The notes under the pieces: generated by a model | Database searches by the model: none | What the model was told of the DNA's origin: nothing | What the model saw: only the letters and a program-made list of their open reading frames with translations | Made by a program: the position numbers and the translations under genes | Source: Candidatus Omnitrophota bacterium | GTDB lineage: Bacteria > Omnitrophota > Gorgyraeia > Zapsychrales > Fredricksoniimonadaceae | Reading direction: 5' to 3' | Assembly: GCA_015233675.1 (NCBI GenBank) | Contig: JADFXH010000008.1 | Location: 26,003 to 90,002, forward strand | DNA: 64,000 nucleotides | Shown here: piece by piece, positions 1-64,000 of the stretch | Numbering within the stretch: position 1 is the stretch's first letter | Layout of the letters: each line of letters starts with the position of its first letter

Positions 1-1271
1 TGATCTATCGCTTCCTGAGTCTGAGGCATAACCCCGTCATCAGCAGCCACAACTAAAACAACTATATCAGTAATATGCGCACCTCGGGCGCGCATGGCGG
101 TAAATGCTTCATGGCCAGGAGTATCTAAAAACGTAATATCACCATTAGATGATTTAACGGAATATGCCGCAATATGCTGGGTAATTCCGCCATGTTCGCT
201 GTCAGCCACATGGGCAGAACGGATGCGATCAAGCAGGGATGTCTTACCATGGTCAACATGCCCCATAAATGTGACAACCGGAGCACGCGGTTTTAATGTG
301 GAAAGATCATCCTTTTGATGCTGATGCACATCAATAAGTTCTTCTTCCTGCGTTTTACTTTTGATAACATTAAAACCAAAAGAATTTGCCAATTTCCCAA
401 CTATCTCATCACCTAAATTTTGGTTAATATTGGCAAAAACCCCCATATTCAAAAGTTTTTTCAAAACCACGTTCATCTTCTGATTAATGCGTACGGCAAA
501 ATCTTTAACACTGATGGGAATTGACAGCTCAATATCTAATAGCGGCCCCGCAGGCTGCGCATCGGGAATAACCGCTCCTGCAATGGAAGCTGAGGGTTTA
601 TGATCACGGCCACGTAAAGCCCCCGTCGAATCTTCAAATGACCTCTTGCGTTTTTTAGCTAAAGGTTTGACCGCCACAAAAGGTTCATCATAACGGACCT
701 TTTTCTTAATTGAATCTATGGGTAAAATATCCTTAGGTATATCAATTTTAGTTACATCTATAATAGGCACCACAACCTTAGGGGCCACTTCAACCTTTGG
801 AAGTTCAGCCTTCGGGGCTTCCGTTTTTACTGTCAAAGGTTTGGCGGGAACATCGGGAATAAGGACAGATGCCTGAGGCGGCTTAACAACAACCGGAGGT
901 TCAACAGGATCTGCTTTCTTTAAAACCGGTTTTTTAGGAAGAGGCTCATCTTCAGCCTCAAGAGCTGTTTTCTTTCTAGCAGGAGCAGGTTTAGGTTTTT
1001 TGTCTTTCTTAACTTCAACACTTTTCACTTTAGGCTTATCAACATTTGCGACTGGAGAAGATCTGACTTTTTTCACAGTTTTTTTGGGCGGCTCTGGCTC
1101 ATCGACCACCTTTTGACCTATGCCTTCATCAGCCAAAGCATCACGTAAAATCATTTCAACGACAGCGGTTAATTCACCCGCTTCTTTGGAACGTAATTTT
1201 AATGATTTGATTTTATCGTTAATGTACTCTTCTGTAATTTTCAGCTCTTTGGCTAAATCTGCTATTCGCAT
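1..1271 (-). CDS. infB: translation initiation factor IF-2, N-terminal ~423 codons (rest lies beyond the left edge)
   Basis: Absent from the ORF track because it runs off the window. Reverse translation starts [12 protein letters not shown] at 1271. It contains GTPase motifs [17 protein letters not shown] (from ~290-240) and LDTPGHEAF (~130-100). It sits 1 nt after the nusA stop, the conserved nusA-infB order. Confidence 0.92.
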
Positions 1272-1272
1272 A

Positions 1273-2319
1273 TTATTCCTGTTCCTCTTCTTCTTTAGAA
1301 TCCTCATCAGACGGTGTAACATCTTGGGGAGGAGTACTGGTTACTGTCCCCTCGGGATCAGAGGTCTTTTGTTTTTCTTCCCATTGTTTGGCAGAATAAA
1401 TATCCAATTCCCAACCTATCAATTTACTGGCCAAACGCACATTCTGACCATATTTACCTATTGCCAACGATAGTTGATCTTCGTCCACAATAATGTTAAC
1501 TCTCTTTTCATCGGCAATCAACTGCATCTGTGATATTTCGGCCGGAGATAACGCCGCTTGAATATATTCCTTGATGTCTTCAGAATGGCGGACGATGTCG
1601 ATTTTCTCGCCATGCAATTCCGTAACAATATTCTTAACACGGCTGCCGCGCATACCGACACAAGCCCCCACACAATCAATTTTTTCGTCTTTTGAATAAA
1701 CCGCTATTTTGGTGCGCTCACCGGCATCCCGTGCAATAGCTTTTATCTCGATAATACCTTCATAGATCTCAGGCACTTCCAATTCAAAAAGACGTTTGAC
1801 AAAATTGGGATGTGCCCTTGAAAGAATAATCTGGGGACCACGATTCTCCCGGCGGACTTCCATGACATAAGCACGGATACGCTCCCCTTGACGGAACTCT
1901 TCCTTATTGCTCTGTTCGCTTTTGGGTATCAATGCTTCGGATTTCCCCAAATCCACAATAATATTGCCGCGTTCAAATCTATAAACGCTGCCGCTGATAA
2001 TCTGTCCGATACGGGCATTGTATTCACTAAATACCACGTCCTTTTCAGCTTCGCGGATCTTTTGAATAACTACTTGTTTCGCAGTTTGCGCGGCAATACG
2101 GCCGAATTCACTGGAATGGATCTCTTCATCTCCGGACCAGGCCTTGATCTTCCCTGTTTTACGGTCTAAAGTCACTTTGACATCTTCTTCTTTGTCAACA
2201 GTCCATATTTTTCTTGCAGCAGAGGCTACCGCAGCTTCAACTGCCGCGATCAAAGTCTCCTTATCAATGCCTTTATCACGTTCTAATTGTTCTAAAATAA
2301 CCATTAATTCACTATCCAT
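1273..2319 (-). CDS. nusA: transcription termination/antitermination factor NusA
   Basis: 348-aa ORF. N-terminus is [20 protein letters not shown]-type motifs [11 protein letters not shown] and [12 protein letters not shown] are present. Lies between rimP and infB. Confidence 0.93.
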
Positions 2320-2385
2320 ACTAACTTTCTCCTAATTATTCTTCCGTGTTAATCAAGTGACAATAAACAAAAACATCCTTACCTT

Positions 2386-2862
2386 TCAAAAAACCAGCAT
2401 CCCTTTAATAATAGAAACCAAAGGTAAAACCAGCTTAGCGGCGCTTGAAGCCTCAATCGTCAGGGCCGACTCATTTAGCTCCCTAAGTATACCCTGTGTT
2501 TCATTTTTCCCGTCAATAGGATCATTAAGCCAAAAATGTATTTCTTGACCTATAACCCTTTTAAAATCTTTATGTGTGACTAGCTGCCTGTCTAATCCCG
2601 GCGAAGATAATTCCAGGGAGAAAATCTCAGGAGGCAATATATTTTCCTGCTCTATGGCGGCTGCCAATTTTTTGTTTAGTATAGCACATTCTCCTATAGA
2701 AATACCACCTGAAGGTTTATCAGCTGTAATTTGGATAAAAACGTCATTTTTGTTTCCGCTGATTTTTAATTCGACCAAATCCGCACCAAACGCCTCGAAA
2801 ACCCTTTTGGTCAGCAATTCAATTTCTTTTTGGATCTCTGTAAAACTCAAAGAGATGGGCAT
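2386..2862 (-). CDS. rimP: ribosome maturation factor RimP
   Basis: 158-aa ORF immediately upstream of nusA. Has an LELSSPGLDRQL motif typical of the RimP/YlxS family. Confidence 0.85.
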   Translation of the reverse strand: MPISLSFTEIQKEIELLTKRVFEAFGADLVELKISGNKNDVFIQITADKPSGGISIGECAILNKKLAAAIEQENILPPEIFSLELSSPGLDRQLVTHKDFKRVIGQEIHFWLNDPIDGKNETQGILRELNESALTIEASSAAKLVLPLVSIIKGMLVF

Positions 2863-4088
2863 AATCTTAATATCTCTTCTTTAACTTTATCTTTATCAAC
2901 GACAATTACTTGACCGCTACGACGAATTTTAATTTCTACCTGATTATTAGTCAACATACGTTTACCGATAATAATACGCAATGGTATACCGATCAAATCA
3001 GCGTCATTAAATTTTCTCCCTGCACTCTCATCACGGTCATCCAGGAGAACGTCCATTCCTATTCCTTTAAGTTCTTCATAATATTTTTTAGCCAGACTCA
3101 TAGTATTTTCATCGGAAGCTTGAATGGCCAGAATTTCCACATCAAAGGGAGCAATCTCTTTAGGCCAAATAATACCGCCGGAATCATTATTAACTTCAAT
3201 AATTGCGGCAATTAAACGGCTGACACCGATACCATAACAACCCATGATCATGGGCCGTTGATCCCCTTTTTCATCTAAGTACACAGCGCCCAAACTTTCA
3301 GAATATTTGGTGCCCAACTGAAAAACATGGCCTAGCTCAATAGCTACTTTGCGTTCCCACTGACTGCCTTGGGGAATTTTTCCTTCTTCGTCCTTGATTG
3401 TCTGACCGTCATCTTTATTAACCCAGACAGCGTCTTCACCAATGGGAGCCGCCACCAAAAATTCATGCGAAATGCTTCCCCCCATGGCTCCGCTGTCCGC
3501 AGAAACAACTATCACATCCAACCCGCAACATTTAAAAATTCTATTATAAGCTTGCAATTGCAAATCATAATTTTTTTTGAGGCCTTCCCAATCACGGTCA
3601 AAACTATAAGCATCTTTCATGATAAATTCACAGGCACGGACAATGCCGAAACGTGTACGGATCTCATCCCGGAATTTAGTCTGTATTTGGTACAACGTGA
3701 CCGGAAGTTGACGATAGCTCTTGATAAATTGCCTTGCTAAATCCGTAATAATTTCTTCATGAGTCGGGCCCAGACACATACGCTGGCCTTTTTTATTATC
3801 AAAAGTGATCATAATTTCTTTAAGCGTGACGTCACGGCCGGTTTTTTCCCAAATATCAATCGGATGGAGTGCAGGCATCAATAATTCATGGCAACCGATA
3901 GCATTCATTTCCTGACGGATAATATTCTCAACACGCGCTAACACTTTATAACCCAAGGGCAAATAAGAATACACTCCTGAAGTCAGCATATGGACTAGCC
4001 CTGCGCGCAACGAAAGCTGATGACTTATAGCCTCAGTTCCAGTAGGAACTTCTTTTAAAGTAGGTATAAAATATTTAGACCAGTACAT
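2847..4088 (-). CDS. proS: prolyl-tRNA synthetase, short form without the INS editing domain
   Basis: 413-aa class II aaRS. Bacterial ProRS-like start MYWSKYFIPTLKE. Motif 2 region is FRDEIRTRFGIVRACEF and motif 3 is GCYGIGVSRLIAAIIE. Only ~25 aa lie where the ~180-aa INS domain would be. Confidence 0.88.
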   Translation of the reverse strand: MYWSKYFIPTLKEVPTGTEAISHQLSLRAGLVHMLTSGVYSYLPLGYKVLARVENIIRQEMNAIGCHELLMPALHPIDIWEKTGRDVTLKEIMITFDNKKGQRMCLGPTHEEIITDLARQFIKSYRQLPVTLYQIQTKFRDEIRTRFGIVRACEFIMKDAYSFDRDWEGLKKNYDLQLQAYNRIFKCCGLDVIVVSADSGAMGGSISHEFLVAAPIGEDAVWVNKDDGQTIKDEEGKIPQGSQWERKVAIELGHVFQLGTKYSESLGAVYLDEKGDQRPMIMGCYGIGVSRLIAAIIEVNNDSGGIIWPKEIAPFDVEILAIQASDENTMSLAKKYYEELKGIGMDVLLDDRDESAGRKFNDADLIGIPLRIIIGKRMLTNNQVEIKIRRSGQVIVVDKDKVKEEILRLCPSL

Positions 4089-4114
4089 AACAACTACTCC
4101 CCCATGTAATCCCC

Positions 4115-5389
4115 TTATACAAAAAACCCCGCGGGTAATTGAATATTGCGTTTGACAAACTTATCATAAAAAGATGGTATTTGATTATTCATCACCCAAT
4201 CACCGATAACATGTCCCTTTTCATCAATCCTCTCCTGTTTGAAGGTAACAATATCCATTAGTGAACTGATGCCGGTTTTCTTATCACATCGCAAATCCGT
4301 GATATTAGTAATCCTGCGTACACCGTCCAGATAAAGCTCCACATAAACAATCAAATCAATTGAAGTTGCCAACTGCTTTTGTATCTGTTCTCCGCTTAAA
4401 CGTATCCCTGACATCAACATCATTGTAATCATGCGATTAAAACATTCCTCTGGGGAATCAGCGTGGACGATGGCCAAAGAACCGGCATGACCGGAAGCAA
4501 TGGACTGGACTAAATCCAGAATTTCTTCACCGCGAACCTCACCGATGATAATACGGTCCGGACGCATACGCAAAGAATTGACAAATAAGTCACGAATAGT
4601 CACTTCACCTTTACCTTCCATGTTAGCCGGTTTAGCCTGCAGAGAAACCACATGTTCCTGCATCAAGCGAAGTTCAGAGGTGTCCTCAATAGTAATAATA
4701 CGCTCATGTCCGGGGATATGACTGGAGAGGACATTAAGCAGCGTTGTCTTTCCACTGCCGGTAGAACCGCAAAAAACAATATTCAATTTTGCCTTAATAG
4801 CGGCGATCAATAAGGCCGCCATTTGTTTATTAAGAGTTCCTCGTTGGATTAGATCATCGATTGTGGTTAAATCGCGAGAAAATTTCCTGATAGTCAGGAT
4901 AGGCCCCAGCAAAGAACAGGGAGGTAAAATAACATTAACGCGTGATCCATCAGCCATGGAAAAATCCACATATGGGGAAGATTCGTCTACCCGCCGGCTG
5001 GAACCGGATGCTGCCAAAATTTTCTGAATTGTATGCATCAAATTTGCATTATCAGGGAAAAAAACAGCCGACTTTTCAATTCTTCCAGCGCGTTGAATAT
5101 ATACTGATTTAGCCCCATTAACCATTATTTCGGTTATGGTAGCATCATCAACTAAAGAGCGCAGCGGCCCCAAACTGACAATTGAGGCGGCCAATTCACG
5201 AAGGATTGAAAGCCGCTCCTCCAAAGTAATCACTAACTTTGTTTCCTGACAAAGCTTGTCAATGGCAGAATCCACAAAAGTACGCATCTGATCGCTATGC
5301 ATAGTATCTTTAACTTCCAGAAAATTGGTCTTGGTGACTAAATAATGATGAATACGGGCCTTGATTTCATTTTTATCGAAATTAGACAT
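4115..5389 (-). CDS. CpaF/TadA-family secretion ATPase (type II/IV secretion NTPase)
   Basis: 424 aa. Walker A is GSTGSGKTT, Asp box ERIITIEDTSEL, Walker B RPDRIIIGEVRG, His box SGHAGSLAIVHA. SD GAGGTG lies upstream of the ATG at 5389. Confidence 0.8.
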   Translation of the reverse strand: MSNFDKNEIKARIHHYLVTKTNFLEVKDTMHSDQMRTFVDSAIDKLCQETKLVITLEERLSILRELAASIVSLGPLRSLVDDATITEIMVNGAKSVYIQRAGRIEKSAVFFPDNANLMHTIQKILAASGSSRRVDESSPYVDFSMADGSRVNVILPPCSLLGPILTIRKFSRDLTTIDDLIQRGTLNKQMAALLIAAIKAKLNIVFCGSTGSGKTTLLNVLSSHIPGHERIITIEDTSELRLMQEHVVSLQAKPANMEGKGEVTIRDLFVNSLRMRPDRIIIGEVRGEEILDLVQSIASGHAGSLAIVHADSPEECFNRMITMMLMSGIRLSGEQIQKQLATSIDLIVYVELYLDGVRRITNITDLRCDKKTGISSLMDIVTFKQERIDEKGHVIGDWVMNNQIPSFYDKFVKRNIQLPAGFFV

Positions 5390-5407
5390 AGATCACCTCA
5401 AAGATTT

Positions 5408-6529
5408 TTAAAGTCCCGTTCCTTTGAATAATTTAATTATTTTATCAATCAAGCCGATTCGTTCAAAATCTGAATAAAATACAAATAAAGCTAGCATAAT
5501 GATCAAAGCAAATCCAGCCTTAGCAATAAATTGATCGGCCTTCACGGATAAAGCTCTGCCACGTAATTTCTCCAGGCAAATCAAAAATAAATGCCCGCCG
5601 TCCAATGGCATCACAGGCAATAAATTAAAAATAGCCAAAGAAGCGCTGAGAATTCCCACAATATGCAAGAGAAAAGAAAACCCTATGGTCAAAGCGAACT
5701 TAATCACAAAAAACATGCCTATAATACCCATCGCTTCTTTGGGAGAACGAGCTCCTATCGCCATTTCATAAAGCGCCTCATAGGTTTTGACACTGATGTT
5801 CCGTAATTCTTCGCCTGCTTTAACGAAAGATTCCAAAAATCCATAACGCATAACTATAACATCTTTAGTATTATTAATGGGTATTGGTCCCACACCGATA
5901 CGCCGTACTTTATGGAGCCGGCCAAATATATCCTGATTATCTGTTTCTTGCGCTGTAATCCCTATGGTGATGTCATGGTTTGCCCGCTCAATGGTTAGGG
6001 TCAAGCGATTTGAGGTGGAATTGGAAACCAAATCCTGCAACTGGGACCAATGATCAATAGCAAATCCATTGATCTTCAATATTCTGTCTCCCAGTTTCAA
6101 CCCTGCTTCTTGTGCCGGTGAGTGCTCTAATACCTGACCGACAACAGGAGAAACTCTCTGAGAAGAAAGATCTATATCCACATAACCGATCATAAACATA
6201 ATCCAAAAACATGCATAAGCCAAAATTAAATTTACTACAGGCCCCATTAAAATTATCAAAGCTCTTTGTCCCGCAGGTTTAGAAAAATATTCATCGCGTG
6301 AGCCTGAGCATTTTTCACGCTCATCACCGGCCATTTTAACAAAACCGCCTAAGGGAACGGCACATAAACAAAATTGACAACCATCATGCTCCCAACCTAA
6401 TAATTTTGGTCCAAAACCCAGGGCAAACTGCTCAATTTTAACTCCACATTTTTTTGCAATAATGAAATGGCCCCATTCATGCACTAAAATCAAAAGGCTC
6501 AATATAAAAATAAAAACAATTAATGACAT
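5408..6529 (-). CDS. rseP: RIP metalloprotease RseP (site-2 protease)
   Basis: 373 aa. HEWGHF (HExxH) sits in the first TM helix, with a central PDZ-like segment and a LLPVMPLDGGH motif. Follows dxr as in many bacteria. Confidence 0.88.
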   Translation of the reverse strand: MSLIVFIFILSLLILVHEWGHFIIAKKCGVKIEQFALGFGPKLLGWEHDGCQFCLCAVPLGGFVKMAGDEREKCSGSRDEYFSKPAGQRALIILMGPVVNLILAYACFWIMFMIGYVDIDLSSQRVSPVVGQVLEHSPAQEAGLKLGDRILKINGFAIDHWSQLQDLVSNSTSNRLTLTIERANHDITIGITAQETDNQDIFGRLHKVRRIGVGPIPINNTKDVIVMRYGFLESFVKAGEELRNISVKTYEALYEMAIGARSPKEAMGIIGMFFVIKFALTIGFSFLLHIVGILSASLAIFNLLPVMPLDGGHLFLICLEKLRGRALSVKADQFIAKAGFALIIMLALFVFYSDFERIGLIDKIIKLFKGTGL

Positions 6530-6596
6530 AAATTTCCTTACCGGATTCCTCGCTTATAAAACCGCAGGTCCCCGCAGCTTTCTTGTGATGGTGCTA

Positions 6597-7751
6597 TCAG
6601 GCCAAGTGATACTCCATAATATTTTGAGCTTCTTGTCTAGCCCATTTATCTGTCTGCAGTATGGCTTGCAGAGATGGATTTTTAACTATTGTATGACGTA
6701 AAACCACTTTTTCAACGACTTTATATATACTTAAAAAATCAATCCTCCCTAATAAAAATGCCTCTACCGCTTCTTCATCCGCGGCGTTTAGCACTGTTGG
6801 CACGCTTCCGGCCAAACGGGCCGCTTCAAAAGCCAGGCCAAGAGCTGGGAACCTTTTAAGATCAGGTTCATAAAAATTTAGAGCCCCTGTTTCTGCTAAA
6901 TTAAGCCTGTTAAGACCCGTCGGCAAACGATCAGGATATGTCAAGGCGTATTGAATAGGCAGCCGCATATCCGTAATACCTAACTGAGCAAGCAGTGAAC
7001 CATCTGCAAATTCCACCATTGAATGAACGATCGCCTCAGGATGAACCAATACTTTAATTTGACTGTAGCTTAAATTAAATAAGTGTTTGGCTTCAATAAC
7101 TTCAAAGCCTTTATTCATCATAGTCGCTGAATCAACGGTAATTTTGGGGCCCATTTTCCAGCGAGGATGGCGTAAAACATCCTTTGGCGTTATCCGCTTA
7201 AAATCTTTTGACCGCACTTCTCTTAAAGGTCCGCCAGAAGCAGTTAAATGAACAAATACAGGTCTTGATTTTTGACCTTCCAAACATTGAAAAATAGCGC
7301 TTTGTTCACTGTCTATAGGAATAATGCGCGCGTGGTGTCGCAAGGCCTCATCCATAATCAAATCGCCTGCAATAACCAACGCTTCTTTGTTAGCTGGTGC
7401 AACTGTCTTACCAGCACGCAATGCCTCTAAAAAAGGCATCAGAGCACTTACCCCCCGCATGGCCAGGACAACTACATCCACCTCTTTCAAGGATGCAAGA
7501 TAGCCGCAATCCTGAGAAGGATAAAACTTTACTCCCTTTATACCCGCATTCTTAAAATAAATTAACCCTTCCGGCCCTATGGCTACATGGGAAGGCTTAT
7601 ATTTTTTTATCTGTTCTCCAAGCAATTCAAAATTATTGTATGCGCTTAAAGCTACCACCTGAAAGCGCTTGGAATTATGATCCACCACCTTCAAGGTGTT
7701 AAGGCCTATGGATCCAGTTGAACCTAAAATGGCTATACGACAAGGTTTCAT
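6597..7751 (-). CDS. dxr: 1-deoxy-D-xylulose-5-phosphate reductoisomerase
   Basis: 384 aa. N-terminal ILGSTGSIGLNTL NADPH-binding motif and Dxr-typical LTASGGPL and HPRWKMGPKITVDSATMMNKGFE. Confidence 0.94.
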   Translation of the reverse strand: MKPCRIAILGSTGSIGLNTLKVVDHNSKRFQVVALSAYNNFELLGEQIKKYKPSHVAIGPEGLIYFKNAGIKGVKFYPSQDCGYLASLKEVDVVVLAMRGVSALMPFLEALRAGKTVAPANKEALVIAGDLIMDEALRHHARIIPIDSEQSAIFQCLEGQKSRPVFVHLTASGGPLREVRSKDFKRITPKDVLRHPRWKMGPKITVDSATMMNKGFEVIEAKHLFNLSYSQIKVLVHPEAIVHSMVEFADGSLLAQLGITDMRLPIQYALTYPDRLPTGLNRLNLAETGALNFYEPDLKRFPALGLAFEAARLAGSVPTVLNAADEEAVEAFLLGRIDFLSIYKVVEKVVLRHTIVKNPSLQAILQTDKWARQEAQNIMEYHLA

Positions 7752-8575
7752 TAATGAACTGTATTAAGTGAAGAGCTCATGTATAAATAGAACGCTGGCG
7801 CCGAAAATAATAAGCTGTCAATGACATCCAAAACTCCGCCCATTCCAGGCAGAAATTTACCGGAATCTTTGATGCCGCAGTCTCGCTTGATCAAAGATTC
7901 GGAAAGATCCCCTAACTGACCCAAACCACCAAAAAAAGCTCCTATAAAAAAAACCTGCCACAACGGTAAATTCAATATCGACGGTAAGAAAGAACGAACG
8001 AGCAATGCCATACATGCAGCGATCAAAACTGCCCCAAGTGTACCTTCAATAGATTTATTAGGGCTTACTTTTGGCAATAGCGGATGTTTGCCAAAACTGC
8101 TACCGATAAGCAACGCGCCAATATCTGAACTTTTAGTCACCAGAAGAATAAACCCCAATAATTTAACTCCTTCTATTCCCGGTAGCATCAGACGGATCTT
8201 GACTAAAAAACTAAAAAACCAGGAAACATACAATACTCCGAAAAGGGTCGTCGACAAACCTAAAATCGCATGACGATTATCCTTACGGGCAAATTGCATA
8301 AGTAAAATCAGCAAAAAACCTATAACTATAAATAACAATTCCCAATTCTTAGTTGGCTCAAAATGTGTAAAAATAGAAACAGGAATCAAAACACCTATAA
8401 AAATACCGGTATAACTATAAATCGGAACATCTTTTTTACGTACCATATAAAAAAATTCATAAAGACCGCCTGCTGTTAACAAAACTACTACCAAAATAAA
8501 TAAAAAGTCATTAAGAACAGCCGATGCTGTTAGAGTGATCATAAATATCGATGATATTAACCTTGACCAAGACAT
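7751..8575 (-). CDS. cdsA: phosphatidate cytidylyltransferase
   Basis: 274-aa polytopic membrane protein. C-terminal signature is SLIKRDCGIKDSGKFLPGMGGVLDVIDS. Lies between uppS and dxr. Confidence 0.87.
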   Translation of the reverse strand: MSWSRLISSIFMITLTASAVLNDFLFILVVVLLTAGGLYEFFYMVRKKDVPIYSYTGIFIGVLIPVSIFTHFEPTKNWELLFIVIGFLLILLMQFARKDNRHAILGLSTTLFGVLYVSWFFSFLVKIRLMLPGIEGVKLLGFILLVTKSSDIGALLIGSSFGKHPLLPKVSPNKSIEGTLGAVLIAACMALLVRSFLPSILNLPLWQVFFIGAFFGGLGQLGDLSESLIKRDCGIKDSGKFLPGMGGVLDVIDSLLFSAPAFYLYMSSSLNTVH

Positions 8576-8587
8576 ATTGACACCTCC

Positions 8588-9301
8588 CTACACCTTAACA
8601 CCTCCCCAACGACGCTCTCTTTGGGCATAACTATCCAACGCTTTTAAAAACTGCTCTTTGTTAAATTCCGGCCAACATTTATCCGTAAAATAAAATTCAG
8701 CGTAAGAAAGCTGCCATAATAAAAAATTGCTGATACGTTCTTCACCTGAAGTACGGATCAAGAGATCAGGGTCCGGCTGCCCTTTCGTGTATAAACAGGA
8801 ACTAATAAGTTTTTCGTCAATATCATCATCTTTTATCTTGCCTTCATTCAACTGGCAAGCAATGGATTTGATAGCATCAACTATCTCGCCTCGCGCACCA
8901 TAATTAAATGCTATATTTAGCGTCATGGCCGCAGGTTCCTTCGTTACAATAGCTGCTTCATCCATGGCCTTTAATACTTCTTGTGGCACCCCCTGACGGC
9001 GGCCAATAAAATTAATTCTGACTCCATTTTCCCTGAGCTCTTTAGCTTTTTGACCTAAAACCAGAATAAACGTACGCATGATCATGGACACTTCATCATG
9101 CGGTCGGCTCCAATTTTCCGTCGAAAAAGCATAAACAGTCAGAAAGCCTATGCCCATATCACGGGCGACTTTAATGATCTCCTCAACCCGCTTAACCCCT
9201 TCCAAGTGCCCCTGAGCGCGACTCATCCCCCGGGCTTTTGCCCAACGGCCGTTACCATCCATAATAATAGCTACATGACGGGGAAGAAAATCTGTTTGCA
9301 T
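8588..9301 (-). CDS. uppS: undecaprenyl-diphosphate synthase (cis-prenyltransferase)
   Basis: 237 aa. Motifs HVAIIMDGNGRWA and IRTSGEERISNFLLWQLSYAEFYF. Confidence 0.94.
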   Translation of the reverse strand: MQTDFLPRHVAIIMDGNGRWAKARGMSRAQGHLEGVKRVEEIIKVARDMGIGFLTVYAFSTENWSRPHDEVSMIMRTFILVLGQKAKELRENGVRINFIGRRQGVPQEVLKAMDEAAIVTKEPAAMTLNIAFNYGARGEIVDAIKSIACQLNEGKIKDDDIDEKLISSCLYTKGQPDPDLLIRTSGEERISNFLLWQLSYAEFYFTDKCWPEFNKEQFLKALDSYAQRERRWGGVKV

Positions 9302-9310
9302 ATTTCAATT

Positions 9311-9343
9311 TATAAATAAAATGGGGGATATTCATCCCCCATT
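9311..9343 (-). terminator. rho-independent terminator after the coiled-coil protein gene
   Basis: AATGGGGGA / TCCCCCATT stem (9320-9328 / 9335-9343), followed on the minus strand by TTTTATTTAT. Confidence 0.6.
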
Positions 9344-9367
9344 ATAAAACCCCAGCATACTTAAAAG

Positions 9368-9814
9368 TCAGTGCCCCATAGCGTTTGAACCTGCAGCCGG
9401 TTGTAGAGATGGTTTAAGCGCTCCTGCAGACGCAGAAGGTTCTGTTTGAAGTTTTGCTTGCAAGTTAGCTACAGCCGCAGCTTTTTCTTGAATCACTGCC
9501 TGCAACTTAGATTCCAAATCAACTTTTGCTTGTGTCAATTCAGCATATTGTTTTTTCAAATCTGTATTTACATTTTTTTCCTGATCGAGTATATCTTCGA
9601 TCTTGGCCATTTTATTCTGATTTTCCTTCAACTCCACCTGAAGAGTCGTTAATTTGGCATCATTTTTTTGTAAGGTCTCTTCCGCCACCATACGACTATA
9701 ACGTTCCTCTTCTAAATTTTTTCCTGCTTTATTAGCCTTTTCGGCAAAACGGACCATAAGAACCGATAGGACAACCGCCACTAAAATAGATATGACCAGA
9801 AAAATATCTTTCAT
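9368..9814 (-). CDS. membrane-anchored coiled-coil protein, function unknown
   Basis: 148 aa. N-terminal TM helix (IFLVISILVAVVLSVLMV), then heptad-like Q/E/K/L-rich sequence. No recognisable catalytic motif. Confidence 0.6.
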   Translation of the reverse strand: MKDIFLVISILVAVVLSVLMVRFAEKANKAGKNLEEERYSRMVAEETLQKNDAKLTTLQVELKENQNKMAKIEDILDQEKNVNTDLKKQYAELTQAKVDLESKLQAVIQEKAAAVANLQAKLQTEPSASAGALKPSLQPAAGSNAMGH

Positions 9815-9868
9815 ATAAAATTCCCCTATTACTTAGCTAAAAGCCAAGCATCTAGTCTTTTTTAAATT

Positions 9869-10507
9869 TTAATTGCCGTTGCCTTGATCAACCGCGGCAT
9901 CAGCATTCTTCATTTCAGTCTTAGGAAGAATAACAATTTCAACACGGCGATTTTTCTGACGGCCTTCCTTCGTTTCATTAGAAGCGACCGGTTTATATTC
10001 ACCGTAACCTATTGCCGCTAGACGAGGCTCAGCAACGCTTTTATCACTTAAATAATGCAAGACCGATAAAGCGCGAGCAGTAGACAATTCCCAGTTGGAT
10101 TTCCAGCCAGATCTCTTGATCGGCTGGTTATCCGTATGCCCTTCAATTCCAACATTTAAATCAGAAACTGTCGTATTGAGCACATTAGCTACTTTACTTA
10201 ATTTCGGATAGGAATCCTTGCGCAATTTAGCTTTCCCTGAATCAAATAATACTTCTGATACGAAAGTAATAACTAAACCCTTATCCTGCATTTCTACCTT
10301 CACCTGCTTATTATTAATCTCATCTTGAAGGCGTTTTTCTAACTCATTCTTAGCCCTCTCTAATTCGCTCATATCATTCTTTAATTTAGATATTTTTTCA
10401 ATATCGGTACGACGCCCCTTTTGAAGGATAACCGTACAACCAGAAAGCCCCAGAGCAAGCACCAGGACTAAAGAAATATTCATAAAAATTACTTTATTTG
10501 AACGCAT
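9869..10507 (-). CDS. OmpA/MotB-domain lipoprotein (peptidoglycan-associated)
   Basis: 212 aa. Lipobox is LGLSGC, with a coiled-coil linker. C-terminal OmpA-like domain: GHTDNQPI, NWELSTARALSV, NRRVEIVILP. Confidence 0.82.
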   Translation of the reverse strand: MRSNKVIFMNISLVLVLALGLSGCTVILQKGRRTDIEKISKLKNDMSELERAKNELEKRLQDEINNKQVKVEMQDKGLVITFVSEVLFDSGKAKLRKDSYPKLSKVANVLNTTVSDLNVGIEGHTDNQPIKRSGWKSNWELSTARALSVLHYLSDKSVAEPRLAAIGYGEYKPVASNETKEGRQKNRRVEIVILPKTEMKNADAAVDQGNGN

Positions 10508-10582
10508 TACTTCCTCCTTTGTTATTTAGAACTCAAATTATCACAGGCAGTTATGAAAGTCAAGCAATGAAATGTTCTCTCT

Positions 10583-11911
<1,329 letters not shown>

Positions 11912-11935
11912 TTACCGCACCTTTATCGACCAAGG

Positions 11936-12595
11936 TCATTGAAACATTAAGATCATACACGATGATGCCGTAAAAAAAACAGAAGAACAAATTATTTTCA
12001 ACAAAGACAGCCGTAAATTTTTAATGCCTAAAAGCACCCATAAAAGCCATAATGCCCACATGCTAATTACAACATAACTCACCAAGAGGGGCATCACCAT
12101 TTGCCATTGACCTTTTAATATCGTTAAATTGCCTAAAAGTAAAATATATTTATCGACAGGCCAAAGAGTAGCTAAAGCACTTAATACCATAGCCGGAATA
12201 ACTGTCGCAAGAACAACAACGGCGTCTCCAGCAAAAAAAATCTTCATTTTTTTTCCTGTCATATCTTCCACAGGTAATCCACGACGTAAGAAAAACCAGT
12301 CTTTAAAAAATAAAACGCCTGCAACAAAAGCCCAAACCCCTAGAATAAAATATAAAATTTTGGCTGTAAATATAAAATTCTTCTGTAAAACAAAAATCTG
12401 AGCAGGCCCAAAATTAAAAACCAAAATGCCAAGTGCATAAACCAAAACAAAATTAAAACGCAGCCAACCCGTTCGAAGAGATATCCTTTTGAGCCAAAGG
12501 CCATGAGTGATAAAAAAAGCACAGGTCATAAAAATACAAGGGTTAAGACCATCCCGTAAACCAGCTCCTGATACAGTAAAAATAAGATCATTCAT
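11936..12595 (-). CDS. polytopic membrane protein, function unknown
   Basis: 219 aa with about 6 hydrophobic helices. The N-terminal GLNPC motif is faintly reminiscent of CcdA/DsbD-type proteins but is not sufficient for a call. Confidence 0.5.
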   Translation of the reverse strand: MNDLIFTVSGAGLRDGLNPCIFMTCAFFITHGLWLKRISLRTGWLRFNFVLVYALGILVFNFGPAQIFVLQKNFIFTAKILYFILGVWAFVAGVLFFKDWFFLRRGLPVEDMTGKKMKIFFAGDAVVVLATVIPAMVLSALATLWPVDKYILLLGNLTILKGQWQMVMPLLVSYVVISMWALWLLWVLLGIKNLRLSLLKIICSSVFFTASSCMILMFQ

Positions 12596-12651
12596 TTACT
12601 TTAAAGTCAATTCTGTTATCGGCTCCCTCTCATCTTAAGGGAATAATAATC

Positions 12652-14238
12652 TTAAACCTTTATAGCTTTAACAAAAAGAATGTTCTTTGTTTGACGTAAT
12701 TTTTCAATAAGTGATTCTGGGATTTCACTGTCAACATTAACAACACTGACCGCAATTCCTTGCTGATTTTCACGACCTAAAGTAATGGCGGCGATATTAA
12801 TCTTTTCTGCAGCCAATAACGTACCAATAGCCCCCACAATACCGGGCTTATCATTGTTATTAATAAATAACATGTGCCCCTGAGGAACAGTTTCCATATA
12901 CACACTGTTGATCTTAACAATACGCGGCTGTTTATTACTGGACAAGGTCCCCAGCAAAGAAAATGGTTCTTTATCAGTACTGATATCCAGGGCGATGGCA
13001 TTGACATATTCGCCTTCCTGGTTGGAGACGATTTCTTTGATATTAACACCGCGCTCTTTCATCATAGACAAAGCATTAATGGTGTTGACATCTTCACCTA
13101 GAATCGGGGTTAATAACCCATGAGACAACGCCATGGTCACAGCTGTTACTTTTTCCTGAGCGACTGCCCCGCTATATGTAATAGTCACGTTGCTGATACG
13201 CCCCTGAACTAATTGACCGGCGAATTTCCCCATACGCTCTGCCAGACCCAAATACGGCTCAATGGCTTTGTATGATTCCAAAGACAGCGAAGGAAAATTA
13301 GCAGCATTGCGGATACCCGCTCCGCTAAGAGCATCTTTAACCGCATGGGCAATCTCAATAGCCACATTCAGTTGAGCTTCCGAAGTAGATGCGCCAAGAT
13401 GCGGTGTGGTTATGCAATTATCTAATTTAAAAAGCGGAGATTGGAAATCCGGAGGTTCAACCTCGTAAACGTCTAAAGCAGCGCCGGCAATACGCTTTTC
13501 CTGCAAAGCTTTTATCAAGGCCGCTTCATCAATAATGCCACCCCTGGCACAATTGATCAGCCGCACTGTTTTCTTCATTAAAGAAATTTGAGTCTCGCCG
13601 ATCATATGGGTAGTCTCATCTGTTTTAGGGATGTGAACCGTGATATAATCCGCAGTTTTATAAATTTCATTGAGATCTACTAATTTAATGCCATTTTTCT
13701 TGGCAATCTCCACGGATAAATACGGATCAAAGCCTAAAATCACCATGCCAAACGCCTGGGCCATTTTAGCGACCGTCGATCCGATACGTCCCAAACCGAT
13801 AATGCCCAGGCTCTTACCATAAAGCTCAACCCCAGTAAATTTAGAACGCTCCCACTTGCCGGACTTTAAAGAAGCAACAGCCTGCGGTATATTACGTGAA
13901 AGCGCCATGATCAGACTTATCGTTTGCTCAGCGGTAGAAGTAGTGTTGCCCGCCGGCGTATTCATAGCCACAACCCCTTTTTTAGTGGCAGCCTGTAAGT
14001 CTACGTTATCTAAACCAACGCCTGCACGCCCTATAACTTTTAATTTATCAGCGGCTTCAATGATCTGTGAAGTCACCTGAGTGCCGGAGCGTACGATCAA
14101 GGCATCATAATCCTTAATCACTCTCTGTAATTCGTCCGCAGGTATGCCGAATTTACAGTCAACGGTAAATCGCTTGTCTGCGGTTAAAATATCAAGACCT
14201 TCTTTTTCTAATTTATCACTGATTAAAATTTTGAACAT
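12652..14238 (-). CDS. serA: D-3-phosphoglycerate dehydrogenase (long form with ACT domain)
   Basis: 528 aa. NAD motif GIIGLGRIGSTVA, catalytic region NCARGGIIDE...TPHLGAST, and a C-terminal ACT-like regulatory domain. Confidence 0.92.
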   Translation of the reverse strand: MFKILISDKLEKEGLDILTADKRFTVDCKFGIPADELQRVIKDYDALIVRSGTQVTSQIIEAADKLKVIGRAGVGLDNVDLQAATKKGVVAMNTPAGNTTSTAEQTISLIMALSRNIPQAVASLKSGKWERSKFTGVELYGKSLGIIGLGRIGSTVAKMAQAFGMVILGFDPYLSVEIAKKNGIKLVDLNEIYKTADYITVHIPKTDETTHMIGETQISLMKKTVRLINCARGGIIDEAALIKALQEKRIAGAALDVYEVEPPDFQSPLFKLDNCITTPHLGASTSEAQLNVAIEIAHAVKDALSGAGIRNAANFPSLSLESYKAIEPYLGLAERMGKFAGQLVQGRISNVTITYSGAVAQEKVTAVTMALSHGLLTPILGEDVNTINALSMMKERGVNIKEIVSNQEGEYVNAIALDISTDKEPFSLLGTLSSNKQPRIVKINSVYMETVPQGHMLFINNNDKPGIVGAIGTLLAAEKINIAAITLGRENQQGIAVSVVNVDSEIPESLIEKLRQTKNILFVKAIKV

Positions 14239-14275
14239 ATACCGTCCTTATCCATTGGGGAGCTCTCTACTCATA

Positions 14276-15421
14276 CTAAACTTTAGCGTTAAGAGATTTT
14301 TGCGCGGCTGTTAGACCGGCGCCAAGTTCAAATTTATGGCCCATTTGATGCAATACTTTTTCCAGGCAAGCCAGCCCTGTAAGGACATCATATTCATCCA
14401 GCGCGCCCATGTGCGCCATGCGGATGACCTTACCCTTGAGGTGATCTTGCCCGCCCGCAAAGGTTATGCCATAAGTATCCCGCATAATTTTAGTTAACTT
14501 TTCCCCATCGATATTTGCAGGCACTTTCACCGCGGTCAACACATTAGTTGCACAAGATGGGTCAGGATATAATTCCAAGCCAATAGCGGAACATCCCGCA
14601 CGTACAGCACGGGCTAACTGCGCGTAACGCGCAAACATATTGTTTAGTCCGTCCTTTTTAATCATATTAAGGCTATCTACCAAAGCAATCAAAATTCCAA
14701 TAGCCGGGGTAAACGGAGTATCAGTTTTTTCCATCGCTTTTTTACATTCGCGCAAATCAAAATAATAACGAGGCGTCGTCGACATATTGATCAATTCAAT
14801 AGCCTTGGCAGATGCGCTCACAAAAGCCAGCCCCGGCGGAAGCATCAAACCCTTCTGCGAACCTGATACTACCACATCGCAATGCCATTCATCTGTTCTT
14901 ATCTCTTGAGCTGCCAGGCCTGATATGGCATCCACAACTAAAACAGCTTTAGTATTCTTAACGACTTCACCGATGGCTTTAACATCAGGAGTGACACCGG
15001 TAGAAGTCTCAGCTAAGGTAATAAACACGGCCTTGGTATCGGGATGAGCATTCAGCAAAGATTTAATTTCTCCCGCAGTTGGAGCCTTACCCCACTGTAC
15101 TTTATGTATGACCGTATTGGCTTTATACGTCTGGCAAAGTTCAACCCAGCGTTCACCAAATTTCCCTCCATCAACAGCAATAGCCTTGTCCCCAATAGAT
15201 AGCAAATTGACAACTGCCGCCTCCATAGCGCCGGAACCTGAAGAAGTTAAAATATAAATATCATTCTTAGTTTGAAAAACTTCTTTCAGGCCTTCCAGCG
15301 CCTGTTTAATATTATCCTGAAACTGAGGGGTACGGTGATGAATAATCGGCCGCCCTAAAGCTTCACAAAGTTGAGGAGGTACTTGTGTTGGCCCTGGAGT
15401 TAACAACAAATTACGTTTCAT
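14276..15421 (-). CDS. class V aminotransferase (serine-pyruvate/alanine-glyoxylate family), probable phosphoserine aminotransferase role
   Basis: 381 aa. The start MKRNLLLTPGPTQVP and the SGSQKGLMLPPGLAF PLP-lysine region are typical of the family. Adjacency to serA suggests the serine pathway (inference). Confidence 0.8.
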   Translation of the reverse strand: MKRNLLLTPGPTQVPPQLCEALGRPIIHHRTPQFQDNIKQALEGLKEVFQTKNDIYILTSSGSGAMEAAVVNLLSIGDKAIAVDGGKFGERWVELCQTYKANTVIHKVQWGKAPTAGEIKSLLNAHPDTKAVFITLAETSTGVTPDVKAIGEVVKNTKAVLVVDAISGLAAQEIRTDEWHCDVVVSGSQKGLMLPPGLAFVSASAKAIELINMSTTPRYYFDLRECKKAMEKTDTPFTPAIGILIALVDSLNMIKKDGLNNMFARYAQLARAVRAGCSAIGLELYPDPSCATNVLTAVKVPANIDGEKLTKIMRDTYGITFAGGQDHLKGKVIRMAHMGALDEYDVLTGLACLEKVLHQMGHKFELGAGLTAAQKSLNAKV

Positions 15422-15489
15422 ATTACTTGCCTTTCTGAATTAAAATCCCTCGCCAAATGGCTCGGGGTGACCCTGTAATTACATTAGGA

Positions 15490-16119
15490 TCATTTGGTTG
15501 CTTCGCCAAAATGAGCTATTACACCGTCAACTAAACCATAATCTTTAGACTCCTGAGCGGACATGAAAAAATCACGATCAGCGTCTTTGACTATCTTTTC
15601 AAGCGGCTGGCCGGTATGGTTAGCCAAAATTTTATTAAGTTCGTCTTTCATACGTAAAATTTCCTGGGCCTGAATGTGTATATCACTAGCCGTCCCCTGT
15701 GTGCCTCCCCAAGGCTGATGGATCATAATGCGGGCATTGGGTAGCGCGTAACGTTTTCCCTTGGCACCGGCAGTCAACAGTACAGCTCCCATACTCGCTG
15801 CCTGACCAATGCAACAGGTCACCACATCGGGCTTGACATATTGCATGGTATCATAGATAGCTAATCCTGCAGTCACAGAGCCGCCTGGAGAGTTAATGTA
15901 TAAGAAAATATCCTTCTCTTTGTCTTCAGACTGTAAAAATAAAAGCTGAGCGATAATCAAATTTGCCACATGATCATCTACCCCAGTGCCTAAAAAAACA
16001 ATCCGTTCTTTTAAGAGTCTCGAATAGATATCATAAGCGCGCTCGCCATGACCGGTTTTTTCGACTACCATCGGAACTAATAATTGAGACTTTTCCATTT
16101 GCATCTCCCTCCGTAGCAA
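15490..16119 (-). CDS. clpP: ATP-dependent Clp protease proteolytic subunit
   Basis: 209 aa. Motifs [40 protein letters not shown] (Ser) and IMIHQP (His). The likelier start is the ATG at 16098 (MEKSQ), which is 9 nt after GGAGGGAG. Confidence 0.93.
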
Positions 16120-16124
16120 TTAAA

Positions 16125-17018
16125 TTATTTTGCCTCTTGCCAAGCGGCTTCTTTTAGCAATAACTCCATCACCTTGGCAGGCAGGCTGTCATTGGGATCA
16201 GTTGTAGTAATATTTTCAAGCCTGCCAATCTCTTCTAAAATCAAATAAATTTTAACTTCACGCTCAACCGCAGGTTCCAGCTGTACTCGCAGATCTTCTT
16301 CTTTTTTCTTGAGCTCTTCATCATTTAATCCTTGAGATTTAAGCCGCCGCAATGCCTCACCTAACCTATGATGCAGCTGGCGCTTAACCAAAGATTGAGG
16401 AACAATTAGTTTAGCATTTTTGAGCAATTCTTCCACAATTTGATTTTCCACATCCATACGATTGTTTCGGTCTTTATCAGATTCTAACTGATGTTTGAGT
16501 GCCGTTTTGAATTCTGCAAGACTCGGAAACCCCATTCCCTTGGCAAAACTATCATCGATAGTGACTTCTTGGTCTGCGCGTCCTTTTTTAAAAAACTCCA
16601 AGGTCTTTAAAACTTCTTCCTCAGTAACTTCGTTCTTTTTACGCACAACATTGATCCCTTTATATTTACTGATCTCAACTTCGGGACGAATGTCAAGTGT
16701 CGCAGTAAAAGTCAATACGCCGTCTTTAAGATTAACATCTGTAATTTCCGGAAGATCTATGGGATTTAATTGATGTTGACTAACTCCATCATGATAAGCT
16801 TGCGGAATAATTTTTTTAATGGTTTCATCCTTGGCTAATTGTCCATGGGAAACGTTTAAAATATGACGAGGGACTTTGCCGGGACGAAAACCTTTAACTT
16901 TTGCATGCTTGCCAATTTCATTATAAACAAGATCCATCTGTTCGGTAACTTTCTCCCGGGGGATTTCAAATTTCATTTCACGTTTTAAAGCATCAACTTT
17001 TTTAACTTCAACTTTCAT
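16125..17018 (-). CDS. tig: trigger factor lacking the PPIase (FKBP) domain
   Basis: 297 aa. The N-terminal ribosome-binding domain has the GFRPGKVP signature. The sequence then runs straight into the C-terminal arm domain, leaving ~100 aa of the middle domain absent. Upstream of clpP as usual. Confidence 0.82.
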   Translation of the reverse strand: MKVEVKKVDALKREMKFEIPREKVTEQMDLVYNEIGKHAKVKGFRPGKVPRHILNVSHGQLAKDETIKKIIPQAYHDGVSQHQLNPIDLPEITDVNLKDGVLTFTATLDIRPEVEISKYKGINVVRKKNEVTEEEVLKTLEFFKKGRADQEVTIDDSFAKGMGFPSLAEFKTALKHQLESDKDRNNRMDVENQIVEELLKNAKLIVPQSLVKRQLHHRLGEALRRLKSQGLNDEELKKKEEDLRVQLEPAVEREVKIYLILEEIGRLENITTTDPNDSLPAKVMELLLKEAAWQEAK

Positions 17019-17109
17019 GAGTTTCCCTTCCTTTTAGGTCCCTGCTTTCGCAAAGATAAATACGCCCAACAAATTAAGTTCACCCTCGATCCATAAATTA
17101 AGCACTTAT

Positions 17110-17832
17110 TTACATTGTAAACTTGTCCCCTAAATAAATTTTTCGTGCTTTAGGGTCATTGATCAAATCCTGGGCTGTACCCGAAATGAGCACCCGGCCA
17201 TCTGCAACAAGATACGCCCGATCGGTAATTGACAGCGTCTCACGGACATTATGATCTGTCAACAAAATCCCCAAACCTTTCTTTTTTAAATCTTTGATAA
17301 TTTCCTGGGCTTCGGCCACTACAATAGGGTCTATTCCGGAAAACGGCTCATCCAAAAGCAAAAACGAAGGATTGGTCACTAAGGCTCTGGTAATTTCCAA
17401 TCGTCGGCGTTCCCCTCCGGAAAGTGTATATGCCTTGGCACGTGCTAAATGTGAAATATTCAATTCTTCAAGCAATGACTCCAAGCGTTGTTTGCGCTGG
17501 GAAGGGCTGATATTTAAAGTTTCCAGGACCGCCATTATATTCTGCTCAACGGTAAGTTTACGAAAAATAGAACTTTCCTGCGCTAAATACCCCATCCCCA
17601 AACGGCAACGCTCATGGATCGGCTTGCTGGTAATATCCTCTTGGTCAAAAATTACCTGACCGCCTTGAGGACTGATAATGCCTACCACCATATAAAAGCT
17701 AGTGGTCTTGCCCGCTCCGTTGGGGCCTAAAAGCCCTACGATCTCCGAACGACCGACAGTAATGCTAAGGCCATCCACCACACGCCGGCCGCCATAAATT
17801 TTAACCAGGTTTTTTGCTTCTAATAAACGCAT
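17110..17832 (-). CDS. lptB: LPS export ABC transporter ATP-binding protein
   Basis: 240 aa. Walker A GPNGAGKTT, signature LSGGERRR, Walker B LLLDEP. Lies directly downstream of the OstA-domain gene and kdsC/kdsD. Confidence 0.9.
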   Translation of the reverse strand: MRLLEAKNLVKIYGGRRVVDGLSITVGRSEIVGLLGPNGAGKTTSFYMVVGIISPQGGQVIFDQEDITSKPIHERCRLGMGYLAQESSIFRKLTVEQNIMAVLETLNISPSQRKQRLESLLEELNISHLARAKAYTLSGGERRRLEITRALVTNPSFLLLDEPFSGIDPIVVAEAQEIIKDLKKKGLGILLTDHNVRETLSITDRAYLVADGRVLISGTAQDLINDPKARKIYLGDKFTM

Positions 17833-17848
17833 AAACTTCCTAAAGTGG

Positions 17849-18709
17849 TCACTTGCCTAAAGGCTGAAACATGCCTTTGCCTTTGGCACTGCCGGCATCA
17901 AAAACAATCTTAGGCCGGCCGGTCATGGTCAAAATCTGAGTATCTCCATCGTACACCATTTGATCCGAATAGCTGACATTGGGCCCCTGGATCGCCTTCA
18001 CATGTCCGGTGCATAAGGCTTTTTTAATATGTTTAGTCGCCTGATTAAACCATATTTCCATTTTATCAGAGTGAAGTTCTCGGCCAGTAGACGCCTCCAC
18101 CGCAATCACATGTGTATTAAACACAGCGTACATTGTTGCCTGATTCATCTGCATGGGACCATCAGACGTAATTGTTATAATCTGATTATCAGGATCACTC
18201 TGGGAATTAGTATTCACAACAGCTTTCACGTGCTTATTAACCTGTGCTTTTTTCAAATTAGGATGAGCCACCATCCCCTGACCTGTAACAACTCCCTGCT
18301 CATCCACAATTTTGACCGGATCCTGAGTACTTACCAAGTCTTTATTGCGATTATAATTTAAAGTGTCCGTGGTCATTTTAGTACCACGATCTACTGATGT
18401 GACGACCACGTTATCTTTCAAGTTCACGTTCCCATTAGTCTTGTCAATCGTTCCGTGATCAGCCGTTAAATTAGCCTGTTCCTTACCATAAAAATTAGCA
18501 TCCACGTTTGTAATTTGAATGTTTGACTCGGAAATATCCGCCTTGGCGCCGTTGATGTCCCAGGCTTTCTCACCGGAATTGGTATAACCGTTAAGATTAA
18601 ATCCCTGCAGCTGTTGTGATGCGGCAGCCGATTGCGTTGATTCATCCGCATGGGATACTATAGAATAAAATGCTAAAATCACCAAACAAAGAAAAATTTT
18701 AATGTTCAT
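17849..18709 (-). CDS. lptA: OstA/LptA-family periplasmic LPS transport protein (single long protein at the LptC/LptA position)
   Basis: 286 aa with a signal/anchor sequence MNIKIFLCLVILAFYSIVSHA. Beta-rich repetitive sequence follows, with N/T/D/G-rich OstA-like strands. Position between kdsC and lptB. Confidence 0.65.
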   Translation of the reverse strand: MNIKIFLCLVILAFYSIVSHADESTQSAAASQQLQGFNLNGYTNSGEKAWDINGAKADISESNIQITNVDANFYGKEQANLTADHGTIDKTNGNVNLKDNVVVTSVDRGTKMTTDTLNYNRNKDLVSTQDPVKIVDEQGVVTGQGMVAHPNLKKAQVNKHVKAVVNTNSQSDPDNQIITITSDGPMQMNQATMYAVFNTHVIAVEASTGRELHSDKMEIWFNQATKHIKKALCTGHVKAIQGPNVSYSDQMVYDGDTQILTMTGRPKIVFDAGSAKGKGMFQPLGK

Positions 18710-19208
18710 AAAGTTGGGGGCCCCAATTTCCCTGTGCTTGTAAAATCAATTCAATGACTTCCCTGACCGCTCCTCGTCCGCCTGTGCGGACTGTTACATG
18801 GTGCGCTATTTGTTTGATTTCAAAAACAGCGTTAGCGACCGCAACGCTTACACCGCAACGGCGCATAATATTGAAATCCGCTAAATCATCACCGATAAAA
18901 CAAACATCTTCATCACGCACTTTAAATTCTTCTAACATGCTCTCATAAGCACTGAGTTTAGGGTAGACCCCTACCCAAACCTTATCTATTTTTAAATCTT
19001 TAGCGCGATGGGCAACAACACCTGACTCACGTGCCGATATGATCGCAGTTTTAATCCCGCATTTCTTTAAAAACACAATCCCAAACCCGTCCTGCACGTC
19101 AAAATTCTTGGTTTCAACACCATTGCTGTCAACAATGATACGCCCGTCCGTGAGGACCCCGTCAACATCCATTGCCACGACTTTAATTTTTTTCAACGCA
19201 TCCTTCAT
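18699..19208 (-). CDS. kdsC: 3-deoxy-D-manno-octulosonate 8-phosphate phosphatase (HAD family)
   Basis: 169 aa. Motifs VVAMDVDGVLTDG and CFIGDDLAD. Follows kdsD. Confidence 0.88.
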   Translation of the reverse strand: MKDALKKIKVVAMDVDGVLTDGRIIVDSNGVETKNFDVQDGFGIVFLKKCGIKTAIISARESGVVAHRAKDLKIDKVWVGVYPKLSAYESMLEEFKVRDEDVCFIGDDLADFNIMRRCGVSVAVANAVFEIKQIAHHVTVRTGGRGAVREVIELILQAQGNWGPQLYEH

Positions 19209-20164
19209 CAGACCAACCCTGCTTTAAGCAAATCCTGCACGTCTAGAAGTCCAACCACACGGCCTGAATGATCCACCACCGGCAGCTCATCAATTTTTTT
19301 GGTTTTCAGCACATCAAACGCCTGCGCCGCCAGCTTTTCTTTTTGGATAAAAGAAGGGTTCTTGGTCATGACCTCGGATACCTTCTTTAGCAAAACTGCA
19401 GGGTCATCTTCCAGATGGCGGCGCAAATCTCCATCCGTGAAAATACCTAATAGTTTATGTTTCCGGTCCACCACACAGGCACAACCGCAGCGCGCTTTGG
19501 TAATCGTCCACAATACATCTTTAACCTTAGAGGTAGACATGACCAAGGCCAAAGAATTTTCACGACGCATAATATCTTCCACTTTTAACAAAAGCCGCCG
19601 GCCCAAACTGCCTCCGGGATGATACAAGGCAAAATCTTCCTTCTTAAACTTTTTACGGTCGATCAGGCAAGCAGCCAAAGCATCGCCCAAGGCCATGGTC
19701 ACCGTTGTTGATGCCATCGGAGCCAATCCTAAAGGACAGCCTTCAGATTTGACTCCAATATTCAGGATCAAATCTCCATAAGTGCCTAAGGTGGATTTAG
19801 AGTTACCTGTCATTACAATGATCTTAGCACCGATCTTCCTCACTAAAGGCAAAAGACGAACGGTCTCCTCAGTCTCTCCGCTTTGAGAGATAATGATCAC
19901 AACATCTTTCGCAGTAACTTGGCCCAAATCACCGTGCACCGCTTCAGCGCTATGCAAAAAAATGCTTGGGGTCCCGGTTGATGATAGGGTAGCTGCAATT
20001 TTTCGGGCAACAATACCGGTCTTGCCCATACCGCAGACAATAACACGGCCGGTGCATTTAGCAATGATGTCAACTGTGGCTTCAAAATCATGACCTAAAC
20101 GGCGCGTCATAAGATTAATGGCCCTGGCTTCTATAGTTAAAACTTCTTTGGCACGTTTAAGCAT
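19208..20164 (-). CDS. kdsD: arabinose-5-phosphate isomerase (SIS + tandem CBS)
   Basis: SIS motif VCGMGKTG...ISQSGET and a C-terminal CBS pair. The track start at 20191 is a TTG. The first ATG (20164, MLKRAKEVL) overlaps the kdsA stop by 8 nt. Confidence 0.9.
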   Translation of the reverse strand: MLKRAKEVLTIEARAINLMTRRLGHDFEATVDIIAKCTGRVIVCGMGKTGIVARKIAATLSSTGTPSIFLHSAEAVHGDLGQVTAKDVVIIISQSGETEETVRLLPLVRKIGAKIIVMTGNSKSTLGTYGDLILNIGVKSEGCPLGLAPMASTTVTMALGDALAACLIDRKKFKKEDFALYHPGGSLGRRLLLKVEDIMRRENSLALVMSTSKVKDVLWTITKARCGCACVVDRKHKLLGIFTDGDLRRHLEDDPAVLLKKVSEVMTKNPSFIQKEKLAAQAFDVLKTKKIDELPVVDHSGRVVGLLDVQDLLKAGLV

Positions 20165-20993
20165 ATTTATTTTTAGCCGTGATACGGTCAATGGCTATCA
20201 AGTCCTTTAGTAAATTTTCTAGTTTTTTTAAGGGCAGCGTATTGGGCCCGTCGGATAGGGCCTTAGATGGATCCGGATGGGTTTCCAAGAATATGGCATC
20301 AACACCTGCCGCAACAGCACAACGTGCCAAAAGGGGGATATGTTGACTCTCCCCTCCGGAAGAAGTCCCCAAACCTCCCGGCTTCTGCACGCTGTGAGTA
20401 GCATCAAAAACAACCGGATACCCTGAAGCTCTCATAATCGGCAAAGACCTGAAATCAGAAACCAGATTGTTATAACCAAAAGATACGCCCCGCTCGGTCA
20501 AAAGCAAATTATGATTACCAGCCTCATGCATTTTTTTGACAATGCCGCTGATATCCCAAGGCGCCATAAACTGCCCTTTTTTCACATTAACTGTTTTACC
20601 CGTCTTAGCCGCGGCAACGATCAAATCCGTTTGACGGCATAAAAAGGCAGGGATTTGTATAATATCCAGAATTTCCCCTGCCATCACTGCCTGATTAACA
20701 TCGTGAACATCGGATAAAATCGGCACTCCGAGCTTAGATTTAACTTGAGAAAGAACTTTAAGCCCCTCATAAAGTCCCGGTCCTCTAAAAGAATTGATCG
20801 ATGTGCGATTTGCTTTGTCGTAACTCGCTTTAAAAACAAAAGGTATCCTTAATTTTGATGTGATTTTTTGGATAGCTTCCGCGATCTTTAGTGTGCCGTG
20901 TAAAGACTCAATCACACAAGGACCGGCGATCAGCACTAAAGGCTTTTTACCGCCGATGGTCACTTTATCATTTATTTTAATTTGTCGAACCAT
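20157..20993 (-). CDS. kdsA: 3-deoxy-8-phosphooctulonate synthase
   Basis: 278 aa. Motifs LIAGPCVIES, FKASYDKANRTS and DATHSVQKPGG. Confidence 0.94.
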   Translation of the reverse strand: MVRQIKINDKVTIGGKKPLVLIAGPCVIESLHGTLKIAEAIQKITSKLRIPFVFKASYDKANRTSINSFRGPGLYEGLKVLSQVKSKLGVPILSDVHDVNQAVMAGEILDIIQIPAFLCRQTDLIVAAAKTGKTVNVKKGQFMAPWDISGIVKKMHEAGNHNLLLTERGVSFGYNNLVSDFRSLPIMRASGYPVVFDATHSVQKPGGLGTSSGGESQHIPLLARCAVAAGVDAIFLETHPDPSKALSDGPNTLPLKKLENLLKDLIAIDRITAKNKYA

Positions 20994-21709
20994 GCCTGGG
21001 CTTTCTGTAAATCTTGCGGAGTGTCTACCGCGATCGATTCAAAATCGGTTACTGTTGTTTTTATTTTTATTCCGCGCTCCAGCACCCGCAACTGCTCAAG
21101 TTCTTCGGCGGATTCTAAAACACCTTTAGGCCAATCTTTGTACTGCATCAAAAATTCTTTACGGTACGCGTAAAGGCCCAAATGCTTATAATTTTTTGTT
21201 CTTAGAGATGCGTTCTTATTCCGATGATACGGAATGGGTGATCTGGAAAAATATAAAGCAAACCCCTGATCGTCCACAACACATTTGACCACATTAGGAT
21301 TTAAGAAATCCGCATCATCCGTGATTTCCTTGATCACAGTACCCATCATAATTTTAGAATCCTGCTTTAAAAGAACACTTAAAGCCTCTATGGTCCGTGA
21401 ATCAATAAAAGGCTCATCCCCCTGGATATTGACCACGATATCCACTTTTAAGTCCTTAACTGCTTCAGCAATACGGTCAGACCCTGAAGGATGATTACAA
21501 TCCGTCATCACTACCCGTGCTTTAAAATTTTGAGCCGCCTTAAAAACATCCTCATGGTCGCAGGCAATCAGCACTTCGTCAAGTTCTTTACACAGGCAGG
21601 CTTTCTGCCACACATGCCAGATCAACGGTTTCCCGCCTATTTTTGCCAAAACTTTAGCAGGAAAACGTGTAGAGGCAAAACGTGCGGGAATGACCCCGAT
21701 GGCTTTCAT
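20972..21709 (-). CDS. kdsB: 3-deoxy-manno-octulosonate cytidylyltransferase (CMP-Kdo synthetase)
   Basis: 245 aa. Motifs GVIPARFASTRFPAKVL and VNIQGDEPFI. Confidence 0.93.
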   Translation of the reverse strand: MKAIGVIPARFASTRFPAKVLAKIGGKPLIWHVWQKACLCKELDEVLIACDHEDVFKAAQNFKARVVMTDCNHPSGSDRIAEAVKDLKVDIVVNIQGDEPFIDSRTIEALSVLLKQDSKIMMGTVIKEITDDADFLNPNVVKCVVDDQGFALYFSRSPIPYHRNKNASLRTKNYKHLGLYAYRKEFLMQYKDWPKGVLESAEELEQLRVLERGIKIKTTVTDFESIAVDTPQDLQKAQAWFDKLK

Positions 21710-22732
21710 TTAAGTCGCCCCAATCGCCTGTTTTAGTTCATCAAATTCTACGGCTACTGCTCCCATTTTGCCAACAACGATCCCTGCTGCAAAATTAGCG
21801 ATCTTAGCTGCCTGAAATTTATCTGCACCTGCGGCCAGGCATAAAGCAAATACGGAAATGACCGTATCCCCAGCCCCTGAGACGTCAAAAACCTGACGTG
21901 CCATTGTCGGTATAGATACAGGTGGAGTATTATGCTCAAAAAGATACATGCCATGTTCACCTAAAGTAATTAAAAGCGACTCAATGCCCAAGAATTTTAA
22001 AAGTCCGCCGCCATTAGCTTCAATGTCTTGCTTGTTATTAAGAGTCGTTGAACGTATCCCAAAAGCTTTTCGTGTTTCTTCTGAAATGTTCTTTAAAGCC
22101 GCTTCAGCTTCTTTTTTATTAGGGGTAATACAGCTGACTTGGCCATACTCACGCAAATCTTCCAATTTCGGGTCTACGACCACCGGCATCTTATGGCACA
22201 AAGCTAATTCATGCACCTGAGCTAAAAGCCTTGAATCAACAATTCCTTTCCCATAGTCGGAAATGATGACTGCTTGAAACCCTTTCATGTGACGACGGAT
22301 AAACGGGAGAATTTTGCCTTCTTTGATCAGGTCAAGGCCTTGTGCGCTTTGTTTTTCCCGGTCTAAACGGACAATCTGCTGATGCTGGGCAATAATGCGC
22401 GTTTTAAAAATTGTATCTATGTTATTATCCACAAAAAGCCCATTAGTACGGATATTACGTTTAAGAAGCTCCCCTTTTAGAATACTGCCTTCAATATCAT
22501 CACCAATTTTACTTACCAAGGTGACATCCGCCCCTAAGCTGGCCAGATTATTGGCAACATTAGCAGCGCCTCCGGGTGTAAAAAAAGACTCTTCTTGAAG
22601 GACAATAGGCACCGGCGCCTCGGGGGAAATGCGTGATACGCTTCCCTTGATATACTGGTCAAGCACCACATCACCGATAACCAGCAGGCGTTTGCCTCTA
22701 AAATGCCGTATAATACTGCTGTATTTGGACAA
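21710..22732 (-). CDS. rfaE: D-glycero-beta-D-manno-heptose-7-phosphate kinase (RfaE domain I, PfkB family)
   Basis: 340 aa. Motifs LVIGDVVLDQY, GGAANVANNL and DVSGAGDTV. TTG start with AAGGTG 8 nt upstream. Heads the Kdo operon. Confidence 0.78.
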   Translation of the reverse strand: MSKYSSIIRHFRGKRLLVIGDVVLDQYIKGSVSRISPEAPVPIVLQEESFFTPGGAANVANNLASLGADVTLVSKIGDDIEGSILKGELLKRNIRTNGLFVDNNIDTIFKTRIIAQHQQIVRLDREKQSAQGLDLIKEGKILPFIRRHMKGFQAVIISDYGKGIVDSRLLAQVHELALCHKMPVVVDPKLEDLREYGQVSCITPNKKEAEAALKNISEETRKAFGIRSTTLNNKQDIEANGGGLLKFLGIESLLITLGEHGMYLFEHNTPPVSIPTMARQVFDVSGAGDTVISVFALCLAAGADKFQAAKIANFAAGIVVGKMGAVAVEFDELKQAIGAT

Positions 22733-22866
22733 GCGGATGCACCTTTCTAAAATTATTTTAGAATTATCAAATTAAAGAAAAGGCATTCTAACATAGTTTG
22801 CAAATGGCGTCAACTCGAAGGGTTACACCACGAAGGATTACATTAGGAAACCAGCAAATCTTGGCA

Positions 22867-23421
22867 TTAGAACAGCAGTGGCTGCAAAAATAGCCCCATG
22901 CCTAAAAGTCCTATGGCAACCAAACCAAACACCAATCCTACAATCCACATAAATTTCTTACCAAGCAATGCGCTTACTGAAGAAAGCATAATGGCTATCT
23001 GGAAAAAAACCACAGCCGCTGAGAAATAGTTGGCTTTTTTTGACAATAGTTTATTAGTTGCCGCCGCATCCTCAGCATCTTGCCTTATTTGATTTTTCTC
23101 TTTATCATACCGGGTAGCTTCTGCTGATGCTGACTTGATCTTCTGGGCAAATAATGCCTTTTGCGCGGTATTAACCGCCCCAACTATTTCAACTTCAAAG
23201 GCGTTTAGTTGTACTTCAGCTAAATTTTCTTTGATACTCTTTGCCTGATAATATGCCCATTTACTCGATTCTAAAGCAGTCAAAAGCTGGGTCTTAACAC
23301 CACAGGCGGCCCCCCGCGCAGCTGCAATGGCTGTCATAACCGCCAAACATGTTGTAGTAACCGCGACACCCTTCATCCATTTTTCTTTTAATATTTCAGT
23401 CATACCCCCCCCGTTTTTCAT
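22867..23421 (-). CDS. DUF4337-like membrane protein
   Basis: 184 aa. The SKWAYYQAKSIKENL motif after a TM helix and two C-terminal TM helices match my memory of DUF4337. The start could be the ATG at 23403. Confidence 0.55.
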   Translation of the reverse strand: MKNGGGMTEILKEKWMKGVAVTTTCLAVMTAIAAARGAACGVKTQLLTALESSKWAYYQAKSIKENLAEVQLNAFEVEIVGAVNTAQKALFAQKIKSASAEATRYDKEKNQIRQDAEDAAATNKLLSKKANYFSAAVVFFQIAIMLSSVSALLGKKFMWIVGLVFGLVAIGLLGMGLFLQPLLF

Positions 23422-23422
23422 G

Positions 23423-23872
23423 TCACTTTTTCTTAGGAACCGGCTTCTTTTTTCCGGCGGCCTTTTTTACTTTAACAATTTTCTTCTTTGTCTTAACCTG
23501 TAACGTTGGCACATCAATTTCTTTTGGTTTAACATCAACCCCTATTTTTGATAAACGGATAACTTTTCTTTTGGAAAAACAATCTTGGCAATATACCGGC
23601 CGTTCAGCGTTCGGCTTAAAAGGAATCTTGCATTCCTTTTTGCAATCTGCACAAACCGCAGGATACATCAATCTTCCTTGATTACGATCATTGGATTTAG
23701 CCGGCGATGAAGGAACCGCAGTATCACGGCCCCGCGTCTGACACTGATTTTGGGTGTTTGACGCCGATCGATTAATTAAAGTGTCTACCTTCCGGTCAAG
23801 CACAATAAGAAGTGCCTGCATTTTATTAATTAACTCCATCATTTCTATTTCATTCTTCACAGTTTGTTTCAT
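23423..23872 (-). CDS. CxxC-x17-CxxC zinc-ribbon protein with lysine-rich tail
   Basis: CADC-(17 aa)-CQDC is exactly the CxxC-x17-CxxC spacing. The C-terminal tail is KKKIVKVKKAAGKKKPVPKKK. The start at ATG 23872 is preceded by GGAGGA; the track start at 23905 is less likely. Confidence 0.6.
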   Translation of the reverse strand: MKQTVKNEIEMMELINKMQALLIVLDRKVDTLINRSASNTQNQCQTRGRDTAVPSSPAKSNDRNQGRLMYPAVCADCKKECKIPFKPNAERPVYCQDCFSKRKVIRLSKIGVDVKPKEIDVPTLQVKTKKKIVKVKKAAGKKKPVPKKK

Positions 23873-23933
23873 GCCCGTCCTCCGATTTGAACAGCAAAAC
23901 CCCAAGTGATACTATTATATTCTTCATGATAGC

Positions 23934-24275
23934 TCACAACAGCTGTTTATGGCGCACTTTCTGGTCCTTTATAAGCTGCAATAATTTTTTGTGAAACCTC
24001 GGATAACATTTGAACAAAACATCGTCAGGCGACTGCTTTGCCTGCTTAATCAATTCCATGCTCAAAACAATTAAATCCCCTGTCTCGACAAGATAATGCT
24101 TGTCTTTATTATCATACAACTCTTTGATTTCCTCAACATGCGTTTTCATCATATCCAGCAATGCGTGAGCATGATTCTTATTTAACATGCGATTAAGCCG
24201 CCTTGATTTCCCATGGATAACCTTCAGCTCCATTTTAGAGTAATTGGTTAAAGATTGTTTCATTTGTATAAGCAA
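23934..24275 (-). CDS. hypothetical protein, weak MazG-like nucleotide pyrophosphohydrolase resemblance
   Basis: 113 aa, predicted all-helical. HVEEIKEL...LVETGDLIVLSMELI resembles the MazG EExxE...ExxD pattern. This is a weak call. Confidence 0.35.
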   Translation of the reverse strand: MLIQMKQSLTNYSKMELKVIHGKSRRLNRMLNKNHAHALLDMMKTHVEEIKELYDNKDKHYLVETGDLIVLSMELIKQAKQSPDDVLFKCYPRFHKKLLQLIKDQKVRHKQLL

Positions 24276-24330
24276 TTAATGGTTTTACTTAATTTATCAG
24301 TATACTTAATGCCTTTAATTTTTCCCATGA

Positions 24331-24369
24331 ATTAAAATCGCAAGCCATTATTTATTATGACTTGCGATT
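24331..24369 (-). terminator. rho-independent terminator after the lipoprotein gene
   Basis: Stem AATCGCAAG (24336-24344) / CTTGCGATT (24361-24369). The minus strand continues TTTTAATT. Confidence 0.55.
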
Positions 24370-24418
24370 GCAAATTCTAACCAGCGGTGAGGTCGAAATA
24401 ACATTTCACATAACTACC

Positions 24419-24880
24419 TTATTTAATTTCCTCAACATTGCCTGAGCCGAACATACGGTATGAGCCAGTGTACTTTAATTTAAGCATTTGGTCTTTGGCA
24501 ATAACAACATCCTTATTATGCGGCTCGCCCCAAACAACTTTGTCGCTTTCTGCTGGATTATCTGAGGTGCCATAAAACTTCAAGGAGTGTTTGCCAACGC
24601 TCATCTTGATGGTAACATCGCTTTGCTTCTCAACAACAAGCGGAGGATTGGAGTCTATTTTGATAGCATATTTAGCGACCACCATCTGGTAAGACGGCTG
24701 TCTGGTTTGGACGAATAATGTGCCGACATCCTCTCCTTGCTTTGATACGTCAAAACTAAAGTTTTGGACCTTAGGAGGAGCCGCTTGGTTGGTAGCCTGT
24801 TGAGCGACCATGGTTGAAACGCATCCACATAAAGACATGAGCATCAGACCGCTGAGTAACATAAATAATTTTCTTTTCAT
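24419..24880 (-). CDS. lipoprotein, function unknown
   Basis: 153 aa. Signal peptide with a lipobox (LMSLCGC). No recognisable domain. Confidence 0.65.
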   Translation of the reverse strand: MKRKLFMLLSGLMLMSLCGCVSTMVAQQATNQAAPPKVQNFSFDVSKQGEDVGTLFVQTRQPSYQMVVAKYAIKIDSNPPLVVEKQSDVTIKMSVGKHSLKFYGTSDNPAESDKVVWGEPHNKDVVIAKDQMLKLKYTGSYRMFGSGNVEEIK

Positions 24881-25090
24881 TTTGATATCTCCTCTATTGA
24901 CAGGTTTTAAAGAGAAGCCCCGCCGATACCTTAAAAAATATTTTTATTAGAATACACTGATAATTCTTTTATGTCAATTTGAATGAATTGCCCTTCAGGC
25001 AACTGACGCCGAATGATCTTAAGTCGCCTTTAAATTCTTCGCGTCGCTCAAAATGCCGAGCATATGATAACACTGCAGCAAACCACATTA

Positions 25091-25131
25091 AATAAAAATC
25101 GCAAGCCGTTCATAACGAACAACTTGCGATT
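25091..25131 (-). terminator. rho-independent terminator after tRNA-Ser
   Basis: Stem AATCGCAAG (25097-25105) / CTTGCGATT (25123-25131). The minus strand continues TTTTTATTT. It starts 13 nt after the tRNA 3' end. Confidence 0.65.
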
Positions 25132-25143
25132 AGTAATTTTTAC

Positions 25144-25235
25144 TGGCGGAGAGGTCGGGATTCGAACCCGAGGACCCAGTTACCCAGGTCAATTGCTTAG
25201 CAGGCAATTGCATTCAGCCACTCTGCCACCTCTCC
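25144..25235 (-). tRNA. tRNA-Ser (anticodon GCT), CCA encoded
   Basis: The reverse complement folds as a cloverleaf. Acceptor stem is GGAGAGG/CCTCTCC and the D arm is GCA..TGC. The anticodon stem is ATTGC/GCAAT with loop CTGCTAA. There is a long variable arm, a T arm TCGGG-TTCGAATC-CCGA, discriminator G and CCA. Confidence 0.95.
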
Positions 25236-25352
25236 GAAATCTGTAAGTATCTATTTTGTTTATGGATTTATATCCAAGTCCATTTTCTACCCAAACTGCT
25301 TAAACCACCAATGTGCTAAATTTGTGCTATAACTTATTTGATTTTGGAAGTC

Positions 25353-25871
25353 CTAATTATACGCATTAATATTCAAATGTAAATTACTTTGTTCAATGAC
25401 CCTGTTTTTCCGACGATCTATGCTTTGGATCGCTTCAAATAATTGGTCTTGGGCAAGATGCGCATATCTCTGCGTCATTTTAGGTGAAGCATGACCCAGG
25501 AATTTTTGCACCACATACAAATCCACCCCGTTACGGACTAATTGAGAAGCGAATGTATGACGGAGATCATGAAATTTAAAATCTTTGATCCCCTCCTCTT
25601 CTAAAGCCTTATCAAAAGAAAAACGGATCGAGCGCAACTCGCGCTTTTTTTCAGGCCGCCAGAAGATATAGCTTATACCATCGCACCTTGGGAACCTCAA
25701 TAAGGTTTCTTTGAGAATAGGACTTAATGGAATGTGACGGGATTTGTTGGTCTTTGATAATGATTCATGGACATAAAAGATGTTATTATCAAAATCAACA
25801 TAATTACTATTGTTTTCCTGTTTCCATTTAAGCCGTATTATTGACCACTTTTGATACACCATAAACATCAC
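25353..25871 (-). pseudogene. tyrosine recombinase/phage integrase, 5'-truncated fragment (catalytic C-terminal part only)
   Basis: Contains HDLRHTFASQLVRNGVDLYVVQKFLGHASPKMTQRYAHL (the H-x-x-R ... Y catalytic box) and TNKSRHIPL. The N-terminal SAM-like domain and the first catalytic Arg region are missing. Homology begins about where the BON gene ends (25828). Confidence 0.8.
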
Positions 25872-26580
25872 TTGCTACCTTAGCGGCCATGTCTTTTGCC
25901 GCCCCGCTGGTGGCCTCACCAGTTAATGTTACTACCCCGTTAGTTGTTTCAACTCCTGTCTTAAAAGCGCTGGTTGAATGATGAGTAAAAAACGCCATCT
26001 TGACCTGTGCTGTGATGGACGCATCATCAATTTTATTATCCTTAGAGATTTCTGGCTTATTTACAACTTGCCTTATGGTCATTTCGTTTTTGACATCTTT
26101 GACGCCAGCGATGTCCTTGGCATATTCACCTGTCAGGTCTTTTTGGGCCTGGCTGTCTGCACGGCCTTTCAACGTAACGACCCCATCAGTAACACCAGCC
26201 TCAGTATTAACAGCGCTCACATTACGGTTGAAAAACAAGGCGCTTTTGACCTTCATACCAATCCACCCACCTGAATTCTTGGAAAGCTGTTGACCTTTGA
26301 CAGTCAATAGATTATCTACCCTTTTTACATCAGGCAGATTTGCCACGGTCTCTTGTGCCAATGCTTTGTGAGACTCTTCATTGACGCTGCCCGTTAATGT
26401 GACTATGCCATCCTTAGACTTGGTATTAATAGCATCCTTCTCAAGATGCGTCCTATAAACGTAGGATTACTTAGCGGAGGACTCAATACGATCATCCATA
26501 TCAGAAGAATGCACAGACGTATACGTGAACAACATCGCCGCCATAATTGCAAAAAATACACTCAAATAAATCCCCTTCAT
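25828..26580 (-). pseudogene. BON-domain (OsmY-like) periplasmic protein interrupted by an in-frame TAA
   Basis: The ATG at 26580 gives signal peptide MKGIYLSVFFAIMAAMLFTYTSVHS, then DDRIESSAK. A TAA follows at 26469-26467. The same frame then continues SYVYRTHLEKDAINTKSKDGIVTLTGSVNEESHKALAQETVANL into the 177-aa track ORF. Three BON repeats are present (VTLTG/VTLKG motifs). Confidence 0.8.
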
Positions 26581-26660
26581 AGTACACCCTCCTTCATTAG
26601 ATATTGTATTTTAGTTAATCCCCCTCTCCATGAGGCCATCATTTTTTATTACCTCCCCCA

Positions 26661-27080
26661 TCATCTTATTCTCCCTTCAAAAGTCAGATTAATTAAATCA
26701 ACCAGTTCATTATCATTAAATGGTTTTTGTAAAAAACCCGCGGTACCTGCTTTTAAAGCTTGTTCCTTAAAGTCGCTATTTCTATCCGCCGTAATAATGA
26801 TTACCGGACGGTTTGCCCTTGTTTTTATAAGTATTTGCAATGCCTGCCATCCGTTTAATCCCGGCATATGAATGTCCATGATTAAACACCCCAAAGCACT
26901 ATTGGGCACAGTGCTAAAGAATTTCTCGGCGCAAGAGTAAGTCTCTACCGCAAAACCATAAGTCTCCAAAAGAAATTTAAGAGCACGCCGCACAGACTTA
27001 TCATCATCTACAATAAAAACTAACTTTTTGTCAAAAGACAATTCTTCACCTGGCTTTAATTTTAATTCCTCAATTTGCAT
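26661..27080 (-). CDS. stand-alone response-regulator receiver (CheY-like)
   Basis: 139 aa. Motifs VFIVDDD, LIMDIHMPGLNG (phospho-acceptor Asp) and FLQKPF. No output domain. Confidence 0.85.
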   Translation of the reverse strand: MQIEELKLKPGEELSFDKKLVFIVDDDKSVRRALKFLLETYGFAVETYSCAEKFFSTVPNSALGCLIMDIHMPGLNGWQALQILIKTRANRPVIIITADRNSDFKEQALKAGTAGFLQKPFNDNELVDLINLTFEGRIR

Positions 27081-27111
27081 AATGTTGTACTATAAACGGC
27101 CATAAAATTAA

Positions 27112-28711
27112 TCAATTGTACCGTGGTATAATAGGCCTATGGTTACGACGGGCTACCTGCGTTTTTGCTGATTGTAATCTTTCAAAAAATCCATTTTTAT
27201 TAAAATCTAAACTCCATTTTCTGATGATAATCCATCCCATAAAACGGATTAAATCGTTTCGCCAGTACCAGCACCATTTCTCCCACCCCAGTTTAATATT
27301 ATGCAAAAATAAGACTATCTCAGGGAATATTAATATATCCAACCCTATTTTAAAAAGAAAGCCGAACTGATAAAAGGACGCCATAATTCTTCTTTGCGCA
27401 CTCTGCATTTCCTCAGCGGTAAGCGGCGCGTCAGGTTCGAAAACCGGGAAATTTCCGTCATAATACTCCCATCCAACATCACAAATATCATAAATCCGGT
27501 TTTGCTTCTTAAGCCTCCGGCTTAATTGTGTTCCCGGTAAGGGGACCGGCAACAAAATTTGAATAGTATCAATGCGCGCTTTTCTAATAAATTTTTGATA
27601 ACGCTTGACCATTTCTTTTGCTGTCATATCAAAAAACTGACCATCTTCAATGGGATATCCAAAAATAAACATCCCATGCACTAAAAATCCAAATTTATGA
27701 AAAACTTTTGTGAAAGATAACATTTCTTCAGGATTGATATGTTTATTCATGGCATTTAATTCTTTGGCAATCGGGGATTCAAAACCAATACAAACCATAT
27801 TAATGCCTGCGGCGCATCGCTAAAAGAAGTTGAGGGTCCTTCGCCTTATCCAGCCTTATCTACGCCGTAAAATCAAGTCGTGTACCAATGCGTTTTTGGT
27901 AATTCCGAAGCTCATAGCAAAGCTGGACTGTCTCTGTACGATGCTGCCCAAAAAGGTCATCAATAATAAAAAAATGCCTCGCAGCCCTGGTTTCAACCAA
28001 AAGTCTGATCTGTTCAAGCAGCCGCTCAGGACAAGCCGCCCGAGGCTTCCCCTTGACGGTACAGAACTCGCACTCCATGCCGCATCCCCGGATACGTTCA
28101 ACCGGATAAACCTTCAGCCGGGCATATCTTACAAGAGAAAAATCCGGCAGAGGCAATTTGTCAAAATCAAGCAATGGTTCTCTCTCATGCATGCGGATAA
28201 ATTCTCCATTTCTTAAAAACGCAATGCCTTTCACTCCAAGTATTTCGCGTTTGCCCTCGATGGCTTCAAGAAGCTCTTGAATGGTCTCTTCACCTTCACC
28301 TATAACGATGTAGTCAATACCATGAGACAAGGCGTCCATAATATGATCCTCTACAAAATGCTGCCCGCCGGCAATTGTAACCACTCCCTTGTCTTTGTAA
28401 AATTGTGCCACCTTATAAAGACAAGGGATCGTGCTTGTTAACCCGCCATAAAATCCAACAACATCAGCAGGCCTTTGTTGTTGCAAAAACTCGTGGTCAG
28501 CCCCACAGTCCTTACTCCTGGGCCCATGCTGGCGGAGATTGTTTTCATCAATCACCTCAGCATCCCATCTTGCCATTTTGTTAACATTCGTGGCCACGTA
28601 AACCGGGCCTAAAGCTGTTGTGCAGGAGGCTATATTTGAATAAATATTAAATGCCGGGTAAACAGGCGCGATCATTCTAAATCTGTATCTTTTTTTTAAT
28701 GTTTCCAGCAT
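27112..28711 (-). pseudogene. B12-binding-domain radical SAM enzyme, disrupted (in-frame TAG plus frameshift)
   Basis: The N-terminal ORF (27860-28711) has a cobalamin-binding-like domain and the CGMECEFC (Cx3Cx2C) cluster. It ends at the TAG at 27860-27862. Read-through gives IRLDKAKDPQLLLAMR, then a +1 shift near 27805-27817 joins AGINMVCIGFESP of the second ORF (27112-27798). Confidence 0.78.
27115..27132. promoter_or_regulatory. 18-bp palindromic motif, site a: ATTGTACC GT GGTATAAT
   Basis: 8-2-8 inverted repeat with one mismatch. It lies 35 nt upstream of the receiver gene start (27080) and overlaps the last codons of the radical SAM pseudogene. Confidence 0.6.
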
Positions 28712-28887
28712 AATTTTCCCTCATCTTTAATCTGTAATTCTTTTTCTTTTCCAGCTTCTTTGCCTTTGGGCCAGACGTTCAATACATCATGAAGATAATC
28801 TTTATTTTTATCGTTACACTGATACCGGCATTCTAAACAACTATTCCCATGATTCAAACATCGTAAATGGTAGCCACATATATTCAT
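28696..28887 (-). CDS. small Cys-rich protein/peptide (63 aa) translationally coupled to the radical SAM gene
   Basis: The ATG at 28887 is preceded by AGAGGA 5 nt upstream. The stop overlaps the radical SAM start by 16 nt. The N-terminal pattern is C-x5-C-x6-C-x2-C-x3-C and the C-terminal half is Lys/Glu-rich. I recognise no homology. Confidence 0.4.
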   Translation of the reverse strand: MNICGYHLRCLNHGNSCLECRYQCNDKNKDYLHDVLNVWPKGKEAGKEKELQIKDEGKLCWKH

Positions 28888-29042
28888 GTATGTCCTCTTT
28901 TCATCAAACTACACTTTATCTACCCACATACAGAAAGGGCTAAAAGGTAGGTCTATTCTCATCTGAAGAGACTTTAAAACATAAATTCTCATAAGCCTGT
29001 CCTCCTTCAATTAACATTGTAGGAGCAGGAAAAATAGATTCA

Positions 29043-29060
29043 ATTGTACTTAGGTATAAC
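29043..29060. promoter_or_regulatory. 18-bp palindromic motif, site c: ATTGTACT TA GGTATAAC
   Basis: The most degenerate copy. It lies 156 nt upstream of the Cys-rich ORF/radical SAM unit and 8 nt downstream of the FixJ-type gene stop. Confidence 0.45.
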
Positions 29061-29067
29061 AGGATTA

Positions 29068-29694
29068 TCAGTCTAGGGAGGAAGTAATGCCCGCTTTCTG
29101 GGCGAAGTGGATGAGTTCTGTTACTGTTTTAGCCTGCATCTTTTGCATGACCCTGCCACGGTGCACTTTGATTGTCTGAAGAGCATTCCCCCGCTTCGAG
29201 GCAATTTGTTTATTCAACATGCCAAGAGCCACCAAACGAAAAACTTCCAGCTCTCTAGGGGAAAGTGTCTTAATATGCTGCTTGATCTTGTTTATTTCGG
29301 CTTGTTGTTTATTTTGAATTTTATTCTTGGCAATAGCACGCTCAATGGCATTAAGCAGCTTTTTCTCGGTAAATGGCTTAGGCAAGAAATCTATCGCCCC
29401 GGCCTGCACGGCTTTCACGCTCATGGGGATATTCCCATGTCCAGTGATAAAAACAATAGGAACGTTCACCTGTTGGAGAGCCATGGTCTCCTGAAGGGCA
29501 AGTCCGGAGATACCCGGCATACGGATATCCGAGACCAGGCATGAGGGCACTTTAGGGTGCTTAAAGCTCAAAAAATCTGCCGCACAAGGGAATGTTTCAA
29601 CTTTAAACCCATGTTGTTCCAACAATAGTTTCAAAGCCTTGCACACAGAAGCATCATCATCAACGATATAGATAATCTGCCCATGGTTGTTCAT
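29068..29694 (-). CDS. FixJ/NarL-family response regulator (REC + LuxR-type HTH)
   Basis: 208 aa. Motifs IYIVDDD, LVSDIRMPGISG and FLPKPF. C-terminal LSPRELEVFRLVALGMLNKQIASKRGNALQTIKVHR. The start overlaps the kinase stop (ATGA). Confidence 0.9.
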   Translation of the reverse strand: MNNHGQIIYIVDDDASVCKALKLLLEQHGFKVETFPCAADFLSFKHPKVPSCLVSDIRMPGISGLALQETMALQQVNVPIVFITGHGNIPMSVKAVQAGAIDFLPKPFTEKKLLNAIERAIAKNKIQNKQQAEINKIKQHIKTLSPRELEVFRLVALGMLNKQIASKRGNALQTIKVHRGRVMQKMQAKTVTELIHFAQKAGITSSLD

Positions 29695-30949
29695 ATCGAA
29701 TCCTTTATAACAGGAATAGTAAAATAAAAGGTTGCGCCGCGGTCAGGATTATTCTCAGCTTCCAGATGGCCGCCATGGGCTTCCACGATGGAACGGCTGA
29801 TGGAAAGCCCCATACCCAAACCATCCGGCTTACTCGTAAAAAAATGAGTGAATATTTTTTTCATATTCTCCACTGGAATACCGCATCCTGAATCCTTGAT
29901 CTGGACCATAATCGTCTGAGTATCTTTAAGAAATGACTTGATCAATAAGTCCCTGGAATCAGGACTCTCCTCCATCGCCTCTAAACTATTGCTGATAAGG
30001 TTCAAGATCACTTGCTGTAGTTGTATGCGATCACCCTGAATTATCGGGAGATTAGTATCCAACTCAAAATGAACAACTATATTCTTTGAAGTTATATGTG
30101 TCATTATAAGTGAACCCGTATCTCTGATAACTTTATTTATATCAAGCGGCTCGAAAGCAGGCTTGTTCTTTTTTAACAGTGCCCGCAACCGCCGGATAAC
30201 CTCAGTAGCCCTCTGATCATCATTAATAATGCTCTGCATGATTTCTTGCAGTTGAGGCTCTCTATCGTTTAAAATACGCTGGCCCGCTTGAGCATAAGAA
30301 AGAATAGCCGTCAAAGGCTGGCTGATTTCATGCGCTAAAGAAGAAACAAATTCCGCGAGTTTCCCCACTCTCGTCACATGCAAGAGCTCTTCGCGCTGTT
30401 CGGCAATTTTTGAATCCCGCAACTTGAGCAATGTGATATCTGTTTTAATCCCGACATAATGAGTGACCACTCCTTTATTATCCAGTATCGGGGCTATCCT
30501 CAGCAAATTCCAAAAACCATCACCATTCTTTTTATGGTTTAGCAGCTCCTCATGAAAAGATTCCCCTTGGAGTAAGGCTTCTTTTATTTTTTCAGCGATT
30601 TTTAAATTGCAATTAAATTTATTATACAAAAAATAACTTTTACCAATGACCTCACTTCTTGTATAACTGTATAAAAGGACGGGTTTGCGTAGATAATAGG
30701 GAAATCAGGCTTGACGGCATCTATAATGAAAATACCATCCAATGAGGATTCCAAGGCCTTAGACTGAAGATATATTTGTTCTTGAGCTCGTGTTTCTCTA
30801 ACCGCCCCTAATTGTTCCCGGACAACTCCTTGCTTTAATTGCCACTTTTTGACATTTAAATCCACCGATTGCCGGTAAACTTTCTCTTCCAATTTCTTAC
30901 CGATTGTTTTCTTTAATGACGGCCTTTTAATTATTTTTTTATTACCCAT
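29691..30949 (-). pseudogene. PAS-domain sensor histidine kinase (FixL-like), frameshifted inside the PAS domain
   Basis: The upstream ORF (30602-30949) ends in PAS start ALESSLDGIFIIDAVKPDFPIIYANPSFYT. The downstream frame continues YTRSEVIGKSYFL...NGDGFWNLLRIAPILD...VGIKTDIT, then HisKA (SLAHEISQPL) and HATPase (DSGCGI, GMGLSI). The frame break lies at ~30655-30680, at a TATACA-GT-TATACA direct repeat. Confidence 0.8.
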
Positions 30950-30975
30950 AATTTTTTGTATTTAGAAATCTCTTT

Positions 30976-31338
30976 TTAATTTTTTGATGTTGCATTAATA
31001 AGGCCAACTAAGCTCTGGCCATTAACAGGTTTTTGTAAAAAACCCACCGCCCCAACATTAAAAGCGCGCAGGGCAGCGTCTTCTTGTTTCTCAGCAGAAA
31101 TAAAAATAACAGGGCGTTTCGAACCGGAGTCAAGGATCCTTTTCTGGGTTTCCCAACCGTCCATTCCTGGCATATGGATATCAAGGAGCAAAGAACCCTG
31201 CTCATCTTGAGCTACGTTTTCAAAGAAACTATGTGCTGAATTAAACGTTTTTACATCAAAACCAAAGGTCATTAAAAGGATTCTAAGCGCGCGGCATACC
31301 GATTCGTCATCATCGACAATAAAAATCTTAGTTGGCAT
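30976..31338 (-). CDS. stand-alone response-regulator receiver (CheY-like)
   Basis: MPTKIFIVDDDESV from the ATG at 31338, with GGAGAA upstream. Motifs LLLDIHMPGMDG and FLQKPV. The track start at 31386 looks like an over-extension. Confidence 0.85.
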   Translation of the reverse strand: MPTKIFIVDDDESVCRALRILLMTFGFDVKTFNSAHSFFENVAQDEQGSLLLDIHMPGMDGWETQKRILDSGSKRPVIFISAEKQEDAALRAFNVGAVGFLQKPVNGQSLVGLINATSKN

Positions 31339-31445
31339 TTTTCTCCTTACACTAATATTATGTATCAGTTTAAAAGCAAAGGACAATCAAAGAACTGGAT
31401 AAAAATTCATTTGTTATTATTATGCTATGAAGTACAAAGAAAGCA

Positions 31446-31463
31446 ATTATACCAAGGTATAAT
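31446..31463. promoter_or_regulatory. 18-bp palindromic motif, site d: ATTATACC AA GGTATAAT
   Basis: Perfect 8-2-8 palindrome, 108 nt upstream of the receiver-kinase-FixJ operon start (31338). Confidence 0.6.
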
Positions 31464-31550
31464 AAGCTTTTAACGCCTCCATCCAGGGTTATAATCCCTA
31501 TCTAAGTTTTCTTAATTTTATCATAATTTTTAACCCTGCTTAACAAATTT

Positions 31551-32576
31551 TTATGCCCCACATTTATAACAGACTTCGTTGGCGAGCCTCTGGTGCGCAA
31601 AAAAATCCCTGATATTATGCAGTGAAGTGACAGCGATGCTTTGCAGTGCTTCTTGAGTAAAAAAACCCTGATGAGAAGTAACCATGACATTATTAAAGGA
31701 CAACAGGCGGGCTAAAACATCATCCGTAATAACTTTATTCGAGAAATCCTCATAAAAATAATCACTTTCTTCTTCATAAACATCTAACCCCGCGAAACCG
31801 ACTTTCCCGGTTTTTAACCCCTCAATTAAAGCTTTCGAATCAATGAGCATCCCTCGTCCTGTGTTAATGATCATGATGCCGGATTTCATTTTAGCTATGG
31901 ATTTCTTATCGATCAGGTGATAACTGTCTTTTGTTAGGGGACAATGAAGTGAGATAATATCAGATTCACGATAGATGGTGTTAAGGTCCACATACTCAAA
32001 CCCGGCATTTTTTTGAAATTCCTTGTCTGGCAGAACATCATAAGCTAAAACCCTTATTTTAAAACCTTTTAAGATATTAATTGCAACCTTTCCTATTTTT
32101 CCGGTTCCAATAATACCAGCAGTCTTCCCATGCATGTCAAAACCCAACAACCCATTGAGCGTGAAATTATTATCACGGGTCCGGTAATAGGCGCGATGGA
32201 CTTTGCGATTCAAAACCAGCATCAGCCCAACGGCATGCTCGGCTACAGCATAGGGAGAGTATGCCGGAACCCGGACAACAGGTATTCTTTTAAAGGCCGC
32301 CTTCAAGTCAATATTATTATATCCGGCCGCGCGGACGGCGATAAGCACGACACCGTTGTGCTCAAGGATATCAATCACATCACGATTGACCACATCATTG
32401 ACAAAAACGCATACAACTTTAAATCCTTGAGTTAAAGGAGCTGTTTCAGGCGTAAGGTGCCCTTTAAAATATGTGATCTTAAAATTAAAATCCCTATTTG
32501 CGATGTCAAAAACATTGGTGTCATATGCTTTAGCATCAAAGAACGCAACCTTGATAACATCTGACTTAATATCCAT
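31551..32576 (-). CDS. ldhA: D-lactate / D-2-hydroxyacid dehydrogenase
   Basis: 341 aa. NAD motif GIIGTGKIGKVA and catalytic INTGRG...VTSHQGFFT, typical of the D-isomer-specific 2-hydroxyacid dehydrogenase family. Confidence 0.8.
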   Translation of the reverse strand: MDIKSDVIKVAFFDAKAYDTNVFDIANRDFNFKITYFKGHLTPETAPLTQGFKVVCVFVNDVVNRDVIDILEHNGVVLIAVRAAGYNNIDLKAAFKRIPVVRVPAYSPYAVAEHAVGLMLVLNRKVHRAYYRTRDNNFTLNGLLGFDMHGKTAGIIGTGKIGKVAINILKGFKIRVLAYDVLPDKEFQKNAGFEYVDLNTIYRESDIISLHCPLTKDSYHLIDKKSIAKMKSGIMIINTGRGMLIDSKALIEGLKTGKVGFAGLDVYEEESDYFYEDFSNKVITDDVLARLLSFNNVMVTSHQGFFTQEALQSIAVTSLHNIRDFFAHQRLANEVCYKCGA

Positions 32577-32852
32577 ATTGAGCTGTCCTTCACAGCTGTC
32601 TGAATGTTTAATCTATCGTCATGCTGAGCAAAGCGAAATTAGTCCTTTCAGCTCTTCTTTTTTTTCTTTAACCGCTTCATTCAAGAATTCAAAGGCTTCA
32701 CTAATCTTTGCATTCCTCGTTCTACCTTGATTTTCTGTTGTCATATGATCTTCTCCTTTAAATTACGTCATGGTGTTTAGTCATCCCCTCCCTTTTTTTA
32801 TCACTACGTTTACTTTCGTTAACTGCATAGAAGCATATTAAGATCTCCCCAC

Positions 32853-34343
32853 TCATAAACGGCCGGAGGACTGCGTAATGCTTCTAAGCTTTAAAGTGAG
32901 TTCCTTTGACAATGCCCCATCCTTAAGACGCCATCGCCAGTTTCCTTTAACAGTTCCGGGAAAATTCATTCGTTCCCCGGAGCCCAAGCCCAGAAGGTCT
33001 TGCGCGGGAATGATGACCGTATTGGCTTCAGATGCAAAGGCCTCACGGATCATCGCCCATACAATCCCCTGACTGTTTACACCCAACTTTCTTTGCAAGG
33101 CATCGCGTTGCGAACTTGGCAAATGCTGATACCAACCTTCCGTTGTGTCATTATCATGAGTTGCGGTATAAACCACTGAATTCACTAAATGCTGTTTAGA
33201 AGTAACAAAATTAGTTTCAAGGTCTGATCCAAACTGGAACTGAAGAACCTGTGTTCCCGGGATCTGAAACTGGTCCATTAAAGCAACTACTTCGGGCGTT
33301 CTGACACCGAGATCATCGGCTATCAAAAGTATAGGCCCAAGGTCTTTGTAGACGGCTTCAAAAAAAGAAGCTCCGGGGCCAGGTTGATACTGCCCATTAA
33401 CGGCCGTCTTAGCTTGTACAGGTATTTCATAAAAATGGTCAAAACCTATAAAATGATCCAGCCGATTAAAATCGAAGCGTCCAAAGGCCATACGCAGGCG
33501 TTGGATCCACCAGCTATAGTTCTGACGGCCAAGTGCCTCCCAGCGATATACGGGAGCCCCCCATACCTGACCTGTTTTAGAAAAATAATCAGGAGGAACT
33601 CCCGCAACCACTGTAGGTTTTCCATCGGCATCTAGCTTGAAGAGCCCTGGATGAGCCCAGACATCAGCGCTTTGATGCGACACGAAATGAGGGACATCTC
33701 CAATCAACTTAACTGCTTTGCTTGTACAATAATCCTTTAATCCTTTAAACTGCACTGAGAACTGCCATTGGACAAACTTATGGTAACGCATGTCATCGGC
33801 AAAATATTTTTGTGCGCGAATGATTACCTCAGGCCTACGTGCTCGCAGTTCTTGGTCCCATTGTGTCCAATCTGAAGTGCCTTCTTTCTCCTGGATTGCT
33901 AAAAACAATGAAAAATCCTCTAGCCAATAAGCCTCCTCGCGCATAAAGTTGTCCAGCCTAGATTCCCTGTCTACATTTTTGTTCTTTTCAAAATTTTCAA
34001 ATGCTTTTCTTAACAGCCTGAGTCTAAAGCCTTGTGCCGCTAAATAATTAACCTGTCCATTGCTGGAAGGAACATAGAACTCAATATCTGATTTGTCTAG
34101 AAACCCTTGCTCTACCAAACGATCAGGACTGACCAAAAGCGGATTACCCCCAAAAGCAGACATTGACTGGTAAGGCGAATCATCTTGTCCTGTGGGGCCG
34201 ATGGGCAGCATCTGCCACCAACGCTGTCCACTCTCATACAAAAAATCCACAAACTCGATCGCTCCTCGTCCAAGATCCCCTATGGAGTAAGGATTAGAAA
34301 CAGATGTTAAATGAAGAAGTATCCCGGAGGCTCGTTGATTCAT
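32853..34343 (-). CDS. malQ: 4-alpha-glucanotransferase (amylomaltase, GH77)
   Basis: 496 aa. Motifs RASGILLHLTS, LIGDVPHFV, RLDHFIGF, IADDLG and YTATHDNDT. Confidence 0.92.
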   Translation of the reverse strand: MNQRASGILLHLTSVSNPYSIGDLGRGAIEFVDFLYESGQRWWQMLPIGPTGQDDSPYQSMSAFGGNPLLVSPDRLVEQGFLDKSDIEFYVPSSNGQVNYLAAQGFRLRLLRKAFENFEKNKNVDRESRLDNFMREEAYWLEDFSLFLAIQEKEGTSDWTQWDQELRARRPEVIIRAQKYFADDMRYHKFVQWQFSVQFKGLKDYCTSKAVKLIGDVPHFVSHQSADVWAHPGLFKLDADGKPTVVAGVPPDYFSKTGQVWGAPVYRWEALGRQNYSWWIQRLRMAFGRFDFNRLDHFIGFDHFYEIPVQAKTAVNGQYQPGPGASFFEAVYKDLGPILLIADDLGVRTPEVVALMDQFQIPGTQVLQFQFGSDLETNFVTSKQHLVNSVVYTATHDNDTTEGWYQHLPSSQRDALQRKLGVNSQGIVWAMIREAFASEANTVIIPAQDLLGLGSGERMNFPGTVKGNWRWRLKDGALSKELTLKLRSITQSSGRL

Positions 34344-34380
34344 GCTAAAGATCCTCTGAGGAATTCAATGTAAAATCACC

Positions 34381-34569
34381 TCACCTAATATGTACAGTGT
34401 TGATGTCACCTAATATGCCAAATGACTGCAATAACCAAACGCAGACAACAATTAGCACGAGAACATTCAAAACTTGCTTAATTTTACCATCCATAGGTAT
34501 GTAGGTATTAACCAGCCATAGGATCACACCAACTACAACTAAAGTCACAACAATAGAAAGTAATGACAT
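34381..34569 (-). CDS. small two-helix membrane protein (Thivi_2564-like family)
   Basis: 62 aa. MSLLSIVVTLVVVGVILWLVNTYIPMDGKIKQVLN... matches my memory of this small-protein family. GGAGGG lies upstream. Confidence 0.55.
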   Translation of the reverse strand: MSLLSIVVTLVVVGVILWLVNTYIPMDGKIKQVLNVLVLIVVCVWLLQSFGILGDINTVHIR

Positions 34570-34690
34570 TTTCCTACCCTCCTTTCCTATTCTTATTGCA
34601 TCTCAAAGGCCCCTGCCTTTCGGTTTCCATCACTTACACTGGTATACGGCCAGTGTCTTTTTCCCGTTGACAGAGCCCCTGGAAAACTAC

Positions 34691-34954
34691 CTATACGTGC
34701 CTTACAACAAAGCGCGTCAGGCCTACAAAGACCACCGCACCAAGAATCGCCAACAGGAACATACCAAGCGAACTTCCGACAGATAGTCCAAGCGCACTGG
34801 CTATCCACCCGCCAAGCATAGCTCCAACTATACCGATGACTATGTCTGCAGGAATCCCATATCCCCTGCCTCTGGTGATAAGCCCTGCTACCCACCCGAT
34901 CACACCGCCAATAAAAAGAAACCATATCCAATACCCCACTGTATTATGTTCCAT
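34691..34954 (-). CDS. GlsB/YeaQ/YmgE-family stress-response membrane protein
   Basis: 87 aa. Motifs GWVAGLITRGRGYGIPADIVIGIVGAMLGGWI, the transglycosylase-associated-protein family pattern. Confidence 0.85.
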   Translation of the reverse strand: MEHNTVGYWIWFLFIGGVIGWVAGLITRGRGYGIPADIVIGIVGAMLGGWIASALGLSVGSSLGMFLLAILGAVVFVGLTRFVVRHV

Positions 34955-35077
34955 AATCCTTCCCTCCCTTTTAATATTACCCTTATTGCTTTTGTTTAAA
35001 ACTCACTGCACTCAAACAACTACTTATGTTTCATCTGGCTTGATATTTATAGTATGGGATTGTGTAAAATATAATCA

Positions 35078-35095
35078 ATTGTACCGAGGTATAAT
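35078..35095. promoter_or_regulatory. 18-bp palindromic motif, site b: ATTGTACC GA GGTATAAT
   Basis: 124 nt upstream of the YeaQ/GlsB-family gene start (34954). Shares the flanking TCA with sites a and c. Confidence 0.55.
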
Positions 35096-35177
35096 GACAG
35101 TAACTACAGCCAAAAGAGTATCGCTCACCAAAACCGGAGTATAATGCTCATCACTAAAATTTCCCAGCAAACCAGAC

Positions 35178-35834
35178 TTAGACTGCTTGTCCCAAGCTCT
35201 TCCCCAGAATATAAAATGGAAGGATTTTCCCTGTCTGGTATCTCAAATAAGATCTTTTTGATTCATATAATAATTTAAAACCCAATTTCGAAAAAAAAGC
35301 TTTTGCCTCATTAGATATAGTCCCAAAGTAAACCCCACTTATTCCCTGTTCTTTAAGGTAATTCATATAATGGCCAATAAGGCTTTTGCCTATTTGGCAG
35401 CCTCGATAGTCTTTATCAACATTTATATGCAGCATGGCGGGATATTGCGCTGAAAAATGAGGAGCGTTAAACTCCCCTTTTAATGCGCTCATACTGATAT
35501 AAAAAAATAACCGCCATGTTTTCACCTTAATAAAAAGATGCTTGCAAAATGCTTTCTTAATAAATTTTAGCAATATTTGTTTAAAAAAAACTTTCTCCAT
35601 CCGATTAGCATCCTTTGTGCCGATGACATAACCGACAACTCTATCCCGATTAACGGCAACAAAACAGGATTCCGGCTCATAATCTGTATAATAAAGCGTT
35701 AACGCATCACTTAAAATCTCATCATCTTCTATAAAAAGTCCGCGGTCTTCTTCTAAAAAGGAAGTTTCACAACTTATCCTGCGGACTTCACTCCTGTCTT
35801 TTAAATCAAATTTTCTGATTTGTATTTCAGGCAT
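35178..35834 (-). CDS. GNAT-family N-acetyltransferase
   Basis: 218 aa. Has an acetyl-CoA-binding-like segment YRGCQIGKSLIGHYMNYLKEQG and a GNAT-type beta-alpha layout. Confidence 0.7.
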   Translation of the reverse strand: MPEIQIRKFDLKDRSEVRRISCETSFLEEDRGLFIEDDEILSDALTLYYTDYEPESCFVAVNRDRVVGYVIGTKDANRMEKVFFKQILLKFIKKAFCKHLFIKVKTWRLFFYISMSALKGEFNAPHFSAQYPAMLHINVDKDYRGCQIGKSLIGHYMNYLKEQGISGVYFGTISNEAKAFFSKLGFKLLYESKRSYLRYQTGKILPFYILGKSLGQAV

Positions 35835-36569
35835 TTATTTTATTTCTTTAGGTTGTGGCTTTTCTAAAAAGTGTCCTGTCATGACCAACATGTAATTAAA
35901 AACCCCAAGACCTTTAATTTTGACCGGTAAACGCAAATTATCTTTACTTATCCAAACCTCAAATTTATCAGGGATACTTGTAAAATGATATGTCATAAAC
36001 TTTCCTGCCGGAACTTTTACTTCATCGAATGATTCCAAACGGATTATAAATTCTTCAGGGAGCCGGGCTTTTATTTCCCATCCTATATTAGGATTGTGGA
36101 TGGTTCGAAGATAGAAAGGCAAAAGGATGGCATTCTGTATAGAGCCATCCTCCTTAAACACATACTGCTTTACCATTTTCTTGCTCTTAAATTTACTAAT
36201 TGAAAGCTCAAAATTCTTTTGATCATACCACTCAACAAGAAACTCCTTGTCTAACCACCATAAAACGTCCCTTTCTACTTTTATAGGTAGACGACTTTGC
36301 TCATCAATATAAATCTTTTCCGTATCATCGAAACCCATTGCTTGTGTCCTAAAAGTGACACAACCAAATCTTTGTCCATCAAGATCAACCTCCCCCAAAT
36401 CATTATATTCGGCCCTACCCATAGGTGCTATGCCATAAACTATTCTTTCTCCCTTGTATGTATTCGCCAAGATGTTTTGATCGGGCAATAAAAAAAACAA
36501 ACGCATTGTGAAGACTATCAATAAAACGCTTTGCAATCTTCTTTCTTCTTTGCCTACTCTATTTTTCAC
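35835..36569 (-). CDS. exported hypothetical protein (possibly DUF3108-like)
   Basis: 244 aa with an N-terminal hydrophobic signal-like segment and beta-rich sequence. Abuts the GNAT gene with no gap. Confidence 0.5.
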   Translation of the reverse strand: MKNRVGKEERRLQSVLLIVFTMRLFFLLPDQNILANTYKGERIVYGIAPMGRAEYNDLGEVDLDGQRFGCVTFRTQAMGFDDTEKIYIDEQSRLPIKVERDVLWWLDKEFLVEWYDQKNFELSISKFKSKKMVKQYVFKEDGSIQNAILLPFYLRTIHNPNIGWEIKARLPEEFIIRLESFDEVKVPAGKFMTYHFTSIPDKFEVWISKDNLRLPVKIKGLGVFNYMLVMTGHFLEKPQPKEIK

Positions 36570-36597
36570 CTTCCCTGTCCTTTAGGAGGAAAACTTA

Positions 36598-36822
36598 TTA
36601 ATTTTTCGATTTGCCAATAAGTAAGCCCAACAAAAGACAGCTGATGCCGACCCCCGCTACAATCGGCCAAGGGTTATCATGCGCCTTTTTGTCGATATCG
36701 GAAGCCATTTTCGTTACCTGTTCATACCCTTGTTGTATCCTTTTCTCTGCATCATAAATGGCATTCTTTAATTTAAATTCACCATCCTCAATACTTGTTA
36801 TCATTTTTTCTTGTTCATCCAT
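36598..36822 (-). CDS. ElaB/YqjD/DUF883-family tail-anchored stress protein
   Basis: The C-terminus HDNPWPIVAGVGISCLLLGLLIGKS is the family signature. The real start is the ATG at 36822 (MDEQEK), 6 nt after AAGGAAGGAG. The track start at 36861 is a GTG inside the tandem repeat. Confidence 0.78.
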   Translation of the reverse strand: MDEQEKMITSIEDGEFKLKNAIYDAEKRIQQGYEQVTKMASDIDKKAHDNPWPIVAGVGISCLLLGLLIGKSKN

Positions 36823-36830
36823 ATATCGCT

Positions 36831-36961
36831 CCTTCCTTATAGTTCCATTAAACTTTTCCACTAATTAGGTCGGGCCAACGCCCTTCCTTGTAGTTCCATT
36901 AAACTTTTCCACTGATTAGGTCGGGCCAACGCCCTTCCTTATAATTCCATTAAGTTTTTCC
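36831..36961. repeat. 51-bp tandem repeat, 2 full units plus a 29-bp partial unit
   Basis: Units at 36911-36961 and 36860-36910, and a partial unit at 36831-36859. Minus-strand unit: GGAAAAGTTTAATGGAACTAYAAGGAAGGGCGTTGGCCCGACCTAATYAGT. There are 2-5 mismatches between copies. Confidence 0.95.
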
Positions 36962-36964
36962 GTT

Positions 36965-38203
36965 TCATATTCTTCGATATCCTTTTGGAATACCATATTT
37001 TGAGAAAACAATCTGCCAGAGTTGCAGTCTTCTGGCTCGAAACAATCCCGCACATGACAGCAGGTAGTATCGCCACATTCGATAAAACTTATCACCGTAA
37101 CGGGAGCGAAGACTATACCAATTAGTATTAAAATTTTTAAACCAAACCATAAGGGTTTGATCGTAATAGGCGCTAAAATTCTGCCAATCTTCCATCACTA
37201 AAAGCCCTTCGTAACTTTGGCCAATCTGTTCAATGGATGGTATCAAAGCGTTAGGAAAAATATATTTATTAAGCCATAGATCGTAAGATGTTGTCGATTT
37301 ATTACTACCGATAGTTTGGAGCAAAAAGAGTCCATCATCTTTTAAAGAGCGTGCCACCATCTGCATATAAGTCCGATAGTTCTTATAGCCGACATGCTCA
37401 AACATTCCCAGAGAAACAATCCGGTCAAATGTACCGGAAAAATCACGATAATCTTTTAATTGAATGTCAATAGGAAGGCCTCGGCAGGTTTCTTGCGCTA
37501 ACTCAACTTGCTTGTGAGATATCGTAATTCCTGTGACTTTCACACCGTACTGTTGGGCTGCGTATTTGGCAAAACTACCCCATCCGCATCCGATATCGAG
37601 CACGTGCATCCCTGGCCGTAATTGTAACTTACGACAAACCAGATCAAGCTTGAATTCCTGCGCTTCATCCAGGTCCCGTGCATTTTCCCAATAAGCACAG
37701 GTATAAACCATGCGCTTGTCTAACATACTTCGGTAAAGATCATTACCAATATCATAATGCCGCTCACCTACCATAAAGGCCTCTGACAGCCTTTGATGGT
37801 TTAAAATCTTTGATTTTAAATCAGAAATAAACAAAGAAAAAAGTATAGAGAAAGGGAAAATGAGCCTAAATCTACCCTCCTGCTCAGCACGGATTACTCT
37901 AAAAAACGCCTCATCCAGATTTTCACAATCCCACCAGCCATCCATGTATGCTTCTCCGAGACCCAACGAACCTTGCGAAATGACACGTTGATAAACCCCT
38001 TCATGACGGACCTGAACATCCCATGGACGCTCACCATTTATTCTAATATCTACAGCATTAAATATTCGCTCAACCAATCCTTTAAGAGAATTAAGAGAAC
38101 GGCAATATTGGGATATATCGATGATGTTCGGGTTTTTATAAGTTCGTTGCTCTCTAAGAGAATTTTTCATCCTTTTTGCCCTTTCTCCAGAAGAATTATT
38201 CAT
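36965..38203 (-). CDS. cfa: cyclopropane-fatty-acyl-phospholipid synthase
   Basis: 412 aa. SAM motif VLDIGCGWGSFAKYAA plus HYDIGNDLY and FEHVGYKNY, typical of Cfa/mycolic acid cyclopropane synthases. Confidence 0.9.
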   Translation of the reverse strand: MNNSSGERAKRMKNSLREQRTYKNPNIIDISQYCRSLNSLKGLVERIFNAVDIRINGERPWDVQVRHEGVYQRVISQGSLGLGEAYMDGWWDCENLDEAFFRVIRAEQEGRFRLIFPFSILFSLFISDLKSKILNHQRLSEAFMVGERHYDIGNDLYRSMLDKRMVYTCAYWENARDLDEAQEFKLDLVCRKLQLRPGMHVLDIGCGWGSFAKYAAQQYGVKVTGITISHKQVELAQETCRGLPIDIQLKDYRDFSGTFDRIVSLGMFEHVGYKNYRTYMQMVARSLKDDGLFLLQTIGSNKSTTSYDLWLNKYIFPNALIPSIEQIGQSYEGLLVMEDWQNFSAYYDQTLMVWFKNFNTNWYSLRSRYGDKFYRMWRYYLLSCAGLFRARRLQLWQIVFSKYGIPKGYRRI

Positions 38204-38492
38204 CTAAATTTCATGAAGGTTTCCTCAAAAACACAATAATTTCCTAAAAATAATTTATACATAATTTTATTTTCCACCATTGGCTAATGTTATATTTTAT
38301 TGACTTTTTTCTGCTTTTTAAGGGAGTATTCAGACCGGAATAGAGGCACAGCACCGCTGGATTAAACCTGCAAGGCGACTCATTTTATTTGTAGACGTTT
38401 TTTGGCAAAAATACGAATTTAAAACTAATTGTAAACTTAGCGACAATTTGGTATATTAATTTAATAATCAACTAACAAGGGGGGGGACATAT

Positions 38493-38717
38493 ATGTTAAA
38501 ACAAGCATGCCCATGTTGTAAAGTTGCAGGGATTTTTGCTATCGTTGGAGCACTTAACTCGGGGATGACGGGATTACTGCGCGTGAATTACATAGACAAA
38601 ATCTTTTCTTATGTCCATCTAGCTCGTGTCGTTGATGGTTTGACCGCTCTTGCCGCGTTAGTGCTTATAGCGGGTTATTTTATGGCCGATTGTCCCATAT
38701 GTAAAAAGCAAAAATAA
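38493..38717 (+). CDS. DUF378-like small membrane protein with terminal Cys pairs
   Basis: 74 aa. The core AIVGALNSGMTGLL...VVDGLTALAAL resembles DUF378. Has an N-terminal CPCC and a C-terminal CPIC. GGGGGG SD-like run and a TTGTAA-17-TATATT promoter-like pair lie upstream. Confidence 0.55.
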   Translation: MLKQACPCCKVAGIFAIVGALNSGMTGLLRVNYIDKIFSYVHLARVVDGLTALAALVLIAGYFMADCPICKKQK

Positions 38718-38724
38718 CAAACAG

Positions 38725-39768
38725 TTATTTTTCGAGACTGTTAATGATATATTGAATTTGTATGTCAGTTAAGCTTGGATAAATCGGGATGGATAGACAT
38801 CGCTTCATTAATTCATCAGAAACAGGACATTTATTTTTATCAAAATAACGGTGCAAGGGTTTAAAAACAGGGGAAACGGATTCGATTCCCCTGTTTTTTA
38901 ATCTTTGCCAAACTTCCCTCCGGCCTTTCTTAATCTTCACAACATAACGGTAATAAATATGGTCACGATCAGGCTCTTTATGAGGAGTCGTTATTTGAAA
39001 ATTCTCTAACGCCGAATCATAGACTTGGGCTATTTCCTTTCTTCGTGCGAGAAAATACTTTAATTGAGAAAATTGACTTAAACCCAACATCGCTTGAATA
39101 TCTGTCATTTTATAATTATATCGGACTTTATAAGCAGAAATGTTGTCATATTCCCGCAAGTCACGGATTTTATCAAGCAGCTTAAATTGATTTGATAGAA
39201 CCATGCCGCCCTCACCCGTTGTGAGGACCTTGGTCGCATAAAAAGAACATATAGACAATAAACCCAACGAGCCGGCTTTTTTCCCTTGATAACGAGCCCC
39301 TAAGCTTTGGGCACAATCTTCAATAACAGGCACACCTAAACGCAATAGCTCCTTAACATCTGCGGGATACCCGAACAGGTGAGGAACAATAATAGCTTTT
39401 GTCTTTTTAGTTATTTGCTTTTTTGCCTCAACAGGCGAGATATTAAAATCTTCAAAATTGACATCTACAATTCGGGGTACGGCTCCGGCATAGAAAATAG
39501 GATTTAAAAGTGCGGAACAAACATAAGAAGGAATGATCACCTCATCGCCGCGGCCAATGCCCATTGCTAACAAAGCCAAATGCAAGGCGCTTGTCCCCGA
39601 ATTGACCGCAACAGCACCCTTCACATTGCAATATTGACTGATCTTATTTTCAAACTCTAAAACCTTTTCACCTTGAGATAAATGATTTGTTTTGAGGACT
39701 TGAACAATACCTGCAGTGTCCTTGGGGCCGATCGTGGGTTTGGAGTGAAAAATACGAATAATGGCCAT
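38725..39768 (-). CDS. DegT/DnrJ/EryC1/StrS-family sugar aminotransferase
   Basis: 347 aa. Motifs AVAVNSGTSALHLAL and SFYATKVLTTGEGGMV (PLP lysine region). Confidence 0.88.
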   Translation of the reverse strand: MAIIRIFHSKPTIGPKDTAGIVQVLKTNHLSQGEKVLEFENKISQYCNVKGAVAVNSGTSALHLALLAMGIGRGDEVIIPSYVCSALLNPIFYAGAVPRIVDVNFEDFNISPVEAKKQITKKTKAIIVPHLFGYPADVKELLRLGVPVIEDCAQSLGARYQGKKAGSLGLLSICSFYATKVLTTGEGGMVLSNQFKLLDKIRDLREYDNISAYKVRYNYKMTDIQAMLGLSQFSQLKYFLARRKEIAQVYDSALENFQITTPHKEPDRDHIYYRYVVKIKKGRREVWQRLKNRGIESVSPVFKPLHRYFDKNKCPVSDELMKRCLSIPIYPSLTDIQIQYIINSLEK

Positions 39769-39769
39769 A

Positions 39770-40405
39770 TTAGATATCTAACCTTAGATAACGTATCGAT
39801 TTAAACCCTTCCGCATAATTAACCCTGGCTTGAAACCCTCGAAAGTTTGCAATGGCCTTTACTCCGTCTATCATCTTCTGCCCCGAAGGAAAATTGCGAT
39901 TAACCTGCGATTCAAAGGCGCTTACAATATATAACTTATCCTCAAGGGACTCTTCGATATCAACGTAAATATCCGGTTGAAAATTATAAGATGTATAATC
40001 TTCATAAAACAAAATACGTTTGTTATAACGTGTCGCTGAAATGACGCATTGCACCAGGATGCGATGGTCCTGGTGGGAGTCATCATTGTAATTAACATAT
40101 ATTTCGTAAGGTTTTACACGAGCCACGACGGATTCAATGAAATTAATGGATTGTTTGCTGACCTCAAATTTTGTATCGACCCATCCCCCCCAAATTAATT
40201 CCTTGGCGCCGAGACGCCTGACAGATTCCTCTTGTTCTACCTTTCTTGTCTTGGGATCCCCTGCTTCCTGGCCTTCGCTTAACACGCAAAGATACACATT
40301 GTTACCCGCCTTCACATGCTTACGAAGCGTCCCGGCACACCCTAATTCAATATCATCGGGATGGGCCCCGAATGCTAAAATATTTTTGGGCATATTCTCT
40401 TTCAT
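39770..40405 (-). CDS. PIG-L/LmbE-family deacetylase
   Basis: 211 aa. Motifs AFGAHPDDIELGCAGT and HQDH. Confidence 0.85.
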   Translation of the reverse strand: MKENMPKNILAFGAHPDDIELGCAGTLRKHVKAGNNVYLCVLSEGQEAGDPKTRKVEQEESVRRLGAKELIWGGWVDTKFEVSKQSINFIESVVARVKPYEIYVNYNDDSHQDHRILVQCVISATRYNKRILFYEDYTSYNFQPDIYVDIEESLEDKLYIVSAFESQVNRNFPSGQKMIDGVKAIANFRGFQARVNYAEGFKSIRYLRLDI

Positions 40406-40418
40406 GTACGGTCTCCAA

Positions 40419-41468
40419 TTATCTTTTAAATAAAGCAGCGTTTTGTGAAACCCAGTGGTATAGCCTCTGGATCCCTTCCTGTACAGAAATTGTCGGCCTC
40501 CAATTCAACAGGCGGCCTGCTTTGGTAATATCCGATACATAAACTTTCTGATCAAATTTCCTCCAAGAGCCAAATTGGATTTTAATTTTTTTACCTGATA
40601 TCTTCTCCAAAGCAGCAATTAATTCTAAAAGAGAAATCGTATATTTTTCGCCGCCCCCCATGTTAAAAACCTCACCCTTGTATCTAAAATCACGGGACAT
40701 AAAAGCTTCAAACGCTTTGATCAAATCATCAACCCAGAGAATATCCCTGACCTGTTTGCCGTCCCCGTAAATCGTAACCGGTTTCCCTAAAAAAAACCGG
40801 ATAGCAAACCAAGCCAGCCATCCCTGGTCTTCAAACCCAAACTGCCTTGTCCCGTATATGCAACTCATACGGAAAATAGCGCTTTTCAAATTATAAATCT
40901 GGGCATAGTCCTGCGCATACAAATCACCGGCAAGCTTTGAAACACCATAAGGCGTGTGCCCGGTTAAATCAATGCTAAAACGCTCATTGACCCCTTTAAT
41001 GGATTTAAACGCATAGCTTTTGGCTAATGATTTAATTGGAATTTGATTTACATTATTCCCGTAAACCTTGTTGGTGGATGTATAAATAAACATGCCTTTT
41101 TTATTAGCTTTACGCAATGCCTCCAGGACATTAATAGTCCCCGTCGAATTAATTTCATAATCTTCAAACGGATATTCGAGGGAATGTTTGACCCCCGGCT
41201 GTCCGGCCGTATGAATGACCAAATCAGGCCGTTCTTGTCTAAAAGTCCGCGCCATGTCCTCACGGTCACGGACATCTTTTTTAAGAAGCTTGATCTTGGG
41301 GATGTTCTTTAAATACTGCCAATTATATTCGACACTCTTTTCTTTTGAGCCAAAAATAGAAGAACGCAAAAGATTATCGATCACAACGACTTCATGCTTT
41401 TTCTTTGCGAAATGCTCGGCGCAATGCGAACCAATCATGCCTGCCCCGCCTGTAATGATAATTTTCAT
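40419..41468 (-). CDS. NAD-dependent sugar epimerase/dehydratase (SDR, CDP-paratose-2-epimerase-like)
   Basis: 349 aa. Motifs ITGGAGMIGSHC and YGVSKLAGD (YxxxK). Confidence 0.85.
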   Translation of the reverse strand: MKIIITGGAGMIGSHCAEHFAKKKHEVVVIDNLLRSSIFGSKEKSVEYNWQYLKNIPKIKLLKKDVRDREDMARTFRQERPDLVIHTAGQPGVKHSLEYPFEDYEINSTGTINVLEALRKANKKGMFIYTSTNKVYGNNVNQIPIKSLAKSYAFKSIKGVNERFSIDLTGHTPYGVSKLAGDLYAQDYAQIYNLKSAIFRMSCIYGTRQFGFEDQGWLAWFAIRFFLGKPVTIYGDGKQVRDILWVDDLIKAFEAFMSRDFRYKGEVFNMGGGEKYTISLLELIAALEKISGKKIKIQFGSWRKFDQKVYVSDITKAGRLLNWRPTISVQEGIQRLYHWVSQNAALFKR

Positions 41469-42169
41469 AAAGCCCTCTCACCAGCCGTCAAAATGGCAAA
41501 ACTTTCCGGACCGCAGTTAAATAAAAGATCTAAAACTGATAAATGTGAAACAAATGCCGCTTGATTTTTATGCATCCACATTTGATTATAGACGGGGTGC
41601 TCATATTTTTGAACAATAATATCAATATTATTTAATTTAAACTGCCCTTCATCTAAATAATCCAACCCTCCCTCACCCGATAAATATGTGTTAGCATTAA
41701 AATGTTTACATAAGTCAACCAAACGTAAAGTCTTATGCTCCACAGCTTCATATTCACATGACAGCACAAGTCTGGTCTTAATGCCTAAAAGTTCCATAAT
41801 TTTTCGGATCAGGCAAATATTAACTTCTGCCAGATTGTCCCATTCTTTATTTAAAATATCCTGAAAATGCGGAAAATACTGCTCAAAAAACCTCGCCTTA
41901 ACATAATTGAGCTCAATAGCCCTCAGATGCTTTTTACGCCAAGGTTCTTTATTGTTGATCTTGATTTCATTGATCTTTTGCCCAAAATCATGCAAAACGG
42001 GTATCGTCAGCCATTGCCAACCCTGTGGGGTTCGAATACGATTACGGTTCTGCCATTCATTCTTTTTAAATTGGACATTATCCAACAAAACAAATACATC
42101 CGCTTTGGATATTTTATCAAAATATCCCAACCAGGGCATGTATTGAGGCTGGTGAATGGTAATGACCAT
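41465..42169 (-). CDS. WbqC-family protein
   Basis: 234 aa. IHQPQYMPWLGYFDKISKADVFVLLDNVQFKKNEWQNRNRI is the WbqC-like signature. Confidence 0.85.
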   Translation of the reverse strand: MVITIHQPQYMPWLGYFDKISKADVFVLLDNVQFKKNEWQNRNRIRTPQGWQWLTIPVLHDFGQKINEIKINNKEPWRKKHLRAIELNYVKARFFEQYFPHFQDILNKEWDNLAEVNICLIRKIMELLGIKTRLVLSCEYEAVEHKTLRLVDLCKHFNANTYLSGEGGLDYLDEGQFKLNNIDIIVQKYEHPVYNQMWMHKNQAAFVSHLSVLDLLFNCGPESFAILTAGERAL

Positions 42170-42187
42170 ATGCTAATTTAACAAAAT

Positions 42188-43345
42188 TTAGAAACAATGT
42201 TCATACAAATGTTCAATATCTCTTACCATTTTGTCTAAACTGAAATTATCTCCTACCCTTACTTTTGCCTGGCCCCCCATGCCTTGAAGCAATTCCCGGT
42301 CCTTGATCAGCCTGATCATCGCGGCAACAAAAGCATCCGTGTCCCTGGCAGGCACCAAAAGCCCGCTTAGACCATCTTCAACCAGTTCCGGCACGCCACC
42401 GACTTTAGTGGCAATGACAGGTTTCCCATAAGCCATGGCCTCTAAAATTGCCCTGCCCATGCCTTCGTTCAATGAAGCCAGCACAAAAACATCCATGCAT
42501 TCTATAAAACGATCCGGCTCTTTTTGAAAACCGACAAATGAAATATGATTATTTAATCCCAAGGCATCGCTTTTTTGCCGCAACTTCTGTCTTTCGCTGC
42601 CATCCCCCACTAGAAGCAAATGGCTTTGAGGATATTGCCTGACCATCCGGGAAATCGCGTCGACCAAATAAGATATCCCCTTGATAGGGTCAAGCCGTCC
42701 CACATAGCCAAAAATAAAACTTTTCTGAGGGATATGCCATTGTTCTTTAAATTGTTCCTTTTTCTCCTGAGAATTAAAAACGGTTTTCGCCTGTGGGTCA
42801 ATACCGCTATAAATGGTCACAAACTTATCGCAAGCAGCTATCTTAAAATCAATATGTTCTTGCTTGCCCCGATTAGTCAATGTGATGATTTTATCTGTAA
42901 TTAAAGCTGTGGTGCGTTCCAGCCAAATAAACAGCGCTGTTTGTATGGGGCCAAAATAACCGTAAAAAATATGACCGTGGGGGGTGTGAATAATGCGCTT
43001 AACGCCTGCGTATTTGGCTGCCCAGCGCCCCAAAATACCTGCTTTTGAAGAGTGGGTATGCACTATATCAAAACGACCGCGCTTTATAAAATTATACAAT
43101 TTAAAGTAAGCTTTGATGTCCTTCCAAACACTTATTTCCCGTTGAAGGTCAGTAAAAAAAACATAACGAATATTTTTCATTTTTAATGAAGCTTCAATGC
43201 TGCCGTCAGGGTCATTGGTACACCCACTGATAAGAAAAGCCTCAAATTTATTAGGATCAAGCCTGGAAACGGTCTCGATAGTATTTATTGAAGACCCTCC
43301 CCTGTCCAAACGTGTGATAATATGCAAAACTTTAATTTTAGCCAT
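42188..43345 (-). CDS. glycosyltransferase family 4
   Basis: MAKIKVLHIITRLDRGGS from the ATG at 43345. The C-terminal EGMGRAILEAMAYGKPVIATKVGGVPELV is a GT4/GT-B motif. The track start at 43414 would run into the divergent promoter region. Confidence 0.85.
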   Translation of the reverse strand: MAKIKVLHIITRLDRGGSSINTIETVSRLDPNKFEAFLISGCTNDPDGSIEASLKMKNIRYVFFTDLQREISVWKDIKAYFKLYNFIKRGRFDIVHTHSSKAGILGRWAAKYAGVKRIIHTPHGHIFYGYFGPIQTALFIWLERTTALITDKIITLTNRGKQEHIDFKIAACDKFVTIYSGIDPQAKTVFNSQEKKEQFKEQWHIPQKSFIFGYVGRLDPIKGISYLVDAISRMVRQYPQSHLLLVGDGSERQKLRQKSDALGLNNHISFVGFQKEPDRFIECMDVFVLASLNEGMGRAILEAMAYGKPVIATKVGGVPELVEDGLSGLLVPARDTDAFVAAMIRLIKDRELLQGMGGQAKVRVGDNFSLDKMVRDIEHLYEHCF

Positions 43346-43457
43346 ATTTATTGTTATTTTACGGCATGCCGCCCCTTGGAGCAATTGTCTTCTGGTAATT
43401 CTTAAATTAATCACCTTTACAATACCTTCACTATTTTTAATATGTTATGATAAAAAC

Positions 43458-44657
43458 ATGAATATTCTTTTAGCGGCGGATGTATCTATTAAGGATCTCC
43501 TTGGAGGCGCAGAAAAAGGATTACATGAAGAAGCTGTCTTTTTAGCGCAAAAAGGACATAAAGTTTTCATCTTGACCCGCCGTCTTAACTCTCATGATTC
43601 TGATCACGAAGTCATCAACGGTATTCATGAGTACCGGTATGACGTTAACACGAATAACCCTGTTGCTTTTCTTCTGTCAACAATCGTTAATGGACAAAAA
43701 TTATACAAGAAACTTTCTTCGGAAATAAAATTTGATGTGATTAACTTTCACCAGCCCTTCTGTGCATTCGCCGTTCATTTACTGCCCGGGGCAAAAAATA
43801 CAAAAACAGTCTACACCTGCCATTCTTTGTCCTTTGAAGAATACATCTCTCGTTCCCCCAAGATAAATTTTTTAACCTCTTGTCTTAATGTCATCTTACG
43901 AAAGGCAATTGAGAAATTCAGCTTGGATAAATCAGATAAAATTATCGTCTTAAGCCAGTTTACCAAAAACAAACTGATCAAAACATACCGGATAAAGGAA
44001 GATAAAATTGTCGTGATCCCAAGCGGGGTCAATATCAACCATTTTAAACCGCCGATTGATAAAAACGCCCTTCGTCAGGAGATGAACATTGCACAAGAGC
44101 CGTTGACTTTATTAACGGTCCGCAATCTTGTCCCCCGCATGGGGCTGGAAAATCTTATTAAAGCAGTCCCTGTCCTTCAACAAAAAGGTATATTTATTAA
44201 ACTTTTCATCGGCGGGCAAGGCATGTTAAAAGAAAAATTACAGACCTTGATCAAAGAATTAAAGCTGGAGGACTCTGTAACGCTTTGCGGTTTTCTTCCG
44301 GATGAAATTTTAATCAAATATTATCAAACGGCAGATTTCTTCATATTGCCGACTATTGAATTGGAAGGTTTCGGACTGGTGACCATTGAAGCCATGGCCT
44401 GCGCAACCCCTGTATTGGCAACTGCGGTCGGAGGCACTGTTGAAATCTTGGGCTCCTTCGACCGTAGTTTCTTATTCAAAGGCCTTTCTGCCCAAGACAT
44501 AGCGGAATTGATATTTGAAAAATACTCCTACTATAAAAACAATCCGGATGAATATAAGCAATTATCAATTAATGTCAGAAAATTTATAGAGAAAAATTAT
44601 TCCTGGGAAACCAATGCCTCCCATGTGGAATCACTATTTAGAAATATGTCAATATAA
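43458..44657 (+). CDS. glycosyltransferase family 4
   Basis: MNILLAADVS from the ATG at 43458. Motif EGFGLVTIEAMACATPVLATAVGGTVEIL. The long track N-terminus (from 43197) is antisense to the neighbouring gene. Confidence 0.85.
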   Translation: MNILLAADVSIKDLLGGAEKGLHEEAVFLAQKGHKVFILTRRLNSHDSDHEVINGIHEYRYDVNTNNPVAFLLSTIVNGQKLYKKLSSEIKFDVINFHQPFCAFAVHLLPGAKNTKTVYTCHSLSFEEYISRSPKINFLTSCLNVILRKAIEKFSLDKSDKIIVLSQFTKNKLIKTYRIKEDKIVVIPSGVNINHFKPPIDKNALRQEMNIAQEPLTLLTVRNLVPRMGLENLIKAVPVLQQKGIFIKLFIGGQGMLKEKLQTLIKELKLEDSVTLCGFLPDEILIKYYQTADFFILPTIELEGFGLVTIEAMACATPVLATAVGGTVEILGSFDRSFLFKGLSAQDIAELIFEKYSYYKNNPDEYKQLSINVRKFIEKNYSWETNASHVESLFRNMSI

Positions 44658-44674
44658 AGTCAAAAAAGAACCTT

Positions 44675-46573
44675 ATGTGCGGAATATGCGGAAAAATTAA
44701 TGTTCAGGGCAAGAAAATCCCGGTAGAACTCATCACCTCAATGACCGACGCGATGGTCTCCCGTGGACCGGATGACCATGGGATTTACCAGACAAATCAT
44801 CCCATCAGTGTCAGCCTGGGCCACAGGCGCCTGAGTATTGTTGACCTCACCCCTGCCGGCAAACAGCCTATGGCTAATGAGGATAAAACCGTGTGGATGG
44901 TTTTTAACGGTGAAATATATAATCATCAGAAACTTCGCCATGAGCTGCAGGCTTTGGGGCATAGATTTTGTTCTCAAACAGACTGCGAAGTTATCATTCA
45001 TCTCTATGAACAAGAAGGCATTAAATGTTTAGAAAAATTAAATGGCATGTTTGCCTTTGCTTTGTGGGATGTAAAGGACCAGTCCCTGTATTTGTGCCGT
45101 GACCGGGCCGGCATCAAGCCGCTGGTCTATTCATGGGACGGCCAATCCCTTGTCTTTGCCTCAGAAATAAGAAGCCTTTTATGCGACCCGGACATCGTGA
45201 GGGACATGGACGAAGAAGCCCTGAATTTATACCTTACTTTCAATTACATTCCGGCGCCCTATACCATCTATAAAAGCATCAAGAAACTTAATCCCGCAAC
45301 TTATTTAACGCTCAAGAACAATGAAATCCGTCTTGAAAAATACTGGGACGTGAATTCGAAGGCCAGCGCCTTGTCTTCACAAAAAATGGATTTCAAAGAC
45401 TCCAAAAAAGCATTATACACCCTGATGGAAGATTCCGTCCGTATGCAATGCGTAGCAGATGTTCCTTTGGGCGCTTTCTTAAGCGGCGGGATCGATTCCG
45501 GTATTATCGTCGGCTTAATGTCAAGAAATACCCAATCAAAAGTAAAAACATTCTCGATCGGCTATGAGGATATACCGCTATTGGATGAAACGCATTATGC
45601 GGCCCAAGTAGCCAAACTTCACCAAACAGACCATACCCAAATCAAATTGATCAGCCGGGACGTATTAAATGTATTCACTGACCTGCTCGATTGGTTTGAT
45701 GAACCTTTTGCTGATTCATCTGCCATTCCTACTTTTATCGTATCAAGAGAAACCGGGCGCCATGTCAAAGTGGCTTTATCGGGAGATGGCGCGGATGAAC
45801 TTTTTGCCGGTTACCGGATGTATGCGGGAGAGTACTGGTATTCACGGTATAAACATATCCCTTCAATCCTGCGAAAAGTCCTGATCGAGCCTTTGGCCAA
45901 AACCATTCCGGACTCACGCGACACAAGATCGCTTGAACAAATGCGGCGCTTGAAAAAATTTATCAGAGGATCAGCAGGCACCTTTGAAGAACGCTTTTTT
46001 TTATGGAACCAGATTTTCCCCCGAGTTCTTAGAGAAAGCCTTTTGAAAACACCTTCCCTAAATTTTGACTCCGGCAAGAATTTGATAAACGCCTCATTAA
46101 ACTCTTTTTCAGGGGATCCTATAAACCGCATGCTCTACTGTGATTTTAAAAATTCCCTTCCTCATGACATGCTCGCTAAAGTCGACGGGATGAGCATGAA
46201 AAATTCTCTGGAAGTACGGGTCCCTATGCTGGACCATCGCGTTATTGATTTCATTTTCCAGCTGGATGGAAATTTAAAATTAAAAAACGGCAAAGGCAAA
46301 TATATTTTACGTGAAACATTTAAAGATTTATTGCCCCCCTCACTTTTGAGCCGGCCAAAGTCAGGTTTTGAAGTCCCCATCAGCCAATGGCTGAAAACAG
46401 ATTTAAAGTTCCTGTTAGATGAACACTTGTCTGAGGCAAGAATAAAACAACAAGGGATTTTCCATTATGGGCCCATCAAGGGCCTTATTGCTGATCTTCT
46501 GAATAACCGCCAAGATACATCATGGCAATTATGGAACTTGATCGTGTTTCAGGCATGGCATTCTAAACTTTAA
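44675..46573 (+). CDS. asnB: asparagine synthase (glutamine-hydrolysing) family amidotransferase
   Basis: 632 aa. MCGICG is the N-terminal nucleophile and SGGIDSG is the PP-loop. Confidence 0.88.
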   Translation: MCGICGKINVQGKKIPVELITSMTDAMVSRGPDDHGIYQTNHPISVSLGHRRLSIVDLTPAGKQPMANEDKTVWMVFNGEIYNHQKLRHELQALGHRFCSQTDCEVIIHLYEQEGIKCLEKLNGMFAFALWDVKDQSLYLCRDRAGIKPLVYSWDGQSLVFASEIRSLLCDPDIVRDMDEEALNLYLTFNYIPAPYTIYKSIKKLNPATYLTLKNNEIRLEKYWDVNSKASALSSQKMDFKDSKKALYTLMEDSVRMQCVADVPLGAFLSGGIDSGIIVGLMSRNTQSKVKTFSIGYEDIPLLDETHYAAQVAKLHQTDHTQIKLISRDVLNVFTDLLDWFDEPFADSSAIPTFIVSRETGRHVKVALSGDGADELFAGYRMYAGEYWYSRYKHIPSILRKVLIEPLAKTIPDSRDTRSLEQMRRLKKFIRGSAGTFEERFFLWNQIFPRVLRESLLKTPSLNFDSGKNLINASLNSFSGDPINRMLYCDFKNSLPHDMLAKVDGMSMKNSLEVRVPMLDHRVIDFIFQLDGNLKLKNGKGKYILRETFKDLLPPSLLSRPKSGFEVPISQWLKTDLKFLLDEHLSEARIKQQGIFHYGPIKGLIADLLNNRQDTSWQLWNLIVFQAWHSKL

Positions 46574-46574
46574 T

Positions 46575-47942
46575 ATGAATCCTTTTTTATTACTGTCCGG
46601 ATTATTTTCCCTCACATTATTTGTCATATCTTATTTCCATCCTTCTCTAAATCCGACTGGTCTGGGTTCCGATGGCAATGAATATTGGCATCTTGCCGCA
46701 AATCTCTTCAGGCATCACACCTTCGCTTATACTTCGCCTAAATATTTTATTCCTTTTCATCCTGATTTGTTAGTTGGATTTACAGAACCTTCCGTCATGC
46801 CCTGTACTTTCCGTTTACCCGGTTATCCTTACATACTATCACTGCTACTGCATATCTGGCATTCCCCCTATATCGCAATTATTCTAAATTATCTGGCCTA
46901 TGCAGGCATTTGTATTTACGGGTTTCTATTAAGCAATATGTTTTTCCCCAACCGGCTATTGAACAGGCTTTACAACTTCTTCTTAGTATTCAGCCCCTTA
47001 TATTTTGTTCGTTGGGGCATCGGGTCGGAACTCCTAGCAGGCTTTTTAATAACCGGATTTACCTATCATTTCCTAAAAAGCATCGCAAATTCCCCCAAAG
47101 CTTATACGCATTTATTCATCGCATCTTTATGGGGATTTCTAGCCAATTTCACCCGCGGCAATCTGATCATTTATACAGTCAGTTTTATTTTGATCGCTTT
47201 GTCCGCAGGGATCCTTAGGAAAGAAAAAGGCGTTCTCACAAAGTCGATGATCATCCTGTGCGTGTTCTTTTTTTCTTCGGGTGCATGGATGTATCGAAAT
47301 TATAAGCTAACCGATCAATGGACGATCTCGACACAGGGCGGGTATGTCCTCCATCGGGTGAATTTAGGGCATGATTACACTACCAGCAATACTTTGTATT
47401 TTAATCTTTTTATTAAAACACTACAGACCGGCAAAACATTTAACCAGACAGAAGCTATCGTAGATCAAGAATTAAAAAACATTGTACTTGCGGCTTATAA
47501 AAAAAATCCTATGGAATTCTTCAAAAAAACTCTTGATGGTATCCGGACATTCTTCCTGTTTTCTTATTACGACATATCTGATGCGATCACGTTAATGCCC
47601 AAACCTTTGACACAGCGCCTGGAATTTGTCCGCTCCTCCAGTTCTGAGTGCAAAAATAATGGACGCCTAAAACAGGGATTATTTCAAATCTCCCGATGCT
47701 ATAAATGGGTCATCTTAATTAGCTTCTTCTCATTTCCCGTCATTCTCTTATCAAAATGGCCTCTGAAAAATATTATACGCAGTCCAATATTTCTTCTTTA
47801 TCTTCCGACGCTCTTAAGTGTCATCATAACCGCCATCTTCACCGGCGCCGCCGGTGACCGCATGCGCCTGCCGTTTAACGCCCCTATCTTGATCTTTGTT
47901 GTTCTCTCCTGGGGCTGTTCTTTCAAAAAAATAAACATATAG
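46575..47942 (+). CDS. polytopic membrane protein, putative GT-C-type (ArnT/PMT-like) glycosyltransferase
   Basis: 455 aa with more than 10 hydrophobic helices. The first loop, GSDGNEYWHLAANL, resembles the acidic loop of the PMT_2/ArnT family (weak). Confidence 0.5.
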   Translation: MNPFLLLSGLFSLTLFVISYFHPSLNPTGLGSDGNEYWHLAANLFRHHTFAYTSPKYFIPFHPDLLVGFTEPSVMPCTFRLPGYPYILSLLLHIWHSPYIAIILNYLAYAGICIYGFLLSNMFFPNRLLNRLYNFFLVFSPLYFVRWGIGSELLAGFLITGFTYHFLKSIANSPKAYTHLFIASLWGFLANFTRGNLIIYTVSFILIALSAGILRKEKGVLTKSMIILCVFFFSSGAWMYRNYKLTDQWTISTQGGYVLHRVNLGHDYTTSNTLYFNLFIKTLQTGKTFNQTEAIVDQELKNIVLAAYKKNPMEFFKKTLDGIRTFFLFSYYDISDAITLMPKPLTQRLEFVRSSSSECKNNGRLKQGLFQISRCYKWVILISFFSFPVILLSKWPLKNIIRSPIFLLYLPTLLSVIITAIFTGAAGDRMRLPFNAPILIFVVLSWGCSFKKINI

Positions 47943-47946
47943 CTCG

Positions 47947-49077
47947 TCAAGACAGGCATTCCAAATAAACTTGCTGGGTTTCTCTTGTGTTTCTTTTCAC
48001 ATCAAACAATTCCTCAGCTTTTTTTCTGCCTTGCTGGCCCATTACCATGCGTTTCTGGTCGTCTAACAGAAGTTCAATAATTTTTTCAGAAAATTCTTCA
48101 CGGTTTTCAGGATCGATTAAAATCCCCGTTTTAAGATGGTCTACCAATTCCGGATTGCCGCCATCGTTGATCGCAACCACAGCCTTGGAGGATGCCATAG
48201 CTTCAAGGATAGCCCGGCTGCAGGCTTCTTTAAGAGTTACATGTACAAACAAATCAAGCATGTTCAAGAAAGGCAGGACATCATCCTGAAAATCCGTAAA
48301 AATAACATACTTTTGTATCCCCAAATGTTCAACCAAACTCTGAAGTTCCTTTAGCCGGCACCCATCCTCGGATGGAAATTCGCCGCCTACGATCAAAAAC
48401 TTAACATTACTAATTTTTTTAATGACAAAAGGAATTGTTTCCAACAGGAATTCCACCCTTTTCCTTTTATTTAAATTGGTGACCATCCCTACAACCTTCA
48501 TTCCATCCAAGCCAAATCTAATTTTTAAGCTCCTATCTTCTTTTAAAATCTTGAATTTCTCTAAATCAACACCGTTGGGCACTACCTTGACCTTCCGGGA
48601 GAATTTTTCTTTATGCTCGAAACGTTTGGCTACTGCTGTTGAGTTGCATATAATACGCTTGGGAAGAAAAAAGAATTGCCTGCTCCTATCCGGCTCATCC
48701 TGATAAATAAGATTTCGCTCATGCCAAATGACTGGCAAGCCTGAAAGTTTGGCAACCAAAGCGCTTAAGATATTATTCCGCGGGGAATAAGAATGAATTA
48801 TGTTGATCCGGTTTAAACGCAAAAACCGATAAAGCTGTCTTGCCGTCCCTAAAAGCTTAAGGATATTCTTTGGATGCATTGGAGGAATATCAAGAAAAGA
48901 AACATTCACCCCCAAACCATAAGCGGCATGGCTTAATTGGCCTTCTCTGGGAATAATCAAAAACGGCTCAAATTGCTGACGGTCAAGGTTCTTCCAGAGG
49001 TTCAAAAGACTACGCTCCCCCCCGCTAATTTGAGTTATGTTGTGTAAATATAAAATGTTAATTCTTGATTCCGGCAT
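47947..49077 (-). CDS. glycosyltransferase family 4
   Basis: 376 aa. N-terminal LHNITQISGGERSL and C-terminal EACSRAILEAMASSKAVVAINDGGNPELV. Confidence 0.85.
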   Translation of the reverse strand: MPESRINILYLHNITQISGGERSLLNLWKNLDRQQFEPFLIIPREGQLSHAAYGLGVNVSFLDIPPMHPKNILKLLGTARQLYRFLRLNRINIIHSYSPRNNILSALVAKLSGLPVIWHERNLIYQDEPDRSRQFFFLPKRIICNSTAVAKRFEHKEKFSRKVKVVPNGVDLEKFKILKEDRSLKIRFGLDGMKVVGMVTNLNKRKRVEFLLETIPFVIKKISNVKFLIVGGEFPSEDGCRLKELQSLVEHLGIQKYVIFTDFQDDVLPFLNMLDLFVHVTLKEACSRAILEAMASSKAVVAINDGGNPELVDHLKTGILIDPENREEFSEKIIELLLDDQKRMVMGQQGRKKAEELFDVKRNTRETQQVYLECLS

Positions 49078-50077
49078 ATCTTTGCCTTATAAACTTAACC
49101 GCTGGTTTTTCTATTAGATACGTTATCAGGGCCGCAACAAATATCGAAAAAACGGCCGGTATAAAAAAACATAACCAAGCGTTAGCTTTAACTGCGTATA
49201 AATGTTTTATAATTATAAAGCCGATATCGTCATGAATAAGATATAAACTGTATGAAATAGAGCCCAGAAATACAAAAGGCCTTAAAACAATCCGGGATAA
49301 ATATCCATGAATAAATAAATAAAAAATAACAAAAAAACCTATTTCAAAGAAAACATCATAAGAGGAATCTCTGACTAAATAACCGGCAGCCAAGCATAGA
49401 ATTAATGCCGTATGCCTTTGCCAGGAGTTCCCTTTCATTTTTAGGTTATAAAATAAAATACCTGCAAAGAACAGATGGCCTGATTTTAACAAATACGTCT
49501 GTCTGATGATCACAGGCATATGAATATGAAAATACCAGAATAACCGGCTGCAGATAATCATCAAAACCAGCCACAAAAGCCCTAAAGATTCTATATATTT
49601 AAGGCCCCTGTTGAGAAAAATAATGAACATTAGGATGTAAAAAGAGAGTTCCACGCGCAGTGTCCAGTAAACAGGGTCCAAAGATTTAACATTAAACCAC
49701 TCATGGAACATCGTTAAATTCATAAAAACATCATGAAGCGAAATTTCTCTTAACATCAAGTGAGAAACTCTAACCAATGAAAATGTTAAAATGACTGCGG
49801 CCCAATAACCGGGATACAACCTTGAAAAACGGGAAACAACGAAATCTCGGGGATTTCTGGTCTTTTCTAAAGTCATAAAAATAACAAATCCGGATATCAT
49901 AAAAAACAAAGAAATGCCGTAATATCCTTTAGGAAAATCAAAAAGCGTCGGGTATGGCGGAAAATAATGTTCGGAATAACCCGTTGTATAATGGAGACAT
50001 AATATACTTATTGCCGCCAATCCGCGTAATACGTCCAACTCTAAAATTCTTTCTGACCTTGACTGGGAATTAATCAT
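49058..50077 (-). CDS. acyltransferase family 3 (O-acyltransferase, OafA-like)
   Basis: 339 aa with about 10 TM helices. LDVLRGLAAISILCLHY start is typical of acyltransferase_3. Confidence 0.82.
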   Translation of the reverse strand: MINSQSRSERILELDVLRGLAAISILCLHYTTGYSEHYFPPYPTLFDFPKGYYGISLFFMISGFVIFMTLEKTRNPRDFVVSRFSRLYPGYWAAVILTFSLVRVSHLMLREISLHDVFMNLTMFHEWFNVKSLDPVYWTLRVELSFYILMFIIFLNRGLKYIESLGLLWLVLMIICSRLFWYFHIHMPVIIRQTYLLKSGHLFFAGILFYNLKMKGNSWQRHTALILCLAAGYLVRDSSYDVFFEIGFFVIFYLFIHGYLSRIVLRPFVFLGSISYSLYLIHDDIGFIIIKHLYAVKANAWLCFFIPAVFSIFVAALITYLIEKPAVKFIRQRYAGIKN

Positions 50078-51639
50078 TATTTCGTCTGGTTTATTCTTAT
50101 CAAAATAAAATTCTCATCCGCATAGACCTGTCGGCCTAACGCTGCCATAGAGCCCAAAGGCAATCCTGCACTGACCGGTTTTTTCTGATTTATTAATATA
50201 AAACTGACGCCATATCTATTTATTATATCTTCCCGGGATTCCAAAGAGGCTTCTTTATTAAAAAAAGATTTTAAATCGCTTTGGCGTCTCTCATAATGTT
50301 CAATGAAAGGCATAGGGCAGGCGTTGGCAACAACTTTCCCGCCAAAGGCAGGTATAAAAAGACTTGTTTCAAAGTCAGAAAGCCCGACATCATATTGTTT
50401 GGTGTATTTTGCGAGAAATTGGTATTGACTGTAATTATTTTTAATGCCCGGCATATAATCTATACATAACGCATTGCAATTATTAAATATTCCAAGTAAA
50501 GAAAGAACCAAAATGAGGATAAAAAAACATTTTCTTCTGGCAGTCAATATATTAAATCTCTCATTTCTACAGATCCAATCAGCTATCGTCATATGTAAGA
50601 GAAGAACTATGGAAGATATCACTCGCCCGTAAGTAAAATGACCGGTCATGCCGCCATATGCATAAACTAAAACCAATCCTAAAAACATTAAAACCAACGG
50701 ATCTTTCCAATCAGATCTTGTCCTTAGAATAAGTATCGGAAGGCCGATAAGCGCCGGGAATGTTATGCCCAGTACTCCCCGATACATAAGGCTTTGATCA
50801 AGGTCATATAATGAGCCTTCTGAGAAAATAAGTTTTAATAACGGGTAATAGGGCCATGCCAGGGCTATCAAGAAAGACAGCGGAATGATAGATAATATAA
50901 GAACAGAATCAAAACGAGAAAATGTCTTAAGGCGACCTTTATAACCAATAAGAAGCGCCAATATCCCTATATATAAAACGATCGCACTTAACGGGTGCGA
51001 TAATAAAATAATTGCGCTAAACGCCAGTAGGGCAAAAAGCATGTTTTTACTTCTGTTCCTTAAGAATAAAATAACCATTGAAAGAGACAGGAAAATCAAA
51101 CCCATTGCAAAAGTCGACGGATATGGCAGGACATAGCCTATGACCCCAAAGTGAAAGAATCCACTGAAGTGCCAGGCATCAGGCCCCCATAAAAATAACG
51201 TAAAAAATAATGTATAAAACGATCTTTTGTTGTTCCCAAACAACAGTGAAATAAACATGTTCAAACCAAAAATAAAAAGCAGAAAATTAAAAAGCCCTCC
51301 TATTGATAGGGCTGTAATGGCGTTTATATTAAATATTTTTGAAATCCATGCGATGCCTAAGTTATAAGGAGAATATAAAGGATGTGGCGCCTTTACCAAT
51401 AGTTGTGGATGCTTAGGGAAAAATGGATGAGTGGCCAGCTCACGGACAACACTGCTATGAATCCAAAAGTCTCCAGACCAGGTCCCGTTGACTGTATGGA
51501 AAAACATGAACGTCAGTAAAAAAAGGGACAAAATAAGATATTTATGTGATTTTGGCACTGTTGCCATGAATATGACCAACAGTCTCATCATCCAAACTAT
51601 CACCTGACCTAAAAATACTTTTGAGATAGGCATATTCAC
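50077..51639 (-). CDS. large polytopic membrane protein, paralog 1 (putative GT-C glycosyltransferase or polymerase)
   Basis: 520 aa. Many TM helices plus a ~120-aa soluble C-terminal domain. About 75-80% identical to the adjacent 519-aa protein. Confidence 0.55.
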   Translation of the reverse strand: MNMPISKVFLGQVIVWMMRLLVIFMATVPKSHKYLILSLFLLTFMFFHTVNGTWSGDFWIHSSVVRELATHPFFPKHPQLLVKAPHPLYSPYNLGIAWISKIFNINAITALSIGGLFNFLLFIFGLNMFISLLFGNNKRSFYTLFFTLFLWGPDAWHFSGFFHFGVIGYVLPYPSTFAMGLIFLSLSMVILFLRNRSKNMLFALLAFSAIILLSHPLSAIVLYIGILALLIGYKGRLKTFSRFDSVLILSIIPLSFLIALAWPYYPLLKLIFSEGSLYDLDQSLMYRGVLGITFPALIGLPILILRTRSDWKDPLVLMFLGLVLVYAYGGMTGHFTYGRVISSIVLLLHMTIADWICRNERFNILTARRKCFFILILVLSLLGIFNNCNALCIDYMPGIKNNYSQYQFLAKYTKQYDVGLSDFETSLFIPAFGGKVVANACPMPFIEHYERRQSDLKSFFNKEASLESREDIINRYGVSFILINQKKPVSAGLPLGSMAALGRQVYADENFILIRINQTK

Positions 51640-51656
51640 GGCTTTCCGTTAAAAAA

Positions 51657-53216
51657 TTATTTCATCTGGCCTACTTTAATCAAAATAAAATTCTGATCCG
51701 CATAAACTTTCCTGCCTAAAGCGGCCATAGAGCCTAAAGGCAATCCTGCTCCTACCGGCATTCTTTGATTTATTAATATAAAATTGACCCCATATCTTTT
51801 TATTATATTTTCTCGAAATTTTAAAGAAGCCCCTATATTAAAAAAAGACTTTAAATCATTCTGACGTCTCTCATAATGTTCAATGAAAGGCATGGGGCCG
51901 GAATTAGCAATGACTTTCCCGCCAAAGGAAGGTATAAAAAGACTTGTTTCCGGATCGGAAAGCACAACATCATATTGTTTTGTATATTTTGTAAGAAATT
52001 GGTATTGACTGTAATTATTTTTAATGCCGGGCATATAATTTATACAACGCATATTGCAATTGTTCAATACGCCAAGTAAAGCAAAAACTAAAATAGTGGC
52101 AAGAAAACATTTGCCCCTGACTGTTAATATTTTAAAGTTTTCATTTTTACAGGCCCAGTCCGCTATCGACATGTGCAAAATAAGGATCATAAAAGATATC
52201 ACTCGCCCATAAATAAAATGACCTGTCAACCAGCCATATACATACACCAGAACCAGCCCTGAAAACATCAAAAATAGCGGATCTTTCCAATCAGATCTTG
52301 CCCTGAGAACAAGTATTGGAAGGCCGATAAGGGCCGGGAATATTATTTTTAACACTCCTTGAAACATACAGCTATTGTTAAGGTCCAATAAAGCCCCATC
52401 GCCAAGAATAAGTTTTAATAACGGGTAATAGGGCCATGCCAGGGCTATCAAAAAAGACAACGGAATGACAGATAAGATAAAAACAGAATCAGTGCGGGAA
52501 GATGGCCTAAGAGGATCTTTATAACCAGTAACAAGCGCCAGTATGCCTGTATATAATAAAATCGCGCTCAATGGATGTGAAAGAAGGATAATAACACTGA
52601 ACCCCAGAAGGCCAAAAAACACCATTTTACTTTTGTCTCTTAAGAATAAAATAACCATTGAAAGAGACAAAAGAATCAAACCCATTGCAAAAGTCGACGG
52701 ATATGGCAAGACATAGCCTATTACCCCAAAATGAAAGAAACCGCTATAGTTCCAAACGCCGGGTCCCCACAAAAATAGCGTAAAAAATAATGTATAAAAT
52801 GCCCCCTTGTTGTTCCCGAGGAGCAATGGAACAAACATATTGAGGCCTATGAGAAAAAGCAAAAAGTTAAAAATTCCTCCTATGGAAAGGGCCATAATAG
52901 AATTTATATTAAATATTTTGGCGATCAAAGCAATGCCCAAGCTATAAGGAGAATAAAATGAATGAGGGGCATCCATTAAAAGCTCCGGATGTTTGGGAGA
53001 AAATGGGTGTGTGGCCAGCTCATGAACAACATCACTATGCATCCAAAAGTCCCCTACCCAAGCCCCATTGAAGGCATGAAAAACCATGAACATTAGTAAA
53101 ACAATGGACAAAATAAGATGCTGGTTTGATTTTGCCGCTGTTGCTATAAATATGAATAGCAGTCTCATCATCCAAACTATCGAATGGCTTAAAAATGCCT
53201 TTAAGACAATTATCAT
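51657..53216 (-). CDS. large polytopic membrane protein, paralog 2
   Basis: 519 aa. Collinear with paralog 1 along the full length, e.g. shared FHFGVIGYVLPYPSTFAMGL, IPLSFLIALAWPYYPLLKLI and MPFIEHYERRQ. Confidence 0.55.
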   Translation of the reverse strand: MIIVLKAFLSHSIVWMMRLLFIFIATAAKSNQHLILSIVLLMFMVFHAFNGAWVGDFWMHSDVVHELATHPFSPKHPELLMDAPHSFYSPYSLGIALIAKIFNINSIMALSIGGIFNFLLFLIGLNMFVPLLLGNNKGAFYTLFFTLFLWGPGVWNYSGFFHFGVIGYVLPYPSTFAMGLILLSLSMVILFLRDKSKMVFFGLLGFSVIILLSHPLSAILLYTGILALVTGYKDPLRPSSRTDSVFILSVIPLSFLIALAWPYYPLLKLILGDGALLDLNNSCMFQGVLKIIFPALIGLPILVLRARSDWKDPLFLMFSGLVLVYVYGWLTGHFIYGRVISFMILILHMSIADWACKNENFKILTVRGKCFLATILVFALLGVLNNCNMRCINYMPGIKNNYSQYQFLTKYTKQYDVVLSDPETSLFIPSFGGKVIANSGPMPFIEHYERRQNDLKSFFNIGASLKFRENIIKRYGVNFILINQRMPVGAGLPLGSMAALGRKVYADQNFILIKVGQMK

Positions 53217-53217
53217 A

Positions 53218-54309
53218 TTATTTTTTACTCATACCTTTAAGAAAATCATACAGTTGCGCGGAAACTTTCGTCGATTCATATTCTTGGGAATACCGTAAAC
53301 CTTTGGCAATCATCTCCTTCTTTAATCTATCATTAGTCAGGACTTCTTTAATGGCATTGGCGATAGCCGAAGGATTCATGGGATCGACTAATAACCCTGC
53401 ATCTTTAACAACTTCAGGAATGGATGTCGTATTCGAAGCCACCACCGGTACCCCGCAAGCCATTGCTTCCAGGGGCGGCAGCCCAAAGCCTTCATATAAA
53501 GTAGGCATGACAAAGACTTCCGCACCGCTGTATAAAAATTGCGGATGATCAGCTTCTGTAATTTTTCCCAAAAAAATAACCCTCTCTTGCAATCCATTCT
53601 TTTGAGCAATCCCCAGCAATTCTTTATAAGTATGCCCCTTAGGGCCTGCTAAAACTAAGTTTAAATCAGGGAATGAATTCGCTATTAAGGCGAACGATTC
53701 AACAATGCTTTTGACATTTTTATGTATTTTAAAATTGCCCACATAAAGGACATACCGGCCTTTAACCGGTGGAGTCCCTAGTTCCCGTCGGTATATATTA
53801 CCGACACTCAAAGGGATAACTTTGATCTTTTGTTCTTGAACACCATAAATACATTGAATATCCCTCTTGGAATATTCTGAACAAGTTAATATCTTGTCCG
53901 CTATGTCCGTGTAAAGTTTGCCAAAAACAGCATAATAAGCTTTACTTAAAGGAGACATTTTTTTGTAATACGGTTCAAATGACAGATACATTAGATCTAA
54001 AATAGAACTTACCATCGGGCATGGTTTCATTAAGGGGACCTTGTAATAAGGCGAATAGAAAAGATCAACCTCCTCTTGCTTCAAGGCCTGCGGCAATTGC
54101 CATTGGTCCCAGATAAATGTAATATGCTCACTCAAAACAACATTTTTAATTCTGGGACCGAAATCGATGGGGACTTTACGGGCAGAAAATAAAATGCAGG
54201 CATCCTCATTATTAAGGCCGGAGAAATATTCCAGGAAATTTGCTAAAGGACGGCCGATGCCTGTATAAACTCCATTTTGAATTTCACGCGCATCAATGCC
54301 TAAATGCAT
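53218..54309 (-). CDS. glycosyltransferase family 4 (GT-B)
   Basis: 363 aa. Motif EGFGLPPLEAMACGVPVVASNTTSIPEVV. Confidence 0.85.
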   Translation of the reverse strand: MHLGIDAREIQNGVYTGIGRPLANFLEYFSGLNNEDACILFSARKVPIDFGPRIKNVVLSEHITFIWDQWQLPQALKQEEVDLFYSPYYKVPLMKPCPMVSSILDLMYLSFEPYYKKMSPLSKAYYAVFGKLYTDIADKILTCSEYSKRDIQCIYGVQEQKIKVIPLSVGNIYRRELGTPPVKGRYVLYVGNFKIHKNVKSIVESFALIANSFPDLNLVLAGPKGHTYKELLGIAQKNGLQERVIFLGKITEADHPQFLYSGAEVFVMPTLYEGFGLPPLEAMACGVPVVASNTTSIPEVVKDAGLLVDPMNPSAIANAIKEVLTNDRLKKEMIAKGLRYSQEYESTKVSAQLYDFLKGMSKK

Positions 54310-55037
54310 TATTCTCCTCTGGTTAAACGTAATGCCAAAGTTTCAGGCAGATTAGTATCCAGAATCTTCTGTTGGGCCTTATTGATATCATATAAAACCC
54401 TGTGATTTTCTATCATCCGCAATGCCGTATCATATATACAAAAGCCGGCCAAAGGATTTCCATCCCGAGGCTGACCAACACTGCCTAGATTAACGATATA
54501 TTTGTACTTAGCATTGAGCTCTATGTCCAAAATGTCACTCTGGCATATATTCCCCTCACGCTCAATAAATACTTTAGGCACATGTGTATGCCCCACAAAA
54601 CACACTTGCGTATCCATTAACGCAAAAGTATCTGCCGCTTGAGTTTCATTGGTCAAATAAACAAACTGTTGAGGGTTCAAAAGAGTCCCGTGCACCAATG
54701 TGCAATCTTTATTTTTTAATGATAAGGGCAAATTATTCAGATAAAATATATCTTCAATAGCCAAATGTGAACGCGTCCAAACCACCGCGGCCTGCCCATC
54801 CGGCGTAAAGTAAGAAAAATCAAGTTTTCCGGATACTGCCCAGTCATGATTGCCGGCAACAGCGACTGCTTTAAGTTTACGGACAAGTCCTAAACATTCT
54901 TTAGGATCGGCGCCATAACCGGCAATATCACCGCAACACAACAATGAATCTACATTTAGCTTCCTGCATTCACCAAGCACTGCTTTTAAAGCTTCTAAAT
55001 TTCCATGTATATCCGAAACAACACCATAACGCATCAA
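54309..55037 (-). CDS. metallophosphoesterase (YfcE/calcineurin-like)
   Basis: 242 aa. Motifs VVSDIHGN, CCGDIAGYG, GNHD and VGHTH. Confidence 0.85.
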   Translation of the reverse strand: MMRYGVVSDIHGNLEALKAVLGECRKLNVDSLLCCGDIAGYGADPKECLGLVRKLKAVAVAGNHDWAVSGKLDFSYFTPDGQAAVVWTRSHLAIEDIFYLNNLPLSLKNKDCTLVHGTLLNPQQFVYLTNETQAADTFALMDTQVCFVGHTHVPKVFIEREGNICQSDILDIELNAKYKYIVNLGSVGQPRDGNPLAGFCIYDTALRMIENHRVLYDINKAQQKILDTNLPETLALRLTRGE

Positions 55038-55052
55038 CGCTCCTTGATAAGT

Positions 55053-55904
55053 CTAATCAAAAGTATAACGTTTGCATTTCCCTAATTTCTTAATCAATCC
55101 ATGATAAAGCCCAAACAAAATGGCGCCTATCTTGGGGAATATATGCGGACGTTCAAATAAAATAATAGCTATTATGACCCTTAACGCATAAAAGAAAAGC
55201 TTAATGGCCTTGATAAAACACCTATATTCAATAAAAATGAAAAGTTCATTCCTAAAAGCATAGTACAACCTAAAGGGCTCTGTATAATAATTTAGCTTCC
55301 TTCCAAACAAGTATGTTCTTTTTTGTCCCCCTAAACGAGGGTTGGAACATTTGCTTGAATTAATCCAATAAAATGAATATCCATTCTTTGAAAATCGTAA
55401 AGAATATTCCAAATCATCGCCATAAATAAATAATTCCTTCCTGGGAAACCCTACTTGTTTGATCGCCTTTACGTCAAATAACGTGTTTCTCCAAGAAATA
55501 ACATCAACCTCCGTGGGGGGAAGCAGGGATTCCTGTCCGACTGACCTGACAGCGGAGATTTTCACTTTCTGGTTTAAGAATTCAAGTCCTTTCTGCAATT
55601 CTTCAATGGTATTTTCACTCAACCGCACGTCATCATCAAGAGTCAGGACGTAATTACAACTGCCATAAACCGCTTCCTTCAATCCTAAAAAATACCCCCC
55701 CGCCGACCCGGTATTCTCTGACAAACGAATATAGCTCAACTCAGGATACTTGGCCCTAACAACCTTTTGTGTTGCGTCTTTACTGGCGTTATCGACAATA
55801 ATAATTTTTTCCGGTCTTCTTGTCTGCCGGTACAAATCCGATAAAAGTTCCTCAAGCATGTTAATGTTATTGTAGGTCACTATAACAACAGATATTGTTT
55901 TCAA
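55053..55904 (-). CDS. glycosyltransferase family 2
   Basis: 283 aa. Motifs ISVVIVTYNN, IIVDNASKD and LTLDDD. TTG start. Confidence 0.85.
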   Translation of the reverse strand: MKTISVVIVTYNNINMLEELLSDLYRQTRRPEKIIIVDNASKDATQKVVRAKYPELSYIRLSENTGSAGGYFLGLKEAVYGSCNYVLTLDDDVRLSENTIEELQKGLEFLNQKVKISAVRSVGQESLLPPTEVDVISWRNTLFDVKAIKQVGFPRKELFIYGDDLEYSLRFSKNGYSFYWINSSKCSNPRLGGQKRTYLFGRKLNYYTEPFRLYYAFRNELFIFIEYRCFIKAIKLFFYALRVIIAIILFERPHIFPKIGAILFGLYHGLIKKLGKCKRYTFD

Positions 55905-55970
55905 AATTACGGCTCTTTCTTGTTAAGAAATATTTCTCTATGCTCTCTTGAATTTTAAAATGGAACGCAT

Positions 55971-56147
55971 GGTCATGAGCAAGGAATTATTACCTTCCAC
56001 ACATTCAGGAATTTTTCGCCAAATGTCTGCGAGGCTTTACGACAAAAATGTTCCAAATGAAGAGAATCTTTAGAACATTTTTGTCGTAAACCGAAGCAGA
56101 CGGCGAAAATATTCCGTGTGGAAGGTAATAATTCCTTGCTCATGACC
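55971..56147. repeat. long-hairpin element, copy A (177 nt)
   Basis: A perfect 32-bp outer stem pairs 55971-56002 with 56116-56147. Next come the ATTCA bulge and GGAA/TTCC. The core (56012-56111) has stems TTTTCGCC/GGCGAAAA, GTCTGC/GCAGAC, an 18-bp stem TTTACGACAAAAATGTTC/GAACATTTTTGTCGTAAA and a 19-nt loop. Confidence 0.9.
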
Positions 56148-56188
56148 TCCGCCGCAATAATACTGATAATCTTTTTCTTTCTTGAATA

Positions 56189-57301
56189 TTAGGCTTCCAT
56201 GGATTCTTCATAGAGATCTTCGATTTTGTTAACCATTATTTTAGCTTCAAATCGCTCTTCAAATGTCTGTTTTCCCGCCAATGCCAGATGATGGCATCTC
56301 TCCGGATTACAGATAAGCCCATCAATGCAGTCTGCTAATCTTTGAGGATCATGGGGAGGCACCAAGCACCCGTTTTTACCATCCTCAATAACTTCCGGGA
56401 TACCGCCGACTGAGCTGGCTACGACCGCCACCCCATAGGCCATCGCTTCTAAAATACTGACCGGCAGACCCTCCCTAAGAAGGGAAGGTAAAACAAACAA
56501 ATGAGAGGCCGAGAGAATTTCCGGAATATCCCGGCGCACACCTAAAAAGGTTGTATGCTTCTCAATACCTAATTCCTTTGCATGTTCCTTTAACTGGGCC
56601 TCCATTTCCCCTTCCCCCACAACCCAGCATTTAATATGAGGATGTTTATCTTTAAGGGAAGAAATTGCCTCTAATAAAACACCATGTCCTTTATTAGCAA
56701 GTAAACTGGCTACGACCGTTATTACAAAATCATTGCCAACACGGGGAACAGTCTGGATATTTCGGCGAGAAATGCCATTGTAAATGACAACGGCTTTGGC
56801 AGGATCTATCCGTTCATGATCAATGACAAATTCTTGGACACTTTGTGAGACACAAATAATTTTATAGGTAAAGAAACTTAATATACGTTCTATAATCAGG
56901 TTCAATTGGGAATAGTGCCAATAAGAACTATGCACGTGATTGACACAAATTTTAATGCCGGCAATCTTTGCAGCTAAACGCCCTATGGTGGAAGCAAAAT
57001 ACACATGGGAATGGATAATATCAGGTTTGGCCAGTTTAAAAAGTTGAGCTAATTTTAGGATATTAAACGGATTATGATAGGTAGAAATGTTCAAAATACG
57101 CACAGGGATTCCTTTTTGGCGGATTTCTTCCGCCATAGGCCCCCCGCGATGCAGGCACCAGACTTCTACATCACATTTATCTTTATTTAAGCCGCAAACG
57201 ATCTCCTTGGTCACCGTCTCAAGGCCGCCGCCTAAATCCCACCACTCTAATAAATGCAAAACCTTATATTTAGATTTAGTCCCTGTCACAAGATCTTTCA
57301 T
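56189..57301 (-). CDS. glycosyltransferase family 4
   Basis: 370 aa. Motifs LEWWDLGGGLE and EGLPVSILEAMAYGVAVVASSVGGIPEVI. Flanked on both sides by the hairpin elements. Confidence 0.85.
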   Translation of the reverse strand: MKDLVTGTKSKYKVLHLLEWWDLGGGLETVTKEIVCGLNKDKCDVEVWCLHRGGPMAEEIRQKGIPVRILNISTYHNPFNILKLAQLFKLAKPDIIHSHVYFASTIGRLAAKIAGIKICVNHVHSSYWHYSQLNLIIERILSFFTYKIICVSQSVQEFVIDHERIDPAKAVVIYNGISRRNIQTVPRVGNDFVITVVASLLANKGHGVLLEAISSLKDKHPHIKCWVVGEGEMEAQLKEHAKELGIEKHTTFLGVRRDIPEILSASHLFVLPSLLREGLPVSILEAMAYGVAVVASSVGGIPEVIEDGKNGCLVPPHDPQRLADCIDGLICNPERCHHLALAGKQTFEERFEAKIMVNKIEDLYEESMEA

Positions 57302-57349
57302 AAGAACTTTCTGTACTTGCGCATTTACTAAATGACTTTAATTCACGCG

Positions 57350-57524
57350 CTATGATGGACAGCTATTGTATATTCGGAACATTAAGGGATTTTTCGCCAA
57401 AAGTCTGCGAGGATTTACGACAAAATTTTTCCAAATGAAGAGAATCTTTAGAACATTTTTGTTGTAAACCGAAACAGACGGCAAAAATATCCCGTTCCGA
57501 ATATACAATAGCTGTCCATCATAG
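57350..57524. repeat. long-hairpin element, copy B (175 nt)
   Basis: A perfect 31-bp outer stem pairs 57350-57380 with 57494-57524 and is unrelated in sequence to copy A. Next come the ATTAA bulge and GGGAT/ATCCC. The core (57391-57488) is ~93% identical to the copy A core, in the same orientation. Confidence 0.9.
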
Positions 57525-57606
57525 ACGCATGTATATATAATTCTTATTGGTAATCTCATTTAACTGCCCAATTGCTACGAAAGGCCAAAACTTTTCTAAA
57601 AAATAT

Positions 57607-58602
57607 TTAAAACATAGAAAGGATCTGTTTTATCCGATCCTGATACCTGTGATGAAGGATCACTTCCTGATAACCATTAAACGCAATGCGTTTTCGTTCC
57701 TCATCATGAGTTAAATAATATTTTATATTTTCGCGCAAATCATCTTCATTATCAAAAGCCACCAGATGTTGTTTGTTTTTAAAGAGCTTATCCACATCTT
57801 TCTGCTGATCAGTCAATACAAAACATCCACAGGCCATGGCTTCAAATATTTTAGGGCTGATCTGATGACAAGGCACCTTGCCGTCTTGATAGTGGACAAC
57901 AATACAAATCTTTGACGCATTGAAAATCTTGACCCATTGATTATAATTCATCTTAATATCAACCGTCTTTGTCTTAAGCCTGGAGTCCGAAGATAATTTT
58001 TTCCAATAAGGCCCCCAGATGCCTATATTAAAATCTGCAATAGCTTCCAAGGTCCTGGCCCGGTTAGGATAATAAGACCCGACAAAGGCAATGTCTCTTG
58101 TGTATTTTTCCCTATCTTTGCGGTAAACATCCATTGGTTTATGATAATTAGGATCGCAGGCAAACGGGAGCCAGCTGGCATGACTCGCCCCCTTAGCATG
58201 AAAAATATCTAACGCCTCAGTCCCGGCGCAAAACAGTTTGTCATAGAATAAGGCCGAGGCCAGGACATTCTCAAAATCAATTGGCACATCAGTAGTCCAA
58301 AGAGCCGTTGGAATCCCCATATTCTTAATGGCCGACACGGTTTGAGGAAGCACTCTGTGTCCTCCGACAACAATGCAGACATCCGGATGCTTGAGCCTTG
58401 CACATTTAATAATCTCCCGATTAAGCCGTTGAAGATCCCATTCTTGCAAATAAACCACTGCCTCCCTTACTCTTCCCGGTAAAAGAAAGCCCCTGTCATC
58501 AAAAGAGATCAACTGATGGCCTAAATACTCCACAGCTTTGTCACGATAAACCATTGAATTGGTAAAATTCGGGTTATGGTAACCCACTAACATAACCTTC
58601 AT
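57607..58602 (-). CDS. CgeB-like glycosyltransferase (DUF3880 / Glyco_trans_1_2-like)
   Basis: MKVMLVGYHNP from the ATG at 58602, which overlaps the upstream stop (ATGA). Motif ISPKIFEAMACGCFVLTD. The family assignment is from memory and moderate. Confidence 0.55.
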   Translation of the reverse strand: MKVMLVGYHNPNFTNSMVYRDKAVEYLGHQLISFDDRGFLLPGRVREAVVYLQEWDLQRLNREIIKCARLKHPDVCIVVGGHRVLPQTVSAIKNMGIPTALWTTDVPIDFENVLASALFYDKLFCAGTEALDIFHAKGASHASWLPFACDPNYHKPMDVYRKDREKYTRDIAFVGSYYPNRARTLEAIADFNIGIWGPYWKKLSSDSRLKTKTVDIKMNYNQWVKIFNASKICIVVHYQDGKVPCHQISPKIFEAMACGCFVLTDQQKDVDKLFKNKQHLVAFDNEDDLRENIKYYLTHDEERKRIAFNGYQEVILHHRYQDRIKQILSMF

Positions 58603-59645
58603 GACATTGTCCTTTTCACTGCGCCTAAAGCCTTGCCCAAACGGTAATCCCACGACGTTTTGTAAATCTTAAAGGAAAAATTTTCTCTCATATAGTTGGC
58701 AAAATCCATTTTAAAGGGCTCTTTCCCGATGGTAAAATCAACCTCACGGATCCCTTGAGAAAGGACATACTCCAATATTTCTTTAATAAGCACCATACCT
58801 GGTGAATGGCTTGCATGAGTAATTTCAAAAGATGGCTTGTACCAAAGGAAGATTTTATAATTGATAAATCCAAAATGAAATGCAATCGCTTGTCCCCCGG
58901 ATTTAATCACACTGAAAATGATTTGTTTGTGCGGGCACAAACGTGTTAAAAGATTCTTATAAAATTCCCTGTTGGTTTGGTTTAAAAAAAGGCTGGGGCT
59001 TGCAGTCCGCCCTCGGCGCCTGATATGCTGTTCAAAAAACTCATTAAGGCATGGTAATATTTCTTCTTCCCGGGTCAAATGAAGGACTTCATAACCTTCT
59101 TTTTTAAAAAAATAATTATAACGTCTTTTAAGAATCTTTTTTTGGAGAATTTCTGATATATTCTTACCGTCAGAATCAACCAATAATACAGGACAAACGA
59201 TCCGTGAATAGGCATACGGGTACAACTGATGTAAAGAAAAAGCGGAAGAAAGCTGAACAACTGTAGGACTTTTTTGCGGTATATAATCAAGAACTGCTTG
59301 ATCCCATCTGTCTTTATTAATAACTAAAAAATCCAGCATCTTAGCCAAAATTTCAGGACGGTCATCAAAATATATAAAATCACAGTAATCACTGTTGCCG
59401 GAACCAATGAATTTTAATACCCTTCGCCTGCCTTTGAACGATAAGAATAAGGGCGCCACACCACACAGTTTTCCATTTTCCTCGATACAAATAAGGAATA
59501 ATTTTTTATTCTCAGAAAACGTCTCCCACCAGGCCTGATGCCAGCCGAAGGATTGGAAAACGCTCCGTGTTGGGCTTAAAGCGGCCAACTGGTCCCATTG
59601 CCGCCCATCAAGATCATTGATATTGTCCGCCAAAAAGGTCCGCAT
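58599..59645 (-). CDS. GNAT/FemAB-like acyltransferase (BioF2-like / CelD-like family)
   Basis: The first ATG is at 59645 (MRTFLADNIN); the track start at 59672 is a TTG. The N-terminal FQSFGWHQAWWETF and C-terminal SPGMVLIKEILEYV resemble the CelD/BioF2-like GNAT family. Confidence 0.55.
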   Translation of the reverse strand: MRTFLADNINDLDGRQWDQLAALSPTRSVFQSFGWHQAWWETFSENKKLFLICIEENGKLCGVAPLFLSFKGRRRVLKFIGSGNSDYCDFIYFDDRPEILAKMLDFLVINKDRWDQAVLDYIPQKSPTVVQLSSAFSLHQLYPYAYSRIVCPVLLVDSDGKNISEILQKKILKRRYNYFFKKEGYEVLHLTREEEILPCLNEFFEQHIRRRGRTASPSLFLNQTNREFYKNLLTRLCPHKQIIFSVIKSGGQAIAFHFGFINYKIFLWYKPSFEITHASHSPGMVLIKEILEYVLSQGIREVDFTIGKEPFKMDFANYMRENFSFKIYKTSWDYRLGKALGAVKRTMS

Positions 59646-60642
59646 TCTTGATCTTTCGTAAAAAACGTCCAAGGCTTGAAAGCGTACAGATAAAACCTGT
59701 CAAGTCACCGTCATTATGTAAATTAAGGCGCTTTAATTCAAAAATATCTGAATACGCATTGTTCGTGCCGATAATAGTCGTCAACGCGCATTTATATCCC
59801 GAATCTTTCAATATTCTTTTAGATAATTCATTGAAATCACCTGTTGCACCGTTGGGATAACTAAATATAGCGCAGGCTTTCTCCGTCAATTCTTCAATAT
59901 ATTTCTTTGAATCCAGCAGTTGGTCCTTCATCATGTCCTGCAGGCATGCGCTCAAAACCACATGTGAACACGTATGGCTGCCGACAGACACCAAATTACT
60001 ACGGACCATTTCCATAACGTCTTTTCTTTCCAGAGGGGCGTACATGGCTGGCGGGTTTGGGCCCTGTAATTTCTGCTTAAGCTTATTTTCAATATCTTCT
60101 ATGACTGCATCTCTTGGGACCACCGGTAATTTTCTTAATTTTGATTTAATATCCCTGTCCGTTAACTGTTTTTGTCTAAAATCACTCAAATTGTAAGAAT
60201 AAACATTATTATCTAAAACGATTTCGAGATATTTTTCGGCGGTTCCGTTCAGGGCAAATTCAATACGATCGGTCCAGAGATACTCTTTTTTATCAATGAA
60301 ATTTGTGGTCAAAAAAATGGTGGCAGGCACGGCAAATTCTTTTAGCACCGGATAGGCCAAGGTAAAATTTGACCTGTAGCCGTCATCCATCGTAATAACG
60401 ACTAAGCTCGACGGAACAGGCTTAGGATCAACAAGACAACTGATAAATTCTTCCAACTTAATGATATGATAATATTTCTTTAAATAACGGACCTGTTCTT
60501 TAAATTTATCAATATGAAGATGTTTCCCATGATAATTCTCAATCCCCTTAAAACTCTTCTCATCGGTAAACCCGTGATACATCAAAATATTGATGTTTGA
60601 TAGAGATTCAAGCTTCCGCAAAAATGAATGTAACAATTTCAT
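59614..60642 (-). CDS. polysaccharide deacetylase (NodB homology domain)
   Basis: 342 aa. Motifs ITMDDGYRSNFTLAYPVLKEFAVPATIFLTT and SHTCSH. Confidence 0.82.
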   Translation of the reverse strand: MKLLHSFLRKLESLSNINILMYHGFTDEKSFKGIENYHGKHLHIDKFKEQVRYLKKYYHIIKLEEFISCLVDPKPVPSSLVVITMDDGYRSNFTLAYPVLKEFAVPATIFLTTNFIDKKEYLWTDRIEFALNGTAEKYLEIVLDNNVYSYNLSDFRQKQLTDRDIKSKLRKLPVVPRDAVIEDIENKLKQKLQGPNPPAMYAPLERKDVMEMVRSNLVSVGSHTCSHVVLSACLQDMMKDQLLDSKKYIEELTEKACAIFSYPNGATGDFNELSKRILKDSGYKCALTTIIGTNNAYSDIFELKRLNLHNDGDLTGFICTLSSLGRFLRKIKNADLFGGQYQ

Positions 60643-61559
60643 TGTTTAATATATCTCTTAAACGACCTGTTATAACTAGAAAATTTAACTAAAGGCAATT
60701 CCAACAAACACCAAGCCGCGATCTTAAAAATTTCTATCTTACGCACAGCAGCGGCTTTCTTAAACCAGTTTATTGCCTCAGCCCAAGTCCCATTAAGACA
60801 ATGCAATTTACCTATTCTTTTTAAGTGAACAATGAGTATTTCAGGATATTCCTGAAATTCTTCCCAATGTTTTTTGACCATTCTTGTGCGACCGGGTATC
60901 AGGGAAGCATAATTTGTGGAAATCTGGTCACCATGCATATTGATCCGTGCCAACACCTCGCTGACATATTCAAACTCATAATACCGCGCGATACAGAGCC
61001 ACATGTCCCAATCCTGACAGCTGGTCAGTTGCTCATCAAAAAGCCCTGCCTTCTCAAAACACTCTTTTTTAACTAAAACACTGCTGACACTGCCTAAAAT
61101 TGTGCCCATTAAAAGCCTTTGATACACATTGCCGCGAAATGCCGGTAGATTCGTTCTCAAAATTTTATTTTTATGCTCATCAAAGACTTCCGTTCCCACA
61201 TATACAAGCCCAACACAAGGCGATGATTCCTGGAATTTCTTGACCTGGAGTTCTAGTTTTCTAGGGAGCCATTCATCGTCATCATCAAGCAAAGCAACCA
61301 GAGAAGCCTGTGCGGTTTTGATCCCCGTATTACGGGCAGCCGGACCTCCTTTATTGGTATCATGCCTGATATAGCGGATACGTTGATCTTCCACGCTCTT
61401 AACAAACTCTGCCGTTCGGTCTTCAGAAGCATTATCAACAATTATAATTTCAATACTCTTAAGGGTTTGCGCAAGGGCACTTTTCAATGCCCGTTCAAGC
61501 TTTTCGCAACGGTTATATGTAGAAATAACAACACTGACAACTGGCAATGGTCCATTCAT
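60639..61559 (-). CDS. glycosyltransferase family 2 with helical C-terminal extension
   Basis: 306 aa. Motifs VSVVISTYNR, IIIVDNASEDRT and LLDDDDEW. ATGA overlaps on both sides. Confidence 0.85.
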   Translation of the reverse strand: MNGPLPVVSVVISTYNRCEKLERALKSALAQTLKSIEIIIVDNASEDRTAEFVKSVEDQRIRYIRHDTNKGGPAARNTGIKTAQASLVALLDDDDEWLPRKLELQVKKFQESSPCVGLVYVGTEVFDEHKNKILRTNLPAFRGNVYQRLLMGTILGSVSSVLVKKECFEKAGLFDEQLTSCQDWDMWLCIARYYEFEYVSEVLARINMHGDQISTNYASLIPGRTRMVKKHWEEFQEYPEILIVHLKRIGKLHCLNGTWAEAINWFKKAAAVRKIEIFKIAAWCLLELPLVKFSSYNRSFKRYIKQ

Positions 61560-62770
61560 GATTTTATCATTTCATTACACAAATTATCCAAACGTTGGTT
61601 TAACTCCTTAATATCATAATTCTCTTGAATATGTTTACGCCCGGCCTGCCCCATCATTCCCCATCGGTCAGGGTTACAAATGAGGTATTCTAATTTATCA
61701 CACATTGCCGTAACATCTCTGGCAGGGACGATAAATCCACTAAGAGTGTCTAACATTACTTGCGAAACACTGCCTACGTTGGTTGCAACCACGGGCAGGC
61801 CTGCCGCCTGAGCTTCCATCAACACCACCGGCAGAGCCTCTGCCACACTTGGTAAAATAAACAAATGCGACCGGGCAAGCAATTGATCCACCCCCTCCTG
61901 GACCTGATAGCCTAAGAAATATATTTTATTCTTAAGCTGGAGCTTTTGCCCGTAGGCTTCAAGTTCTTTTCTCAAAGGACCGTCGCCAAGAATGTAATAT
62001 TCGATATTAGTCAAGCCCTTTTTGAAGACCAGCTGATGAATGGCTTCAATAGCGTAGGAAAACCCTTTTTCTTCAACCAGCCGACCGATAGTTAAAATTT
62101 TAACCGGCATCCCGGCGTCAATGGTCTTAGGTTTAATTGAGGCATAACGTTTTGTATCAATACCAACGGGGTGATAACGGACCCTTTCAACCGGAGCCCC
62201 AAATTCAAGCAGATGTTTATAATTGTAATCAGAAATGCTTAAAATGGCATCCGCCCTTTTGAACAAAAGCTTATAAAGGCCCTGAGTCTCAAGGCCCCGG
62301 CGAATATCATAACCATGGAACATGGTCACAACTTTTCCAGCAATGCCTAATTCTTTCATCAAGGCCGCTAAATTTCCATTATGGCCGTAATGACAAAGGA
62401 TGATGTCCGCCTTATTGACACCAAGAAACAACATGACCTTATAAAGATAATTTAATGAAAAAGCTTCTTTGCCATATTTAAAGAAATTCAACGAATTAAA
62501 AATCGCTTTTGGATTCCGATGGCCATAGGCCAATATCATGAATATAATCCATAAGACACGTTTGAGTTTACTGCTAGGCATCTCATTGTGATAATAAATT
62601 CTCTTTAAAAGTTCGTATTTATGGACATCCTCATGATAATTTTTCTCATACGACCTTCCCGCTGAGAAAATAAATACTTCATGCCCCCCATCAATCATCC
62701 CGGTAATTTGGTTAAGGATGAAAGTTTCAGAAATGCAGGGAAAAGAATCAACCATAAAAATGATGGTCAT
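61556..62770 (-). CDS. glycosyltransferase family 4
   Basis: 404 aa. Motif EALPVVLMEAQAAGLPVVATNVGSVSQVM. Confidence 0.85.
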   Translation of the reverse strand: MTIIFMVDSFPCISETFILNQITGMIDGGHEVFIFSAGRSYEKNYHEDVHKYELLKRIYYHNEMPSSKLKRVLWIIFMILAYGHRNPKAIFNSLNFFKYGKEAFSLNYLYKVMLFLGVNKADIILCHYGHNGNLAALMKELGIAGKVVTMFHGYDIRRGLETQGLYKLLFKRADAILSISDYNYKHLLEFGAPVERVRYHPVGIDTKRYASIKPKTIDAGMPVKILTIGRLVEEKGFSYAIEAIHQLVFKKGLTNIEYYILGDGPLRKELEAYGQKLQLKNKIYFLGYQVQEGVDQLLARSHLFILPSVAEALPVVLMEAQAAGLPVVATNVGSVSQVMLDTLSGFIVPARDVTAMCDKLEYLICNPDRWGMMGQAGRKHIQENYDIKELNQRLDNLCNEMIKS

Positions 62771-64000
62771 TCGTCTCTACCTTTAGGGAAATACTGCGTC
62801 CATATCGCCGTCGAAAGGAACCTCCATAACAGCACCGGGTCATTTTTAGCCAACTCCATATAATTACGGTCCCCACAAAATTTATTTAATATCGGCTCAA
62901 AGGTCTGACGATGGGCCAAAAAATATTGGCGATAAGGAAACTGAAACCCCATTTTCTGCCGTCTCCAAATGATCTTATCCGGCAAATAAGGTTCCATCGC
63001 TTTTCTTAAAATATATTTTGTGAAACCGTTACGGAACAAATAACTGATGGGCAGCTGCATCCCGAATTCAATGATCCTGTAATCCAATAAAGGGAAACGA
63101 TGTTCAATGGGGATGCCCATGGTGTAGTGGTCACTGCTGCGCATGTAATAAGGCAATAAGGCAATTAAAAAATGAAACTCCCTTTGTTTGTGGAATGATA
63201 AACTGTCATACAAATTTTGATATTGCAATGCCGAGGGGATGTCTCCTTGCGGGAAGCGGGGTTTTATTTGTTCCCTGTTACCGACAATCCTAACCCAAGG
63301 GTCTGTTAAGTAATGTTTTAATGTTGTATAAGTATTCTGGGGAGTTTTAAATCTACGGCAAAATTCATACCAATCCGCCTGCAAAAGCCCTCTAAATCCC
63401 TGCCTGCGCCGCTCCTGATAAGCTTTGGGCCAAAAACTGCTTTCATAACCTGCAAAAACCTCGTCCCCGCCGGCTCCGGTGACAATGACCTTGACACCTT
63501 GGGCCAGCATGCTTTGAAGCATTCGGTAATGCGTATAATTATTCGGATTATCATAAGGCTCTTCCATCAGCTGTGCAAAAGCGCCGTAATTCTCGGTAAA
63601 ACTATTTTCAATCTTACTTAAGACATGATAGTCGAGTTTATATTTCTTCAAAATGGATCTGGCGTACGGCTCCTCATCAGCATCTTTGATCTTTACCGTA
63701 TAGGTCGAGACCGGCTCTTTCGATAGGCAGGACGCGGCCGCAACTACCGATGAACTATCAAGGCCGCCGCTTAATTCAAAAGCTACTTTAACATCTGCAC
63801 GTAAACGGATATCTACAGCATTAAAAAAAATATCACGAAATGTTTTAACAGCGTCTTCAAAAGAAATATCATTCTCACTTAACAATGAAACCGGCAAATG
63901 CCAAAATCGACTGTGTTTTCCCTGTGCCAGCAATGACTGAGAACGTAATAAATGAACTGTTCTGGCCGCGGGAACAGTTTTAATCTCTCTATAAAATGTT
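62767..64000 (-). CDS. asparagine synthase-family amidotransferase, C-terminal synthetase part (5' end beyond right edge)
   Basis: PP-loop ELSGGLDSSSV. The reading frame stays open upstream of the track start (a TTG at 63933) to the window end (..FYREIKTVPAARTVHLL..), so the gene is partial. Confidence 0.82.
   Translation of the reverse strand, partial: TFYREIKTVPAARTVHLLRSQSLLAQGKHSRFWHLPVSLLSENDISFEDAVKTFRDIFFNAVDIRLRADVKVAFELSGGLDSSSVVAAASCLSKEPVSTYTVKIKDADEEPYARSILKKYKLDYHVLSKIENSFTENYGAFAQLMEEPYDNPNNYTHYRMLQSMLAQGVKVIVTGAGGDEVFAGYESSFWPKAYQERRRQGFRGLLQADWYEFCRRFKTPQNTYTTLKHYLTDPWVRIVGNREQIKPRFPQGDIPSALQYQNLYDSLSFHKQREFHFLIALLPYYMRSSDHYTMGIPIEHRFPLLDYRIIEFGMQLPISYLFRNGFTKYILRKAMEPYLPDKIIWRRQKMGFQFPYRQYFLAHRQTFEPILNKFCGDRNYMELAKNDPVLLWRFLSTAIWTQYFPKGRDE

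Follow-up and report, generated by a model that had tools for sequence, protein, structure and literature searches.

A recurrent palindrome in Omnitrophota as the predicted upstream half of a composite promoter in a stress-like two-component regulon

An 18-bp palindrome that occurs four times in a 64-kb stretch of DNA from a Candidatus Omnitrophota bacterium (hereafter, the window) is probably the upstream half of a composite promoter from which a dimeric FixJ/StyR-type response regulator would activate a set of stress-like targets as well as its own operon. We put the probability of this reading, which is built from sequence comparison, at roughly three in four. In the direction of the genes the dyad reads RTTATACC-NN-GGTAYAAT, and the whole conserved promoter extends over ~45 bp. 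The motif is associated with the genes that follow it, and from this we infer that the motif-bearing genes are co-regulated. The whole looks like a two-component-driven, general-stress-like regulon that is conserved across Omnitrophota and some neighbouring lineages. It is a computationally inferred, well-supported prediction of a familiar kind, and the predicted mechanism is not new, a housekeeping promoter with a response-regulator dimer at about -43 being a textbook arrangement.

All four sites in the window are read on the minus strand and are exact matches to the pattern ATTRTACNNNGGTATAAY: site 1 (27115-27132; ATTATACCACGGTACAAT in gene direction), site 2 (29043-29060; GTTATACCTAAGTACAAT in gene direction), site 3 (31446-31463; ATTATACCTTGGTATAAT) and site 4 (35078-35095; ATTATACCTCGGTACAAT). 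Because site 3 is a perfect palindrome, it matches the pattern on both strands. The initial annotation had described these four palindromes, and they lie exactly where it placed them. None of 100 dinucleotide-preserving shuffles of the window contained any match to the pattern, the half-site GGTAYAAT has no copy in the 64 kb outside the four sites, and a search of the window with three mismatches allowed still produced no fifth site. Likewise, a profile HMM made from sites in other genomes only returned exactly these four in the 64 kb, all on the minus strand, with E values of 4e-7, 1.8e-5, 1.1e-5 and 2.6e-8 for sites 1 to 4, respectively; its next-best match in the window (E = 0.1) is site 3 again, read on the opposite strand. 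The symmetry of the motif is incomplete, a detail that the initial annotation did not mention: in gene direction the sequence is ATTATACC-NN-GGTAYAAT-TG, with the TG present in 4 of 4 window sites, and all four have a -10-like hexamer 20-23 nt further along.

Each site lies upstream of a minus-strand unit, as had been claimed for all four. Site 1 precedes a stand-alone receiver gene (26661-27080), with which a 52-aa ORF and a BON-domain (OsmY-like) gene (25828-26561) probably form a unit; the same order of receiver, small gene and BON gene is repeated in locus L003, one of the orthologous loci described below. The unit behind site 2 (27112-28990) comprises a 27-aa small ORF with a Shine-Dalgarno sequence (28907-28990), a Cys-rich 63-aa ORF (28696-28887) and a B12-binding radical SAM gene (27112-28711) that is interrupted at 27798-27860. 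Site 3 is found upstream of the receiver-kinase-regulator operon, the first gene of which encodes a stand-alone receiver (30976-31338). Site 4 precedes a unit (34381-34954) that encodes a Transgly_assoc protein of the GlsB/YeaQ type (34691-34954) and a 62-aa membrane protein (34381-34569).

Across genomes, the genes downstream of the sites encode stand-alone receivers, which are the commonest target class, and Transgly_assoc, BON, DUF1328, DUF5670, PLDc_N, CsbD, OsmC and ferritin proteins, although the downstream-ORF calls are rough and several of these "stress" families stand for one site each. The receiver-kinase-regulator operon itself is also among the downstream genes, in keeping with the suggestion of the initial annotation that the regulator controls its own synthesis. 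The dyads before this operon form a subclass of their own: 8 of 9 show full symmetry, whereas those before stand-alone receivers read GGTACAAT in 17 of 19 (p = 1.2e-4), and in the operon subclass the most symmetric dyad is paired with the weakest -10. Graded operator strength would explain the difference between the two kinds of dyad. Site 3 is a member of this fully symmetric, autoregulatory subclass.

We scanned species-representative genomes with the pattern TTATACCNNGGTAYAATTG and obtained matches in at least 118 blocks. About three quarters of the matches listed come from Omnitrophota-type MAGs, a proportion that is indicative only, and the composite motif recurs in dozens of such MAGs. 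A relaxed scan returned 133 composite sites in 717 kb, compared with about 0.2 expected (five shuffled copies gave a single site). Most sites fall between genes, and every one points the same way as the gene downstream of it; ORFs of 150 aa or more contain 13% of the sites, compared with 81% of random positions, so that the upstream bias implied by the initial annotation is borne out, as is conservation in orthologous intergenic regions, which we found in many genomes. Since exact-protein look-ups with the window regulator and with the 4-alpha-glucanotransferase gene at 32853-34343 matched no contig, orthologous loci were reached via homologues. Four non-redundant loci found via the regulator alone (L001, L003, L006 and L007; regulator orthologues at 77-84% identity) contain 13 further sites with at most two mismatches, 2-5 per locus, and all 13 are co-oriented with genes and continue with TG. 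Matches in Bacteroidota, Lysinibacillus, archaea and other taxa were taken as chance or unrelated, because they have neither the downstream promoter nor the regulator. We also considered a dispersed repeat or mobile element of the REP or MITE kind and rejected it, given that the flanks are unconserved, the orientation follows the genes and the sites are mostly intergenic.

What follows the dyad is conserved as well. A -35-like TTGATT overlaps it by one base (the last T of the dyad), and a spacer of 16-17 bp with a T-rich stretch leads to a -10 element, cTAnAAT; this agrees with a housekeeping promoter of the sigma-70 type, in which a TTGnnn -35 and a TAnnnT -10 are 16-18 bp apart. Among the matches listed, TAnnnT is found exactly 21-22 nt past the dyad, at a 16-17 bp spacing from TTGATT, in 81 of 96 non-redundant Omnitrophota-type sites, and TAnAAT in 69 of 96; in other taxa the figure is 8 of 44. 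Positions 21-23 and 27, which were free in the search pattern, carry 0.8-1.3 bits among the Omnitrophota-type matches listed, while the information content ahead of the dyad, at positions -19 to 0, is about 0 bits. The conservation of TTATACC, GGTAYAAT and TTG among the 96 sites is by construction, because the scan pattern fixed them, and independent support for these positions comes only from the 17 sites found via the regulator or in the window. Because TTGATT and TAnAAT are conserved downstream at a fixed spacing, the dyad is placed at about -52 to -35. Its centre would be near -43, a position typical of activator sites.

Within the window the predicted core promoters, all on the minus strand, follow this layout with some irregularity, the spacers between -35 and -10 being 15, 16, 16 and 17-18 nt. 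At site 1 (27089-27115), where the architecture was assigned from sites in other genomes, TTGATT (27110-27115) is followed by a 15-nt spacer, which is below the family norm of 16-17, and by TATAGT (27089-27094). Site 2 (29016-29043) has TTGAAT, 16 nt and TACAAT, and this promoter is independently listed by a sigma-70 consensus scan. Site 3 (31419-31446) has a weak -35, TTGCTT, then 16 nt and CATAAT, and site 4 (35049-35078) has TTGATT, a spacer of 17-18 nt and either CATACT or TACTAT. The core promoters of sites 1, 3 and 4 were read from the sequence.

The same position could in principle serve repression. The same regulator, bound to the same site at -52 to -35, would then keep sigma region 4 or the alpha subunit off an otherwise competent TTGATT/TAnAAT promoter until a signal relieves the repression, a reading that we consider unlikely. 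The core elements are indeed near consensus, with a conserved TTG and TAnAAT in 69 of the 96 sites among the matches listed, and TTGATT with TAnAAT at 16-17 bp would already make a fair promoter by E. coli standards. Moreover, the dyad shares a base with the -35 hexamer, and StyR, too, can repress, from additional sites (PMC2442086). However, the operators of repressors usually span -35 to +10, whereas a centre near -43 is the classic activator position. That the weakest -10 goes with the most symmetric dyad, in the operon subclass, suits dependence on an activator, and stress genes are as a rule inducible, not constitutive. Activation by the regulator dimer remains the reading that we prefer.

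By far the best candidate for the predicted binder is the FixJ/StyR-type response regulator encoded at 29068-29694 on the minus strand, which combines a receiver (Response_reg, 97 bits) with a GerE helix-turn-helix (58 bits); the window encodes no other GerE-type regulator. Site 2 lies 7 nt past the stop codon of its gene. A same-strand site lies at -6 to +110 nt of the regulator stop codon in 25 of 25 non-redundant loci with orthologues of the window regulator (59-100% identity), and 13 of the 25 have a site upstream of the kinase operon as well. Conversely, among the matches listed, 21 of the 8-kb blocks that the motif alone had identified contain an orthologue of the regulator, and none of the chance matches from other taxa does. 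The best NCBIfam match of the regulator is the FixJ model NF006900, with 200.6 bits; the equivalog cut-off is 255, and because this threshold is not reached the protein is not a FixJ orthologue. These data favour the proposal in the initial annotation that the palindrome marks a local regulon with this protein as its candidate binder, which stands as a prediction. The recurrence of the site before the receiver-kinase-regulator operon in related genomes fits autoregulation.

It is very unlikely, in our estimation, that another transcription factor, encoded elsewhere in the genome, binds the dyad, or that an alternative sigma factor uses the whole 45-bp unit as its promoter, the link to the regulator then arising only because its operon is one of the targets. 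The site at 11219 in L003 does precede a small gene of the XRE-type HTH class, and sigma region 4 is a relative of the GerE helix-turn-helix, with a weak Sigma70_r4_2 match. Against this stand the 25 of 25 orthologue loci with a site within 110 nt of the stop codon, and no other DNA-binding gene recurs in loci L001, L003, L006 and L007. The symmetry of the dyad suits a dimeric factor and not a sigma -35 element, the conserved -10 is of the housekeeping type, and the StyR box has the same ACC-N2-GGT core, with the recognition helix conserved.

The suggestion of the initial annotation that the half-site hexamers TACAAT and TATAAT are functional -10 elements, so that the operator would sit on the promoter, has to be given up as highly improbable: both are good -10 hexamers, and at site 3 the sigma-70 consensus scan gives a second possible promoter, TTAAAA-16-TGGTATAAT, which lies across the palindrome, but only this site fits, by chance, about 0 bits are found at every position upstream of the dyad where the -35 would be, a conserved -35/-10 pair at canonical spacing is found downstream of the dyad instead, and the dyad has the TG of an extended -10 only where T is by chance the second base of its spacer. 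For this last reason we also rejected the idea that an extended -10 (TGn) is a general part of the dyad.

In the mechanism that we favour, activation by the FixJ/StyR-type dimer, the kinase encoded next to the regulator would phosphorylate it, as the structure of the operon suggests, and linkage and the similarity to the StyR box point to a dimer of the local regulator as the protein that would bind the dyad. Judging from its position near -43, and by analogy with StyR at ~-40 and LuxR at -42.5, the bound dimer would aid the housekeeping RNA polymerase in initiating transcription. Its targets would be stand-alone receivers, small membrane and stress proteins, the Cys-rich ORF with the B12 radical SAM gene, and its own operon. 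The kinase (29691-30949, minus strand) is a cytoplasmic histidine kinase with a LOV-like PAS domain, HisKA and HATPase. In the window its gene is split by a frameshift near 30660, whereas the orthologues are intact at 416-424 aa; because of this frameshift the two-component system may be inactive in this genome, barring an assembly error. The fold-level sequence similarity of the PAS domain to LOV is strong. A true LOV photoreceptor as sensor was nonetheless rejected, since the domain has neither the adduct-forming Cys nor the flavin-contacting Arg and Gln of GXNCRFLQ, the flavin-binding motif; in three orthologues this stretch reads G(Q/K)NYF..YG, with Lys where YtvA has Q123.

Hardly any Omnitrophota have been cultured, and a search of the literature on Omnitrophota promoters, regulons or stress regulons found nothing relevant. 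Tentatively, and at somewhat less than even odds, one two-component system, and not a dedicated sigma factor, may govern the general stress response in Omnitrophota and in some neighbouring candidate lineages; it would pair a kinase whose LOV-type PAS is degenerate with a StyR-like regulator that acts on a hard-wired 45-bp promoter. Stand-alone receivers would be possible feedback or branch points, and the symmetric operator of the regulator's own operon, presumably of higher affinity, would give a graded, self-amplifying induction. The 45-bp signature and a named candidate regulator offer a route to annotating the stress regulon in hundreds of MAGs, the regulator-DNA pair is usable in heterologous assays, and the promoter signature is a handle for reading metatranscriptomes of groundwater and sediment.

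Among known systems, StyS/StyR, to which the TodS/TodT boxes are related, is closest: the Omnitrophota regulator belongs to the same FixJ subfamily, and its closest solved structure is StyR (1yio; 46% identity), with a matching recognition-helix stretch, T(I/V)KVHR, the second-best being FixJ (5xso). The StyR box, ATAAACC-AT-GGTTTAT, and the Omnitrophota dyad, TTATACC-NN-GGTATAA, have the ACC-N2-GGT core in common and agree at 5 of 7 half-site positions. We checked the box (ATAAACCATGGTTTAT) on plasmid pSTY: it is located between styR and styA, 98 nt past the stop codon of styR, and 20 nt further on comes a -10-like hexamer. In both systems the site occupies the intergenic region behind the regulator gene, with a -10-like hexamer about 20 nt further downstream. 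When phosphorylated, the StyR dimer activates from the STY2 site at about -40 (PMC2442086), whereas the Omnitrophota dyad is 2-3 bp further upstream than the StyR box and adjoins the conserved TTG. StyR serves one catabolic operon, for styrene catabolism, together with IHF and two auxiliary sites, and StyS is a large double-sensor kinase; in Omnitrophota the sites are dispersed (at least 4-6 exact matches per genome), the targets are unrelated stress and envelope proteins, and the kinase has a single LOV-like PAS. LuxR/TraR resemble the system in their GerE/LuxR-type DNA-binding domain and an 18-20 bp inverted repeat that adjoins the -35, the lux box being centred at -42.5 (PMC3376562). They differ in being activated by acyl-homoserine lactone and not by phosphorylation, and the box sequences are unrelated. 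The core of the Omnitrophota kinase resembles that of FixL, but the sensor is LOV-like and not a haem-PAS, and neither nif nor fix genes are among the targets. The likeness to NarL sites put forward in the initial annotation proved loose, the StyR box being closer. The NarL 7-2-7 consensus is TACYYMT-N2-AKRRGTA, and its heptamer does not fit: in the half-site TTATACC the TAC lies inside, by the spacer, and not at the outer end, so that membership was rejected. DosR/DevR of Mycobacterium is likewise a NarL/FixJ-family regulator that acts from a ~20-bp palindrome beside the -35 of many dispersed stress and dormancy genes, with positive autoregulation; it differs from the Omnitrophota system in its motif (GGGACT-N-AGTCCC-type), its GAF-haem kinases, its phylum and its gene set. 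Finally, the regulons of sigma-S, sigma-B and EcfG overlap the Omnitrophota targets in CsbD, OsmC, BON/OsmY, GlsB/YeaQ-, DUF1328/YtjA- and ferritin-type proteins. Those regulons have a dedicated sigma factor, whereas control in Omnitrophota appears to lie with a two-component activator at housekeeping-type promoters.

We searched the 64-kb window with the pattern ATTRTACNNNGGTATAAY and obtained matches at 27115, 29043, 31446 and 35078, confirming the four 18-bp palindromes reported in the initial annotation (27115-27132, 29043-29060, 31446-31463 and 35078-35095; sites 1 to 4). Not one of 100 dinucleotide-preserving shuffles of the window contains a match to this pattern. Allowing up to three mismatches adds no further sites in the 64-kb window, and the half-site GGTAYAAT is absent from the 64 kb outside the four dyads. 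Read in the direction of the genes, the sites conform to (A/G)TTATACC-NN-(G/A)GTA(C/T)AAT followed by TG, and a profile built from sites in other genomes recovers these four and nothing else in the window. A consensus scan lists the core promoter TTGAAT-16-TACAAT at site 2, and the -35/-10 spacers at sites 1, 3 and 4 are 15, 16 and 17-18 nt, respectively.

Every gene neighboring the four sites lies on the minus strand. Pfam matches identify a BON-domain protein (25828-26361), a stand-alone receiver (26661-27080), a B12-binding radical SAM gene (27112-28711), a FixJ/StyR-type regulator that joins a receiver domain to a GerE helix-turn-helix (29068-29694), a PAS histidine kinase (29691-30949), a second receiver (30976-31338) and a Transgly_assoc protein (34691-34954). 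In the window, the kinase gene and the radical SAM gene both fall into two ORFs, through a frameshift near 30660 and a break at 27798-27860, respectively; their intact orthologues are 416-424 aa and 510-538 aa long. The kinase break resembles a short deletion, its length not divisible by three, that lies between two TATACA repeats. These splits represent either pseudogenes or assembly errors. The radical SAM gene is preceded by a Cys-rich 63-aa ORF on the minus strand, which has a 49-aa homologue in L007 and L008, two loci from other genomes. Between this ORF and site 2 lies a 27-aa ORF (MRIYVLKSLQMRIDLPFSPFCMWVDKV; 28907-28990, minus strand) with a GGAGG Shine-Dalgarno sequence, and the two ORFs and the radical SAM gene could form a small peptide-modification cluster under the site 2 promoter. 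At its 3' side the BON gene overlaps a truncated phage-integrase-family ORF of 172 aa (25353-25871, minus strand), possibly a trace of an earlier integration or rearrangement at this border of the regulon cluster.

The window regulator has a 100%-identical counterpart labelled Candidatus Omnitrophica at NCBI, and its close homologues number in the thousands. We checked conservation of the sites in loci taken around homologues of 77-84% identity, four of which are non-redundant (L001, L003, L006 and L007), and found 13 more copies of the dyad with no more than two mismatches, at two to five per locus. Every one of the 13 points the same way as the genes and is followed by TGATTnnATTTT, approximately 10 nt and then cTAnAAT. 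Since these loci were reached through the protein and not through the motif, they provide independent evidence for the dyad, the trailing TG and the downstream hexamer.

Scanning species-representative genomes for TTATACCNNGGTAYAATTG yielded at least 118 blocks of 8 kb. Approximately three-quarters of the matches listed are labelled Omnitrophota or come from MAGs of that lineage labelled "uncultured Planctomycetales", and one of the latter is the very contig that encodes an 84%-identical regulator. Among the matches listed, TAnnnT occurs exactly 21-22 nt after the dyad at 81 of 96 non-redundant Omnitrophota-type sites but at only 8 of 44 sites from other taxa; for TAnAAT, the corresponding counts are 69 of 96 and 2 of 44. 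At the listed Omnitrophota-type sites, information content is 0.8-1.3 bits at four positions left free in the search pattern (A21, T22, T23 and T27), 0.7-1.1 bits in the -10 block, and approximately 0 bits at the 20 positions preceding the dyad. The initial annotation had suggested that the half-sites might themselves serve as the -10 element; this reading is very probably wrong, as the conserved -35/-10 pair lies downstream. The first T of TTGATT is also the dyad's last base, and TAnAAT follows 16-17 bp away; the pair is predicted to be a canonical housekeeping promoter, which places the dyad at a predicted position of about -52 to -35, centered at -42.5 or -43.5. Composite sites of this kind number 133 in 717 kb versus 1 in five shuffled copies in a relaxed scan of the matches listed. 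Among these matches, the sites also avoid long ORFs: stop-to-stop ORFs of at least 150 aa contain 13% of site centers versus 81% of random positions. The recurrent palindrome is a genuine cis-regulatory element across the lineage, and we put at approximately 95% the probability that it serves as a transcription-factor site forming part of a conserved promoter.

Across all listed Omnitrophota-type loci, the -35/-10 spacer also contains a conserved T-rich segment (c.aTTt, reaching 1.2 bits at T27) at positions 24-30 from the dyad start, and the composite promoter has C or CC directly before the -10 hexamer (tcCTAnAAT). The composite promoter and orthologues of the two-component system (in L065, the kinase and receiver only) also occur together in blocks L011, L065, L078 and L104, whose labels are Clostridia (a binchicken MAG), Endomicrobiales, Firestonebacteria and UBP3; either the system is also present outside Omnitrophota or the contigs in question were labelled or binned wrongly. 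Two different loci in Lysinibacillus genomes (L067:3374-3395, L074:7368-7389 and L123:2759-2780) contain a perfect 22-bp palindrome, CAATTATACCTCGGTATAATTG, in one case 3' of an HU-like gene. These Lysinibacillus blocks contain neither a regulator orthologue nor the downstream promoter signature, and their palindrome appears to be an unrelated element of convergent sequence.

The regulator is the sole GerE-type protein in the window. Among the matches listed, a same-strand site lies -6 to +110 nt from the regulator stop codon in all 25 non-redundant orthologue loci (59-100% identity), and 13 of the 25 have a second site upstream of the kinase operon. Regulator orthologues are present in at least 21 blocks reached by the motif alone, including those labelled Firestonebacteria, UBP3 and "Clostridia", and in none of the chance matches listed from Bacteroidota, Lysinibacillus, archaea and others. 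We judge the initial annotation to be right that the palindrome marks a regulon controlled by the FixJ-type protein encoded in the window: this protein likely binds the dyad and probably acts as an activator.

Using rough ORF calls, we clustered the first downstream ORFs of the 133 listed sites (130 sites have one). Stand-alone receivers form the largest class among the matches listed (24 sites in 23 loci); other products that recur or stand out are DUF5670, collagen-repeat/OmpA lipoprotein, PLDc_N-type small membrane protein, DUF1328, CsbD, OsmC and ferritin, several of these families being represented by a single site. Gene tables of the regulator loci include Transgly_assoc, BON, DUF3185, VIT1, GGDEF and B12 radical SAM. 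This gene set resembles general stress regulons such as those of sigma-S and sigma-B. Among the matches listed, 8 of the 9 sites before the receiver-kinase-regulator operon show full symmetry (GGTATAAT), and this group has weaker -10 hexamers and a TA or TT spacer, whereas sites before stand-alone receivers read GGTACAAT in 17 of 19 and are fully symmetric in 2 of 19 (Fisher p = 1.2e-4 for the difference in symmetry). This operon subclass includes site 3 (31446-31463), L099:694, L116:689, L064, L011, L105 and L113. Graded operator affinity and positive autoregulation may underlie the two subclasses.

The partner kinase is without a membrane segment, and among solved structures it best matches YF1 (4gcz), an engineered LOV-FixL fusion. 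The PAS domain of the kinase, in which the window frameshift falls, matches many LOV domains. Orthologues at L001:5271-6545, L003:651-1922 and L007:8750-10000 are natural combinations of a LOV-like PAS and a FixL-type module. We rejected a flavin-binding LOV domain: the flavin-binding motif GRNCRFLQG reads G(Q/K)NYF..YG in three orthologues and Lys occupies the YtvA Q123 position. Because the motif's Cys, Arg and Gln are absent, the kinase is probably a LOV-derived sensor for a different ligand.

The closest solved structure to the regulator is StyR (1yio), followed by FixJ. Regulator and StyR are 46% identical, and T(I/V)KVHR in the recognition helix is common to both. The styR-styA spacer of plasmid pSTY (Pseudomonas sp. 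VLB120), read after locating styR, carries ATAAACCATGGTTTAT, and a -10-like hexamer follows 20 nt further on; this box shares five of seven half-site positions with the present dyad, including ACC-N2-GGT. Phosphorylated StyR activates from this box at about -40 (PMC2442086), and the related LuxR has its lux box centered at -42.5 (PMC3376562).

Follow-up and report, generated by a model that had tools for sequence, protein, structure and literature searches.

A single GT4 gene in the window, by which we mean the whole 64,000-nucleotide stretch of Candidatus Omnitrophota DNA analysed here, has a long hairpin on either side. The two gaps that hold these hairpins measure 284 and 305 nt in a gene string whose other junctions, in agreement with the ORF list, are 1-4-nt overlaps or short gaps. 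What are they, and what are they doing there? An earlier note on this DNA had suggested that they delimit a mobile or exchangeable glycosyltransferase cassette or, alternatively, that they act as an RNA element within the polycistronic transcript. We find that both are copies of a non-coding hairpin repeat, widespread in Omnitrophota bacteria and previously undescribed, that sits between genes of every sort.

The anatomy of the two copies is set out in Table 1. Most of what had been read from the sequence is there: perfect outer stems of 32 bp (copy A) and 31 bp (copy B), 100% complementary and with 113 nt between the arms in both cases; the named stems TTTTCGCC/GGCGAAAA and GTCTGC/GCAGAC and the 18-bp inner stem; the 5-nt bulges ATTCA and ATTAA; and the short stems GGAA/TTCC and GGGAT/ATCCC. 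The estimate of about 7 differences in a 100-nt core is exact at 7, the remainder appearing when the full cores are compared, and the copies register as a direct repeat of 91% identity (56001-56117 vs 57379-57495). The 19-nt loop CAAATGAAGAGAATCTTTA is also present, but the predicted fold puts a further 6-bp stem with a 3-nt loop inside it. The core of copy B is slightly decayed: two of its helices contain C·A mismatches, and its inner stem is mismatched at two positions. For both copies the + strand is the one that in the family as a whole tolerates G:T pairs; the genes surrounding copy A are antisense to it.

Table 1. Positions in the window of the two hairpin repeats, their parts and the boxes at their feet
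Feature	Position	Strand	Remarks
Copy A, hairpin repeat	55971..56147	+	177 nt; nhmmer E=1.7e-50
Copy A, left outer arm	55971..56002	+	32 nt; pairs perfectly with 56116-56147
Copy A, right outer arm	56116..56147	+	32 nt
Copy A, core	56003..56115	+	113 nt; based on sequence, fold and per-helix covariation
Copy A, core bulge ATTCA	56003-56007	+	
Copy A, core helix GGAATTTTTCGCC with GGCGAAAATATTCC	56008-56020 with 56102-56115	+	
Copy A, core bulge AAAT	56021-56024	+	
Copy A, core helix GTCTGC with GCAGAC	56025-56030 with 56096-56101	+	
Copy A, core internal loop GA / GAA			between the GTCTGC helix and the GG/CC pairs
Copy A, core GG with CC	56033-56034 with 56091-56092	+	
Copy A, 18-bp inner stem	56036-56053 with 56073-56090	+	
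Copy A, apical region	56054-56072	+	
Copy B, hairpin repeat	57350..57524	+	175 nt; same orientation as copy A; nhmmer E=2.4e-55
Copy B, left outer arm	57350..57380	+	31 nt; pairs perfectly with 57494-57524
Copy B, right outer arm	57494..57524	+	31 nt
Copy B, core	57381..57493	+	113 nt; 10 differences from copy A, no indel
CATGCGT box (ACGCATG on +)	55965..55971	-	abuts foot of copy A; instance of the CAYGCG motif
CATGCGT box (ACGCATG on +)	57525..57531	-	abuts foot of copy B

Searches of MAGs and metagenomes for further copies established both hairpins as members of a large multi-copy family: MAGs of Candidatus Omnitrophota, together with metagenomes from peat, bog and enrichment samples, contain more than 100 distinct copies. 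The Omnitrophota MAG search gave 24 real copies among 25 genome hits, and the metagenome scan at least 120 loci with the repeat; the set used for copy-level analysis comprised 108 unique copies. In a single MAG, JABDCU (= Ga0206995), the repeat is found on at least 11 different contigs. That the hairpins are assembly chimeras is rejected, since more than 100 independent assemblies contain the element, some on contigs longer than 1 Mb. The view that no described family accounts for them is borne out in the curated resources searched: an Rfam 15 scan of 55000-58500 at E≤10 returned only miRNA-like hairpins, at 18-24 bits against gathering scores of 45-100, BLAST against plasmids and phages gave no match, and viral contigs searched with two patterns gave 0 hits. 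We found no description of Omnitrophota repeat content in the literature and, to our knowledge, the phylum has no cultured representatives.

The family is defined by its fold. Its unit, ~175-195 nt long, is built from an outer stem of ~30 bp, a conserved bulged basal core and an exchangeable, paired apical module. The conserved centre with variable but paired arms, remarked on at this locus by the earlier note, holds across the family. The structural constraint is plain in the copies themselves: 96.3% of 3957 base-pair cells are paired, 44 of 72 pairs show compensatory changes in which both sides are altered, and the covariation score of 0.48 compares with 0.138 in shuffles, none of 500 attaining it, and with no more than 0.097 when the partners are slid. 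Covariation extends to 24 of the 27 pairs of the outer helix, where the constraint is on pairing, not on sequence, and to a variable position in TTTTNGCC, which changes together with its distal partner (pair 43/132). The unpaired bulges (ATTCA, AAAT, CAAA, GA/GAA) are asymmetric and conserved in all copies, and the fixed unpaired bases all lie on the 5' side of one strand. Each half of the core repeats the other in inverted form, but there is no conserved internal palindrome in either. Folded as RNA, the strand shown here has a slight stability advantage over the complementary one (mean -2.1 kcal/mol, p=0.024).

Where pairing in the arms is imperfect, it is so in a strand-specific way. We counted 85 G:T mismatches and 16 A:C, a ~5-fold bias always on the same element strand, or 55 and 12 when counted as distinct events (p=1e-7). 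The proportions are 15:2 in copies sense to their neighbours and 44:5 in antisense copies; the bias tracks the element strand, irrespective of the direction of neighbouring genes. A wobble bias that is strand-locked and independent of transcription would be a signature, legible in the sequence by itself, of a single-stranded stage in the life cycle.

The outer arms of copies A and B do look unrelated to each other, as had been claimed, but each belongs to a subfamily seen elsewhere. That of copy A, GAGCAAGGAATTATTACCTTCCACAC, is common to loci L092 and L123, and this arm type recurs in L092, L123, L075 and L026; the arm of copy B is of the subfamily met most often, AGCTATTRTGT.TTCGGMAC. Where paralogues at unrelated loci are nearly identical, their arms agree as far as the foot, to within a few nucleotides. 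The suggestion that the arms arose by inverted copying of flanking DNA at insertion is at odds with this sharing of arms and recurrence of types, and the argument against slow compensatory drift is not supported, given the G:T intermediates that other copies carry. Because paralogues at unrelated loci share arms, types recur and G:T intermediates occur, the arms are heritable parts of the unit, and the G:T intermediates are what compensatory change leaves when it proceeds stepwise. Between the orthologous copies L075 and L091, 7 arm positions differ, each with a matching change in the opposite arm, and the internal loops GGA/TCC and GTGAG/ATTCG of the arms persist across many copies. The apical part is modular, like the arms; identical arm types are found with a different core (L016 7585-7744 and L094), and internally deleted copies exist (L011 4468-4560).

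Sequence conservation ends at the foot of the hairpin, the distal arm ends being the most variable part of the unit, and the flanks beyond the foot vary. A CAYGCG box is enriched beside the foot (23 motifs in left flanks and 10 in right, vs ~3.6 expected per side) and concentrated within 5 nt of it; the window contains 7 CATGCGT sites, as chance predicts, 2 of which abut the elements. The tetranucleotide CGTC is seen only in left flanks, and only in some of them, where it belongs to a CAYGCGTC box. The family has no conserved termini, and the 16-nt flanks give no sign of a target-site duplication, their longest direct match averaging 3.82 nt vs 3.75±0.09 when flanks are shuffled between copies. 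Nor is the unit coding: each reading frame stays open in at most 12 of 55 copies. ORFs of 56 and 69 aa through A and B, and a 10-codon ORF from the loop, were rejected as not conserved. A scan for promoters and terminators gave no signal above chance, and 55600-57900 contains no terminator-like site (short G+C-rich stem plus T tract).

As to surroundings, the ORFs on the two sides are co-directional at 71 of the 73 fully flanked copies, with the adjacent stop and start typically 10-50 nt away. We rejected targeting of intra-operon spacers, since 93% of all gene pairs in these loci are co-directional (P=0.12). With respect to genes 49 copies are antisense and 22 sense, the wobble-tolerant strand being antisense in ~69%. 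The 140 neighbouring genes sampled match 238 different Pfam families, for the most part with housekeeping roles. Most copies have no companion of their own family in the locus, and the repeats cluster with other hairpin repeat families. Turnover shows itself as presence or absence at orthologous sites, some filled and some empty (L117 vs L109/L072; L083 vs L068/L137; L024 vs L079; L080 vs L127/L005/L141); some orthologous sites hold different variants, once in inverted orientation. No empty site with nearly identical flanks was found among them, the best filled/empty pairs having 68-78% flank identity.

At the locus itself, the GT4 gene is syntenic in three relatives (L146, L147 and the P0004 contig). 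In the P0004 contig its junctions are 0-7 nt, and there is therefore no room for elements; L146, like the window, has a copy downstream of the gene. Compared with relatives, gene content differs exactly at both element junctions: at the position of B methyltransferase gene(s) are lacking, and an extra GT2 gene is present next to A. An exact-protein look-up of the window GT4 gave no record; a homologue search found an identical protein, P0001, in an Omnitrophica MAG.

The reading that we favour, with a probability of about one half, is that the family is a non-autonomous, hairpin-dependent repeat, spread via a strand-specific single-stranded intermediate in the manner of REPINs and passively carried in operon spacers. 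The element would spread and turn over within genomes through one defined single strand, which would have to fold into the hairpin before an enzyme provided in trans could recognise it; the bulged, conserved core and the foot's CAYGCG box are the probable points of recognition. For such an enzyme the closest models would be the RAYT proteins that serve REPINs, or other HUH-type ssDNA transposases of the IS200/IS605 kind; we infer both its nature and the single-stranded intermediate. Inserted copies, sitting in short spacers inside gene strings, are probably co-transcribed and tolerated because the hairpin folds back on itself. Three weak tests for the enzyme were negative: tblastn of ~1 Mb of element-flanking DNA with an IS608 TnpA query, a scan of the same ~1 Mb for the Y1 transposase motif, and inspection of 140 neighbouring proteins, which have no transposase among the 25 Pfam families listed. 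BLAST for an autonomous partner found no arm pairs separated by 0.5-3 kb. A bolder version, which we think rather unlikely, is that this is a new class of hairpin-dependent mobile element or structured RNA with its recognition determinants in the bulged central core, the outer stem and apical module being free to vary if paired, and that one particular single strand carries its spread, the enzyme involved being something other than a DDE transposase or a typical RAYT. If true, this would explain the strand-locked G:T bias, the lack of target duplication and conserved termini, and why different variants are repeatedly found at the same intergenic sites.

Explanations at the RNA level have to be set against that of a REPIN-like repeat. 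Selection on mRNA folding could preserve the stems if the hairpin were a cis-acting element of polycistronic mRNA, for instance an RNase III/RNase E site, a stability barrier or a fold keeping cistrons close. ERIC and Correia repeats, which are known to affect mRNA stability, provide a precedent; the very strong structural constraint, the co-directional neighbours and the keeping of copies at orthologous junctions in diverged genomes, as downstream of GT4, would suit it too, and retention at orthologous sites whose flanks are only ~77-90% identical would be consistent with a host function too. The co-directional context, however, does not exceed the base rate, both orientations occur, neighbouring genes are functionally unrelated, some relatives have no element at the same junctions, and no terminator-like tail was found. 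Antisense copies keep the G:T bias of the element strand, and mRNA there would carry C·A mismatches. An RNA role in the operon transcript, poorly supported when both orientations occur and the bias follows the element strand, may be a side effect; as the explanation of the family we hold it improbable. Still less probable is a family of independently transcribed structured ncRNA genes, read from the wobble-tolerant strand, with the bulged core as a protein scaffold and the variable stems conferring specificity or stability. Such genes would account for a strand-specific bias independent of host gene orientation, for the conserved unpaired nucleotides and the 44 covarying pairs, and for the slight extra stability of the displayed strand as RNA. 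Yet conservation ends at the foot with no conserved promoter or terminator, a promoter within the hairpin would be unable to yield the whole hairpin, and the copies are wedged close against coding genes, mostly antisense. The arms, considered as guides, had no other BLAST match in ~1 Mb of flanks or in the window, and deleted or chimeric copies and presence/absence polymorphism are typical of repeats, not RNA genes.

Nor need a folded molecule be selected at all if palindromes are maintained at the DNA level, intrastrand template switching or hairpin-templated repair copying each change from arm to arm; templated correction of this kind could produce perfect arms without any role in mobility. 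The window stems, perfect over 31-32 bp beside the decayed core of copy B, and the mirrored differences of L075/L091 would fit it. It is nevertheless a very doubtful account of the family: asymmetric bulges are conserved in all copies instead of being corrected away, some arm internal loops persist across many copies, and G:T intermediates are common and biased 5:1 by strand, a pattern not predicted by symmetric correction. There remains the exchangeable glycosyltransferase cassette, the main idea of the earlier note, with the elements as integron-like recombination sites at its borders. It has in its favour the two same-orientation copies around a single gene and the changes in gene content precisely at both junctions, but in L146, L147 and the P0004 contig it is the GT4 gene itself that is conserved and syntenic; the reading is already contradicted because GT4 is syntenic without elements in a relative that has no room for them. 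Family members are mostly single per locus and flank diverse housekeeping genes, their orientation and position relative to genes both vary, inspection of the sequence shows no attC R-box consensus, and there is no integrase among the 25 Pfam families listed for the neighbours. We consider a cassette barely credible: A and B simply occupy two spacers of a polysaccharide operon where gene content is not that of relatives.

With 44 covarying pairs, the family is among the most strongly covarying non-coding structures to be hoped for, and is easily mistaken for a new structured RNA or a cassette boundary. Its recognition as a repeat accounts for frequent contig breaks in Omnitrophota MAGs, provides a marker for strain and lineage tracing, and flags spacers where the gene content of operons is changing. 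It also offers a tractable case for studying the mobilisation of REPIN-like hairpin repeats in bacteria other than Proteobacteria.

Among known systems, attC sites resemble the repeat in conserving structure rather than sequence, in having extrahelical bases on one strand, in functioning strand-specifically as a folded single strand and in lying between co-directional genes. They differ in their R''/R' ends (RYYYAAC / GTTRRRY), boxes absent from the hairpin repeat, and in standing downstream of every cassette, in one orientation, near an integrase. The earlier note was right to set the repeat apart from attC, as both orientations occur and neither boxes nor, among the families listed for neighbours, an integrase is seen; right also to set it apart from MITEs, as it has no conserved termini, the distal arm ends vary most and no target site is duplicated. 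The enterobacterial ERIC/IRU and neisserial Correia/NEMIS repeats are MITE-like imperfect palindromes that are closer in other respects: they are at least 100-150 nt long, form one long hairpin, lie in transcribed spacers in either orientation, have size variants due to internal insertions or deletions, and cluster with other repeats. Correia elements, however, have conserved 26-bp terminal repeats and a TA duplication, and ERIC is conserved along its whole length; neither combines a conserved centre with freely covarying 30-bp arms, nor has either been reported to show a strand-locked wobble bias.

Elements of the IS200/IS605 and PATE kinds have separate subterminal hairpins at both ends and an orientation that is strand-specific with respect to replication; the hairpin repeat has a single hairpin spanning the unit and carries a strand-specific signature. 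IS200/IS605 and REPIN/RAYT-type systems, like the repeat, make no target duplication. The rule for IS608 places the active strand on the lagging-strand template; gene orientation and GC skew here point the opposite way, the element strand in the window being C-rich (GC skew -0.08 to -0.20).

TIRtrons are RAYT-like genes flanked by long terminal inverted repeats and accompanied by families of solo repeats (Di Nocera et al. 2013, PMC3733652), the solo families being thought to depend on a tyrosine transposase of IS200/IS605 type supplied in trans (PMC3733652). The TIRtron-related solo repeats, moderately abundant families of long inverted repeats, are like ours in this, but ~1 Mb of flanks contained no RAYT-like gene flanked by hairpin-repeat arms, and our arms covary where the TIRs are conserved. 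A REP is a unit of 20-40 nt that contains a small palindrome and carries a tag, GTAG or CGTC, at one end; these hallmarks are absent here, and no RAYT (Y1/HUH) gene flanked by repeats was found in the ~1 Mb of element-flanking DNA searched. REPINs are hairpins formed by two REPs in inverted orientation. At ~70-110 nt vs ~175-195 nt, they are shorter than the hairpin repeat and opposite in design, with conserved ends and a variable, paired spacer instead of a conserved centre and a variable outer 30 bp. They resemble it all the same: both are intergenic, non-coding and multi-copy, their unit folds when single-stranded into one long hairpin, copies persist over long periods and occur at orthologous sites, and one genome can harbour several families. 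REPINs show compensatory changes across the hairpin and have a putative single-strand intermediate (PMC3116915); compensatory hairpin changes and the lack of a target-site duplication were both found in the Omnitrophota repeat.

The two hairpins A and B, which flank the GT4 gene (56189-57301), are as the earlier note described them: their perfect outer arms are seen both in the sequence and by a repeat finder (table), all the substructures it listed are found in sequence and fold, and the ORF list bears out its contrast between the 284- and 305-nt gaps here and the overlaps or gaps of <20 nt elsewhere in the operon. Each arm pair encloses 113 nt, and the two enclosed cores align with 10 differing positions and no indels. 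They are the sole long hairpins of their kind in all 64 kb of the window. The GT4 gene is confirmed by Pfam, which also shows the surrounding operon to be rich in glycosyltransferases. All genes of this operon are coded on the minus strand; the strand that folds is the plus strand, C-rich and antisense to the operon. The minus strand carries nearly all genes examined in 50000-64000, and plus-strand GC skew is strongly and uniformly negative (-0.08 to -0.20) over 1-64000.

Outer arms of the two hairpins in the window
Feature	Left arm	Right arm	Length and pairing	Basis
A outer arms	55971-56002	56116-56147	32 nt, perfect inverted	sequence + repeat finder
B outer arms	57350-57380	57494-57524	31 nt, perfect inverted	sequence + repeat finder

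Further copies of the core, for which a search had been proposed, were found. An exact 20-mer from the loop matched species-representative genomes at 25 loci. One, within Chloroflexia coding sequence, was rejected as a chance match; the other 24 are copies, either full or truncated by a contig end, and come from Candidatus Omnitrophota MAGs, some of which bear the label 'Planctomycetales'. A degenerate right-half pattern that excludes the loop yielded at least 120 metagenome loci (peat, bog, wetland, enrichment cultures), and in a single MAG, JABDCU (= Ga0206995), no fewer than 11 contigs bear copies. Viral contigs, phages, plasmids and Rfam gave no match, and a full-text literature search found no account of such repeats in Omnitrophota. 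The hairpin feature is real and statistically overwhelming, and A and B belong to a hitherto undescribed family of hairpin repeats in Omnitrophota. At 24 copies (L004, L006, L019, L029, L036, L038 and others; L-numbers denote other loci with copies, or orthologous to sites that have them) the contig ends inside the element, and L019 and L006 seem to carry one half each of a single copy; evidently the repeat breaks the short-read assemblies of these MAGs.

The conserved property of the family is its fold. When the predicted structure of A was applied to 55 equal-length copies, 96.3% of 3957 pair cells held standard pairs, and 44 of the 72 pairs (724 cells) had changed on both sides. The covariation score, 0.48, compares with 0.138 in column shuffles, none of 500 of which reached the observed value, and with ≤0.097 for slid partners; for the outer helix alone, 95.4% of cells are paired and covariation is seen in 24 of 27 pairs. 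The copies share no conserved reading frame.

Among 108 unique copies, the left and right halves of the basal core, GGRATTTTTNGCC-AAAW-GTCTGC-GAGG and CCGAAGCAGAC-GGCNAAAATATYCC, are conserved, as are the unpaired bases (A[AT]T[CA]A, AAAW, GA versus GAA, CAAA), which without exception are on the displayed strand's 5' side. The apical part is modular: of the 105 copies that the right-half pattern recovered, only 36 have the canonical loop, and at least four alternative apical modules occur, all with paired stems of their own. The outer arms are non-random and group into subfamilies, that of B (AGCTATTRTGT.TTCGGMAC) being the commonest, that of A (GAGCAAGGAATTATTACCTTCCACAC) recurring in L092, L123, L075 and L026, and a third being ATATGGTTAAAYGGTGTTGTGGACGAAAC. 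The usual arm types are also joined to an entirely different core at L016 7585-7744 and L094 1-260; this core (AATATTCCCTATTTCTTGCTCGGCA...GTGTCCGGYTTGAGGACCGAAAATATYCC) is common to both, so arms and cores recombine as modules. Some copies have internal deletions (L011 4468-4560, L055, L102, L104). L072 and L121 are identical through left flank, left arm and core; on the right, L072 has another flank and an arm that does not complement the left one, the result either of recombination between copies or of a chimeric contig.

Near-identical paralogues at unrelated loci (e.g. L007/L020; A and L092) are similar up to the stem foot, give or take a few nucleotides; the arms are thus part of the unit, not copied from the target. 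Comparison of flanks across copies revealed no target-site duplication. The 6-mer CAYGCG is enriched by the foot (23 in left flanks and 10 in right, against ~3.6 expected per side), mostly ≤5 nt away and in forward orientation; two of the seven CAYGCGT sites of the window directly abut A and B. Filled and empty orthologous sites with 68-78% flank identity (L117 vs L109/L072; L083 vs L068/L137; L024 vs L079; L080 vs L127/L005/L141) have spacers too diverged to fix the element boundaries. Other orthologous sites hold differing arm and apex variants (L057/L065, L043/L067, L037/L042, L075/L091), and the L059 element is inverted relative to L075/L091. Together, presence/absence, differing variants and inversion suggest that the same spacers have repeatedly undergone insertion, replacement or recombination.

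Spacers in these genomes are mosaics built from several kinds of hairpin repeat. A second repeat of ~240 nt, with ends CATTGTAAGGGATAAATTTRTTCTTTTTGC ... GCAAAAAGAACAAATTTATCCCTTACAATG, lies in the left flank of the L008 element (~7790-7550, minus strand) and in L014, L061, L109, L116, L137, L106 and L100, often directly left of the element with CAYGCGTCTAGAG between them. A third, of ~170 nt (...CATTGTGTTTCCTTCTCAGGCACGCTCGC...GAAGGAAACACAATG), has the CATTGT/ACAATG termini in common with the second and occupies the left flanks of L018, L098, L064, L136, L139 and L120. A short REP-like hairpin, CTGGATTCCCGC-TTTC-GCGGGAATGAC, is found in the right flanks of L083, L084, L044, L088, L079, L097, L111, L134 and L117, often 3' of the element after CAYGCGTG.

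The earlier note had also proposed that A and B delimit a GT4 cassette. The window GT4 protein is identical to P0001, from an Omnitrophica MAG, and its best homologues (63-67% identity) occur on three contigs that keep the operon order. The polysaccharide operon of the window (53218-62770) is syntenic with L146 and with the contig of one homologue, P0004, where GT4 junctions of 0-7 nt leave no room for elements. What stays constant is therefore the GT4 gene. Relative to L146 and the P0004 contig, the window is without one or two methyltransferase genes upstream of it, L146 having one at the position held by B, and carries one additional GT2 gene (55053-55904) on its downstream side; A and B sit exactly at these two differences. 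The elements mark spacers of differing gene content, and their role as cassette boundaries was rejected, the GT4 gene being stable while neighbouring gene content varies. L146 has its own family copy downstream of GT4 (6134-6319), with different arms and apex and again antisense, and two more in the following spacers. An unrelated perfect hairpin (TTGAAATTTTGAATGGGTAG...CTACCCATTCAAAATTCAA, 6330-6460) lies beside the first.

Copies lie close to genes (median distances 10-54 nt), 49 antisense and 22 sense to their neighbours. Co-directional ORFs flank 71 of 73 fully flanked copies, which is not significant, since neighbouring ORFs in these loci are co-directional in 93% of all pairs (P=0.12). 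The 140 neighbour proteins sampled match 238 Pfam families, including Hsp70, tRNA synthetases, MurJ, ATP synthase, RF-1 and DnaJ; GT2 accounts for only three matches, and the 25 families shown include no mobility enzyme. At the sense copy in L117 (~10140-10180) one hairpin foot is closely preceded on its 5' side by a Shine-Dalgarno-like AAGGAGG and the other is followed, after 10 nt, by the downstream start codon, so that folding would bring the two sites together; in the empty orthologue L109 the spacer is only 10 nt.

Arm positions comprise 2956 Watson-Crick pairs and, as mismatches, 85 G:T, 16 A:C and 178 of other kinds; these others fall mostly at a few recurrent internal-loop positions. 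With shared events collapsed, 55 G:T stand against 12 A:C (p=1e-7), and since a G:T on the displayed strand is a C·A on its complement, one particular strand folds. The ratio is alike in sense (15:2) and antisense (44:5) copies. Folding of host mRNA was therefore rejected as the cause of the bias, and a replication- or transcription-linked mutation bias is unlikely, since it should flip with orientation. A cis-acting role in mRNA and an independent RNA gene remain as alternatives; no promoter or terminator signal rose above chance. Purely templated maintenance of the palindrome also remains, but the strand-biased G:T intermediates, which are common, and the persisting asymmetric bulges run against a templated origin, and so against the earlier preference for this origin over slow compensatory drift.

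We put at about 0.5 the probability that the family is a non-autonomous repeat spreading through a folded single strand. Weak tests for a cognate enzyme (tblastn with an approximate IS608 TnpA query, a Y1 motif scan of ~1 Mb of flanks, and the neighbour Pfam families) detected none. The family lacks REP tags, and its conserved bulged centre and covarying 30-bp arms set it apart from REPINs and from families of long-TIR repeats with a link to RAYT-like genes, which it otherwise also resembles (PMC3733652). Taken together, its features bring the family nearest to REPIN-type elements: it is multi-copy, hairpin-dependent and strand-specific, it has neither duplication nor conserved termini, and it shows presence/absence and turnover. 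For REPINs, compensatory changes and a putative single-strand intermediate are on record (PMC3116915).
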